This document shows positions 1 through 64,000 of a stretch of 64,000 bases of DNA, in pieces (within the stretch, counting starts at the first letter, position 1; each line of letters opens with the position of its first letter). Source of the DNA: Macrostomum lignano (taxonomy: Eukaryota). The stretch covers positions 186,001 through 250,000 of the forward strand of contig NIVC01001098.1 in assembly GCA_002269645.1 (NCBI GenBank), given 5' to 3'. Both the position numbers and the translations under genes were made by a program. The notes below the pieces were generated by a model. It worked only from the letters and a program-made list of their open reading frames with translations, was not told the DNA's origin and searched no databases.

Positions 1-80
1 TCCCATTAGCTTTCCATCTGATGAATGGCGTTCGGCCTCTGAATCTTCTCTACCATGGTTATACCCTCTGAGTATTATCT

Positions 81-370
81 CCAATTGAGTAACCCTCTCT
101 GAGTATTCTCTCCAATTGAGTAACCCTCTCTGAGTATTCTCTCCAATTGAGTAACCCTCTCTGAGTATTCTCTCCAATTGAGTAACCCTCTCTGGGTATT
201 CTCTCCAATTGAGTAACCCTCTCTGAGTATTCTCTCCAATTGAGTATACCCTCCCTGAGCATTCTCCCCAATTGAGTATACCCTCCCTGAGCATTTTCTC
301 CAATTGAGTATACCCTCCCTGAGCATTCTCTCCAATTGAGTGTACCCTCCCTGAGCATTCTCTCCAATTA
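81..370. repeat. 31-32 bp minisatellite (CCAATTGAGTAACCCTCTCTGAGTATTCTCT), ~9 copies, probably intronic to the GPCR at 401-793
   Basis: CCAATTGAG recurs at 81, 112, 143 and onward; right-hand copies are a 32-bp variant (GAGTATACCCTCCCTGAGC). Confidence 0.95.
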
Positions 371-400
371 AGTATTGGGCAACGCTAAGATTTGCCCCAC

Positions 401-793
401 CTGTCGAGCAGCAGCCGCCAGGCCCGCCAGTAGCAGCGGCAGTCCAGGTCCCGGCAGCGGCAGGTGGCTGCGGACAAGTGACAGGCCTACAGCCAGATAG
501 AGAGCCTGGCACAACTGGAAGATGGTCTCAAACAGAGACAGGCCGGTCAGCAGCAAGCAGGCAGGCGAGCGGGCGAAGGAGCGGTTGAGGAAGACCGCCA
601 TGGAGAGGCCGTTGGCCAGCGCGTTGAACACGCAGAGCGCGGCGTTGGCGGCCTCCATTCGATAGCCGGTGGCATCGGCGGCGACTCCGCTGGAGTTGGT
701 CATCAGGTCCGACGAGTCCTGGCACATCGCCGAGTCCCACGGCAGCTGCAGCACGAGGGCGAACTGCTGGCTTGGCTGAGGCTGGTCTTCCAT
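401..793 (-). CDS. First coding exon of a class A (rhodopsin-like) GPCR, peptide-receptor-like; the rest lies left of or outside the window
   Basis: ATG at 793. TM1-like ALCVFNALANGLSMAVF, loop RSFARSP, TM2-like CLLLTGLSLFETIFQL. Donor CAG|GTGGGG after 401. GC-rich codons. Confidence 0.65.
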
Positions 794-2166
794 GGCCGCG
801 GAGAGTCCAGAGCCGCTTCAGTCAGGAGGGCGGTGAGCTGGCAGCGGCAGCTTAGCAAATACTCGCATCAGCTCAGCCCTCATTGGCTGCATGCCGAAGT
901 GCGAGCCGAAGCAGCCAATTCGATCTCGCGTTCCCACGAGGCAGTCCTCAATATCCTGAACATCCTGTTTGCTTCATTTTTATTGCCTATGGCCAGCGTG
1001 CCTTCATCTCCGATTCCGCTAATTTATCTGCGCATGTTTCACAGCCTTCAGCTTCTCCGCTCGCAACTCTATTGGCCTCTTTACAAGCACTTTTTCACTG
1101 CTACTTTCTTGCTTGTGCTTTGTTTCCAGCAGTTTTTTACAAAAGCGAATGTACGCTCGGATCTCTCGACATCCCTCTCAAAATCCAGTTAATCTAAAAC
1201 CTTTGCTCCGCAGTCAGCAGCAGCTCTGTACTGAAAATTTACTCTGTACTCTTGGTATAAAGTACAGTTACGAGCCACCAAGGGATAATTTGTGGCGCCA
1301 TTAGTGTTGCGCACCACTCAAACAAAGCTCTAGTTACCAGCCCTTCAGGCTGTTGAGATGTTCAATGTAAAACAAGCATTTGGCTTGATGATTCGATAAC
1401 CGATTTAAATAATTTATTCTTGGTCCTTAACGCGAAACAGCAACCTTGCCGAGCCATTGTGCAATGGACCGAAATTTCTGCTCGCAAGTCAAACTTGCCT
1501 CGACTAAGAATTGATCGTTGCTGGATAGATTAACCGTGTTAGGTGATATTTCAAGTCCGCAGCTCTCCATGAAAGAGGCATCCAAGCGTATTCGGTCACT
1601 CCTCCGCCACATAAAGCAGCGCTACTATCAGTAGTGGGGACTACGGACTGCGAGAAAAATTTACTGATGTGCTGGGACAGCCAGCAGCTCCAGTCATACA
1701 ATAAAAAATTATGCACTGTCGGCACAAGCGCCTCCGACTCTTGGCAATCAGTTTGCAGCTGCCGGGGGACCAGCGCCAGACACCGGGCCATTCCCAGGAG
1801 TCACCCCATCGAGTTTGGGGCTTTCTGCTCAGATTAATGGATGCGGGCGAGAGTGAGTGAGTGAGAGATTTTCATATTAGTGGATACCACCGCCGAAGCC
1901 GACACTCCCGTGAGTAAACAGAAGTGCATCGATTGAAGCTTTAGAGAGACAGCTTTTACCTTGCGCAAAGTGCGACCGCACTCACCGACTGCTGATAGCT
2001 GAGCTTGCAAAACAATGATCAACTCTGGCCTGCTAACTTCACAGGACACAGAAAGTTAGAAACACGGCACAGTGCAGTTCTGCTCTGCATCAGTCATTAC
2101 AGCACAGAATAGAAATTCAAAACAGAGCGGCAGCTCAGACGCTGCTGATAGACTTCGGGGAGGATG

Positions 2167-2385
2167 CACTGCAGCACTGATGCTGGTGGCAGAGGGACTG
2201 TCAGATAGCTCACTGCAGCACTGATGCTGGTGGCAGAGGGACTGTCAGATAGCTCACTGCAGCACTGATGTTGGTGGCAGAGGGACTGTCAGATAGCTCA
2301 CTGCAGCACTGATGTTGGTGGCAGAGGGACTGTCAGATAGCTCACTGCAGCACTGATGCTGGTGGCAGAGGGACTGTCAGATAGC
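2167..2385. repeat. 44-bp tandem repeat, 5 copies
   Basis: CACTGCAGCACTGATG starts at 2167, 2211, 2255, 2299, 2343. Confidence 0.95.
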
Positions 2386-2851
2386 CCATTGCTTTCAGCA
2401 GCGATGACGGCTTGCTTCCCCATTGCCTGAATTCTCCCATAGCACTACAGCAGCAGCTGCTTGCATTTGAGCCAGTGAAAACATGCAGGAACTGCACAGG
2501 CTAGGACAGGTCCAGGCCTGTATGCGCTGAAAAAACAGTTGCCAGCACCGCCCAGCAGCGGCTTTGGCTGCTAAATTTAGAACCAGAAAACCGAAGCTGC
2601 TGCCGTACGCATGGGATCACTACAGCTTTAACTCACAGCCTAGTGCTCAGGCGGGATAATTGACTGTTTAAAAAAAACACACTTAAAATGGTATCTAACA
2701 AAAATTCCAGTGCACGGTAATCAATCGCGAGAATACGGACTGGCCAGCAATAACATGGCCATGTTATGTATTTGCCGCACTGTTTCACAATGTCAGAAAT
2801 GCAAGACACAGCGAAGGACAAGGCTAGGAGTAAATTTACACATCAAGTCTA

Positions 2852-3733
2852 TCAGACTGGCCGCAGTCTGCCGCCTACCGTCTGCCTCAGCCTGTCGATG
2901 GCCGCGGACAGCCGGTTGACATCCAGAAGGCAGACCCGGTAGATCCACGACTGGCCATCGGCCTCGCCCCGGCCCGCTGGCGGCCGCAGCGGCTTCCAGG
3001 CGCCCAGACCGGCTGCCGCCTGCAGGATGTCGTCCTCGGCGAAGACGGCCTCCTCCGCACCGGCGCTGTCACCCTCGCCAGCCACGCATGCCGGACTGAT
3101 CAGGAGAAGCCGCGATGGCGCCGGCTTGGCTTGGGCCAGCTCCGCCTGCAGGGCCTCCAGCTGCGGCAGCGACAGCTCGGGCGGCAGCTCCTCAGCCCGA
3201 GCCTTCACCAGCAACTGCAGCTGCAGCGCCGCCGCGGCCTCGCGCAGGCATTCGCGCAGCCCCGTGGCGGAGTCCAAGTCCGCGATGCCCAGCACCGACA
3301 GCACGCCGTCGTCCTCCGCGTCTTCGCCGTCGGCCTCCTTTTCTTCCTCGTCAGGGAGGCTCTGCTTGACCACGCTGGCGAACCGGCGGCCCTCCGGCGT
3401 ATCCGTCAGCCGCTCCGCTAAGGCGGCAGCCGCGCCGGCCGGAGCCCAGGGCGGCAGCTGGCAGCGCCGGATCAGGCGGGCCACAGCAGCAGCGTCACTG
3501 GGCTCCGGGTCACAGCCCTCCAGCGAGAACCACTCCAGCTCCTCGGGCCCAGTATCCTCAGCCTCATCATCGTCACCCCCGCTTGAATCTTCGTCTTCCT
3601 CTTCAGCATCTGCTTCCTTGTCCTCGTCTGACTCTGAGTCATCAGCATCTAGCTTCTCTTCTGCCTCAGTCTTCTGCTTTTTCTTTCGATCTTCTTTTGC
3701 TTCGCGACAGCGTCTCTTTGAAGCGGCGGGCAT
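2852..3733 (-). CDS. BCCIP: BCCIP/Bcp1-family protein, intronless, 293 aa, divergent
   Basis: Basic then acidic N-terminus followed by blocks matching recalled BCCIP in order: EELEWFSLEG (EEVNIEFEA), FASVVKQS (IGSVIKQT), EDDGVLSVLGIADL (EDEVFGFISLLNL), EELPPELSLPQLEALQAEL (INVPPQIALPMYQQLQKEL), RLLLIS (FYLLIS), VCLLDVNRLSAAIDRL (VMLIPGDKMNEIMDKL). Probable start is ATG 3733; the upstream part of the 886-aa ORF is satellite. Confidence 0.75.
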   Translation of the reverse strand: MPAASKRRCREAKEDRKKKQKTEAEEKLDADDSESDEDKEADAEEEDEDSSGGDDDEAEDTGPEELEWFSLEGCDPEPSDAAAVARLIRRCQLPPWAPAGAAAALAERLTDTPEGRRFASVVKQSLPDEEEKEADGEDAEDDGVLSVLGIADLDSATGLRECLREAAAALQLQLLVKARAEELPPELSLPQLEALQAELAQAKPAPSRLLLISPACVAGEGDSAGAEEAVFAEDDILQAAAGLGAWKPLRPPAGRGEADGQSWIYRVCLLDVNRLSAAIDRLRQTVGGRLRPV

Positions 3734-3865
3734 GACGCAGCGGAAGAGCGCTTGGCTGCGGGGAACAGGGCCATTGTAGATAGATGCAGGCAGGGGTGAA
3801 ATACATAGATATGGACAGGGTAGACAGCAGATGTAGACACTGGTATTCGGATTCAGACCCGGATT

Positions 3866-5475
3866 GATGGATGCAGGCATGTGCAGATGGATGCAGGAAT
3901 GTGCAGATGGATGCAGGAATGTGCAGATGGATGCAGGAATGTGCAGATGGATGTCGGCATGTGCAGATGGATGCAGGCATGTGCAGATGGATGTCGGCAT
4001 GTGCAGATGGATGTCGGCATGTGCAGATGGATGCAGGCATGTGCAGATGGATGTCGGCATGTGCAGATGGATGCAGGAATGTGCAGATGGATGCAGGAAT
4101 GTGCAGATGGATGCCGGCATGTGCAGATGGATGCAGGCATGTGCAGATGGATGCAGGAATGTGCAGATGGATGGAGGCATGTGCAGATGGATGCAGGCAT
4201 GTGCAGATGGATCTCGGCATGTGCAGATGAATGTCGGCATGTGCAGATGGATCTCGGCATGTGCAGATGGATGGATGCATGCGCAGATGGATGTCGGCAT
4301 GTGCAGATGGATGGAGGCATGTGCAGATGGATGTCGGCATGTGCAGATGGATGGATGCATGCGCAGATGGATGGAGGCATGTGCAGATGGATGGAGGCAT
4401 GTGCAGATGGATGTCGGCATGTGCAGATGGATCTCGGCATGTGCAGATGGATGCAGGCATGCGCAGATGGATGTCGGCATGTGCAGATGGATGGAGGCAT
4501 GTGCAGATGGATGTCGGCATGTGCAGATGGATCTCGGCATGTGCAGATGGATGGATGCATGCGCAGATGGATGTCGGCATGTGCAGATGGATGGAGGCAT
4601 GTGCAGATGGATGTCGGCATGTGCAGATGGATCTCGGCATGTGCAGATAGATGCAGGCATGCGCAGATGGATGTCGGCATGTGCAGATGGATCTCGGCAT
4701 GTGCAGATGGATGCAGGCATGCGCAGATGGATGCAGGCATGTGCAGATGGATGGAGGCATGCGCAGATGGATGGAGGCATGTGCAGATGGATGGATGCAT
4801 GCGCAGATGGATGCAGGAATGTGCAGATGGATGTCGGCATGTGCAGATGGATGCAGGCATGTGCAGATGGATGGAGGCATGCGCAGATGGATGGAGGCAT
4901 GTGCAGATGGATGGATGCATGCGCAGATGGATCTCGGCATGTGCAGATGGATGTCGGCATGTGCAGATGGATGCAGGCATGCGCAGATGGATGCAGGCAT
5001 GTGCAGATGGATGCAGGCATGCGCAGATGGATGCAGGCATGTGCAGATGGATGCAGGAATGTGCAGATGGATGCAGGCATGTGCAGATGGATGCAGGCAT
5101 GTGCAGATGGATGGAGGCATGTGCAGATGGATGCAGGCATGCGCAGATGGATGCAGGCATGTGCAGATGGATGTCGACATGTGCAGATGGATGCAGGCAT
5201 GTGCAGATGGATGGAGGCATGTGCAGATGGATGCAGGCATGTGCAGATGGATGCAGGCATGTGCAGATGGATGCAGGAATGTGCAGATGGATGCAGGAAT
5301 GTGCAGATGGATGCAGGCATGTGCAGATGGATGCCGGCATGTGCAGATGGATGCAGGCATGTGCAGATGGATGCAGGCATGTGCAGATGGATGCAGGCAT
5401 GTGCAGATGGATGCAGGCATGTGCAGATGGATGCAGGCATGTGCAGATGGATGCAGGCATGTGCAGATGGATGCC
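3866..5475. repeat. 20-bp minisatellite (GATGCAGGCATGTGCAGATG), ~80 copies
   Basis: Exact 20-bp period with a variable 5-nt slot; nearly stop-free, which produces the long six-frame ORFs. Confidence 0.97.
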
Positions 5476-6016
5476 CAGACAAATGCATAAGAACAGGGTG
5501 ACAAGAGTACAAAGCAGACCAAGCAGCAATAGAATAATCTAATTAGCCAAGTTCAAATGACAAACACGAAAGCATTTCATATAAAGAGGCTAAAAATAGC
5601 AAACGCCGGCCCCAGAAGCGGAATGTATTTCCATTGTGCGTCACGGCCAAGTATTCAATAGGCGCAGTTTATATACACAGGTTGAATAGAACAATAATAA
5701 CCATTGGTAAGAGAGAGAAGGCCGAAGGCAGACACGCACAGAAAGTCATAAAGACGCTTGGTTAACGCGCAAGCAGACAGGTAAAGCCATATAAGCCTGG
5801 GAGACGGTTTGTACATGAGCACAGTGCTTGGTAAGGCCATTCGAATGTGGTGCAGCGAATTCTTTATGCGGGACGGATCACAGCCGGCTGAAACAGATAT
5901 AAAAAATAAAAAACAGATGCTGTCAAAATTTGAATTTCTAAAAATCAATATAAAACAGAAGGCGGCGAATTTCGGACGGAGAGCGATGAAGTCTGGTTGA
6001 GCTGCAGCCAAGGCAC

Positions 6017-7398
6017 TGCATAGCAACCACCACTGCACCAGGGCACTGTGGGATGCCTGACTATGCATAGCAACCAACACTGCACCAGGGCACTGTGGGA
6101 TGCCTGACTATGCATAGCAACCACCACTGCACCAGGGCACAGTGGGATGCCTGACTATGCATAGCAACCACCACTGCACCAGGGCACAGTGGGATGCCTG
6201 ACTATGCATAGCAACCACCACTGCACCAGGGCACAGTGGGATGCCTGACTATGCATAGCAACCACCACTGCACCAGGGCACAGTGGGATGCCTGACTATG
6301 CATAGCAACCACCACTGCACCAGGGCACTGTGGGATGCCTGACTATGCATAGCAACCACCACTGCACCAGGGCACAGTGGGATGCCTGACTATGCATAGC
6401 AACCAACACTGCACCAGGGCACAGTGGGATGCCTGACTATGCATAGCAACCAACACTGCACCAGGGCACTGTGGGATGCCTGACTATGCATAGCAACCAA
6501 CACTGCACCAGGGCACTGTGGGATGCCTGACTATGCATAGCAACCAACACTGCACCAGGGCACTGTGGGATGCCTGACTATGCATAGCAACCACCACTGC
6601 ACCAGGGCACAGTGGGATGCCTGACTATGCATAGCAACCACCACTGCACCAGGGCACAGTGGGATGCCTGACTATGCATAGCAACCACCACTGCACCAGG
6701 GCACAGTGGGATGCCTGACTATGCATAGCAACCACCACTGCACCAGGGCACAGTGGGATGCCTGACTATGCATAGCAACCACCACTGCACCAGGGCACAG
6801 TGGGATGCCTGACTATGCATAGCAACCACCACTGCACCAGGGCACAGTGGGATGCCTGACTATGCATAGCAACCACCACTGCACCAGGGCACAGTGGGAT
6901 GCCTGACTATGCATAGCAACCACCACTGCACCAGGGCACTGTGGGATGCCTGACTATGCATAGCAACCACCACTGCACCAGGGCACAGTGGGATGCCTGA
7001 CTATGCATAGCAACCACCACTGCACCAGGGCACAGTGGGATGCCTGACTATGCATAGCAACCACCACTGCACCAGGGCACAGTGGGATGCCTGACTATGC
7101 ATAGCAACCACCACTGCACCAGGGCACTGTGGGATGCCTGACTATGCATAGCAACCACCACTGCACCAGGGCACAGTGGGATGCCTGACTATGCATAGCA
7201 ACCACCACTGCACCAGGGCACAGTGGGATGCCTGACTATGCATAGCAACCACCACTGCACCAGGGCACAGTGGGATGCCTGACTATGCATAGCAACCAAC
7301 ACTGCACCAGGGCACAGTGGGATGCCTGACTATGCATAGCAACCAACACTGCACCAGGGCACTGTGGGATGCCTGACTATGCATAGCAACCAACACTG
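6017..7398. repeat. 47-bp minisatellite, ~29 copies
   Basis: TGCATAGCAACCACCACTGCACCAGGGCACAGTGGGATGCCTGACTA at 6017, 6064, 6111 and onward. Confidence 0.97.
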
Positions 7399-7669
7399 AA
7401 TTCATGCACAATGCAACTGGGAAAGCCTGAATCAATGTCCTGCACAGAAGGGTAGAGGATAAGTGTGCAATTTGCATGTAAAATAAGCAGATTATGCGGA
7501 GCCTGAAAGTGAAGACAGAGAGCATACCGATAATGCAACACGCAAAACAACAGCGATCAGAATTTGTTTGCATTGGACGGCTGTAAGAAATAAGTGCATG
7601 GATTCAGCCTGGCTAAACTCCTTGCTAAAAATAAAAACGGTTAAGGGCTAAACTTCTTACTGCACCATT

Positions 7670-8368
7670 CAGGAGTCCCCGGCCACGAAGGCGCCTTACA
7701 GTGCTCAAGCTACTCAGGAGTCCCCGGACACGAAGGCGCCCTACAGTGCTCAAGCTACTCAGGAGTTCCCGGACACGAAGGCGCCCTACAGTGCTCAAGC
7801 TATTCAGGAGTTCCCGGACACGAAGGCGCCCTACAGTGCTCAAGCTATTTAGGAGTTCCCGGCCACGAAGGCGCCCTACAGTGCTCAAGCTACTCAGGAG
7901 TCCCCGGACACGAGGGCGCCCTACAGTGCTCAAGCTACTCAGGAGTTTCCGGACACGAAGGCGCCCTACAGTGCTCAAGCTACTCAGGAGTTCCCGGACA
8001 CGAAGGCGCCCTACAGTGCTCAAGCTATTCAGGAGTACCCGGCCACGAAGGCGCCCTACAGTGCTCAAGCTATTCAGGAGTTCCCGGACACGAAGGCGCC
8101 CTACAGTGCTCAAGCTACTCAGGAGTTCCCGGACACGAAGGCGCCCTACAGTGCTCAAGCTATTCAGGAGTTCCCGGACACGAAGGCGCCCTACAGTGCT
8201 CAAGCTACTCAGGAGTTCCCGGACACGAAGGCGCCCTACATTGCTCAAGCTATTCAGGAGTTCCCGGACACGAGGGCGCCCTACATTGCTCAAGCTATTC
8301 AGGAGTTCCCGGACACGAGGGCGCCCTACAGTGCTCAAGCTACTCAGGAGTCCCCGGACACGAAGGCG
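7670..8368. repeat. 45-bp minisatellite, ~15 copies, overlapping the stop codon and 3' UTR of the GPCR
   Basis: CAGGAGTTCCCGGACACGAAGGCGCCCTACAGTGCTCAAGCTACT at 7670, 7715 and onward; the last unit encodes the final residues SAFVSGDS* on the minus strand. Confidence 0.95.
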
Positions 8369-11300
8369 CTGTTATCTAGCACTGGCTGCGGCATTAGCGG
8401 CAACGTCCGGGACGCCGTTCGCTTCCGCTTCTTCTTCTTCTGCACAGCGGTCGACTCCGGCTGCTGCTGGCCGCCGCTGTCGCGCGGAATCTCCGCTAAT
8501 TCCGTGGCCTCCTCGCGAGGCGTTGCCGAAAGAGCCTCCGGCGGGACCTCGGGCAGGTCGGGACGCCGCTTCGGCCGAACAGGCGACTTCGTGATGCAGG
8601 GCGGCAAAGGCTGCGATTGCTGCTGCGCCTGCGGCACGGGCGGCGGCTCCACCGAGTTCTGACGCACGCGACGTGGCCGCCGCTTGGCGGAAGCCGAAGC
8701 GTCCTTAGAGGCATCAGGAAGGTCGCCGCTGGCCACCAGCAGGCCCGACTGGCTGTTGAAGCTGGAGTCCGCTGCCGGCGCTGTCGGCTCCACGGGTGCG
8801 GCTGCCGCTTTCTTCTTTTTCTTCTTTTTCTGCTTCTGCGCCACAGCCGGTTCCTGGCCGCTGCTGCTTTTTTTTCGCCTTGGCTTCTGCGGCTCCTCCA
8901 GCGCCTGCTGGGGCTCAGCGTCCTTGGTGGCCAGCTCCGGGTCGGTTGGTGCCGATGCCGCAGCTGCTGCCGAGCTCGCCGCCTCTTTTGCCTCTTCGTC
9001 ACCGCTGATGTCGCCGAGCTGCCCGGCCAAGGACGGCGCCGACGCGGCCTGGCGAATGTCCGGCCGGGAGTCCGCGACGTCGCACGCGACCGGCTGGTCG
9101 GACGAATGCGGCTGGCGGTGCGTCGGAGAGGTCGGATAAGTCTGGGATTTTCCTGCCCCACTGAGCTCCCTTGCCTGCCCCACTGAGCTCCCCTGCCTGC
9201 CCCACTGAGCTCCCCTGCCTGCCCCACTGAGCTCCCTTGCCTGCCCCACTGAGCTCCCTTGCCTGCCCCACTGAGCTCCCCTGCCTGCCCCACTGAGCTC
9301 CCCTGCCTGCCCCACTGAGCTCCCCTGCCTGCCCCACTGAGCTCCCCTGCCTGCCCCACTGAGCTCCCTTGCCTGCCCCACTGAGCTCCCTTGCCTGCCC
9401 CACTGAGCTCCCCTGCCTGCCCCACTGAGCTCCCCTGCCTGCCCCACTGAGCTCCCCTGCCTGCCCCACTGAGCTCCCTTGCCTGCCCCACTGAGCTCCC
9501 CTGCCTGCCCCACTGAGCTCCCTTGCCTGCCCCACTGAGCTCCCTTGCCTGCCCCACTGAGCTCCCTTGCCTGCCCCACTGAGCTCCCTTGCCTGCCCCA
9601 CTGAGCTCCCCTGCCTGCCCCACTGAGCTCCCCTGCCTGCCCCACTGAGCTCCCCTGCCTGCCCCACTGAGCTCCCCTGCCTGCCCCACTGAGCTCCCCT
9701 GCCTGCCCCACTGAGCTCCCCTGCCTGCCCCACTGAGCTCCCCTGCCTGCCCCACTGAGCTCCCCTGCCTGCCCCACTGAGCTCCCCTGCCTGCCCCACT
9801 GAGCTCCCTTGCCTGCCCCACTGAGCTCCCGCAGTCGCAGCCAAACGGTTTCATTAAAATCGGTGCTCACCTGCATGTGAAGCCCATTGGAATTGGCGAA
9901 CAGCACGGGGACTCGCAGCGGCTCCCCGGGCTCAGCCAGAGCCGTCTCCGCTGCCGGCTCCCACTCGCTGCCAGCGTCGGTGATTTGCAGGTCGGCTTCA
10001 GCGCCGCCAGCATCTGGCAGAGTCGCTGAAGCCGCGTCGCCTCCCGCTCGAGTCGACAGCTCCGAGTTACCTGTGGCGTTTCCGTTACCATGGAAACCGT
10101 TAGCTTCGCCGCCACCATGCAGCAGCCTGGGTCCGTCCGTCACGTGATTGCTGGACTTTGGCGTCTTGCAGCTGGCCAGCTGGTTGAGCTTCCGCCGCAC
10201 GTCCGGCCGCACGGCCAGCACCAGACAGGGGCAGGCGGGCCCGAAGGCCACCCGCAGCCAGAACAGGGCGGTCTCGGCCGCCGGGTCGGCTGACTCGCGC
10301 AGCCGGTTGAGGGAATCGCGGAGCTCCAGGGAGTTCTTGACCCGGTCGATGCTGACGGCCACGGTGTAGGGCCCGGCCAGGAGTATCCAGGCGGCCAGCA
10401 GGGCGCCCGTCATCTTGGCCAAGTTGAGGTCCGACCAGGTCTGCGGAGAGGCGGAGCAGCGGCCAGGATAAAGCTACAGCCTAAAAACGGCCCTTTAGAG
10501 GACAGACTTCAATTTCTTAATCGTACTGGCCTTTTCAGTTCAAGATCAACAAAAAGTCAAATGGTACATTTCGGAAACTCAAGAACAATATGATTAGCGA
10601 TATCTTTCCTCAATGGAGACAAAGTGAATCAATCAAATAAAGCTGTTTATGAAATGAAATTATCTTCCTTACTGGTCATGGAGTCATGGACTCAGCTAGC
10701 TGACTTGTCACTTAAAATTTTGCAGCAGCAATTAAATGCATTCTCTTTCTCAACAACTTCAATTTTGGGGGTTCTCTGCACTTTATTAATTTGGGGGCTT
10801 CCATTCAGCCGGAGCAGCCAGATGGACACAGCCCATGCCTGAGCCACCCACCTGAGGCGCGGGCACCCAGCCCATGCCTGAGCCACCCACCTGAGGCGCG
10901 GGCACCCAACCCATGCCTGAGCAACCCACCTGAGGCGCGGGCACCCAGCCGATGCCTGAGCCACCCACCTGAGGCGCGGGCACCCAACCCATGCCTGAGC
11001 AACCCACCTGAGGCGCGGGCACCCAGCCGATGCCTGAGCCACCCACCTGAGGCGCGGGCACCCAGCCGATGCCTGAGCCACCCACCTGAGGCGCGGGCAC
11101 CCAGCCCATGCCTGAGCCACCCACTGAGGCGCAGGCACCCAGCCCATGCCTGAGCCACCCACCTGAGGCGCGGGCACCCTGCCGATGCCTGAGCCACCCA
11201 CCTGAGGCGCGGGCACCCAGCCGATGCCTGAGCCACCCACCTGAGGCGCGGGCACCCAACCCATGCCTGAGCCACCCACCTGAGGCGCGGGCACCCAGCC

Positions 11301-12161
11301 GATGCCTGAGCCACCCACCTGAGGCGCGGGCACCCAGCCGATGCCTGAGCCACCCACCTGAGGCGCGGGCACCCAACCCATGCCTGAGTCACCCACCTGA
11401 GGCGCGGGCACCCGGTCTTGCGTGTAGCCAGTGGAGGTCTGCATGGCCACCCGGCGCTCGCTCTCCTTGGCCCCGATGGCCACGATGGCCACGTAAAGCA
11501 AGCAGAGGGTGGCGAAGGGCAGCAGGAAGCCGAGACACAGGCAGGCCAGCACGTAGGCCAGGGGCGCGGCCGGGCCGACCCCGCAGACGAAGCGGCCGGA
11601 CACGTAGGAGCTCGGCACGGCCAGCGGAGCGGCGGCTGGCGGCAGGGCCAGCGCCATGGCAGCGGCCCAAATGGAGAAGGCGGCCAGGCTGACGGGGGCC
11701 ACACGGAAGCGGCGCCTGTAGCTGTCCAAGTCGCGCAGGGCCCACAGCCTGTCGGAGGCGAGCAGCAGCAGGCTGAATAGCCACAGGTGATCCACCATGG
11801 ACACGGCGAAGGCGCTCATGCGGCAGGCCCAGTCAGGGTGCGGCCAGCCGTTGGTGATGGAGGCACCCAGGGCCACGGTGCAGTTCAGCAGGGTGTCCAG
11901 CCCGTTCACCACGCAGACGCTGCACACGAGGCGGTACACGGAGCGCCGGCGAAGGGTGCGGCTGTACTGCAGCACAATTATGAGCAGCACATTGGTGCAG
12001 CAGGAGGCCGCCATCAGCAGCGCCAGTACGAGACTCCGGGCTGCCACGGCGCCAGTTGAGTCCGCAGTAGTTGGGGAGCTGCTGCTGCTGGAGTTCAACA
12101 GCTGGCCGCCGCCGCCGCTGGGATCCTCGGTGGCATTGGCCGCAGCCAGGCTGAAGCTCAT
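8344..12161 (-). CDS. Class A orphan GPCR, ~710 aa, 3 exons: 11397-12161, 9871-10440, 8344-9141; long low-complexity C-tail; loosely GPR161/GPR101-like
   Basis: Seven hydrophobic segments. TM1 N (CCTNVLL), WPHPDWAC extracellular Cys, DRY variant SDRL, TM6 LLAGPY, TM7/helix 8 WLRVAFGPACPCLVLAVRPDVRRKL. All junctions are phase-0 GT-AG: CAG|GTGGGT at 11397, CCGCAG|ACC at 10440, CAG|GTGAGC at 9871, CCCAG|ACT at 9141. Confidence 0.8.
9155..9830. repeat. 22-bp C-rich/G-rich minisatellite filling GPCR intron 2, ~30 copies
   Basis: CCCCACTGAGCTCCCCTGCCTG, period 22 (9181, 9203 and onward). Confidence 0.97.
10828..11413. repeat. 39-bp minisatellite, 15 copies, straddling the GPCR exon 1/intron 1 junction
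   Basis: ACCCACCTGA at 10846, 10885, up to 11391; one unit at 11119 has a 1-nt deletion. Confidence 0.97.
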
Positions 12162-13046
12162 GAAGGCTGCTTGATGGCGATGGGTTGAGGGGCTGGTCTG
12201 CAGATTCCAGGTTTCTTTGGCAACTTTGCATCTCAGGTACTGGTTGATAGAAAATCTTCCAGACCTCTAATAGGAAATCAACATGTACCCTAAAAATTTT
12301 ATCAGAATTTAAACTTTTCCCTTTAATAAGGCCTCGCTAAAGGACTTCAATCTGTCAAATATTGAAGGTTTTTATTATATCTAAAATATTGCCATTTTGA
12401 TTGTTCAAGATCAACACTGAATTCAATGCACTCTGATGTAATTCCTTTAAGTAAAAAGTTGAATAATTTATCATTTATCATTTATTTAGCCACTTTAGAA
12501 AGGGCAACATATTAAGTAAATTTAAGATAACAATATTTTAGTATGCAAATTAGAAACAAGTCTGATACTTGACTTTAATTATGAGTACATTGATTAAACT
12601 TCTATATATTATTCTTTCTTCTACTAAGCTTAATTATATCAAGATCAGGGTATAAAAAGTACATATTTAATTTAAATACCTTTTAGGCTAAGGAAAGCCA
12701 ATATAAAAACTTGAATAATGCAGAAAGTTATGCTCTTTTACCTTAATTTGCTAGCTTAATTGAAGCTTATTTCCAATTCTATTAAAAACTAAAAACAATT
12801 CTTTTCAAACACATTTAACTAAATATTTCGATTTTAGTTTGATGCTCAAAAACTTTTTAATATAAGCTTGTATTATACTATTAGTGTCATACAGTGTCAT
12901 ATATAGGCGATATATATCAAAGATATATTATATTCATTATTAAAAGATATCAACTAACAAATAGGCCCTTATTATAACTTAAAACAACTTAGCCTATTTT
13001 AAATAATTGCTTATAGCCTAAAATTATAGACATAGCACATGCTTGG

Positions 13047-13202
13047 GCGCAACCTTGGGATTCACTTGGCCATTTCTATTGGCAACACACACATGTATGT
13101 TGCTATTGGACAGAATAGTAGTCACATGACTGCTCTCAGCCAATAGCGACTTACATGTGTGTGTTGCCAATAGAAACAGCCGAGTGATTCCCAAGGTTGC
13201 GC
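13047..13202. mobile_element. 156-bp near-perfect foldback (MITE-like or hairpin RNA)
   Basis: Arm GCGCAACCTTGGGATTCACTTGGCCATTTCTATTGGCAACACACACATGTA pairs with its reverse complement ending at 13202; centre AGTCA-CA-TGACT. Confidence 0.7.
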
Positions 13203-14639
13203 ATGTATGACATAGCATTTTAAAAAAGCAACACAATAGATATAATTAATTGATTGGCTATATATATTTAATGTAGTCATTGATTAACTAGTTGTCAAGT
13301 CAAGTTCTGCTATAAGCATTTTTCCATATCTATATCTATAGACATATCTGTATGTATATCATATCTGTATTTTTCCCATAGCCTATCTATATCTACATTC
13401 TATCTAGTAAACTTTCTATAATATCTTATAATTTTTTCTGTGGTTGCAATATGCCATTAATGTCAAGCATTAGGACCTCTGATTATTGGCTATTACAGTT
13501 ATAGGAATGCAACTATGAAGTGTTTTGCAAAATGCATCTATGGCACTCAATGTATATCAACTTGATTGTTTTTTATTATTCTCTCTCTTTTCTCCTCTCT
13601 TATCCTATGTCTTTTTCTCTCTTATTTTTAATCTCTTTCCTTTCTCTTTCTCTTTTTCCATTTTTCTTCTTGCTTCATATATATCTGATGTATTGTAATG
13701 TAATGTTTAAACAACAAAAGTAACAAAATCTCTAATTTTTTAGATCTTTTATGAGAGTGATAGCCTACTTATCAGTTGATTTCCAAGAAGCCTCCTTTAC
13801 AATCTAGCCTTCTTTGATAATAGCAAATGCTAGGTGGCTTCTCCATTGACTTTATATATCATAACTTAATCCTTTACTATTCCAACCATTTTCAAAAACT
13901 TTTTAGATCATATCAAAAATAATGGCATTGACATAGTTTTATTTGAAGAATAATTTCTTATTTTAATTGAGTTAAACAAATTTAAATAGATTTTCTTAAT
14001 CTTACATTTAGAAATACAAATAAACTTTTGTAATATAGAAAATATTTGTTAGCTTAATTCCTATATACTAAAAATGAGTTGTCTGTGGGTAGGTAGGTAT
14101 GCGATAGATTTTAGAAAAATTGGCTCAACCGATTTTCTTCAAACTTGCACCATTCAATCAGAAATTTTCCTGGGATGGTATATGCATCTTGGCTAAGAAA
14201 TTGCTCAATGATAAAGGGATTAAATATTCAAAAAACATGCTTTTTTGCAAAGGTCAAGCAGCTCTTTTGACCTGGAATGCATTGTAAGAATGCTAGAGAA
14301 AAAACTGACTGGCTGAATTTCAATTGTGATAAAGATTGCATCACAACAAGTTGAAAACAGTGTCGAAGAAATGCATACACAACTTGATTAAAATTGCGTA
14401 ACCATATTGCAAACTTAATTGAGACTGATACTGGCTGACTGAGAAATTGATTACGTCATAACTTTTTACTTCAATTGACTTGCTGTAAGAATTGAATTAT
14501 AAGAGCCACAATTCATGTTCTCCAATTGAAAAGAGATAGCCAAGATGCAAACAGACTGGAATGCTAACATAGCGACCTGGGTTTGAATCTTAGTAGTGTA
14601 AAAAACTTTTTATTAAAATGCCTTAAAAGCACAAAATGC

Positions 14640-15560
14640 TAAACATAAAAGAGCCCCCATGTCAAAAATTAAAGAGCCACCATGTCAAACATAAAAGGGC
14701 TACCATGCAAACATTAAAGAGCCCCCATGTCAAACATAAAAAAGCCACCATGTCAACCATAAAAGAACCACCACGTCAAACATTAAAGAGCCACAATGTT
14801 AAAAATTAAAGAGCCACCATGTTGAAGATTAAAGTGCTACCATGTCAAACATAGAAGAGCCACCATGTCAAACATAAAAGAGCCACAATGTCAAACACAA
14901 AAGAGCCACCATGTCAGACATAGAAAAGACACCATGTCGAACAACTGAGCCACCATGTCAACCATAAAAGAACCACCACGTCAAACATGAAAGAGCCACA
15001 ATGTTAAAAATTAAAGAGCCACCATGTTGAAGATTAAAGTGCTACCATGTCAAACATAGAAGAGCCACCATGTCAAACATAAAAGAGCCACAATGTCAAA
15101 CACAAAAGAGCCACCATGTCAGACATAGAAAAGACACCATGTCGAACAACTGAGCCACCATGTCAACCATAAAAGAACCACCACGTCAAACATGAAAGAG
15201 CCACAATGTTAAAAATTAAAGAGCCACCATGTTGAAGATTAAAGTGCTACCATGTCAAACATAGAAGAGCCACCATGTCAAACATAAAAGAGCCACAATG
15301 TCAAACACAAAAGAGCCACCATGTCAGACATAGAAAAGACACCATGTCGAACAACTGAGCCACTATGTCAAACATAACATAGACACCATGTCAAACATTA
15401 GAGAGCCACCATGTCAAACATTAAAGAACCACAATGTCAATCATTAAAGAGCCACTATGTCAAACATATAGATATACTTGACTTCATGTCAAACATTAAA
15501 GAGCTACCATGTCAAGCATAAAAGAGACACCATGTCAAACATAAAAAGAAATGTCATGCC
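14640..15560. repeat. Degenerate ~22-bp repeat (CCACCATGTCAAACATAAAAGAG) with a 205-bp higher-order unit x3
   Basis: Diagnostic TGTCAACCAT at 14751, 14956, 15161. Confidence 0.9.
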
Positions 15561-15599
15561 AAACAAAATGGAGCCACTATAAAGCTAAGGAAATTATTG

Positions 15600-15980
15600 C
15601 ACTAGCTACTTGTTGTCTGGTGGATGCTTGCTATTTAAGGATGGATACTTGCTATCAGGGGGATGCTTGCTATCTGAGTGATGCTTGCTATTGGGGGGAG
15701 GGATGTTTGCTATCGGAAGAATGCTTGCTATCTATCTGGGGTAACTTGCTATTGGGGGATGCTTGCTCTTGGGGAGTAGAGGGTACTTGCTATCTAAGAG
15801 GGGGTTGCTATCTATCTATAAGGATTCTTTGTATCCAAGGATGCTTGCTATCTGGGGGATGGTTGCATGCTGTCTGGGGATGCTTGCATGCTGTCTGGGG
15901 ATGCTTGCTATCTGGGCAATTCTTGCTATCTTGGGGATGCTTGCTATCTGGGAGATGCTTGCATGCTGTCTAGGGATGTT
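15600..15980. repeat. Degenerate ~17-bp repeat (GGGGATGCTTGCTATCT)
   Basis: Recurrent GATGCTTGCTAT / GATGCTTGCATG units. Confidence 0.85.
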
Positions 15981-16232
15981 TTCTTTATAGATGGAATGTC
16001 TGTTGTCTTTGTGAAAGCTTTATTTCACTGTCTTTTGTTATTTTTAGAGAACAGATATTCTATTTGGATGTCCCCCATTGGGGAGAGAGGTTTGCTAGTT
16101 AGGCCCTAAACTAAAAAAAATGTTTAGTTGCTTCAAATAATAGTTATATATAATTGATACTTTGTTTGGTGGCACTAGGCCTATCATCTCACTATCTGTT
16201 GGTCTAGCTAAATATCTAGCTATTTTATAGAA

Positions 16233-16658
16233 GGCAGTGCTTATCCCCACGGTACCGTAGGAATAATTTCTGTCTTATTCCAACGGTACCGTGCGAATAA
16301 TTTTCTGCTTATCCGCACGGCACACTGACGAGATAGCTGCCCTATCTTCTACATATGCCGTGTGGGAAGTTTAGTATATACGATTTGAGTGCAGTATAAC
16401 AACATAACTTGGCTTGAACATTTGTTCTAAAGAAATAAAGATTTAACGACTTTTCTATGAGAAAGAATTTTTTTGTGTAGTAACAAATGATTTAAATTGC
16501 GTGCCGTGCGAATAAGCAGAAAATTATTCGCACGGCATACGTAGAAGAGGGCAGCTATCTCCTCAGTGTGCCGTGCGGATAAGCAGAAAATTATTCGCAC
16601 GGTACCGTTGGAATAAGACAGAAATTATTCCTACGGTACCGTGGGGATAAGCACTGCC
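16233..16658. mobile_element. 426-bp Mutator-like MITE with ~120-bp TIRs and a 9-bp TSD
   Basis: GGCAGTGCTTATCCCCACGGTACCG at the left end, CGGTACCGTGGGGATAAGCACTGCC at the right end; TTTATAGAA at 16224-16232 and 16659-16667. Confidence 0.8.
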
Positions 16659-19600
16659 TTTATAGAAATAAAATATGCTTGTTTTAGAATACTTAATACT
16701 TAGTACGTATAAGTTATTTTAATAATTTATTAGGCCTATAATTAGTAAAACACCTGCTATCTCTACTTAGCATTTATTAGGGCTTAGATTAGATATACTA
16801 TACTCATTTGGACTATAATATAAAGAATTCATTTTATAGACATATTATATTAGGTCTATTATTAATCATAAATCATTAGCACTTGAAATGCCACAAATTC
16901 AAATGAAAAACTATCTATGACAATGGTCATTAGCTGAAACCTGCAATAGGGTAGGCCCTAGGGATAGTAGGGCCTATTATTATTAAAAATAGATACTATA
17001 ACTATAGGGCCTAAATTGAATTAAATTTAGGCCCCACTAGGTCCGACTTGGAATGTATTTTGCCCAAGAGTGAATTGCCTAACAAATTTTCCAACAAGTT
17101 TTCTCCTATTAACGCTTGCCTATAATACTTTTTTACCACAGTACATTTAGCCACAGCAGATTTTGTCTACATTGCCTCTCTCAATGCTTAGTAACGAATA
17201 CAATCCATTTGGTAACAGCCATTTTGCTTTGGTAATTGCCATTTTGGTAACAAAAAATGACCATTTCGGATTTCGGTAAATTTGTTGTATACCACACTGC
17301 ACAGTGACAGTAGTACAAACTACAATGTAGAGCACAAATTGCGATCACACCGCACACGCCACAGTCACACAAAATCGGCCTTTTTTGTGGTGGTGAAAAC
17401 TGAAAACGACCCTTTACGACGACCGACGAACTACGAGTACGAGCTACATGTCCATTCACTGAGTAAGTTAATATTCAAATCAAATAGGGCGCCTGCTGAT
17501 GTCCTGCTCTAAAACTGCCGCACGCGCGCGCCCTGCGGGGCTGCGTCCCATCATTAAATGGGACATGATAATGTAAAAATAAAATCATGAAATAATTACA
17601 TTGTGTTTAGCTAATCCCTTACATGTATACGTATATAAATCATAATAAAAATAAAAACAAGAAATTACAAGAAAATGAGCTAATAGGATTTGTATAAGTA
17701 AGTGAGTTTGCTTTGTTTGTTTAAACTCCCTAAAAAATTCTCCGTACCGGAAATTAGAAAAGATTTTGTAGTAGCAGTAGCATCTTACATGTATTGATTA
17801 TGTAATCGAGATTAGGCTGAACGATTCTTGTATCTGACGTGTTGGGAGTTGTCGCTGACTATTGGCTGGCTAACTATTTAACTTTGAGTCACTTTGTGCC
17901 CTGCTTACCAATGCCAAGCGTGCGCCCCGCTCATGCATGCGTAAATCTATGCGTACGTACTTTTGATGGGTTTTGACCTTCGGGCCCCTTTGTGGGGAAG
18001 CCTTCGGGCCTCAGGTCTCAATATCAAATACTCAAATACAAATCAAAGACTCAAAGACTCAAATCAAAGAATAAAAATCAAAGGATAAAAATCAAAGACT
18101 CAAATAAATCAATTAGAGTCCTGGCCCCCCAACCTGTCAGATGGTCAGCCCCATGGTAGCTTGATCGTGTGGCGAGCAGTCTAGGTCCTATAGCTAAGAG
18201 AGGGACAGCGAGAGACAAGCAGGGAGAATTTTGAAGGTAGAAATTAGCCAATCCACAGACTAAGCTAACTCGCTGCCACCAGCCCGTGCGCCCTGGCTCA
18301 CCACCAGGGCTTTCGAAATCGGGCTTCCGACTAGAAGGGGCTTTGCACTTACCTGCCAACTAGTGTCTTTTTGCTATCAATCTCGAAGTCATAGCCGATG
18401 ATAAAGGACACTGCTGGGATTAGATCGCATTGGCCATGCAGGTACAGAGGGGACTTGTGCAGGGGATATTCTTGCAGTGGCGAGACTCTGGGGTAGCTAC
18501 ATGTACTATTATTGCTAAATACGAGGATATGTACTTTTGGCCTTCAACGCGCCAACCAGCCTCTCCTAGCGCTGATGATAGGCTAACTCGAACTTCAGAG
18601 ACCGCATGATTCATTACCCGAGCCGCTTGGCTAACCTAGAGTGCACAAAGTACATCTCTGGCGCCGATTCTGCACTCCTGGCAGCTTCCCTAACTGATTT
18701 GATAGATTGATCGACTGAGGACTGCCTTGCCATTGGTCCACTGTGACCGGCGCCTACTAGCTTAGCTACTCATCTGAGCCATCGGCGAACAAAGAAATAA
18801 AACCGATAAAAATAGCTGTCAGATTTAACCTTCTCCTTAGATCACTTCACCCCTCAGATTGGATTGGAGTTTTAGACTACTAGCAGTATTATTGAATGAC
18901 TTCTGTCTCAACAACAGCACTACTGAACAAAATGAGCAAAAGTGTGCGCCTAATCCAGCTACTGAAACAGGGGACAGGAAGGGAATCACCCAATCAAGCA
19001 ATTCTAGGTAGCCTCTCACCCAACCAATCAGAAGCTCAACAGCCGGAGACCAGGTAATCCACAGTGACCGAATCGGCTTGATGCTTCGCAGCTGTAGACT
19101 CGGGATGATGCTGACACAATCTTCGCTGATAGCTAGCAGGTGATGATCTTAACTTCGATGTTCGCTGCTGGTGACCGGGGGACTCGTCCTTGATGATGAG
19201 GGGGAAGTCGCAATCTGTGGATCAAAAAACGACGGTCGGGCTCCGGGCACCAGAAATGTCGGGAAGGTTCCTCCGCGGGAGAGCCGGTTGAGGTCCGAGC
19301 GGGCCAAAAACACCGGTTTAAATAGCCGCCAACTGGACCACAGTTTGTTATAATGAAACACGTCGATTCTGATTGGCTAAGCCGTTTTGTTAAAATGAGC
19401 GCCGAATTTTCTGATTGGCTAAGCTTGTTGCCACCCAGAATCACGTGACCGGGAGATCCTATCAGTTCCCTCAGGGTCGTAAAAAGATGACAGGTGCGGC
19501 CATAAATCAATCAAAATCGCAACAAAATGATTTATGACTTTTCACGTAGGATTGACAGAAATTAATGAAAAAATATACATTAGAAAGCTCTTATTAAATA

Positions 19601-20875
19601 GAAAGTCAAGATAATGAAGAGAAATCGCTAATCGCTAATCCCAAGGTAGTAAAACGCTTTCTTTTTACCCCTTTTAGGGGTAAAACGCATAGCTGTCAAA
19701 GCTGTCACACGCTTGAGTGAACACGAACAATAGGCTCTGACCTCATAAATCTGATGGCCTGTCAAAAATGACGAGAAAAAAGCTGCTATTCGCATCCCCT
19801 CAGGCCATCTGGCACCAGCCTCAACACTGAGTGAGGCGCAGGTGGCTGTCAGACAAACTTTGAAAGCGATGATTTACGACCCAAAAAGCTGCGCCTATGA
19901 CTACTAGTATGACCAAACATTATATCTAGTATAGATTCTATGACAATTCGCAGAAAAAGAATAAAAATGCCCATAGCCTGCTGTCAGTAGGCTAGTAAGT
20001 TTAGAGCCCACGTGCTAGCGCGGGATTTGGAAAAAAGTGCGTCCTCATCACTTTCTACTCCAACTTTTATCGATAACTCAAATATATCGCTTTACACCAC
20101 TTCGTATTTAAATAATTGCATATATTATTTTCTTTGTCGTAAATTTCTTACTCAGCAAATGCATTAACTTCGCTGCATTATCGTTTTAACTAAAACAAAG
20201 TAAATGTCTGCGTTACTAGTCGATCGTTACAAACTACTTTGCAAGTCCAGGAACAGCAAGTGACTTAGGATCATCATCAAAGACAAATATTTACATTTTT
20301 TTCAAAGAATCTTTGGCTACTTGCTTTTATATACACGTAACATTGTGTACATGTGTAAAATTGCGTTACAATGCGGTTTTTGATTGTCATTCACATACGT
20401 AGATATTAACCATTTCATTTAGAGTATATCAGTTGGTTGAGTTTCCTTTTTACTAAGAAGGCATTGTGGAAACTAAGGAAGTATTAAAAATAGGAAAATC
20501 TAAGATGGGCTTCGTTGATCTGCTTAAAAGCAATCATGCCTTCATTGAGCTGATAAAATTCCTTGATAGCATTCTAAATATACTAAATCTCTTATATTTT
20601 ACTAAATTTTCTAATAAATAGTTATCAGCCTTTGCTCAAATCGTTTTAGTATAATCACTCAGGGAAACCATTAGTATTCACGCTAAATGAGTCAATATGA
20701 CCTACCAATTAAGGGGCACATGTCATACTGTTATACAGTAATTATGAATTAGTGCAGAATTTGTTTGCACCTTTCTTGCAGTAAATTATATTCATACATA
20801 CCATGCAATAGCTTGAATTGTACATTGCTTTTAAAGCAAAAATGAGTTCCTAACTCCTGACTCCATACTCTGTAG

Positions 20876-21879
20876 TGTGCCAGTTCTCTCTCCTCTACCT
20901 CTCACTCTGCTACCCTCTGTGTTAGGCCTTAGGGTTCCTACTGAAATTATCTCACCAATTTGCTGCTGTCCTTTAGTTCTAATTTCTTTATTCTATAAAT
21001 TGTCACTAATATATCTACTTTGAGTAGCGTTGGCAGCCCTAAATTATTACTTTTTCCTAGAAACTTCTAATTTCACACGATTTCCTAGAAACCTTGTGAT
21101 AGCGTGTAGTGCCCGAGCGGTAAGACACTGTCTAATCCTTAATTCAGTCCAAAAGTATAGCGTCTTCCGGGGACCAAGGGTGTCCAGCGGTAGCTAATCC
21201 ACTTCCCTAATACCTAATCTCTTAATGTGTAATGCTTATTATTAGCCTGTATGGCTTTCTTTGGATCTATACGATCTCGATCTCCCTGTCCAAATTTCTG
21301 TTATTGGGTCTCCACGACCTCTGGTTTCCCTATCTAGAGTCCTGGTTTTGGGTCTCCACGACCTCCATGGTTTCCCTATCTAGAATCCTGGTTTTGGGTC
21401 TCCACGACCTCTGGTTTCCCTATCTAGAATCCTGGTTTTGGGTCTCCACGACCTCTGGTTTCCCTATCTAGAATCCTGGTTTTGGGTCTCCACGACCTCT
21501 GGTTTCCCTATCTAGAATCCTGGTTTTGGGTCTCCACGACCTCTGGTTTCCCTATCTAGTGAAAGAAATAACGAGATAAGTCTTAGCCAAATTTAGATTT
21601 GTTTCGCTAAAAGATTCTCGCAAGTGGCTGAAGGCAAAAATTGAGAACGATCGCCGAGGAAGAAGTTATATTTTTTTAGTGTCAACCTAATTCCTTATAT
21701 ACAGAAAATTTGGGGAAGGTGGGACGCATTTTAACAATCACTAAAATTATAACAAAAGAATTCGATTTGTTTGGGGAATTTAAACAAATGGGGAAGAAAA
21801 TTTCTGATTGGCTATGATTAAAACTCGGGTTTAACTACTGTTATAAGTAATATACATAGTTTATAAAGATTCTGCCTCA
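20876..21879 (-). repeat. 3' LTR (1004 bp; six 44-bp internal repeats, one with a 2-nt insertion)
   Basis: TGTGCCAG to CTGCCTCA; matches 29454-30455 and 38030-39163. Confidence 0.95.
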
Positions 21880-21884
21880 ACTGG

Positions 21885-21896
21885 CTTCCCTATTTT
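21885..21896 (-). promoter_or_regulatory. Polypurine tract, copy 1 (copy 2 at 30461-30472)
   Basis: Minus strand AAAATAGGGAAG 5 nt before the 3' LTR. Confidence 0.6.
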
Positions 21897-22523
21897 AAAT
21901 TTTTCGAATAATTGTTTGAGTGAGAAAAATTTAACATAATATTAACATAATATTAGAAGTAGAATATGGGCAAAAGAACATGTTAGGAATAAATACGGTG
22001 AACAATACAGACATTAATATGAAGTACACGCTAAGTAATTAATGTACATGAGCATGTGGACAAATAGGTAATGACCAGGGAAGCAATATAAATAGTGATT
22101 ATGAACCGGTGCGTAAAAATACATATTAGCACAAGCAATAGAGCAACATACATATGAGCAATGGATATTTGGCGTGAACAAATGAGTAAATGTATGATTT
22201 AGCATGAGTAAATGTACATGGCTTGGCATGATTAAGCACGAGCGAATGAATAAATGTACATATTAGGATGATTAAGCATGAGCGAATGAATAAATGTACA
22301 TGGTTTGGCATGATTAAGCACGAGCGAATGAATAAATATACATATTAATATGATTAAGTGTTACTAGGACTTAGCCAGAAAGCAAAATTGTCTTACTTAA
22401 TCAATTCATATTAAACTCTAGCGGAAGGCTGTCCTCAACTGGCCAACCGAGATCGGCGGCCATCCAACACACCTCGAACCTGAGTTGCAGCTGCTGGTAG
22501 GCCCAGCCTGCCTGATGGATGGT

Positions 22524-23489
22524 CTACAGCGCATACCAAACTGCTCGGCGCCAAGCGGCAATGCTTTCTTCATAGCTAAATTCTCGGCGTAGAGCTTTGA
22601 TCGTCTCCTTTGGTTCGCCGGCCTGTGGCATGAACCCTCGCCCATCCAGGCGGAGCAGGGCTACGCGGCACAAATAATTCTTCAATTGGCCGATCAGATA
22701 CTTGTAATAGTCATGGCGCTGCCTTGGGATAGATGACAGTACTGCCGAAAAATTGGCGCCCAATTGCATCTGAGATTGTTGACGGGCTGGTTGCGTCGTA
22801 CGCCGATATTCCGGCGTGGCGGGCAGTCCCTGCTGAAGGCTCTCAGTAGATACTTCCGTCTGCTGCCGCGGCATTCTTGCGGTTGTCGACATAGCTGTCT
22901 GTGGCATGGAAAGCCTGGTTGCCGTAGAAATTTGCTGCTGCTGTTGCGGCTCCTGTCTGGGGAGGATTGTTCGCTGTCGTTTGGCGATGATGTGCTGGGT
23001 AGCTGTAGCGCCTTCAGGCTGCCGCTTGATGATGGCCTGGCTGACCTCTACAGGCTTTTCTGCCTGCCTTTTGAGTAGAGCGGCCCGAGCCCCTGGCTCA
23101 TGCGGCACAAGCTGTTTAGCCGGTCTGATGACAATTGACTTCAATCTCTGAGTGGGTCTCGATGACGAGGCCGTTACTTCACTTGCCGCTTCCTGTTTGC
23201 TGTCTAGATGCTGGGCGTATACCGCCTCCTGCTGGCTGTTGTGGGCGTACACCGCCTCTGATTTGCTGCTGCTGACTTGGTGGGCGTATACCGCCTCACT
23301 CTGGTCACTGTTGTGCGCTCCTTGACTATCGCTGGCGTATACCGCCTTCTGCTGGTTGCCTAGCTGGCCATTTTCCGCTTCTTTCGGCCTATCTGTGTCC
23401 TGGGCATCTACTGCCTCCTCTTCCTGACACAAATCTACTGTAAAACTGGCTAATAGCTGATCGAATGCCTCAGCATCAAAGTCTTCCAT
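22524..23489 (-). CDS. Retrotransposon accessory ORF3, 321 aa, unknown function, not env-like (copy 1)
   Basis: ATG to stop between pol and the 3' LTR in sense orientation; no signal peptide or TM segment; four to five AVYA repeats. Confidence 0.8.
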   Translation of the reverse strand: MEDFDAEAFDQLLASFTVDLCQEEEAVDAQDTDRPKEAENGQLGNQQKAVYASDSQGAHNSDQSEAVYAHQVSSSKSEAVYAHNSQQEAVYAQHLDSKQEAASEVTASSSRPTQRLKSIVIRPAKQLVPHEPGARAALLKRQAEKPVEVSQAIIKRQPEGATATQHIIAKRQRTILPRQEPQQQQQISTATRLSMPQTAMSTTARMPRQQTEVSTESLQQGLPATPEYRRTTQPARQQSQMQLGANFSAVLSSIPRQRHDYYKYLIGQLKNYLCRVALLRLDGRGFMPQAGEPKETIKALRREFSYEESIAAWRRAVWYAL

Positions 23490-23575
23490 TGTAATGCTTT
23501 GGTTTTTAAGTTTTGGCTAACTCTGGATTCTAGTTCTGGTTTTTATCCTAGTCTTTCTCCTGGCTCTGTGTGCCC

Positions 23576-23708
23576 TTTTTATATAAATTGTGTCCCCCCC
23601 TCATTGAGTTTATTTCAACAAATTTAACTTGTTTTAATCTATGTAAATTATCTTATTGGCTCTTGCGCAATAAACACTTGATTTAAACCGTAACTGACTT
23701 CCTATTGG
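23576..23708 (-). promoter_or_regulatory. Candidate internal promoter for ORF3 (copy 2 at 32152-32284)
   Basis: Minus strand TATATAAAAAGGG at 23585-23573, ~90 bp upstream of the ATG; AGCCAAT boxes at 23655-23661 and 23704-23710. Confidence 0.55.
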
Positions 23709-23712
23709 CTAG

Positions 23713-26700
23713 CTAAAAGTTTAGTTTCTCTAATAGTTTCCATACAGTAGCAAGCTTTTTTAGATAACACTGGCATTTGACTGGCGGCCTAGTACGGCTG
23801 CGTGTGTTATATGGTTTAGTTTTATTACCCTCTTTGTCTGACGTACCCCCATTCTCAGTGTGGCCCGCGTGCGCGCCTTTTCCTTCCCCCTGTTCTGTTT
23901 CGCGTCTGTTATCGATCGTTACTTCTCCTCCCTCTCGCTCTGACCTCTCCATCTCCTCTTCCACTAGGCTCTCATGTTGCATATTATTTTCTATCTCAGC
24001 TCTTGACTCCACTTCCAACTCTGGTTCATTCTCATGTACCGATTGTTCATTTTCACGAATCTTGCAAAACCACTTCGGCTGTTCCTCATCAGAGCTTTCT
24101 TCTTCTAATTCGATAACTGGTTCCTCTAGTCTATTCTTTCTGGCGTGGCTTCCCTTGCTTGATTGTCCTACCTCCTGCTGATTTCTTTTATTTAAATGCT
24201 TAGCTTTCGTCTGGCTCTCCTTATTAATAATTTCTACTGTCTCAGCACTCTCCTGGCTTCCCTTATCTATTGGCTCTTTCACAGAGTTTGGCACTGGGGC
24301 CATGTTATCCCTATGTACTAATAACTTGTTGCCTACTAACTCGCCTTCTTCTTCTTTCTGAATCTTAAAAACTACTTCTGAGATTTGCTTAAGCACTCGA
24401 AAGGCGGCTCGCTTTTTCCTATGAAACTTATTAGATTCGTCAATGTTAAGTTGTGGATTATTAATTAGTACTAAACTTCCTACTTCGATAGCCTTTGGCT
24501 TTTTCTGATTCTCGGCGTCTGTCTGCCTTTTGTCATGCACTTTCTCAAACTTTTCCTTAACTATTTTTCTAGCACTCTCTAATCTCTCGGCATGTTCGGC
24601 TACATAGGTCGGATAATTAGCGTATTGGTTTGGCTCTCTAAGTTCGCTGTCTATGGGCAAAACTGCCTCTCTGCCAAACAATAAGAAATGCGGCGAATAG
24701 CCTGTAGTCTGATTAACGCTAGTTCTAACTGCGACTAAGGCTGCTGGAATTAATAGATCCCAATTGCTATGATCTTTCTCAATCAGGCATGTGACTATTG
24801 ATTTGACCTGCTTGTTAAATCTTTCAACTAAACCATTGCTCTGTGCGTGATATGGAGTTGTGAAAGTATGCTTCACATTGTACAACTCACAGAATGCACT
24901 AAATTGTTTGCTAGTGAATGCCTTGCCATTATCTGTGTGAATCCATTGGCATTGGCCATATTCACTAAATACTCTTTCTTGCAATAGTTTAATAATTGTG
25001 TCAGCTTTTTGATTGCGCATTGGAAATGCAAACGGATAGCGAGTATTGCTGTCTACTATTGTCAACACATACTGATGGCCTCTTTTGCTAATTTTTGAAA
25101 TTGGCCCTATCACATCTATGTGTAATCGGTGAAATGGCTCACTAATTGGAAATGACTGAATCGGAGCTTGCACTTTATGGCCTCTTTTGCTCTCTAAGCA
25201 TGGGATGCATTCTGCCACATGCTTTTCTACTGCGGCTACTAAGCCTGGTCTCCAAAATCTCTCTCTAACTCGCTGAACTGTTTTGTCTCTACCTAAATGT
25301 CCTGCTAGCGGGCTATCATGCAGATCGCTAAACACTAGCTTATCTAAAGATTTAGGCAAAACTATTTTCCAGATTCTTTCTTCTTCTATAGTCAACAGAT
25401 TTCTCTCTAACTTCATTTTCTCATATTTTCGTCTTAACTGCTTCAGTTCGACTGACTCATTTTTCTGAATTGGCGGGACTGACAGATTTTCTTGCTTCCA
25501 CTCTATTAGTGTGCAGATTGCTGTGTCTTCCCTCTGAGCTTTAACAATTTGCTCCTTCTTCAATGGTACTTGCAAGTAGTCAGTTAGTAGTTTTGTAACT
25601 TTAGGTATCTCACTCTCTCTGTGATCAGGTTCAGTGTCTCTGTTCTGTTGCGTTAAGCTTGAACTCGGTGCTGACACATCTTCTACCTTCGCACCTTCTA
25701 CTCCTGAAATGACTAATGACTTGATCCTAGACTCTGAGTCCTCGGGATGCGAAGTCTGCATCTCTCTTTCTCCTTCTTCTACTGTCTCGCCTACTGCAGC
25801 ATTCACGCTGTCTATCGGCTTCACGCCCTTTTCACTTTCACAGGCTTTCACGCCTTGCTCAATTTCGGTTGCCTCAGCTACTTCTGCCGGTCTTCTGGAC
25901 AAACTATCCGCGTTGGAATGTTTGGCACCGCTTCTATGCTCAATATCGAATTGAAATTCATTTAGGCGTTCCACCCATCGTCCTAGAATCCCTTGGGCCT
26001 CTGTTTGCCTTAACAACCATAAAATCGCCTTATGATCTGTGCGCGCTAAAAATCGCTTTCCTATCAGATAAAATCTAAAATGCTTCATTGCATCTACTAA
26101 CGCTAGCAACTCTTTTCTAGTTATTGGATAGCGCTTCTCTGTTTCTTTCATAGCCCGACTGAAATATGCTATAGGCCTCTCGATGCCATCTGACTGGATT
26201 TGGCCTAGGCAGGCCCCTATGCGTCCATCACTAGCATCAGTGTCTAAGACCATTCTAACATTCTCATCGTCTACAAACTCCGGATAGGCTAACACTTCTG
26301 TTGACATCATTCTTTTCTTAAGCTCTTCAAATGCTTCATCATGAGCTCTAGTCCACTTTGCCTGAAAGTTCTGCACTCCTTTCCTAGTTAGTTGAAATAA
26401 CGGATGTGCAGCCTCAGCATAATTCTTAACAAAGCGACTATAATAATTGCATAATCCTAAGAAACTTCTTAGCTCTTTTACATCCTTTGGCTTTGGCCAG
26501 CTCCTAATGGCTTCTATTTTAGCTTCATCAGTCCTAATTCCTTCTCTTCCAATTACATGGCCTAAATATTTTAGTTCGCTATGAAATAGGTTGCACCTTT
26601 TAGCTCTTAGTTTCAGTCCTGCACTAATTAGTCTTTTAAATACCTCCTTAAGGTGTTCTAAATGATCTTCGAACTGCTTAGAATAGGTCACTATATCATC

Positions 26701-28458
26701 TATGTATGACATGGCATATTTATGCTGAATGCCTGCTAACACTAGATTCATAAGCCTTTGAAAAGTACCTGGGGCATTAGATAAGCCCTGAGCCATAACT
26801 TGATACTCAAACTGACCTCTTGTTAATGTTGAAAATGCAGTCATAAACTTGTGTTCCTCTTTTATCGGAACTTGCCAATAACCAGAATTCAGGTCAAGGC
26901 TACTAAAATACTGACTGCCTGTTAAGTTTGAAAATGTCTCCTGAATATTTGGTAGCGGATACGGAAAATAGTTCACTCGTGAATTCAGCACTCTAAAATC
27001 ACTGACTATTCGAATAGTACCATCTTTCTTTGGTACGATCACTAGAGGTGTTGAATAAGTCGAATAGCATGGCCTAATTAAGTTCTTAGCTAACATGTCA
27101 TCTAGCTGAGCATCTACCTGTTTCTGCAGATGAGGGGGAATCCTTCTAGTCGGAATCCTAACAGGTGTCTCATCCCTTAGTGAGATCTCATGCGTGACTA
27201 ATGATGTTAAGCCCATATCTAGATCATGTTGAGAGAAGGCCTCTCTATGCTCTTTTACGAGCTGAATCACCCTATCTCTCTGTTCTGCTGTCAAATCTTC
27301 ACTAATATCTATTTCGCTAATCCAAGTTTCACTTGTAGATTGCGTTTGATTGACACGTCCGGTGATTGGCTGATCTGACGGCACGGTTTGATCTACTTCC
27401 TTATTCATGTAAGTGAGCTCTCTAGCCCTGATTGGCTTAGCTAAACCTACTAAGGTTGATTTTGGTAATTTCACTTCCACCGTGCTTTGATTCACTACTT
27501 CTACTATGGCTACGCCATCGCGCATAGTAACTAAGGTCGGATTCATTTCTACTGTCTCTGTCTTAGTCCTAATACTACTTCCAATAGTCTCAATAGTCAT
27601 TGGCGTGCCATAATTGGCTTCTGAATTTTTGGCTAATCTCACTGGGATTCGCAGTGCGCTATTAGGCGGAACTACTGCCCTCTCCTGAGTATATACTCGG
27701 CAAACTTTTACTGGCAAATGAGTATACTGCATGGGAATACAAGTCCCCTCTTTTAAAATTAACATGCCTTTTGCTAATTGAATGCTTTCACAGCGATTTT
27801 TAAAGAATTCCATGCCTAGTATGTTGTCACAATCGTGGCTGCAGAGTAGGAATTCTATTTCTAATTCTAAATCTCCGAACTGCACTAAAGTACTCGCTTC
27901 TCCTTCTAATTTCACTGTAGTTCCATCAAATGTGGAAACTCTCCTACTTGTTTCTCTAATCTGACTCGGCTCGAATACTTTTGACCAAACTGATCTACTT
28001 AGAAAATTATTTTGAGCGCCTGTGTCTATTAGAAAGTCTACTTCTTGATTATCGATACTGCCTACTACTATTGCTTCATAGCCTGTCTGGTTTACTAATT
28101 CAACTTTTGGTTTCGGAAAAACCTTTTGCTTAACTATTTTCTTAGGCTTTGGCTGGCGAAAATCGGATTCGGACTCTTTTTCTACTACTGGTGCTAAATT
28201 TTCAGTAGCATAAGCAGGATTGACACATGATGATGCGGCTGGTGCATACGCATGAGGTGCTGACGCAGAATAAGTGGAAATTGGTGCTGGTGCAAACGCA
28301 TTATTTACATGCACACCACCTATGTGTCTTTTTCGCATTGGGACAGTTCGCCAACCTTCACTATCTACACTATATTTACAATTAGAGGCCTTCATTTTGT
28401 ACTCATTTCTCCTAGAGGGTCGTGGCCTCTCATGCCACCCTCTGTACTCTAGTTTCCC
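23713..28458 (-). CDS. pol: Pol polyprotein (protease, RT, RNase H, integrase), entered by -1 frameshift; copy 1
   Basis: FLIDTGA protease; YIDDI RT; LDTDASD and TDH RNase H; HDSPLAGHLG...CIPC zinc finger; IDVIGP, TDNGKAF, NGLVERFN integrase core; no chromodomain. Confidence 0.97.
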   Translation of the reverse strand, partial: GKLEYRGWHERPRPSRRNEYKMKASNCKYSVDSEGWRTVPMRKRHIGGVHVNNAFAPAPISTYSASAPHAYAPAASSCVNPAYATENLAPVVEKESESDFRQPKPKKIVKQKVFPKPKVELVNQTGYEAIVVGSIDNQEVDFLIDTGAQNNFLSRSVWSKVFEPSQIRETSRRVSTFDGTTVKLEGEASTLVQFGDLELEIEFLLCSHDCDNILGMEFFKNRCESIQLAKGMLILKEGTCIPMQYTHLPVKVCRVYTQERAVVPPNSALRIPVRLAKNSEANYGTPMTIETIGSSIRTKTETVEMNPTLVTMRDGVAIVEVVNQSTVEVKLPKSTLVGLAKPIRARELTYMNKEVDQTVPSDQPITGRVNQTQSTSETWISEIDISEDLTAEQRDRVIQLVKEHREAFSQHDLDMGLTSLVTHEISLRDETPVRIPTRRIPPHLQKQVDAQLDDMLAKNLIRPCYSTYSTPLVIVPKKDGTIRIVSDFRVLNSRVNYFPYPLPNIQETFSNLTGSQYFSSLDLNSGYWQVPIKEEHKFMTAFSTLTRGQFEYQVMAQGLSNAPGTFQRLMNLVLAGIQHKYAMSYIDDIVTYSKQFEDHLEHLKEVFKRLISAGLKLRAKRCNLFHSELKYLGHVIGREGIRTDEAKIEAIRSWPKPKDVKELRSFLGLCNYYSRFVKNYAEAAHPLFQLTRKGVQNFQAKWTRAHDEAFEELKKRMMSTEVLAYPEFVDDENVRMVLDTDASDGRIGACLGQIQSDGIERPIAYFSRAMKETEKRYPITRKELLALVDAMKHFRFYLIGKRFLARTDHKAILWLLRQTEAQGILGRWVERLNEFQFDIEHRSGAKHSNADSLSRRPAEVAEATEIEQGVKACESEKGVKPIDSVNAAVGETVEEGEREMQTSHPEDSESRIKSLVISGVEGAKVEDVSAPSSSLTQQNRDTEPDHRESEIPKVTKLLTDYLQVPLKKEQIVKAQREDTAICTLIEWKQENLSVPPIQKNESVELKQLRRKYEKMKLERNLLTIEEERIWKIVLPKSLDKLVFSDLHDSPLAGHLGRDKTVQRVRERFWRPGLVAAVEKHVAECIPCLESKRGHKVQAPIQSFPISEPFHRLHIDVIGPISKISKRGHQYVLTIVDSNTRYPFAFPMRNQKADTIIKLLQERVFSEYGQCQWIHTDNGKAFTSKQFSAFCELYNVKHTFTTPYHAQSNGLVERFNKQVKSIVTCLIEKDHSNWDLLIPAALVAVRTSVNQTTGYSPHFLLFGREAVLPIDSELREPNQYANYPTYVAEHAERLESARKIVKEKFEKVHDKRQTDAENQKKPKAIEVGSLVLINNPQLNIDESNKFHRKKRAAFRVLKQISEVVFKIQKEEEGELVGNKLLVHRDNMAPVPNSVKEPIDKGSQESAETVEIINKESQTKAKHLNKRNQQEVGQSSKGSHARKNRLEEPVIELEEESSDEEQPKWFCKIRENEQSVHENEPELEVESRAEIENNMQHESLVEEEMERSEREGGEVTIDNRRETEQGEGKGAHAGHTENGGTSDKEGNKTKPYNTRSRTRPPVKCQCYLKKLATVWKLLEKLNF
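28414..28458 (-). promoter_or_regulatory. Programmed -1 ribosomal frameshift signal (copy 2 at 36990-37034)
   Basis: G GGA AAC heptamer directly before the gag TAG; pol is in the -1 frame; hairpin AGAGG-GTGGC-ATGAGAG-GCCAC-GAC-CCTCT begins 8 nt downstream. Confidence 0.8.
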
Positions 28459-29393
28459 TGTTTGCGATTCACGCGGCACTGGTGACCTATACCAGGCCTT
28501 ATTGAGCCGGGTTGCTGGCAAATTGCACACCTTCCTGGCTGCGGCGAATAGGAGCGAATCGGAAACTCTCTCCTAGGTCTAGGCTGATAATATGCCGAAA
28601 CTCTCGGCTGAAATGCCGGTTGCTGCTGATAATTCTGTCGCGGCATCTGAGCTGGGCATGGCTGCGGTCTAGCCATAGGTGGTGGCTTGTGCGCCATCAG
28701 CTCCTGAATCAGCTTTTTCTGTTGCTCTAACTCATTCTTCTGCTGCTGAACTAAATCTTGGAGCTTCTTCTCTTGCTCTCCTTCTCCCTCTTTCATCATC
28801 CTAACACCTCCTTTGTGCGATAGTTGCCATGCGGCTTCAATTCGCCTTAGCATTCGCCTAGCTTCCTGCAAATTCGCTGGCTGAGCAAAGATTAACTTCT
28901 CCCTAGTATCTGGCGGAATCCTAACTCCTTTGATAAACTGCTCAACTATCTCTTCCTCTCGCTGCTCTGCATTCATGTTCGGGAAGGCTCTATCTGATAG
29001 CTCGATCAGCGCATCAGCATAAGCGTCTTTCGACTCATTCCTTCCTTGCATTCTGCCTCTAAACTCTTCCCTAAATTCTGACGCATTTCCTATTCTACCG
29101 AATCTCTCGATCAAGTGCTCCTTGAATTCTTCATATCCTAGATCTTCTGGCAGATTAAGTCGCTGTACAGCGGCGAACGCTGTTGCTAGGTCTAGATTAG
29201 CTAATAGCTCAGTTTTCCTATGATTCTCCTCGATTCCTTCTGATTCACACCTCTGATCAAAAGCTGTCAACCAGATCCTAATGTCTTGGCTTGGCGTGTA
29301 CTTCTGAATTCTCACATGCCTCGCTGGTCCTATTTCTAAACGATTCCTAAGTTCTTCAGCTAGTAGCGCTAATGCGTCATTAATTCCTGCCAT
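28449..29393 (-). CDS. gag: Gag, 314 aa, copy 1
   Basis: Retrotransposon-gag-like helical region (WLTAFDQRC, EEFKEHLIERFG, QGRNESKDAYADAL) located after the PBS. Confidence 0.93.
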   Translation of the reverse strand: MAGINDALALLAEELRNRLEIGPARHVRIQKYTPSQDIRIWLTAFDQRCESEGIEENHRKTELLANLDLATAFAAVQRLNLPEDLGYEEFKEHLIERFGRIGNASEFREEFRGRMQGRNESKDAYADALIELSDRAFPNMNAEQREEEIVEQFIKGVRIPPDTREKLIFAQPANLQEARRMLRRIEAAWQLSHKGGVRMMKEGEGEQEKKLQDLVQQQKNELEQQKKLIQELMAHKPPPMARPQPCPAQMPRQNYQQQPAFQPRVSAYYQPRPRREFPIRSYSPQPGRCAICQQPGSIRPGIGHQCRVNRKQGN

Positions 29394-29439
29394 TTTTCAC
29401 TTATCTAGTTAGCTTTCCGCTAGTTTCTTGATCCCTTTA

Positions 29440-29450
29440 CGCTGCCACCA
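29440..29450 (-). promoter_or_regulatory. Primer binding site, tRNA-Leu type (copy 2 at 38016-38026)
   Basis: TGGTGGCAGCG 3 nt after the LTR end; complementary to the recalled eukaryotic tRNA-Leu 3' end CGCUGCCACCA. Confidence 0.8.
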
Positions 29451-29453
29451 AGT

Positions 29454-30455
29454 TGTGCCAGTTCTCTCTCCTCTACCTCTCACTCTGCTACCCTCTGTGT
29501 TAGGCCTTAGGGTTCCTACTGAAATTATCTCACCAATTTGCTGCTGTCCTTTAGTTCTAATTTCTTTATTCTATAAATTGTCACTAATATATCTACTTTG
29601 AGTAGCGTTGGCAGCCCTAAATTATTACTTTTTCCTAGAAACTTCTAATTTCACACGATTTCCTAGAAACCTTGTGATAGCGTGTAGTGCCCGAGCGGTA
29701 AGACACTGTCTAATCCTTAATTCAGTCCAAAAGTATAGCGTCTTCCGGGGACCAAGGGTGTCCAGCGGTAGCTAATCCACTTCCCTAATACCTAATCTCT
29801 TAATGTGTAATGCTTATTATTAGCCTGTATGGCTTTCTTTGGATCTATACGATCTCGATCTCCCTGTCCAAATTTCTGTTATTGGGTCTCCACGACCTCT
29901 GGTTTCCCTATCTAGAGTCCTGGTTTTGGGTCTCCACGACCTCTGGTTTCCCTATCTAGAATCCTGGTTTTGGGTCTCCACGACCTCTGGTTTCCCTATC
30001 TAGAATCCTGGTTTTGGGTCTCCACGACCTCTGGTTTCCCTATCTAGAATCCTGGTTTTGGGTCTCCACGACCTCTGGTTTCCCTATCTAGAATCCTGGT
30101 TTTGGGTCTCCACGACCTCTGGTTTCCCTATCTAGTGAAAGAAATAACGAGATAAGTCTTAGCCAAATTTAGATTTGTTTCGCTAAAAGATTCTCGCAAG
30201 TGGCTGAAGGCAAAAATTGAGAACGATCGCCGAGGAAGAAGTTATATTTTTTTAGTGTCAACCTAATTCCTTATATACAGAAAATTTGGGGAAGGTGGGA
30301 CGCATTTTAACAATCACTAAAATTATAACAAAAGAATTCGATTTGTTTGGGGAATTTAAACAAATGGGGAAGAAAATTTCTGATTGGCTATGATTAAAAC
30401 TCGGGTTTAACTACTGTTATAAGTAATATACATAGTTTATAAAGATTCTGCCTCA
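29454..30455 (-). repeat. Shared middle LTR (1002 bp, six 44-bp repeats)
   Basis: PBS on one side and PPT on the other. Confidence 0.95.
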
Positions 30456-31099
30456 ACTGGCTTCCCTATTTTAAATTTTTCGAATAATTGTTTGAGTGAG
30501 AAAAATTTAACATAATATTAACATAATATTAGAAGTAGAATATGGGCAAAAGAACATGTTAGGAATAAATACGGTGAACAATACAGACATTAATATGAAG
30601 TACACGCTAAGTAATTAATGTACATGAGCATGTGGACAAATAGGTAATGACCAGGGAAGCAATATAAATAGTGATTATGAACCGGTGCGTAAAAATACAT
30701 ATTAGCACAAGCAATAGAGCAACATACATATGAGCAATGGATATTTGGCGTGAACAAATGAGTAAATGTATGATTTAGCATGAGTAAATGTACATGGCTT
30801 GGCATGATTAAGCACGAGCGAATGAATAAATGTACATATTAGGATGATTAAGCATGAGCGAATGAATAAATGTACATGGTTTGGCATGATTAAGCACGAG
30901 CGAATGAATAAATATACATATTAATATGATTAAGTGTTACTAGGACTTAGCCAGAAAGCAAAATTGTCTTACTTAATCAATTCATATTAAACTCTAGCGG
31001 AAGGCTGTCCTCAACTGGCCAACCGAGATCGGCGGCCATCCAACACACCTCGAACCTGAGTTGCAGCTGCTGGTAGGCCCAGCCTGCCTGATGGATGGT

Positions 31100-32065
31100 C
31101 TACAGCGCATACCAAACTGCTCGGCGCCAAGCGGCAATGCTTTCTTCATAGCTAAATTCTCGGCGTAGAGCTTTGATCGTCTCCTTTGGTTCGCCGGCCT
31201 GTGGCATGAACCCTCGCCCATCCAGGCGGAGCAGGGCTACGCGGCACAAATAATTCTTCAATTGGCCGATCAGATACTTGTAATAGTCATGGCGCTGCCT
31301 TGGGATAGATGACAGTACTGCCGAAAAATTGGCGCCCAATTGCATCTGAGATTGTTGACGGGCTGGTTGCGTCGTACGCCGATATTCCGGCGTGGCGGGC
31401 AGTCCCTGCTGAAGGCTCTCAGTAGATACTTCCGTCTGCTGCCGCGGCATTCTTGCGGTTGTCGACATAGCTGTCTGTGGCATGGAAAGCCTGGTTGCCG
31501 TAGAAATTTGCTGCTGCTGTTGCGGCTCCTGTCTGGGGAGGATTGTTCGCTGTCGTTTGGCGATGATGTGCTGGGTAGCTGTAGCGCCTTCAGGCTGCCG
31601 CTTGATGATGGCCTGGCTGACCTCTACAGGCTTTTCTGCCTGCCTTTTGAGTAGAGCGGCCCGAGCCCCTGGCTCATGCGGCACAAGCTGTTTAGCCGGT
31701 CTGATGACAATTGACTTCAATCTCTGAGTGGGTCTCGATGACGAGGCCGTTACTTCACTTGCCGCTTCCTGTTTGCTGTCTAGATGCTGGGCGTATACCG
31801 CCTCCTGCTGGCTGTTGTGGGCGTACACCGCCTCTGATTTGCTGCTGCTGACTTGGTGGGCGTATACCGCCTCACTCTGGTCACTGTTGTGCGCTCCTTG
31901 ACTATCGCTGGCGTATACCGCCTTCTGCTGGTTGCCTAGCTGGCCATTTTCCGCTTCTTTCGGCCTATCTGTGTCCTGGGCATCTACTGCCTCCTCTTCC
32001 TGACACAAATCTACTGTAAAACTGGCTAATAGCTGATCGAATGCCTCAGCATCAAAGTCTTCCAT
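31100..32065 (-). CDS. Accessory ORF3, copy 2
   Basis: Translation identical to 22524-23489. Confidence 0.8.
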   Translation of the reverse strand: MEDFDAEAFDQLLASFTVDLCQEEEAVDAQDTDRPKEAENGQLGNQQKAVYASDSQGAHNSDQSEAVYAHQVSSSKSEAVYAHNSQQEAVYAQHLDSKQEAASEVTASSSRPTQRLKSIVIRPAKQLVPHEPGARAALLKRQAEKPVEVSQAIIKRQPEGATATQHIIAKRQRTILPRQEPQQQQQISTATRLSMPQTAMSTTARMPRQQTEVSTESLQQGLPATPEYRRTTQPARQQSQMQLGANFSAVLSSIPRQRHDYYKYLIGQLKNYLCRVALLRLDGRGFMPQAGEPKETIKALRREFSYEESIAAWRRAVWYAL

Positions 32066-32288
32066 TGTAATGCTTTGGTTTTTAAGTTTTGGCTAACTCT
32101 GGATTCTAGTTCTGGTTTTTATCCTAGTCTTTCTCCTGGCTCTGTGTGCCCTTTTTATATAAATTGTGTCCCCCCCTCATTGAGTTTATTTCAACAAATT
32201 TAACTTGTTTTAATCTATGTAAATTATCTTATTGGCTCTTGCGCAATAAACACTTGATTTAAACCGTAACTGACTTCCTATTGGCTAG

Positions 32289-35200
32289 CTAAAAGTTTAG
32301 TTTCTCTAATAGTTTCCATACAGTAGCAAGCTTTTTTAGATAACACTGGCATTTGACTGGCGGCCTAGTACGGCTGCGTGTGTTATATGGTTTAGTTTTA
32401 TTACCCTCTTTGTCTGACGTACCCCCATTCTCAGTGTGGCCCGCGTGCGCGCCTTTTCCTTCCCCCTGTTCTGTTTCGCGTCTGTTATCGATCGTTACTT
32501 CTCCTCCCTCTCGCTCTGACCTCTCCATCTCCTCTTCCACTAGGCTCTCATGTTGCATATTATTTTCTATCTCAGCTCTTGACTCCACTTCCAACTCTGG
32601 TTCATTCTCATGTACCGATTGTTCATTTTCACGAATCTTGCAAAACCACTTCGGCTGTTCCTCATCAGAGCTTTCTTCTTCTAATTCGATAACTGGTTCC
32701 TCTAGTCTATTCTTTCTGGCGTGGCTTCCCTTGCTTGATTGTCCTACCTCCTGCTGATTTCTTTTATTTAAATGCTTAGCTTTCGTCTGGCTCTCCTTAT
32801 TAATAATTTCTACTGTCTCAGCACTCTCCTGGCTTCCCTTATCTATTGGCTCTTTCACAGAGTTTGGCACTGGGGCCATGTTATCCCTATGTACTAATAA
32901 CTTGTTGCCTACTAACTCGCCTTCTTCTTCTTTCTGAATCTTAAAAACTACTTCTGAGATTTGCTTAAGCACTCGAAAGGCGGCTCGCTTTTTCCTATGA
33001 AACTTATTAGATTCGTCAATGTTAAGTTGTGGATTATTAATTAGTACTAAACTTCCTACTTCGATAGCCTTTGGCTTTTTCTGATTCTCGGCGTCTGTCT
33101 GCCTTTTGTCATGCACTTTCTCAAACTTTTCCTTAACTATTTTTCTAGCACTCTCTAATCTCTCGGCATGTTCGGCTACATAGGTCGGATAATTAGCGTA
33201 TTGGTTTGGCTCTCTAAGTTCGCTGTCTATGGGCAAAACTGCCTCTCTGCCAAACAATAAGAAATGCGGCGAATAGCCTGTAGTCTGATTAACGCTAGTT
33301 CTAACTGCGACTAAGGCTGCTGGAATTAATAGATCCCAATTGCTATGATCTTTCTCAATCAGGCATGTGACTATTGATTTGACCTGCTTGTTAAATCTTT
33401 CAACTAAACCATTGCTCTGTGCGTGATATGGAGTTGTGAAAGTATGCTTCACATTGTACAACTCACAGAATGCACTAAATTGTTTGCTAGTGAATGCCTT
33501 GCCATTATCTGTGTGAATCCATTGGCATTGGCCATATTCACTAAATACTCTTTCTTGCAATAGTTTAATAATTGTGTCAGCTTTTTGATTGCGCATTGGA
33601 AATGCAAACGGATAGCGAGTATTGCTGTCTACTATTGTCAACACATACTGATGGCCTCTTTTGCTAATTTTTGAAATTGGCCCTATCACATCTATGTGTA
33701 ATCGGTGAAATGGCTCACTAATTGGAAATGACTGAATCGGAGCTTGCACTTTATGGCCTCTTTTGCTCTCTAAGCATGGGATGCATTCTGCCACATGCTT
33801 TTCTACTGCGGCTACTAAGCCTGGTCTCCAAAATCTCTCTCTAACTCGCTGAACTGTTTTGTCTCTACCTAAATGTCCTGCTAGCGGGCTATCATGCAGA
33901 TCGCTAAACACTAGCTTATCTAAAGATTTAGGCAAAACTATTTTCCAGATTCTTTCTTCTTCTATAGTCAACAGATTTCTCTCTAACTTCATTTTCTCAT
34001 ATTTTCGTCTTAACTGCTTCAGTTCGACTGACTCATTTTTCTGAATTGGCGGGACTGACAGATTTTCTTGCTTCCACTCTATTAGTGTGCAGATTGCTGT
34101 GTCTTCCCTCTGAGCTTTAACAATTTGCTCCTTCTTCAATGGTACTTGCAAGTAGTCAGTTAGTAGTTTTGTAACTTTAGGTATCTCACTCTCTCTGTGA
34201 TCAGGTTCAGTGTCTCTGTTCTGTTGCGTTAAGCTTGAACTCGGTGCTGACACATCTTCTACCTTCGCACCTTCTACTCCTGAAATGACTAATGACTTGA
34301 TCCTAGACTCTGAGTCCTCGGGATGCGAAGTCTGCATCTCTCTTTCTCCTTCTTCTACTGTCTCGCCTACTGCAGCATTCACGCTGTCTATCGGCTTCAC
34401 GCCCTTTTCACTTTCACAGGCTTTCACGCCTTGCTCAATTTCGGTTGCCTCAGCTACTTCTGCCGGTCTTCTGGACAAACTATCCGCGTTGGAATGTTTG
34501 GCACCGCTTCTATGCTCAATATCGAATTGAAATTCATTTAGGCGTTCCACCCATCGTCCTAGAATCCCTTGGGCCTCTGTTTGCCTTAACAACCATAAAA
34601 TCGCCTTATGATCTGTGCGCGCTAAAAATCGCTTTCCTATCAGATAAAATCTAAAATGCTTCATTGCATCTACTAACGCTAGCAACTCTTTTCTAGTTAT
34701 TGGATAGCGCTTCTCTGTTTCTTTCATAGCCCGACTGAAATATGCTATAGGCCTCTCGATGCCATCTGACTGGATTTGGCCTAGGCAGGCCCCTATGCGT
34801 CCATCACTAGCATCAGTGTCTAAGACCATTCTAACATTCTCATCGTCTACAAACTCCGGATAGGCTAACACTTCTGTTGACATCATTCTTTTCTTAAGCT
34901 CTTCAAATGCTTCATCATGAGCTCTAGTCCACTTTGCCTGAAAGTTCTGCACTCCTTTCCTAGTTAGTTGAAATAACGGATGTGCAGCCTCAGCATAATT
35001 CTTAACAAAGCGACTATAATAATTGCATAATCCTAAGAAACTTCTTAGCTCTTTTACATCCTTTGGCTTTGGCCAGCTCCTAATGGCTTCTATTTTAGCT
35101 TCATCAGTCCTAATTCCTTCTCTTCCAATTACATGGCCTAAATATTTTAGTTCGCTATGAAATAGGTTGCACCTTTTAGCTCTTAGTTTCAGTCCTGCAC

Positions 35201-37034
35201 TAATTAGTCTTTTAAATACCTCCTTAAGGTGTTCTAAATGATCTTCGAACTGCTTAGAATAGGTCACTATATCATCTATGTATGACATGGCATATTTATG
35301 CTGAATGCCTGCTAACACTAGATTCATAAGCCTTTGAAAAGTACCTGGGGCATTAGATAAGCCCTGAGCCATAACTTGATACTCAAACTGACCTCTTGTT
35401 AATGTTGAAAATGCAGTCATAAACTTGTGTTCCTCTTTTATCGGAACTTGCCAATAACCAGAATTCAGGTCAAGGCTACTAAAATACTGACTGCCTGTTA
35501 AGTTTGAAAATGTCTCCTGAATATTTGGTAGCGGATACGGAAAATAGTTCACTCGTGAATTCAGCACTCTAAAATCACTGACTATTCGAATAGTACCATC
35601 TTTCTTTGGTACGATCACTAGAGGTGTTGAATAAGTCGAATAGCATGGCCTAATTAAGTTCTTAGCTAACATGTCATCTAGCTGAGCATCTACCTGTTTC
35701 TGCAGATGAGGGGGAATCCTTCTAGTCGGAATCCTAACAGGTGTCTCATCCCTTAGTGAGATCTCATGCGTGACTAATGATGTTAAGCCCATATCTAGAT
35801 CATGTTGAGAGAAGGCCTCTCTATGCTCTTTTACGAGCTGAATCACCCTATCTCTCTGTTCTGCTGTCAAATCTTCACTAATATCTATTTCGCTAATCCA
35901 AGTTTCACTTGTAGATTGCGTTTGATTGACACGTCCGGTGATTGGCTGATCTGACGGCACGGTTTGATCTACTTCCTTATTCATGTAAGTGAGCTCTCTA
36001 GCCCTGATTGGCTTAGCTAAACCTACTAAGGTTGATTTTGGTAATTTCACTTCCACCGTGCTTTGATTCACTACTTCTACTATGGCTACGCCATCGCGCA
36101 TAGTAACTAAGGTCGGATTCATTTCTACTGTCTCTGTCTTAGTCCTAATACTACTTCCAATAGTCTCAATAGTCATTGGCGTGCCATAATTGGCTTCTGA
36201 ATTTTTGGCTAATCTCACTGGGATTCGCAGTGCGCTATTAGGCGGAACTACTGCCCTCTCCTGAGTATATACTCGGCAAACTTTTACTGGCAAATGAGTA
36301 TACTGCATGGGAATACAAGTCCCCTCTTTTAAAATTAACATGCCTTTTGCTAATTGAATGCTTTCACAGCGATTTTTAAAGAATTCCATGCCTAGTATGT
36401 TGTCACAATCGTGGCTGCAGAGTAGGAATTCTATTTCTAATTCTAAATCTCCGAACTGCACTAAAGTACTCGCTTCTCCTTCTAATTTCACTGTAGTTCC
36501 ATCAAATGTGGAAACTCTCCTACTTGTTTCTCTAATCTGACTCGGCTCGAATACTTTTGACCAAACTGATCTACTTAGAAAATTATTTTGAGCGCCTGTG
36601 TCTATTAGAAAGTCTACTTCTTGATTATCGATACTGCCTACTACTATTGCTTCATAGCCTGTCTGGTTTACTAATTCAACTTTTGGTTTCGGAAAAACCT
36701 TTTGCTTAACTATTTTCTTAGGCTTTGGCTGGCGAAAATCGGATTCGGACTCTTTTTCTACTACTGGTGCTAAATTTTCAGTAGCATAAGCAGGATTGAC
36801 ACATGATGATGCGGCTGGTGCATACGCATGAGGTGCTGACGCAGAATAAGTGGAAATTGGTGCTGGTGCAAACGCATTATTTACATGCACACCACCTATG
36901 TGTCTTTTTCGCATTGGGACAGTTCGCCAACCTTCACTATCTACACTATATTTACAATTAGAGGCCTTCATTTTGTACTCATTTCTCCTAGAGGGTCGTG
37001 GCCTCTCATGCCACCCTCTGTACTCTAGTTTCCC
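32289..37034 (-). CDS. pol: Pol polyprotein, copy 2
   Basis: Translation identical to copy 1. Confidence 0.97.
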   Translation of the reverse strand, partial: GKLEYRGWHERPRPSRRNEYKMKASNCKYSVDSEGWRTVPMRKRHIGGVHVNNAFAPAPISTYSASAPHAYAPAASSCVNPAYATENLAPVVEKESESDFRQPKPKKIVKQKVFPKPKVELVNQTGYEAIVVGSIDNQEVDFLIDTGAQNNFLSRSVWSKVFEPSQIRETSRRVSTFDGTTVKLEGEASTLVQFGDLELEIEFLLCSHDCDNILGMEFFKNRCESIQLAKGMLILKEGTCIPMQYTHLPVKVCRVYTQERAVVPPNSALRIPVRLAKNSEANYGTPMTIETIGSSIRTKTETVEMNPTLVTMRDGVAIVEVVNQSTVEVKLPKSTLVGLAKPIRARELTYMNKEVDQTVPSDQPITGRVNQTQSTSETWISEIDISEDLTAEQRDRVIQLVKEHREAFSQHDLDMGLTSLVTHEISLRDETPVRIPTRRIPPHLQKQVDAQLDDMLAKNLIRPCYSTYSTPLVIVPKKDGTIRIVSDFRVLNSRVNYFPYPLPNIQETFSNLTGSQYFSSLDLNSGYWQVPIKEEHKFMTAFSTLTRGQFEYQVMAQGLSNAPGTFQRLMNLVLAGIQHKYAMSYIDDIVTYSKQFEDHLEHLKEVFKRLISAGLKLRAKRCNLFHSELKYLGHVIGREGIRTDEAKIEAIRSWPKPKDVKELRSFLGLCNYYSRFVKNYAEAAHPLFQLTRKGVQNFQAKWTRAHDEAFEELKKRMMSTEVLAYPEFVDDENVRMVLDTDASDGRIGACLGQIQSDGIERPIAYFSRAMKETEKRYPITRKELLALVDAMKHFRFYLIGKRFLARTDHKAILWLLRQTEAQGILGRWVERLNEFQFDIEHRSGAKHSNADSLSRRPAEVAEATEIEQGVKACESEKGVKPIDSVNAAVGETVEEGEREMQTSHPEDSESRIKSLVISGVEGAKVEDVSAPSSSLTQQNRDTEPDHRESEIPKVTKLLTDYLQVPLKKEQIVKAQREDTAICTLIEWKQENLSVPPIQKNESVELKQLRRKYEKMKLERNLLTIEEERIWKIVLPKSLDKLVFSDLHDSPLAGHLGRDKTVQRVRERFWRPGLVAAVEKHVAECIPCLESKRGHKVQAPIQSFPISEPFHRLHIDVIGPISKISKRGHQYVLTIVDSNTRYPFAFPMRNQKADTIIKLLQERVFSEYGQCQWIHTDNGKAFTSKQFSAFCELYNVKHTFTTPYHAQSNGLVERFNKQVKSIVTCLIEKDHSNWDLLIPAALVAVRTSVNQTTGYSPHFLLFGREAVLPIDSELREPNQYANYPTYVAEHAERLESARKIVKEKFEKVHDKRQTDAENQKKPKAIEVGSLVLINNPQLNIDESNKFHRKKRAAFRVLKQISEVVFKIQKEEEGELVGNKLLVHRDNMAPVPNSVKEPIDKGSQESAETVEIINKESQTKAKHLNKRNQQEVGQSSKGSHARKNRLEEPVIELEEESSDEEQPKWFCKIRENEQSVHENEPELEVESRAEIENNMQHESLVEEEMERSEREGGEVTIDNRRETEQGEGKGAHAGHTENGGTSDKEGNKTKPYNTRSRTRPPVKCQCYLKKLATVWKLLEKLNF

Positions 37035-37969
37035 TGTTTGCGATTCACGCGGCACTGGTGACCTATACCAGGCCTTATTGAGCCGGGTTGCTGGCAAATT
37101 GCACACCTTCCTGGCTGCGGCGAATAGGAGCGAATCGGAAACTCTCTCCTAGGTCTAGGCTGATAATATGCCGAAACTCTCGGCTGAAATGCCGGTTGCT
37201 GCTGATAATTCTGTCGCGGCATCTGAGCTGGGCATGGCTGCGGTCTAGCCATAGGTGGTGGCTTGTGCGCCATCAGCTCCTGAATCAGCTTTTTCTGTTG
37301 CTCTAACTCATTCTTCTGCTGCTGAACTAAATCTTGGAGCTTCTTCTCTTGCTCTCCTTCTCCCTCTTTCATCATCCTAACACCTCCTTTGTGCGATAGT
37401 TGCCATGCGGCTTCAATTCGCCTTAGCATTCGCCTAGCTTCCTGCAAATTCGCTGGCTGAGCAAAGATTAACTTCTCCCTAGTATCTGGCGGAATCCTAA
37501 CTCCTTTGATAAACTGCTCAACTATCTCTTCCTCTCGCTGCTCTGCATTCATGTTCGGGAAGGCTCTATCTGATAGCTCGATCAGCGCATCAGCATAAGC
37601 GTCTTTCGACTCATTCCTTCCTTGCATTCTGCCTCTAAACTCTTCCCTAAATTCTGACGCATTTCCTATTCTACCGAATCTCTCGATCAAGTGCTCCTTG
37701 AATTCTTCATATCCTAGATCTTCTGGCAGATTAAGTCGCTGTACAGCGGCGAACGCTGTTGCTAGGTCTAGATTAGCTAATAGCTCAGTTTTCCTATGAT
37801 TCTCCTCGATTCCTTCTGATTCACACCTCTGATCAAAAGCTGTCAACCAGATCCTAATGTCTTGGCTTGGCGTGTACTTCTGAATTCTCACATGCCTCGC
37901 TGGTCCTATTTCTAAACGATTCCTAAGTTCTTCAGCTAGTAGCGCTAATGCGTCATTAATTCCTGCCAT
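37025..37969 (-). CDS. gag: Gag, copy 2
   Basis: Translation identical to copy 1. Confidence 0.93.
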   Translation of the reverse strand: MAGINDALALLAEELRNRLEIGPARHVRIQKYTPSQDIRIWLTAFDQRCESEGIEENHRKTELLANLDLATAFAAVQRLNLPEDLGYEEFKEHLIERFGRIGNASEFREEFRGRMQGRNESKDAYADALIELSDRAFPNMNAEQREEEIVEQFIKGVRIPPDTREKLIFAQPANLQEARRMLRRIEAAWQLSHKGGVRMMKEGEGEQEKKLQDLVQQQKNELEQQKKLIQELMAHKPPPMARPQPCPAQMPRQNYQQQPAFQPRVSAYYQPRPRREFPIRSYSPQPGRCAICQQPGSIRPGIGHQCRVNRKQGN

Positions 37970-38029
37970 TTTTCACTTATCTAGTTAGCTTTCCGCTAGT
38001 TTCTTGATCCCTTTACGCTGCCACCAAGT

Positions 38030-39163
38030 TGTGCCAGTTCTCTCTCCTCTACCTCTCACTCTGCTACCCTCTGTGTTAGGCCTTAGGGTTCCTACTGAAA
38101 TTATCTCACCAATTTGCTGCTGTCCTTTAGTTCTAATTTCTTTATTCTATAAATTGTCACTAATATATCTACTTTGAGTAGCGTTGGCAGCCCTAAATTA
38201 TTACTTTTTCCTAGAAACTTCTAATTTCACACGATTTCCTAGAAACCTTGTGATAGCGTGTAGTGCCCGAGCGGTAAGACACTGTCTAATCCTTAATTCA
38301 GTCCAAAAGTATAGCGTCTTCCGGGGACCAAGGGTGTCCAGCGGTAGCTAATCCACTTCCCTAATACCTAATCTCTTAATGTGTAATGCTTATTATTAGC
38401 CTGTATGGCTTTCTTTGGATCTATACGATCTCGATCTCCCTGTCCAAATTTCTGTTATTGGGTCTCCACGACCTCTGGTTTCCCTATCTAGAGTCCTGGT
38501 TTTGGGTCTCCACGACCTCTGGTTTCCCTATCTAGAATCCTGGTTTTGGGTCTCCACGACCTCTGGTTTCCCTATCTAGAATCCTGGTTTTGGGTCTCCA
38601 CGACCTCTGGTTTCCCTATCTAGAATCCTGGTTTTGGGTCTCCACGACCTCTGGTTTCCCTATCTAGAATCCTGGTTTTGGGTCTCCACGACCTCTGGTT
38701 TCCCTATCTAGAATCCTGGTTTTGGGTCTCCACGACCTCTGGTTTCCCTATCTAGAATCCTGGTTTTGGGTCTCCACGACCTCTGGTTTCCCTATCTAGA
38801 ATCCTGGTTTTGGGTCTCCACGACCTCTGGTTTCCCTATCTAGTGAAAGAAATAACGAGATAAGTCTTAGCCAAATTTAGATTTGTTTCGCTAAAAGATT
38901 CTCGCAAGTGGCTGAAGGCAAAAATTGAGAACGATCGCCGAGGAAGAAGTTATATTTTTTTAGTGTCAACCTAATTCCTTATATACAGAAAATTTGGGGA
39001 AGGTGGGACGCATTTTAACAATCACTAAAATTATAACAAAAGAATTCGATTTGTTTGGGGAATTTAAACAAATGGGGAAGAAAATTTCTGATTGGCTATG
39101 ATTAAAACTCGGGTTTAACTACTGTTATAAGTAATATACATAGTTTATAAAGATTCTGCCTCA
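38030..39163 (-). repeat. 5' LTR (1134 bp, nine 44-bp repeats)
   Basis: 132 bp (3 x 44) longer than the middle LTR. Confidence 0.95.
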
Positions 39164-39290
39164 GTAGCATGCAACTGTTAGAGAGTGCGAGTATTACTGC
39201 ATGCCTGTCCGGTCGCAGGTGCAGATCCAGAAAATTGTGAACGGGGGCTATTGATTTTTTGAACTACTATTGAACTACTACAGTATATCC

Positions 39291-39534
39291 AGGTAAATAT
39301 CAACATGAAGTTAGTTATTTATTTATTTGACGAAAATGGACGAAATGCGCATCGGCAACTCAAATAAATACTGAATATTCGTTCAAATTGTTTCTTAAAT
39401 AAAAAGACCCTGACGATGTCCTTATGCAAATGGACGAAATGCATCGGCAAATCAAATAAATAAGTAACTAACTTCATGTTGATATTTACCTTTATTTATC
39501 TACTCTTCATCAAGCGAGCCACTTTACCTGATTT
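39291..39534 (+). mobile_element. 244-bp foldback insertion with 13-bp flanking direct repeats and a hammerhead-like core
   Basis: CTACAGTATATCC at 39278-39290 and 39535-39547; 40-bp inverted arms 39291-39330 and 39452-39491 with 1 mismatch. Confidence 0.6.
39408..39447 (+). ncRNA. Minimal type I hammerhead ribozyme-like motif
   Basis: CC-CTGACGA-T-GTCC(loop)GGAC-GAAA-TGCA-TC-GG: conserved core, stem II, palindromic ATGCAT stem III, AUC cleavage triplet. Stem I is only 2 bp. Confidence 0.55.
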
Positions 39535-39784
39535 CTACAGTATATCCCTTTTGATTTGTTCTATCCATATAAAACATAAAAAACAAACGCTCGTTTCTAA
39601 AAAGTAAAATTATTTGACTTCTTTTTTGACTGGTCTATTTTGACTTCATACATGTATAACTACATGTACGAGCTCGATCGTACAGGTAATAAAATAAGGT
39701 GAATGTGCAACTGAGAAGTGATTAAGATGCGATTTAACAGAAACGCGCAAGATTAAGGCTTGCGATTGAATTACACTACTACAT

Positions 39785-40981
39785 TCAGGGTGTATTTTCG
39801 TCCTTGACACGGAGTCTCATCTGAGGATCGATGTACACTTCGTGCAGCTGTCTGGACAGAGTGTTGTGCTCGCAAATCCACTCGCCCGGACTGCGCTCGT
39901 AAAGCAGCCTGCGCGATCTCAGATCGGACATGCGATAAAACGACACAGCCTGGAAGCAGCTCTCCACCTTTACAGGCGGCAGGTTGTTGGGTGCATCGCG
40001 AAGCGACTTTTCATAGCTGACCACGGGGTACTTTGTGTCCTCACCGAAGCGCTTGTTCAGGTGGAAGCTCAGCGTGCATGGGTCGTAAATGTTGCTTTTG
40101 TACGTGGTGTGAGTGCACAGCTGCTGCAGCTGGGGCTTCGCAGCGAAGTAATAGACACCCTGTGCTATATTGTCCAGATCCCACTCCATCCAACTTATAT
40201 CCGGGTCGATTATGAGCAGCATTGATGCCTGATCAGCCAGGTGTTTGTATACGTAGTCCAGGTACTGGTTGCGCAGGGCGGACATTATCAGACCGCGCTC
40301 GACTTCTTCAGTGAAGCTGCGCTTCATTTTGTAGCCGGGCTTGTGTATGCGACCGCTGCTGTAGCGAATTTTGACTCGGCAGGGCAGCGGGGAGTTGACC
40401 CGGCCGCAGCCCAGCAGCGTCACGGTGGGGTCAGTAAGTGTTAAATTGTGCAAGTAGTCGCGAGTCAAGTCGGTCGAGTCGTTCTCAACCAAGATCAGCC
40501 AGGAGCTGTTGAACAGGGCTCGCAGGCGCTGGATGTTGTGCAGGGAGCTCGGCAGACCGGCCATGCCGTTGCGCACGGTGGCTGCCACCACCACCGCCTG
40601 GCTGCGGAGCCAAGCCCGGCCAGCTGCAGCCCGATACGCGCGGCTCCTCTCGGCTCTTGACAGCCGCATCAGGGGAAGCAGCCGGCCGGGCCTATCGAAC
40701 CCGTATAGCGAGCTGTTCATGCGATCAAGCACGTGCAGGTACAGCTTCTTGAAGGCGGCGTCAGTGGTGTCGGCGGTGCCGAACGGAGACTGGGGAAGCG
40801 GCTCCTCATTGGACTGGTACTCAGGTTGCGAATCGAAACTGTTTTGACTGAAGTGCTTCTGATGCAGGCAGAAAAATAGAAATATTAAGGTAGCGCCCAC
40901 TGTCACGTAAAGACTGGCGACTCGTCCAATGGGAGCAAATTTCTTGCAGCGGATGTAGAAAAACCTAATCTGCTGAGCCAT
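39785..40981 (-). CDS. Intronless type II membrane GT-A glycosyltransferase, 398 aa (CAP59/GT69-like or GT2-like)
   Basis: N-terminal TM (LYVTVGATLIFLFFCL), stem region, LILVENDSTDLTRDYL, SALRNQYLDYV, DxD in LLIIDPDI, late EWICEH motif, several N-glycosylation sequons. Confidence 0.7.
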   Translation of the reverse strand: MAQQIRFFYIRCKKFAPIGRVASLYVTVGATLIFLFFCLHQKHFSQNSFDSQPEYQSNEEPLPQSPFGTADTTDAAFKKLYLHVLDRMNSSLYGFDRPGRLLPLMRLSRAERSRAYRAAAGRAWLRSQAVVVAATVRNGMAGLPSSLHNIQRLRALFNSSWLILVENDSTDLTRDYLHNLTLTDPTVTLLGCGRVNSPLPCRVKIRYSSGRIHKPGYKMKRSFTEEVERGLIMSALRNQYLDYVYKHLADQASMLLIIDPDISWMEWDLDNIAQGVYYFAAKPQLQQLCTHTTYKSNIYDPCTLSFHLNKRFGEDTKYPVVSYEKSLRDAPNNLPPVKVESCFQAVSFYRMSDLRSRRLLYERSPGEWICEHNTLSRQLHEVYIDPQMRLRVKDENTP

Positions 40982-41949
40982 TGCAGTTTAGAAATGTGAC
41001 TGCTAATTAGCAGTTTCGCTGACTCGATTGATGACCTCAAAGCGCCTCTTTGCAAAGAGAGGCGCGCAGCATCGTATTGCTTAATTAATAAGATGAATTG
41101 CACTTGAAATAGTAATACAGTGGAGGCTGTTTTGCCAAGTTCCCAGTTCGTTTGGCCTCTCACAATTCACTGCGCAATACACTCAAAACTCATCTTGGTG
41201 TAAGGCTGTAAAATAGCACAATTAATTCATGCCCTAGCTAGCTGGACCTGAGCCCTGCTGGGATTTTATTTGATGCGAGCTCGTCTGTATATATTTATCT
41301 CGCAAGGCTGTCCAAGTGGGGCAGGAAACTTGGGGGGGGGGGGGTGCTCTAGTCGGGCTACCCTCCAATAGAGAGGGGCGTGGGTTCGCGATCAGAAATT
41401 ATACAGGCAAACCAGCCCTCAATTTCTACCAATCTGCGCGATGACTATCCGAAGCTGAATTCAATTCAAACACAGCAGGGACCTCTGAACACTTGCTTTG
41501 AAAACCGACCCTGTTCTGGAGTTTCATTTGTTCGTTATAATTTAGGGGGTTTCTCTTGTTTCATAGTGCATGTATCGATCTTTATGTACGAGCCACCCAC
41601 CCCCTCTCTCTCTCTCTCTCTCTTAACCCACCCCAAGTTAATCTATGTAACTAAAATTCATAACTAAACAGGTGCGATTTTTGAGTGTTTGTTTTTTAGT
41701 GTGTTTGCCTGCGCGAGACCGCAGAAGTGTTGAAGGCACTTTGAACATCCGACTTTGCTTAGTTAATTATTTTTTTGTTTTCAAGATTAGCCGATTCGGT
41801 CGCTCCCTTCCGAAGGCGATGAAACTTTCTTGGCTATAGGTGGCCTAGCGCTGGTGCCACCGCCTCCCATGTGGGCCTCTGGCTGTTGGACAGACGGGGC
41901 ATCTATCCCATGGCGCTCCTATAGCACGGCACCCCTACCCCAAGACATC

Positions 41950-42697
41950 TATTATACGGCATCTATCCCACGGCATCTATCCCACGGCATCTATCCCACG
42001 GCATCTATCCCACGGCATCTATCCCACGGCATCTATCCCACGGCATCTATCCCACGGCATCTATCCCACGGCATCTATCCCACGGCATCTATCCCACGGC
42101 ATCTATCCCACGGCATCTATCCCACGGCATCTATCCCACGGCATCTATCCCACGGCATCTATCCCACGGCATCTATCCCACGGCATCTATCCCACGGCAT
42201 CTATCCCACGGCATCTATCCCACGGCATCTATCCCACGGCATCTATCCCACGGCATCTATCCCACGGCATCTATCCCACGGCATCTATCCCACGGCATCT
42301 ATCCCACGGCATCTATCCCACGGCATCTATCCCACGGCATCTATCCCACGGCATCTATCCCACGGCATCTATCCCACGGCATCTATCCCACGGCATCTAT
42401 CCCACGGCATCTATCCCACGGCATCTATCCCACGGCATCTATCCCACGGCATCTATCCCACGGCATCTATCCCACGGCATCTATCCCACGGCATCTATCC
42501 CACGGCATCTATCCCACGGCATCTATCCCACGGCATCTATCCCACGGCATCTATCCCACGGCATCTATCCCACGGCATCTATCCCACGGCATCTATCCCA
42601 CGGCATCTATCCCACGGCATCTATCCCACGGCATCTATCCCACGGCATCTATCCCACGGCATCTATCCCACGGCATCTATCCCACGGCATCTATCCC
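41950..42697. repeat. Near-perfect 14-bp minisatellite (CCCACGGCATCTAT), ~53 copies
   Basis: Homogeneous 14-bp period. Confidence 0.97.
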
Positions 42698-44004
42698 TGG
42701 GCAGCTTAATTACAAGCAGCCTATTTTGTTTCTGCAGAACTGATGCCCCAGTTTTCGGAGGCCTGTGACAGCCCTGTTTAGAGTGTCTTGACCAAAGTCT
42801 TCTGCTATTGTTCTAAAGTTGGATTTGGTACACATTGCGAAACAGAATGAAGTAGGGAAGTAGGGAATTTCGACAGTTGCTCAAATAATTCAATAGGCCC
42901 GCAAAGAGTTTGTGCACGAGGTGTGCAGATTTGAAAGGATTAATCGAGCCTTGCAACACGGTTTACAGGGTTTTCATACCCCCTTCTGCACAGTTGACAC
43001 AGTCAGCAGGCCCATGCAAGTCACAGGAACTCGTCAGACAAAGCAAAACGTTAGCGAGTCGCGCTTTCTAACGTTCACTATGGCGGCTCTCTCTGAGCCC
43101 AGCAACTGGCCTGCGCATTTCTCGTGGTTCAGGAGAGCTCAGCAAACAAGCAGAGCAGCGCGAGCTTGTTCTGGGACGGAGAATTTGATTTGGGCTGGCC
43201 ATATGCGAGCGCATGTTTGCATTTGCACACAAGTGTGCCTATTGATGGCGTTCCCTGAGCATACTCAAGGCATCATTAATACGAGGCCTCATGTGATCCA
43301 ACTGCAGTAAGGCCGGCCCGGAGGTAAGCAACGAGTTTGAAAAAATGGGCAAACAAAACAGAATTTGGTCTCACTGAGCTTTCTCAGTGAATGCACGCAA
43401 GCTGCAGTGCACTGGAGCAGTGGTCCGAGCTAGGGCCACCCAGGTAGCCTGCGTCTGTCCGGGCTTTTCGAAATTGCATGACTGAAATTATGCTCGTAAG
43501 GGATTAAATTGAGACTTCAATATGTTCAATAGTTATACTGGAGCGCATAAATTCGTGGTCACACAGTTCTGAACGGTCAAGCAGGTCCTTTCTGGTACTG
43601 TGATTCCATATCTAGTGCTGATCTTGCAGTACCACTTAGAAATTTAGAAAGTTTCGCTAATCAAAAAGAGGAAAATCGACGAAGACATTGTTTTTACGTC
43701 GTAATTTAATTATGCGACATGTTTCGCTAAACCAGGTATATAATGCTGTTTTTTAAGCAGATTTTTGCAAATGAAACACTGGATGTTGAACGGCGCAAGT
43801 CAGATAAATGATATGAATATGAAGTAGAGTAGATGGTACTAAAGTTCAGAATATTTTAAGCTGGACGCTGGCGCTGTTATTGTCTACATGAATTATTAGG
43901 TTTGGACTAAGTTTTCTAATGTACATTGCTTCCAATGCTGAGACTATGAAATATTGATCTGGACATTCGACGTAGCTCGACGGGTGGAAAAATAGCTTGA
44001 TATT

Positions 44005-44120
44005 CCTACTGACCAACTGATCTACTGACCTACTGACCTACTGACCAACTGACCTACTGACCAACTGACCTACTGACCAACTGACCTACTGACCTACTGA
44101 CCTACTGACCAACTGAACTA
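44005..44120. repeat. Short 8-9 bp repeat (CTGACCTA / CTGACCAA)
   Basis: Direct inspection. Confidence 0.9.
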
Positions 44121-44507
44121 CAGCCAAACTTTGTCAAATTCAATATAGCTATAGTTGACTCAGCGGCGCTAAAAGAGATTGTGGAAACAAATGCCACGGC
44201 ATGCTCTTGTCAAGCTTCAACTTGCTTCAAAGCTTCAGATCTCTGCCAATGAATCCCAATTGGCACAGCTCGACGGACCAACTATTGGTTAAAACTAAAG
44301 CTTAATTTTTTAGCCCGACTAGCCAGAAGTTCAAAACTGAGTACACTGAGTACAGGTTACTTGTAGCTGAGAATTTTTTCGGATTCAATACGGACGAGGC
44401 CGAGCCAGAAAGAATGGTCGGCTGTGCGAGCATCTTTTGACTGATGCATCTTTGGGGGGGAATGCACCACGAGGGCCAGCTTTGTCACGGGCAGAGTTAT
44501 AGATCTG

Positions 44508-44829
44508 CATGTACTTATAGATCTGCATGTACTTATAGATCTGCATGTACTTATAGATCTGCATGTACTTATAGATCTGCATGTACTTATAGATCTGCAT
44601 GTACTTATAGATCTGCATGTACTTATAGATCTGCATGTACTTATAAATCTGCATGTACTTATAGATCTGAATGTACTTATAGATCTACATGTACTTATAG
44701 ATCTGCATGTACTTATAGATCTACATGTACTTATAAATCTGCATGTACTTATAGATCTACATGTACTTATAAATCTGCATGTACTTATAGATCTACATGT
44801 ACTTATAAATCTGCATGTACTTATAGATC
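44508..44829. repeat. 18-bp minisatellite (TATAGATCTGCATGTACT), ~18 copies, just 3' of the transporter stop codon
   Basis: Period 18. Confidence 0.95.
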
Positions 44830-44869
44830 AGGATCACTTATAGTACTTATTGAAAAGGCAAAATCAAAA

Positions 44870-47800
44870 TCAACCGGCAGCAGCCGCTGCGCTGCTGTTG
44901 GCCGCCGAAGATGTCAGGCAGTACGCTAGCGCGGCTGAAGCCGTCTCGGCACCGCGGATCCCAAAGCAGGCAGATCCGGACCCACCGACGCCTCCACCTC
45001 CGCCGCTCCACAGGTCCGCGACTATCGCGGCGAAGCCAGCGGCGACGATGAGGCAGCCAAAGGCGGCGGTGGCCAGCAGCGGGAGGTTTGCCAGCCGGCA
45101 GAAGGGCTCGTCCTGCAGCTGCAGCACGCACAGCGGCGGCAGGATGAAAGCGAGCGGAGCCGCTGTGAGGATGCCCTGGGTGAGGGAGGGGTCGGTGAGA
45201 ATGGTCTCGGGCTGAATACATCCAGCTATTATTCGTGAACTTCAGAAATTCCTCACATTCAGCTGCAGAACAATGTTAAGACAAGGTGTTGCCATGGAGA
45301 CCAGAAATGCACAGCCGACGACGGTGCCGGTGACTGTCACGTGGCGCCAGAGCGGCGAGCCGGGGCGCTGGAACAGAAAGGTCTCCACGACCTCTCTGAC
45401 TACGAAGCAGTCAACTGGGAAGGTGAGCACGAGAGATGCAGCGAACAGCAGCCGGGAGAAGTTGATCAGGTCGTCCCAGCTGCAGTAATTTTCCAGCACA
45501 TCGGGCTGCACAGCCGAGGTGAAGGTGGCGAAACCGAGGGCGCCGAAGATGCCGAAGATCAGCAGGCAGCTGCCAACGGCGGCGTGCGACACGAGCGACC
45601 AGCGCGACAGGCTGCGACGCTGCAGCGAGTGAAAGCACAGGTGCGTGCTGTGCTGGCACATGAAAGCTGCAGTTTAATATGAGGGTGTCGTGAAATGCTT
45701 GCCACCTCTTCCTGTGAGCGTTGCAGTATGCAGTGCTCGTGCTACTGATAAGCGAATCAAGAAGTGCTTGAGAAACGATGCGTCTCACCGGCAGCCATAA
45801 TGCACACGGCCTGGGGAACTCTGTCATTGGCGAATGTCCACTCAAACTCCGCAGGCGTTCTGGTGAAGCAGGGTTGCAGAGCCATGAAAGCCTGATGCAA
45901 ACTCACCTTGCGCTTTCACCTCATTCTAAATTTGCCAGTGTAAATACGAGCAAACTGGAAGTAGCTTTCAAAAGATATCCCTAACAAAGAGGAACACGCG
46001 AGGTATCAATATTCTCATCCTCAAGGACTACTGACGACAGGAATTGTAATCTTCACTGCCCCAGATCAAATACAACCATTGGTTTTGTAATGAAAAATCA
46101 TTTTTCCTATCTCCACAGTGCATATTTTTTCAGGAAATCATGGCCTCCAAAAAATTGCACTATCTTTGAGTTTTACGTCCTGTTATGATGTACAGTGGTC
46201 CGGCTGTCTTCGTTTCCCTTGCTTCCTGTTTGTTTTGATTTTATTCACCTGTACATTACATGATTCTCTGTACTAAATGTTTCTGGAGCGACTAAAAACT
46301 ATTACTTGTAGTTTTACCAGAACAGTACGTGTATGTGTATTGAAAATACTTTCCTTATTTTCCTTATATTTCTACTATTAGTAGAGTATCAAAAAGTTTC
46401 TTAGGCAATCTTATAAATTTAGTATGCTGCTACGAGTTATTTTACTGCAAATAAAGTGTCAATAAATTAGAGGCATTGTGGTTCTATTGGTATACTTGAA
46501 TTAATCGATTTTGCTGTTTCTGTATACGCTATTTCGTGGCGGTCCGGCCAAACAAATCAATTCATAAGTATGCTGAAGCGGCTACAGCTCGTGAAGATCT
46601 CAACTGCAACTGCAACTTTAACTCAGCAACTTTAACTCAGCACTATGCTTGATACTGTATGCCTGAGAACCGATGCTTGAGCGCGAACAACTTACGCAAC
46701 AGGCGAGTAGGCGGACAGTCTGGAGGCCATAGAAACCATGATGAGGCACAGAACCGCAGTTGACAGAAGCGACGTCTGAAATACAATGGAAACGTGCGAC
46801 CTGGGATATCCAAAATTCGGGAGGTAAGTAAATAAAACTCTACCAGTGCATTAGTAACCATTATAACCCCAACACTGCGTTCTCATGTTCTGCGAGTCAA
46901 TTTGCTGCTAATATGCTAAAAAAATAAATGTTTATCAACTCTTTTATCCAAGGCGTTAGACGTGTGTAGCGTTAATCGCAACTGGCTCGGCAAATGTCCC
47001 TGGGTTGAACCACAGACAAGCATTTAAGGATATGTGCGCATTTTGCTGCTAGAGTCAAACCGTTCCTGCTGCATTCCATAACGAACTGCCCAGCCAGCCA
47101 AGATCCATTCGCCATGCGGGAGATTCTCACTGTGCAAGTGGGTGGCGCCGGCATCCGGCTAGGAAATCAGGTGAGCCTCTATAATTAAAACTTATGAAGG
47201 TGTATGGAAAATTCATAGAAAACTTCCTAATTCTTGTATGCCTGAAAACAGTTCTGGGACTACATTCGGACGGAGCACGGGGTGGACCACCTGGGAGTGT
47301 ACCACGGCAACAGCCACCTGCAACTTCAGTACATCGATGTGTACTTCAGCGACATCGAAATGAAGCGACACGTGCCGCGGGCTATCCTGGTGGACTCTGG
47401 CAACGTGACAGACTCGACCAAGTACAACAGATGGCAGCTGCCAATGCTCATCACCCTGCCGCACGTGAGCGGCTCGGCTGGCACGGGCAACGTTTTCTCG
47501 CACGGACTGCTGCACCGCAGCAAGGTCGTCGACAACCTGATGGAAAACTTCCGGCGCGTCAGCGAGACTCTCGAATCCCTCCAGGCCGTGCAGGTCATCC
47601 ATGCCATCGGCGGCGGCACTGGCTCGGGCCTCGTCAGCGCATTTCTGCGCGAACTGCGCGACGACAACACCCGGCTGGTGACGACCTGGACGGTGCTGCC
47701 CAGCCCGGTGGTCTCGGATAAGGTGGTCGAGCCCTACAATGCAGTGCTGAGCGTACCCGCTCTGATCGACAGCGCCGACGTGGTCTGCGCAATCGACAAC

Positions 47801-50800
47801 GAGGCGCTCGCGCGCATCGGCTCCGGCAAGCTGCGCACCGCTCACCCGAACTACGACGTCATGAACTCCGTGGCCGCGCTGGCCATGTCCGGCACCACCG
47901 CCTGCGTCCGGTTCCCCGGCCAGCAGAATTCCGACTGGCGCGGCGTCACCGCCAACCTTGTGCCGTTTCCCCGGCTGCACTTCCTGACTCTCAGCCAGGC
48001 TCCGCTGGCCCGCAATTTCGCCGAGCAAAGCCGCAACCTCGGCCCGCAGGGTCTCATGCAGGTGATTGCTTATCCAGTGATAGCTTTTTGATAGGGAAAT
48101 CCCAGTTCACCCGGCGCATCTTTCGGTAGCTTTTTAGGCGCGTCAGTTCTATTAAAGATCGCATATTCACCAAGATTTAGGTCCACGATTTGTAAGACAG
48201 CTAGGATAGCAGGATATCCGCGATGCCGGATAGCAGCGACTCCTTCGGCATTCTTATTCATTGTCGGCTTGACCGTACCTCAGGAACTTCGACAGGCGAT
48301 GAGAAAGTACAAAAGATTTCATTCTAAGAGATTCGAGGCGCTTGCTCGGCTTCAGTATTACAATTCAAAGCCTTTCATTTCAAGGCGAGCTAAAAATTCA
48401 AGGAGCACTAATCCAGTCCAATTGCATTTTCATTTAGCTCGTAACTTAGAAACTACCTCAGAAGCAGCCAAAGCAACCTTTTTCTTGCAGGAATTGGTGA
48501 GCAGGGAAAATTTCCTCATGCACTGGGACGACAAGCAGGCCCGCTACCTGGCCTGCGCCGCCCTGTTCCGCGGCCGGCTCAGCATGGCGCAGGTGGACGC
48601 GGCAGTCGCCAAGGCCAACGGCCGCATCGCCAGCAGCGGCCTGGTGCCGGACGCCGTGATGCGCTCCGTCTGCGACATCCCGCCGCCGGGCTTTACGGCC
48701 AGTGGGACGCTGGTGGCCAACCACACCGCCGTGGCCCGCGCGCTGGCCCGCTCTGTGGACAAATTTCGCAAGATGTTCAAGAAGCGCGCCTTCATGCACT
48801 GGTACGAGGGCCTCACCGAGGCGGACTTTGCCGAGGCCGAGAAGCGAACGGTTGACTTGGTTGCAGAGTACATCCAGCTGGAGCGGCAGCCAAAGCAGGC
48901 CAGTGGAGTCGACGAGCAGTGGTGATCTGGGCGTGGCCCAGTCGGCTGCTGATGCACTTTCGGTTCGAACTACTCAGAGAAAAAATTCCAAACAACTTGA
49001 TTTTCATTTAAGTTATAAATTTCAGTTGTGCATGGTATAAGTTGTTTTTGGAACTTGAGTTTCTCAGGGTCAAAAATTGCACTGCCGACTGTCGGGAAAT
49101 AAACTTGACCTTTCAACCTTTTTGTTCGTTGGCTCGCGTAAAAGTTAAAAAATGAAAAAAATGCATTCGTAGCTACTTTCGTTAAATTTAATTTAAAGCT
49201 ACCTTGCAAAGTGCATCTCATCGCATACCTTGGACAGCTTAGAGATGTTGCGGTACAAGCTGAGCGGCAGGCAGACGAACAGCGAAGCGAGGAAGACGGC
49301 AAAGTTTCGGTTAGCCAAAACTGAATGGCGCGCCTCCGCTGTGGGATTTGGAATTGGAATTCGAGCTCGTGGATCCATTCTGAGCTGAGATTCATCGACG
49401 CTCAGCAACGAATTTACGGCACCCAATGATTAAAAATTTACTCACGTCCTTGAATCCGAATGACAATCTCGGCAATGGAGTCCCCAATTATGACATTGTA
49501 GCTGACCAGAGCTGGAGTCCAGTTAAAGGGAAAATTGTGCACGCATTGGCGAGATAAACAGGCCAGTGCTCGCACGGGACTAACAGTGGTCCTTGGCTAG
49601 TACTCTCACGGGACTAACAGTAGTCCTTGGCTAGTACTCTCACGGGACTAACAGTAGTCCTTGGCTAGTACTCTCATGGGACTAACAGTGGTCCTTGGCT
49701 AGTAAGGGACTAACAGTGGTCCTTGGCCTAGTACTCTCATGGGACTAACAGTGGTGCTTTGACACAGGACAAGAAACTAGCGGACTCACAGATGAAGGGG
49801 TAGACGGCCTGCATGGCGGTGGCAGTCAGGTAGCCCGCTTTGCCGAGGGAAACTCTGGCCATGTTCTGAAAAGCGGATAAAATATGCCTGGCGTTGCCGA
49901 TGCCACAGACAAGGACAACTCGCAAAGGAATGCAAAAATTTTGTGTTAAGCATTCTCTCCTTTATTTTCATGCACCAACTGAACTTCAGTTCTGTTTTTT
50001 TCACCGGTCTCCAATAGTATTTATTATGTCGTCCTTGCCCACGGTACAGCACACAGACATAAGATCTTTGCCTCCTCCTTAACTGTTCTTCATTAAACGG
50101 TCCGGCATACGAGTAAAACAAGTTAATTTTGAGTCAATAGAACAGAACAAGTGGCTAATACCTGATAAGAGACGGTATTTGAGAGGGCGCCTCCGGTGAC
50201 GATGAGGTGGATGGAGTAGTCGGTGGCCAGCGCCACAGCAGCCAGCAGCAGGAGGCCCAGGCCGATGCCGGAGCAGTGCAGGGCGAAGGGAATGCCTGGG
50301 CTCATTGAGAAGGCATGTTGTGTCTGTTCGGTTCGGGGCTCATTGAGAAGGCATGTTGTGTCTGTTCGGTTCGGGGCTCATTGAGAAGGCATGTTGTGTC
50401 TGTTCGGTTCGGGGCTCATTGAGAAGGCATGTTGTGTCTGTTCGGTTCGGGGCTCATTGAGAAGGCATGTTGTGTCTGTTCAGGTGACCCCCGATCTAGT
50501 CTGGACACCTGATCTGGTCTCACAGGGAATACCCGATCTAGTTGCAAGGCATCTAGTCTCACGGCATCTAGTCTCACAGAGGACACCCGTTTTAGTCTTG
50601 TAGGCAACACCCGATGTAATCTAAAGTCGTACTGTACATTTATAGTCTTTATGCTTTAATGCTATATGGGTACTTACTGCTCTGGAAAATTAGACTATAA
50701 TTATTTTTTGTTTCCATGCTTGCAGCTCTTGCTACATACGAGTACAAACTAACGGGTATTAAACATATGGCTCGTATTTCACACATTCAGATGGAAAAGC

Positions 50801-52198
50801 CAGTACACACGCATTTCTGGGCATATCGTTTCCAATAATATGGAAGCTTTAATTAGAATTTCTCAAATCCATACTTGTCACTCGCCACAAGCCAGGGACA
50901 AGGGTAGCCAGAATAAAGTGCAGCGGAGACAACAGGCAGGCTGCAGGAGACTTAAACTACAGCTACAGGCCTTGTGAGAGTATCCGACTTTGGGAGTTCT
51001 ACCGCAAATCCCAGCTACGCAGACCCTCACGCATCGGCTCACGTCGGAGCCCGCAGGGGGTGCCGGAGCAGCCGCGCCTCCCAGCAGTTTCTGCTTGCTG
51101 CCCGCACGCCCACCGCCAGTGGAGGCCACGCGATGCGGACAGCCGCCCCGGCCGCCAACTTTTCCCCAGCTCTCTGCCGCATCGCGTGCAGGCTATGGGA
51201 GGCAGCCAGTGACTGGCATTAAGAGAAGGCGGGGCAGGCAATAGGCAAGACACTACTGAGCTGGGGCTGTAGCAGCTTATTGCTTTTCCTGGTGCAGGAG
51301 GTGCAGTACGCACTGTGCCACGATGCAGGTGTCCATCATTCACATTAATTGGATTCGCCCCAGCTCTAACAGCGGAGTTGCAGTTCCACGCAAGGCATTA
51401 AGCAGCTTTAGACAGGAATTATTTTGAGTTCAAGGTAAATTACTGACCAACTATGCCCGAGCCGATGACGGAGTTGACCACATTCACAATGGTCATGAGC
51501 AGGCTGGATCGGTGGTCCTCATTGTCGTCATCGCAGCTGGCTGGGAAGACTGCAGAGTTCCAGGTTGCTGTCTCGTCTGCCACGGGGCTCTCAGCACTAC
51601 CGGCGGTAGCCAGCGAGTCTTCTGCAGAGGAGACTGAGTGAGAGTTCTGCAAGAGGCGGGAGGGAATGTTTATCAAAGCTGATCGATCTCGGAGTTTCAG
51701 TCTGATCTACCACAGGGCCCGTAACACAGGTCGATCAGCAATTTTTTTCATGCTGGTCCTCACAGTTTAAAAGCAAAACTAAGTTTAGAAATCCATAAAT
51801 AGTGCTTAGCAGTGCACAAATGTGAGAAATGGTGCGGTGCCGCAGCGGCAAGTGCTGTCCAAGCGGTTCCCGCATCCGGCAGCGGACTTCATGCATAATT
51901 CAGGCATCGCTGCTCAGCCCGGACTATTGAGTGGCGGGGCAGCAGCTCAAGCTTTGCCAGGCCCGGGCCCAAGTTTGGCACTGAAGAATTCTAATCTGAG
52001 AAGAAGCCGTCTCAACAACTGAGCTGAGCGAAATACCTGCTGATGATGACGCTGAAAATTCTGCGCCAGGCCAAGCCGCCGATCTGCCGGATTCTCCAGC
52101 AGCGCTTCGACCGCGTCGAATTCGTTCTTCGGCTCTGCCGCTGATTCAGCCGGGGTGGTCGGGGATGGGCGATGGAAAAGGCTGGCTATAGTGTGCAT
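44870..52198 (-). CDS. SLC38A11: Sodium-coupled neutral amino acid transporter, SLC38A11-like; exons 52037-52198, 51448-51646, 50162-50295, 49790-49865, 49446-49511, 49229-49338, 46696-46775, 45789-45859, 45257-45666, 44870-45175
   Basis: NVVNSVIGSGIVGIPFAL, ATDYSIHL, SYQ, YPFI, VSYNVIIGD, LPLSLYRNISKLSK, FMCQH, DVLENYCSWDDL, LTFPVDCFVVREV, AFILPPLC match recalled SLC38A11. All junctions are GT-AG and phase-consistent. Start codon (52198 or 52207) and the 49338 acceptor are uncertain. Confidence 0.88.
47114..48925 (+). CDS. Highly divergent beta-tubulin-like protein, 433 aa; exons 47114-47170, 47252-48061, 48491-48925; nested antisense in the transporter intron 46776-49228
   Basis: MREI start, intron after codon 19 as in animal beta-tubulins, FWDYIRTEHGVD, PRAILVD, GGGTGSG, VVEPYNA, IDNEAL, RFPGQQNSD, NLVPFPRLHF, FRKMFKKRAFMHWY. 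Confidence 0.88.
49576..49755. repeat. 34-bp intronic repeat, ~5 copies
   Basis: GGGACTAACAGTAGTCCTTGGCTAGTACTCTCAC at 49576, 49610 and onward. Confidence 0.9.
50298..50480. repeat. 38-bp intronic repeat, ~5 copies, abutting a splice acceptor
   Basis: CTCATTGAGAAGG at 50301, 50339, 50377, 50415, 50453. Confidence 0.92.
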
Positions 52199-53329
52199 AA
52201 AATGCATTGCAGTCAGCCTACATGTCATAAACCTAGCACCAAACATAGGCTATCTTAGAAAGCTCTCTGGAAGAATTTCCTTAAATAATGAATGTTGTCT
52301 CAGCATTGTTTTAAACGAAATTTGAGCCTTCAATAAACTTCTCATCAATTTTATGTGCTATATCAAACGCCCTATACTTAGGTGCAATACTTACCCATTC
52401 TGCTCGCAGCAAGCCGGGAACTGTGCTGAGTCCCAGCATGGATGGCAGCAGGGAGCTCTTACATAAGTCTCAGCTCTCAAGTGGGTAGTCCGGTCTGGCC
52501 AATCAGAGTTGACCAATCTCAATTTCAAGCCTGCTTCCAGTGGGAAAGGCCTCTACACCCTTTCCATTGTGTAGCTAACGTGGTTGTGGGTGTCTCATTT
52601 GAAACAGCACAGGAAGTGTGGCGACTTGCAAGCCCGGCAGATCTGTCAGCTCACCTGATAGCATCCCAGATGAGCTGAGGCTTGAGCACCGACCGATTAC
52701 TGCAGGATTTTTACAGGAATAATTGTAGATCAAAGCCTCATTAAACCGCACAAAGACAGATCTCAATACTCAGATCTCAGCATTGATCCTCGTGCGATCA
52801 ATGAGCCCGCAGATACATGGACTCACCGCTTCAGGCTGGGCCAAACAACTAAGCTTTGATCCCTTGCTGGCTCCGGACTGAATTGTGAGATTGTGACTAG
52901 CAAGCTACCTACACCCGCATCAACTCTGCTTTCCTCAAGAGAGGTGGCAACAAAGAGGGAAAGTGCTCACAAAAATCAACAGCCGGCAATAACAGTAGTA
53001 CGCTCGTATAGCCAGGCAATGCAGTAGTAATCAATTCAAACAGCCATAACCAAGAGCAGGTATACATGTGAAAAGTTCCTGGTGTTGAGATGCTTTCAAC
53101 ATCTTTCATCTTTCTTTCAACAGCTTTCAAAATTCCTGGTGTTGAGATGCTTCTCTGATGCTTTCAACGTTCGCGAGTTTTGAAGAGTTTCTGTGTTTTT
53201 GCATGCATGCAAAGTCGGAAGGTCCATCCCAATGCGCACAGTCCCTGACTTTGCCTTGTTAGACGGTCTGGAAAATATCCAAAATAGAATTTCTGGATAT
53301 TTTCAATTGGGCTGAAAGCAATGGGTGCA

Positions 53330-54548
53330 CTCTCTGCATACACAGCACACTGCATGGATGCACTCTCGGCATGCACAGCACACTGGATGCACTCTCGGCA
53401 TGCACAGCACACTGCATGGATGCACTCTCGGCATGCACAGCACACTGGATGCACTCTCTGCATGCACAGCACACTGGATGCACTCTCTGCATGCACAGCA
53501 CACTGGATGCACTCTCGGCATGCACAGCACACTGGATGCACTCTCTGCATGCACAGCACACTGGATGCACTCTCTGCATGCACAGCACACTGGATGCACT
53601 CTCTGCATGCACAGCACACTGGATGCACTCTCTGCATGCACAGCACACTGGATGCACTCTCTGCATGCACAGCACACTGGATGCACTCTCTGCATGCACA
53701 GCACACTGGATGCACTCTCTGCATGCACAGCACATTGGATGCACTCTCGGCATGCACAGCACACTGGATGCACTCTCGGCATGCACAGCACACTGGATGC
53801 ACTCTGTGCATGCACAGCACACTGGATGCACTCTCTGCATGCACAGCACACTGGATGCGCTCTCGGCATGCACAGCACACTGGATGCACTCTCTGCATGC
53901 ACAGCACACTGGATGCACTCTCGGCATGCACAGCACACTGGATGCACTCTCTGCATGCACAGCACACTGGATGCACTCTCGGCATGCACAGCACACTGGA
54001 TGCACTCTCGGCATGCACAGCACACTGGATGCACTCTCTGCATGCACAGCACACTGGATGCACTCTCGGCATGCACAGCACACTGGATGCACTCTCTGCA
54101 TGCACAGCACACTGGATGCACTCTCTGCATGCACAGCACACTGGATGCACTCTCTGCATGCACAGCACACTGGATGCACTCTCTGCATGCACAGCACATT
54201 GGATGCACTCTCGGCATGCACAGCACACTGGATGCACTCTCGGCATGCACAGCACACTGGATGCACTCTGTGCATGCACAGCACACTGGATGCACTCTCT
54301 GCATGCACAGCACACTGGATGCGCTCTCGGCATGCACAGCACACTGGATGCACTCTCTGCATGCACAGCACACTGGATGCACTCTCTGCATGCACAGCAC
54401 ACTGGATGCGCTCTCGGCATGCACAGCACACTGGATGCACTCTCGGCATGCACAGCACACTGGATGCACTCTCGGCATGCACAGCACACTGGATGCACTC
54501 TCGGCATGCACAGCACACTGGATGCACTCTCGGCATGCACAGCACACT
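53330..54548. repeat. 29-bp minisatellite (GCATGCACAGCACACTGGATGCACTCTCT), ~42 copies
   Basis: Period 29; stop-free in all frames. Confidence 0.97.
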
Positions 54549-55697
54549 GTAGCTGTGATAGCAGTTCAGGTATTCATAGTTCATCCGAGTCTCGTATACG
54601 CGAACCAATATGGAGCCGCAGAGCTTTAGTTTGCACTCCCAGTCACTGCCAGTCAGCTGCAGTCCAACATGCAGATCTCATTAGCAATTTCTACCTTTTT
54701 TCTTCCGCAGCCCGCGCCCATGCAGTCAAGTTGTATCGATTCCTCTGCTCCCGCTGAGCTGGGAACTTGAAACTGACGCATGCCAGGTCGCAGCTTTCCC
54801 GCTCAAACTCACCTGCACGAGGATTGCCGGCATGCCTCAATGGGATTATTGTGCACTCGTACTATTGTCGTGCTTGTTATTAACTGTCAGTCTTGGACGA
54901 TCAAGTGATGATTATTGCGTTTTGGGCGTCAATGCTGTTTATGTCGTTAGCTTGAATCGATCGTTCTGCGACCCGTGAGATTAATGCAGTCCTACTTCAA
55001 GTAGTAAAGCTCAGGCAAACTAAAACGAAATTAGTACAAATAGAAACTATGCATTTTTAGGTGCGAGCGTAAGGATTTTCAGAGTTACGAGCGTAGATTA
55101 GCAATCTGCGCCGCTCTCCGTTGTTGAGGCTACAATTTTTTGAATTAGTGCACACCGCCCCTAACTACATGTATAGGTTTTGGCCTTGTAAGTCAACTGA
55201 TGATCTCATAAGGAAAATGACGTTTAAAGCAAAACAGCATCCACCCTGACAGCCAGCTATGCACCCTAAGATATCAGCATCCCCTATGACGTCCGGCTCA
55301 AAGCATCTGAGCAACCCCCATGAGCCACAGTATTTCAGCGATTACCCATATGAGCCTTGACATCTCAGAATTTTCTCACATAAACCTTGACAATTCAGCC
55401 ATTCCCCCTCAGCCACACAATTTCAGCGATCTCACCATGAGCTTTGAAATTTCTCCTGCGAGTCTTGACATCCCAGCGCAAATGCCATGTATGTCATTAG
55501 CTTAGAACTACTGTGTACCTCTCCACTTGTATTTAACTTTAATCAATCGCAGAGTATCAGATGCTACATAGAAGAAACTATAGGCATTTGCTGTATTATA
55601 TAGAAATGATATCGCTATCTCTGATTTAGATACGGTGTGTGCTGTTAAAGCACTCAATGGTGGATTTTTACACTGTACACGTAGATTATTCGTAGTT

Positions 55698-56160
55698 AAT
55701 AATAATAATAATAAATGCTAGAGCACATATACAGTCGCGCCAATACTGTGTGCAGCTCATGCACACACTCAGACAAGGTGTAAAGGGCCTGTCAACTGAA
55801 GCTCAAAAAGCGGAGCCCGAGTAACTTATGTACAAAAATGATATGTCATTCTGCTCACAGTGATACCAGAAAGCTGGATTTGACAAGAAAGCGACCAAAA
55901 TTGGACTCGGGATTGGGGAGAACAAGCAGGGGGATAATTAGGGACTCTACTCAGGATCCACTTTATGAGCTTCAGTTGACAGGCATGCACACTTTCTGTG
56001 CCTCGGGGCTTGGCCGCCCTCGTGGGTGTGAATTGCGCAACAACCCAATTCCGGCTATAATTTTCGTGCACGAGCCCCAAATGAATGGCCGCGAAGGGAA
56101 TCGAACCTGGGGGGTCGTGGCGCGAGAGTCAGACGTGTGAGCTGCTCTGCCCTCATCATC
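55698..56160 (-). mobile_element. Putative tRNA-derived SINE
   Basis: Minus strand B-box GGTTCGATTCC at 56107-56097, weak A-box-like GGCAGAGCAG upstream, (TAT)n tail at 55698-55714. Confidence 0.5.
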
Positions 56161-56305
56161 TGTAGTTATCACAATCAAGGACCACTAGAAGATTTACGTA
56201 ATAATACTACTTTAGTAGTCCATGATATTAGTTAGAAAAGTAAGCTGTTAAGCTAAGTGCAAAAAAATTTGCTATCTCAAGGTCGCTCCAGCGCTATCTT
56301 CACCA

Positions 56306-59300
56306 ACACTCATTTACCCAAGCTTCAGACAGAAGCTTTCTCTATGACCCAACACAGCCACTCATTTACCCAAGCTTCAGGTCAGACAGAAGCTTTCTCT
56401 ATGACCCAACACAGACACTCATTTACCCAAGCTTCAGACAGAAGCTTTCTCTATGACCCACCAACACAGCCACTCATTTACCCAAGCTTCAGACAGAAGC
56501 TTTCTCTATGACCCAACACAGCCACTCATTTACCCAAGCTTCAGACAGAAGCTTTCTCTATGACCCAACACAGACACTCATTTACCCAAGCTTCAGACAG
56601 AAGCTTTCTCTATGACCCAACACAGACACTCATTTACCCAAGCTTCAGACAGAAGCTTTCTCTATGACCCAACACAGCCACTCATTTACCCAAGCTTCAG
56701 ACAGAAGCTTTCTCTATGACCCAACACAGCCACTCATTTACCCAAGCTTCAGACAGAAGCTTTCTCTATGACCCACCAACACAGCCACTCATTTACCCAA
56801 GCTTCAGGTCAGAAGCTTTCTCTATGACCCAACACAGACACTCATTTACCCAAGCTTCAGACAGAAGCTTTCTCTATGACCCACCAACACAGCCACTCAT
56901 TTACCCAAGCTTCAGACAGAAGCTTTCTCTATGACCCAACACAGCCACTCATTTACCCAAGCTTCAGACAGAAGCTTTCTCTATGATCCAACACAGCCAC
57001 TCATTTACCCAAGCTTCAGGTCAGAAGCTTTCTCTATGACCCAACACAGACACTCATTTACCCAAGCTTCAGACAGAAGCTTTCTCTATGATCCAACACA
57101 GCCACTCATTTACCCAAGCTTCAGGTCAGACAGAAGCTTTCTCTATGATCCAACACAGCCACTCATTTACCCAAGCTTCAGGTCAGACAGAAGCTTTCTC
57201 TATGATCCAACACAGCCACTCATTTACCCAAGCTTCAGGTCAGACAGAAGCTTTCTCTATGACCCAACACAGCCACTCTTTACCCAAGCTTCAGACAGAA
57301 GCTTTCTCTATGACCCAACACAGACACTCATTTACCCAAGCTTCAGGTCAGAAGCTTTCTCTATGACCCAACACAGACACTCATTTACCCAAGCTTCAGG
57401 TCAGAGAGAAGCTTTCTCTATGACCCAACACAGCCACTCATTTACCCAAGCTTCAGGTCAGAAGCTTTCTCTATGACCCAACACAGACACTCATTTACCC
57501 AAGCTTCAGACAGAAGCTTTCTCTATGACCCAACACAGACACTCATTTACCCAAGCTTCAGACAGAAGCTTTCTCTATGACCCAACACAGCCACTCATTT
57601 ACCCAAGCTTCAGACAGAAGCTTTCTCTATGACCCAACACAGACACTCATTTACCCAAGCTTCAGGTCAGAGAGAAGCTTTCTCTATGACCCAACACAGC
57701 CACTCATTTACCCAAGCTTCAGGTCAGAAGCTTTCTCTATGACCCAACACAGACACTCATTTACCCAAGCTTCAGACAGAAGCTTTCTCTATGACCCAAC
57801 ACAGACACTCATTTACCCAAGCTTCAGACAGAAGCTTTCTCTATGATCCACCAACACAGCCACTCATTTACCCAAGCTTCAGACAGAAGCTTTCTCTATG
57901 ACCCAACACAGACACTCATTTACCCAAGCTTCAGGTCAGAAGCTTTCTCTATGACCCAACACAGACACTCATTTACCCAAGCTTCAGACAGAAGCTTTCT
58001 CTATGACCCACCAACACAGCCACTCATTTACCCAAGCTTCAGGTCAGAAGCTTTCTCTATGACCCAACACAGCCACTCATTTACCCAAGCTTCAGACAGA
58101 AGCTTTCTCTATGACCCAACACAGCCACTCATTTACCCAAGCTTCAGACAGAAGCTTTCTCTATGACCCAACACAGCCACTCATTTACCCAAGCTTCAGA
58201 CAGAAGCTTTCTCTATGACCCAACACAGACACTCATTTACCCAAGCTTCAGACAGAAGCTTTCTCTATGACCCAACACAGCCACTCATTTACCCAAGCTT
58301 CAGACAGAAGCTTTCTCTATGACCCAACACAGCCACTCATTTACCCAAGCTTCAGGTCAGACAGAAGCTTTCTCTATGACCCAACACAGCCACTCATTTA
58401 CCCAAGCTTCAGACAGAAGCTTTCTCTATGACCCAACACAGACACTCATTTACCCAAGCTTCAGACAGAAGCTTTCTCTATGACCCAACACAGACACTCA
58501 TTTACCCAAGCTTCAGGTCAGAAGCTTTCTCTATGACCCAACACAGCCACTCATTTACCCAAGCTTCAGGTCAGACAGAAGCTTTCTCTATGACCCAACA
58601 CAGCCACTCATTTACCCAAGCTTCAGACAGAAGCTTTCTCTATGACCCAACACAGACACTCATTTACCCAAGCTTCAGGTCAGACAGAAGCTTTCTCTAT
58701 GACCCAACACAGCCACTCATTTACCCAAGCTTCAGACAGAAGCTTTCTCTATGACCCAACACAGCCACTCATTTACCCAAGCTTCAGACAGAAGCTTTCT
58801 CTATGACCCAACACAGCCACTCATTTACCCAAGCTTCAGACAGAAGCTTTCTCTATGACCCAACACAGCCACTCATTTACCCAAGCTTCAGGTCAAAAGC
58901 TTTCTCTATGACCCAACACAGCCACTCATTTACTCAAGCTTCAGGTCAGAGAGAAGCTTTCTCTATGACCCAACACAGCCACTCATTTACTCAAGCTTCA
59001 GGTCAGAGAGAAGCTTTCTCTATGACCCAACACAGCCACTCATTTACCCAAGCTTCAGGTCAGAAGCTTTCTCTATGACCCAACACAGACACTCATTTAC
59101 CCAAGCTTCAGGTCAGAGAGAAGCTTTCTCTATGACCCAACACAGCCACTCATTTACCCAAGCTTCAGGTCAGAAGCTTTCTCTATGACCCAACACAGAC
59201 ACTCATTTACCCAAGCTTCAGACAGAAGCTTTCTCTATGACCCAACACAGACACTCATTTACCCAAGCTTCAGACAGAAGCTTTCTCTATGACCCAACAC

Positions 59301-61185
59301 AGACACTCATTTACCCAAGCTTCAGACAGAAGCTTTCTCTATGACCCAACACAGCCACTCATTTACCCAAGCTTCAGACAGAAGCTTTCTCTATGACCCA
59401 ACACAGACACTCATTTACCCAAGCTTCAGACAGAAGCTTTCTCTATGACCCAACACAGCCACTCATTTACCCAAGCTTCAGACAGAAGCTTTCTCTATGA
59501 CCCAACACAGCCACTCATTTACCCAAGCTTCAGGTCAGAAGCTTTCTCTATGACCCAACACAGACACTCATTTACTCAAGCTTCAGGTCAGAGAGAAGCT
59601 TTCTCTATGACCCAACACAGCCACTCATTTACCCAAGCTTCAGGTCAGAAGCTTTCTCTATGACCCAACACAGCCACTCATTTACCCAAGCTTCAGGTCA
59701 GAGAGAAGCTTTCTCTATGACCCAACACAGCCACTCATTTACCCAAGCTTCAGGTCAGAAGCTTTCTCTATGACCCAACACAGACACTCATTTACCCAAG
59801 CTTCAGACAGAAGCTTTCTCTATGACCCAACACAGCCACTCATTTACCCAAGCTTCAGACAGAAGCTTTCTCTATGACCCAACACAGCCACTCATTTACC
59901 CAAGCTTCAGACAGAAGCTTTCTCTATGACCCACCAACACAGCCACTCATTTACCCAAGCTTCAGGTCAGAAGCTTTCTCTATGACCCAACACAGACACT
60001 CATTTACCCAAGCTTCAGGTCAGAGAGAAGCTTTCTCTATGACCCAACACAGCCACTCATTTACCCAAGCTTCAGGTCAGAAGCTTTCTCTATGACCCAA
60101 CACAGACACTCATTTACCCAAGCTTCAGGTCAGAGAGAAGCTTTCTCTATGACCCAACACAGCCACTCATTTACCCAAGCTTCAGGTCAGAAGCTTTCTC
60201 TATGACCCAACACAGACACTCATTTACCCAAGCTTCAGACAGAAGCTTTCTCTATGACCCAACACAGACACTCATTTACCCAAGCTTCAGACAGAAGCTT
60301 TCTCTATGACCCAACACAGACACTCATTTACCCAAGCTTCAGACAGAAGCTTTCTCTATGACCCAACACAGCCACTCATTTACCCAAGCTTCAGACAGAA
60401 GCTTTCTCTATGACCCAACACAGACACTCATTTACCCAAGCTTCAGACAGAAGCTTTCTCTATGACCCAACACAGACACTCATTTACCCAAGCTTCAGGT
60501 CAGAAGCTTTCTCTATGACCCAACACAGACACTCATTTACCCAAGCTTCAGACAGAAGCTTTCTCTATGACCCAACACAGCCACTCATTTACCCAAGCTT
60601 CAGGTCAGAAGCTTTCTCTATGACCCAACACAGACACTCATTTACTCAAGCTTCAGGTCAGAGAGAAGCTTTCTCTATGACCCAACACAGCCACTCATTT
60701 ACCCAAGCTTCAGGTCAGAAGCTTTCTCTATGACCCAACACAGCCACTCATTTACCCAAGCTTCAGGTCAGAGAGAAGCTTTCTCTATGACCCAACACAG
60801 CCACTCATTTACCCAAGCTTCAGGTCAGAGAGAAGCTTTCTCTATGACCCAACACAGCCACTCATTTACCCAAGCTTCAGGTCAGAGAGAAGCTTTCTCT
60901 ATGATCCAACACAGCCACTCATTTACCCAAGCTTCAGACAGAAGCTTTCTCTATGACCCAACACAGCCACTCATTTACCCAAGCTTCAGACAGAAGCTTT
61001 CTCTATGACCCAACACAGCCACTCATTTACCCAAGCTTCAGACAGAAGCTTTCTCTATGACCCAACACAGACACTCATTTACCCAAGCTTCAGGTCAGAC
61101 AGAAGCTTTCTCTATGACCCAACACAGACACTCATTTACCCAAGCTTCAGACAGAAGCTTTCTCTATTACCCACCAACACAGCCC
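56306..61185. repeat. ~52-57 bp modular satellite, ~90 copies
   Basis: CACTCATTTACCCAAGCTTCAGACAGAAGCTTTCTCTATGACCCAACACAGC (56471, 56523 and onward) with insert variants. Confidence 0.97.
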
Positions 61186-62397
61186 GATTTGCCACCCCTA
61201 AAATCTGTCACAATTGCTCCACTTTGGCTGTGCATGTGTTCACACAGAACCCTCGACCCCAATGTTGGTATTGGCTGAATGTGGCAAGGGACTGGCTGCC
61301 TTGCAAGGGTCCTTGTACACTGTGGCAGTAGAGGACACGCTTATTCTCCCCCCCCCCCCTGTCCGCTCCTCTCATTCGCTACGGGCAACGCGACAGCGGT
61401 GGTGCGAAGGGGGACCGGATGGGGGTGGCTGCACGCTTTGCACAAGCGGTAAGAAGTAGGAGAGTTGGTGAGAACCGGTTTCCAATATAGCAGCGGACGG
61501 ACAGGAATTTAAGATCAGGTCAGGAAAGCGGGGCCAGCCAGAGCTAAACTGAGTTTTCAGCGTTTCGCTACAAGCCCTCCTGCTAACTGACTTACCAACG
61601 AAGCTCTTCAACTCCAAGTAAGTTTGAACAGTGCTTATTTCGAGTCTGTATAAGCCAGTGAGTGTGTGAATCATGGAATGCTGACTATCTCGCTCAGTTT
61701 TGATATTTGTGTAACCGAATTTTGACTCGAAGTGTCTTGCCTGGGCTCTCTCTCTAGTGTATGGATTTAGGTATGCAATGCATGCAACGACAAAGATAAG
61801 CTGTTACTCGGTAGATAAGACAGTGGGAAGGAGCCAGCCTTTCAAACTGGGTCACTGGGTGCCGGGCTTGCTTGACGCAGGCTTTGAAACGACCAGTTTG
61901 CAGACCAATTTTCTAATTGTCAGGCGGTCCAGGTCGGTCAAGCTCAGAAGTCTAAACCTCTAGGCCAGTATAGTATAATAATCATCGAGTTACTTTTATT
62001 AATGCCATTTATTTAATCATCAAGAGTCAGTCAAGCTCAAAATTTCAAATGGGTGAAAACTAAAAAAAATCAGTCAGTTTCACGAGCTCGAAACTTCATC
62101 TTGTCTAAAAGTCTTGCTAGACACTCCCTAGCCGCTAGCTAGGGAATTCGCTAACTTGAGCGAATTCGACCATTTCGATGCACTGAAGTTTCGAGCTTAT
62201 AAATTTTACTGTCTTTTGAAAGCGACCCCAGAAATATTAAAGCCCAATGGCTTCGTTCGCTCATTCTTCGTCAGAATGAGTTGAGCTCTCAGCGCGTATA
62301 ATGCACAGCGGGAAACTATAAGGAACTGCAGTTCAGGTGAGGCAACTCCAAAACCCTGCTGCCCGCAGGTCGCATCTGCCTGTTTGTGCCGGTCAGG

Positions 62398-62640
62398 ATG
62401 ACTTCGCTGCTGACTGTCGTGCTGATTCTCGCCGCTCTCCACAGCCCTGTCCGGAGCGTCACTCTTCAAGAGGGCAAGTCGAACCCGCAGAAGTACATTT
62501 ACTATGACACCGACGAGTTCAACCCCTGGATCCACCTGGCCATATCGCTGCCCATCCTGTACGCCATCCTGATCTTCATCTGGTCCGGCGTCACCCTCTA
62601 CATGAAGCTGAGCGGCAAGAGCCGGCAGAGGCGGCAGTAG
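62398..62640 (+). CDS. Small single-pass membrane protein, 80 aa, family not recognised
   Basis: Signal peptide MTSLLTVVLILAALHSPVRS, short ectodomain, TM WIHLAISLPILYAILIFIWSGVTLY, basic tail KSRQRRQ; GC3-rich codons like the other host genes. Confidence 0.6.
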   Translation: MTSLLTVVLILAALHSPVRSVTLQEGKSNPQKYIYYDTDEFNPWIHLAISLPILYAILIFIWSGVTLYMKLSGKSRQRRQ

Positions 62641-62874
62641 GCTGGTTGAGTGAGAAGAAACTGCTGGGCTGGATGGGAGCTCAGGGAAAGTGCATGGACT
62701 ATTGGCTATGCGAGAGATGCGTGGAGTTTTGGAAAACTTTTCGCTTCTCCAGTGCAAGGCACTCAAAGCCCCGGCTGCCAACTGCTTGAACCCGTCTGTT
62801 GCTTGTTTATCTGGCGGCAAGTAAAAGCCACTCTATGCATAGAACATTAATTACTGCAGTAAGTAATATTCTAT

Positions 62875-63297
62875 TATAGTATTTGTCATGCTGTCTCAGC
62901 CTGGAGACATCCAAACTCAGCCAGTCCCATTCCGCAATGCGTTTTTTTGGCTCGAGCTAGTCGACTTTTACCATAGACATGCTTCTTGGGGCCATGCTGA
63001 CTCAGCCTGGGACATGCAATCTCAGCCAATATAGATTTCAATTGCAAACAGATCTCAATGCTATCATTTCTATAACGTGACATGAAATGGCAACAAACAG
63101 CAATGAATGAACGCAGCAAGAAAAGTCAGTAAGGGTACGCAACAACGCTGAGATTGCATGTCCCAGGCTGAGATAGCATGGCCTTAAGAGGCATGTCTAT
63201 GGTAAAACTTGACTGGCTTACGTAAAAAATCGCACTGTCGAGATGGGCTGGCTGAGTTTGGATGTCTCTGGGCTGGGATAGCATGACAAATACTATA
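62875..63297. mobile_element. ~420-bp MITE with ~150-bp imperfect TIRs and TA ends
   Basis: TATAGTATTTGTCATGC at the left end pairs with GCATGACAAATACTATA at the right end; inner arm ends CCTGGGACATGCAATCTCAGC and GCTGAGATTGCATGTCCCAGG. Confidence 0.75.
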
Positions 63298-63910
63298 GTT
63301 AGTTAGCTGCATGTTTTAGAACTATGAATCATTTGCAATATTTTCCATATCCAATTCCATAGCCAAAGCAAATTCAAGAGCAAATTGTCAGCCAAATACT
63401 TACTGTAAACATGAAATCTTGTTGTAGCAATAGCAATATCCAAAGATAATTCGTGCAATTCTAATATTTAGTAGTGCAGTATAGTATATAAATTTTTATT
63501 TTACGGCTCATTTTCCTATGCTTCCTATTCTGTTATTTGACGATTCAGGATCGGATCGGGCACCTGCAAGCCTAGAAATTCCAATAGCAATATTCAATTT
63601 CTGCAGTTAGGTACCTTTATTTTTTAGTTTCAAATACCGTAATGTCTGCATGACGTATCCATCAGTTCGCTTTCCTGTTTGCCAGTTAAATCCTAAAAAA
63701 TAAATATCAATCTGCCTATTTGCTTCATAAACCGCTTATTAACTACGACGAAGCACATGATTTATGCCTTTTTGATATGATTTATGACTGACTGCTTTCC
63801 TTTAATTGGCTGACCTAGAATCGATGGTATTTCGATCCAAGCTTGCGTACTGGTACGAAGTTTCGGTTATTTGACGGTCAATACGAATTCGTCAATTCGT
63901 CAATGACAAA

Positions 63911-64000
63911 TCAGACGCGCAGCATGCAGACGTCGACTTTGCTGCCGGGCACTTTGAGGCGATTCGAGAACAGCATATACTGCCCGTTAATGTAAAGGCC
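63911..64000 (-). CDS. Possible C-terminal end of a gene entering from the right (GLYINGQYMLFSNRLKVPGSKVDVCMLRV*)
   Basis: Open frame to the window edge with host-like codon usage; no family recognised. Confidence 0.35.
   Translation of the reverse strand, partial: GLYINGQYMLFSNRLKVPGSKVDVCMLRV

Follow-up and report, generated by a model that had tools for sequence, protein, structure and literature searches.

A non-env third open reading frame with a putative promoter of its own behind pol, maintained across a Ty3/gypsy clade of the flatworm Macrostomum lignano

Self-encoded transcriptional regulators are a mark of complex retroviruses. The prevailing view of Ty3/gypsy elements is that they depend on factors of the host, and the extra open reading frames (ORFs) known in them are mostly env-like or of unknown function. 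Several described systems resemble the frame considered here, termed ORF3. In foamy viruses, the accessory Tas/Bet gene likewise follows the structural genes, ahead of the 3' LTR, and has a second promoter (PMC4929722, available portion); a modular activator layout is predicted for ORF3. The maize element Grande carries gene23, which, like ORF3, is an extra ORF of an unknown family in a Ty3/gypsy element, located between pol and the 3' LTR, with its own promoter and a proposed nuclear role (PMC7264820, available portion). In bdelloid rotifers, Juno and Vesta are animal LTR retrotransposons whose third ORF, again located where env would be, is not an env gene (PMC5408684, available portion).

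ORF3 was found in a 64,000-nucleotide stretch of Macrostomum lignano DNA (contig NIVC01001098.1, positions 186,001 to 250,000), referred to below as the window. The minus strand of the window carries a young Ty3/gypsy element twice in tandem, in the order LTR-internal-LTR-internal-LTR with a period of 8576, and the sole difference between the units across 9260 bases is a 2-bp indel in one LTR. A single target-site duplication, GTAG, flanks the outer ends of the tandem (20872-20875 and 39164-39167), and the arrangement at 20876-39163 may represent either a very recent duplication of the element or an assembly duplication. The gag and pol frames are open, the pol domains follow the Ty3/gypsy order PR-RT-RH-IN according to Pfam matches, and the LTRs, primer binding site (PBS), polypurine tract (PPT) and target-site duplication expected of a member of this group are present:

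20876..21879, minus strand: 3' LTR, with CCAAT near 21807-21811, TATA near 21696-21701 and 44-bp repeats
21883..21896, minus strand: polypurine tract
23713..28572, minus strand: pol frame, PR-RT-RH-IN by Pfam, with the pol stop at 23713-23715
28449..29393, minus strand: gag, with weak Retrotrans_gag and Ty3_capsid matches below the cut-off
29440..29450, minus strand: primer binding site TGGTGGCAGCG, common to the whole clade
29454..30455, minus strand: middle LTR, common to both tandem units
38030..39163, minus strand: 5'-most LTR, with more 44-bp repeats

We take the primer binding site TGGTGGCAGCG to be that of tRNA-Leu. The 44-bp tandem repeats (21300-21559 and 38455-38843) lie 3' of the LTR TATA, in the predicted transcribed part, and vary in copy number between LTRs; extra PBS-like sequences occur in the 3' part of the LTRs, 5' of the true PBS, in L047, L048, L062, L064, L068-L071, L073 and L076. 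Elsewhere in the window, a 400-codon open frame without a Pfam match adjoins the insertion (39785-40987, minus strand) and is presumably glycosyltransferase-like, and two open frames at 47246-48925 on the plus strand are, we assume, like a divergent tubulin. Three motifs sought for RT clade placement in the available portion of the supplements of PMC12801592 gave no match.

ORF3 occupies the env position in sense orientation, as the original prediction had stated, with its ATG at 23489 behind pol and on the minus strand like the element. Its parts are as follows:

22524..23489, minus strand: ORF3, 321 codons, from the ATG at 23489 to a premature stop at 22524-22526 that sister copies run past
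31100..32065, minus strand: second copy of ORF3, identical, with the same premature stop
22401..22523, minus strand: in-frame continuation past the premature stop, with the 40 codons that complete the C-terminal domain and then the usual stop of the family (alignment, read with X at the stop)
23400..23489, minus strand: acidic amphipathic N-terminal segment, a candidate activation or docking motif, acidic in all aligned members having an N-terminus
22990..23120, minus strand: conserved middle motifs RLKSIV, RAALLKRQA..PV and RQP.GA, limits approximate (alignment)
22524..22770, minus strand: N-terminal two thirds of the five-helix C-terminal domain (alignment and model)

The frame had been described as an intact 321-aa ORF; the 321 codons are right, but the stop is premature, and the 40 codons that follow it in the same frame match the sister copies in the alignment. 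Since both the sisters and the window frame continue beyond this point, the window ORF3 is a truncated allele in both tandem units. The stop costs it the final third of a helical domain that, in the sister alignment, spans about 122 aa rather than the roughly 60 aa first proposed. An identical stop is present in a contig of one DNA run, possibly the window's own source, so it is not peculiar to the assembly. The closest sister of the window ORF3 is also broken, and loss of function is likely for the window copy, whose product, cut short, would be missing its last helix and the conserved tail and would probably not fold, in which case the copy would depend on its sisters in trans. Other parts of the original description hold with qualification: four AVYA repeats are present, but the alignment marks them as subfamily-specific filler rather than a family feature, and an acidic N-terminus is found in all 37 aligned members, with the window version being only generically acidic and hydrophobic.

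Two CCAAT boxes and one TATA box had been predicted upstream of ORF3 at the end of pol. All of them are present in the sequence, just behind the pol stop and hence outside pol:

23704..23708, minus strand: distal CCAAT box, 5 nt past the pol stop
23655..23659, minus strand: proximal CCAAT box
23578..23585, minus strand: TATA box, assigned to the putative internal promoter, at -96/-94 relative to the ATG
23490..23555, minus strand: predicted 5' leader (start site inferred), without ATG or splice acceptor, with A at -3 and G at +4

Across the family, 13 of 26 ORF3 types have TATAWA at -200..-60, where resampled sequence gives a mean of 4.6 (maximum 11 in 1000), and 7 of the 26 have it together with an upstream RRCCAAT, against 0.39 in resampled sequence; the types are related, so these counts are not independent trials. 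In the window's subgroup, a TATA box lies at -72 to -106 in all five types, with mostly unalignable spacers, and the signal is weakest in the subgroup L047-L071, where TATA-like sequences are found in 5 of 8 members, scattered from -91 to -224. The last 75 nt before the ORF3 start contain a single ATG where 24.5 would be expected, whereas ATG is not significantly depleted in five windows further upstream, and such confinement is what would be expected if the leader began some 25-30 nt behind the TATA box. The start-codon context and the ATG-free leader are conserved across the ORF3 family.

No YAG splice acceptor precedes ORF3 in the window, and those in some sisters are weak and unfixed. The related clades C and D instead have a fixed splice-acceptor-like signal (at -13/-17 in C and -7 in D) and no TATA box, and it is possible from this pattern that the main clade, relative to clade C, gave up splicing in favour of an internal promoter. 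Three runs presumed to be RNA have contigs with thin coverage of ORF3 and no splice joint before it; by their nature, contigs cannot show start, strand or level. In 20 promoter/LTR comparisons, no DNA element common to the internal promoter and its own LTR stood above other LTRs. A GAACAC..GATGCGGTCCAGTTT-type element is conserved in clade B promoters, where it precedes the TATA position by 20-30 nt and takes a variant form in three (carriers L074, L100, L101, L104, L106, L108, L109, L111-L116 and L097); it is absent from the LTRs checked. What holds statistically of the dedicated internal promoter originally proposed is a promoter-like sequence, in the form of TATA enrichment and an ATG-free leader, and an internal promoter ahead of ORF3 is well supported at the level of sequence.

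A search of the worm's own genome with the last 92 residues of the window domain, in which 150 of 183 candidates were scored, gave at least 142 matches with identities of 30-100%, and 60 of these were taken for comparison, picked for diversity and long open frames. Among the 150 matches listed for the integrase, 98 reach at least 65% identity, and the ORF3 domain lies 3' of 90 of these on the same strand; seven of the eight at first without it were examined, and five proved to have it, bringing the total to 95 of 98 among the matches listed. Sister families thus keep an ORF at this position, as the original prediction anticipated, rather than lacking or frameshifting it. The dN/dS ratio is below 1 in all 144 computable domain pairs with dS>0.1, with a median of 0.28, the pairs not being independent; silent sites are saturated in 287 of 435 pairs (30 domains). 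Four low-divergence pairs fall outside this count, and in two of them the ratio exceeds 1 on very few changes. These comparisons indicate that ORF3 is an old gene selected as a protein under purifying selection, and a real clade-wide accessory gene of one Ty3/gypsy clade.

Beyond the main family, a sister group designated clade C (L160, L161, L163, L164, L168, L170 and L171) has integrases 55-58% identical and an ORF3 of 236-278 aa. Its ORF3 domain matches the family domain with an hhalign E of 0.00054 at a probability of 30%, which makes it a probable remote homologue. The ORF3 of clade D (L165, L166 and L167) begins LEQQLSLSAS and carries RLG and RSRS motifs; comparison of its domain with the family domain gave no demonstrated homology.

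In clade B, identified in a second search round with loci picked for long open frames, 11 of the 17 elements examined are without pol, and 10 of these 11 keep a full ORF3. Young pol-less elements of about 5 kb (L101-L103, L105, L107, L108, L110, L111, L113-L115 and L075) have LTR pairs 93.9-100% identical and combine ORF3 with a shortened gag of 150-197 aa that contains a hydrophobic stretch (19-residue hydropathy 1.48-1.95, four measured). A stand-alone locus has also been recovered on three contigs (L097:4913-5266, L098:4921-5274 and L099:4939-5295) with flanks 95-98.5% identical. It encodes the C-terminal domain alone (118-119 aa), which lacks the final conserved tail; the clade-B promoter motif and a TATA box precede the frame, and no gag or pol lies within about 5 kb. 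The locus forms a long branch within clade B, its product is an NCBI hypothetical protein, and it is a candidate for host capture on the basis of this arrangement.

Backbones with RT nucleotide identities of 94-100% often have ORF3 domains only 38-66% identical, and their LTRs share few 11-mers; the shared backbone sequence mostly stops in the promoter region, and shared blocks mostly begin at or near the PBS. The window element and L038 are 98.5% identical over 5.7 kb as far as -136/-116 and then diverge, and the corresponding points are -50 for L104/L112, -83/-98 for L074/L116, -185/-254 for L062/L069, -419/-291 for L047/L064 and -527/-530 for L100/L116. Such breakpoints indicate that ORF3 and the LTR are exchanged together between backbones as a cassette. 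A single template switch within the sequence that two backbones last share is enough to account for this linkage, so that a functional pairing of ORF3 with its LTR is only possible. Swaps arising by copying of the short RNA were considered and set aside: they predict that U5 follows the backbone, which it does not, so that no more than ordinary template switching in this last shared stretch is needed. All 17 close LTR matches examined are without an element body beside them, and the 3' LTR of L031 was not found.

All 37 aligned members share one protein layout: the N-terminus is acidic, the middle is disordered and of low complexity but includes short conserved motifs, and the C-terminal domain is neutral to basic. 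The first 30 residues contain 5-13 acidic against 0-4 basic residues in every aligned member, the C-terminal 120 residues have a net charge of 0 to +9, and KR[PQRS] clusters occur in 29 of 37 members (shuffled 8.95). The C-terminal domain is modelled as five helices (pLDDT 84, pTM 0.79), and the full-length model of sister L064 adds short helices at 4-15 and 68-80 and no second folded domain. As originally stated, the window protein shows no signal peptide, furin site (RX[KR]R) or membrane anchor, and none of 38 proteins reaches a 19-residue hydropathy of 1.6 (maximum 1.11, hydropathy alone). An identity as env was rejected on these features.

Homology searches have been extensive. Pfam gave no match above the cut-off for ORF3 sets of 1, 30, 7 and 5 sequences; DnaJ in particular had no Pfam match in any of 30 members, and HPD is absent from the alignment. 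The best PDB match by sequence was to TINCR at E 0.0045, accompanied by weak ribosomal matches, none of which a wider alignment reproduced. Fold searches (Foldseek on PDB and viral models, and VIA-align) returned nothing at E<=0.001 and matched no DNA- or RNA-binding fold, chromatin reader or nuclease; the best fold match (Z 7.9, rmsd 4.2, 106 aligned) is usual for helical bundles and is no proof of a new fold. The ESM Atlas offered no usable feature match, with all structure rows below the bar, viral contigs held no ORF3 relative, and word-indexed protein searches with the window domain, and with the alignment against longer proteins, found no relatives. In an HMM search of 1.84 billion representative proteins there were seven matches, five of them named Macrostomum lignano (proteins of this label match the worm's genome at 100%) and one an unnamed cluster (P0002/P0008), with a profile built from the first-clade alignment only, so that remoter relatives may be missed; the match P0006 was discarded as repeat-driven. 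The profile and fold comparison of the C-terminal domain advised in the original prediction, made here against Pfam, PDB and viral structures, yielded no significant match, and Pfam, PDB, fold and profile searches uncovered neither an env fragment nor a captured host gene.

No description of this ORF was found in the open literature, a scope that excludes Repbase, subscription journals and bioRxiv supplements, and the word "ORF" is absent from the available portion of a survey of this flatworm's LTR families (PMC12801592). ORF3 is apparently an undescribed accessory protein family, and from the search results it seems confined to one genus.

The reading preferred here, tentatively and with somewhat less than even confidence, is that ORF3 is a non-env accessory gene that is likely transcribed from a separate TATA promoter behind pol and likely encodes a nuclear transactivator of the element. 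A short RNA would start about 25-30 nt behind the TATA box and end in the 3' LTR; the acidic N-terminal helix of its product would dock on Pol II co-factors, whether MED26, other TFIIS-N-terminal domains or a generic activator target, and the basic helical C-terminal domain would bring the protein to the DNA or RNA of the element. At the end of the N-terminal helix, [DE]LxLS[DEPA]S occurs in 10 of 37 members (shuffled mean 0.00), all within one subgroup. AF4 binds MED26 through its DLXLS motif (PMC6339877, available portion), and the TND-interacting motif (TIM) is defined as a helix with an acidic Ser-rich linker (PMC9987994, available portion); for ORF3, a helix is predicted at 4-15 in L064, and an acidic Ser/Thr-rich linker is present in the subgroup. 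The host genome encodes a MED26 N-terminal domain, and a model of this domain with the first 36 residues of sister L069 scored 0.35 against 0.03 for the best control, with runs agreeing in at least 81% of contacts and a partner pLDDT of at least 54. The mark used for such models admits 51 of 78 solved pairs and 2 of 108 mismatched ones; scores of 0.60 or below came from only 5 of the 78 solved complexes and from every one of the 4 passing mismatches, in a calibration without peptides. The model lends weak support to binding of the MED26 domain by the L069 N-terminus, weak because low scores also came from mismatches and because likeness to solved complexes may explain the score. Speaking against a transactivator are the lack of a match to any known DNA- or RNA-binding fold, the absence of an element common to the internal promoter and its own LTR that scores above other LTRs, the confinement of DLxLS to one subgroup and its absence from the window N-terminus, the fact that this subgroup has the weakest TATA signal, and the ALYREF-type motif in 9 of 37 members, which points to RNA export instead. 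Of the accessory regulator of an undescribed family originally proposed, the non-env, undescribed and selected character stands, and a regulatory activity is predicted.

ORF3 might instead be a post-transcriptional adaptor like ICP27/ORF57 or Rev, binding element RNA through its helical domain, recruiting ALYREF/TREX and SR-type machinery, and exporting or stabilising unspliced RNA, a role that seems unlikely on balance. The motif phi-x-x-RLG, an experimentally mapped ligand of the ALYREF RRM (bioRxiv 10.64898/2026.07.03.735260, available portion), is present in 9 of 37 members against 0.12 in shuffled sequence, distributed over three branches (the L048-L073 group, L050 and L116), and R[SP]RSP is present in 8 of 37 against 0.35; on these counts the export adaptor stays a candidate. 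In addition, the host has ALYREF, ICP27-family proteins bind ALYREF for intronless RNA (PMC6177440, available portion), and the more distant clade D ORF3 also carries RLG and RSRSR. However, 28 of 37 members lack the RLG motif, as does the window protein; the feature common to all is the acidic N-terminus, and ICP27 is unmatched by sequence or fold searches. Less probable still is a sequence-specific anti-silencing factor on the model of VANC, each type of which would shield its own LTR from piRNA or chromatin repression, so that ORF3 and LTR diversify together. Similar backbones with diverged domains and LTRs, and retained diversity of the kind expected under frequency-dependent selection, agree with this role, as does the retention of ORF3 by pol-less elements; nevertheless, a single template switch moves ORF3 and the LTR jointly, so the two can be inherited together without being functionally paired, searches matched no fold of a chromatin reader or nuclease, an acidic activator-like N-terminus is unnecessary for such a role, and selection on the domain is purifying rather than positive.

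Action elsewhere, in particle trafficking, nuclear import, integration targeting or on host genes, is the least probable of the functional alternatives. The KR[PQRS] clusters could act in import, a contribution to nuclear entry has been proposed for extra ORFs of plants (PMC7264820, available portion), and lentiviral integrase uses TND-binding for targeting (PMC9987994, available portion), but an own promoter and retention without pol are more in keeping with a diffusible regulator than with a component of the particle, and a membrane segment is lacking in 38 of 38 proteins. That ORF3 is a degenerate env remnant or a functionless passenger is very improbable: the broken state of both window copies and of the closest sister would agree with it, whereas strong purifying selection across silent-site saturation, the lack of any env feature, and the conserved start context and ATG-free leader argue against it. 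Transactivator, export adaptor and anti-silencing roles are not mutually exclusive. The full combination of a Tas-like transactivator with a fold without library match, an internal TATA promoter, MED26/elongation-factor mimicry, a cognate ORF3+LTR cassette and a host-captured copy of promoter and targeting domain that would serve as a dominant-negative restriction factor is considered unlikely as a whole. Separately, a host exon with a FoP/CHTOP-type tail (L158:1429-1668) carries VTNRLG, an instance of the phi-xxRLG motif.

Compared with foamy virus Tas, the elements described here have no env, and ORF3 shows no sequence or fold match to it in Pfam, PDB or viral structures and no shared LTR/promoter element that stood out. 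The foamy-virus analogy drawn in the original prediction thus stands for the layout, but not for a DNA element shared by the internal promoter and the LTR. ICP27/ORF57 proteins have an acidic disordered N-terminus and a helical C-terminal domain, and they differ from ORF3 in that no conserved Cys/His is found among the ORF3 invariant columns. An ALYREF-type motif like that of ICP27/ORF57 (PMC6177440, available portion) is present in a minority of ORF3 members, with no homology detected. In foamy BTas, the activation segment is C-terminal, at residues 198-249 (PMC4929722, available portion), whereas the candidate segment of ORF3 is N-terminal. Grande gene23 is antisense, from a plant, and encodes a nuclear protein (PMC7264820, available portion), whereas ORF3 is sense, from an animal, has a different domain and is swapped with the LTR. 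The third ORFs of Juno and Vesta encode a captured DEDDy exonuclease, a GDSL esterase or membrane proteins (PMC5408684, available portion), in contrast to ORF3, for which no enzyme, Pfam or membrane match was obtained. An amphipathic helix ending in [DE]LxLS with an acidic Ser-rich linker, as in AF4 DLXLS (PMC6339877, available portion) and TIMs (PMC9987994, available portion), is found in 10 of 37 members; this form is absent from the window copy and the other 27, and the likeness is one of motif alone.

An ORF3 family with dozens of natural alleles would test why retrotransposons keep accessory genes and how regulator-LTR pairs diversify, and its domain of about 122 aa represents a new structural target. 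Worm transgenesis and LTR reporters are in use (PMC12801592, available portion), so functional tests are feasible in the worm. An extra 3' ORF in Ty3/gypsy elements is a known kind of gene; what is new here is the set of near-identical backbones with deeply diverged ORF3+LTR cassettes that mostly part at the promoter, the retention of ORF3 by pol-less elements, and the stand-alone locus combining the promoter with the domain.
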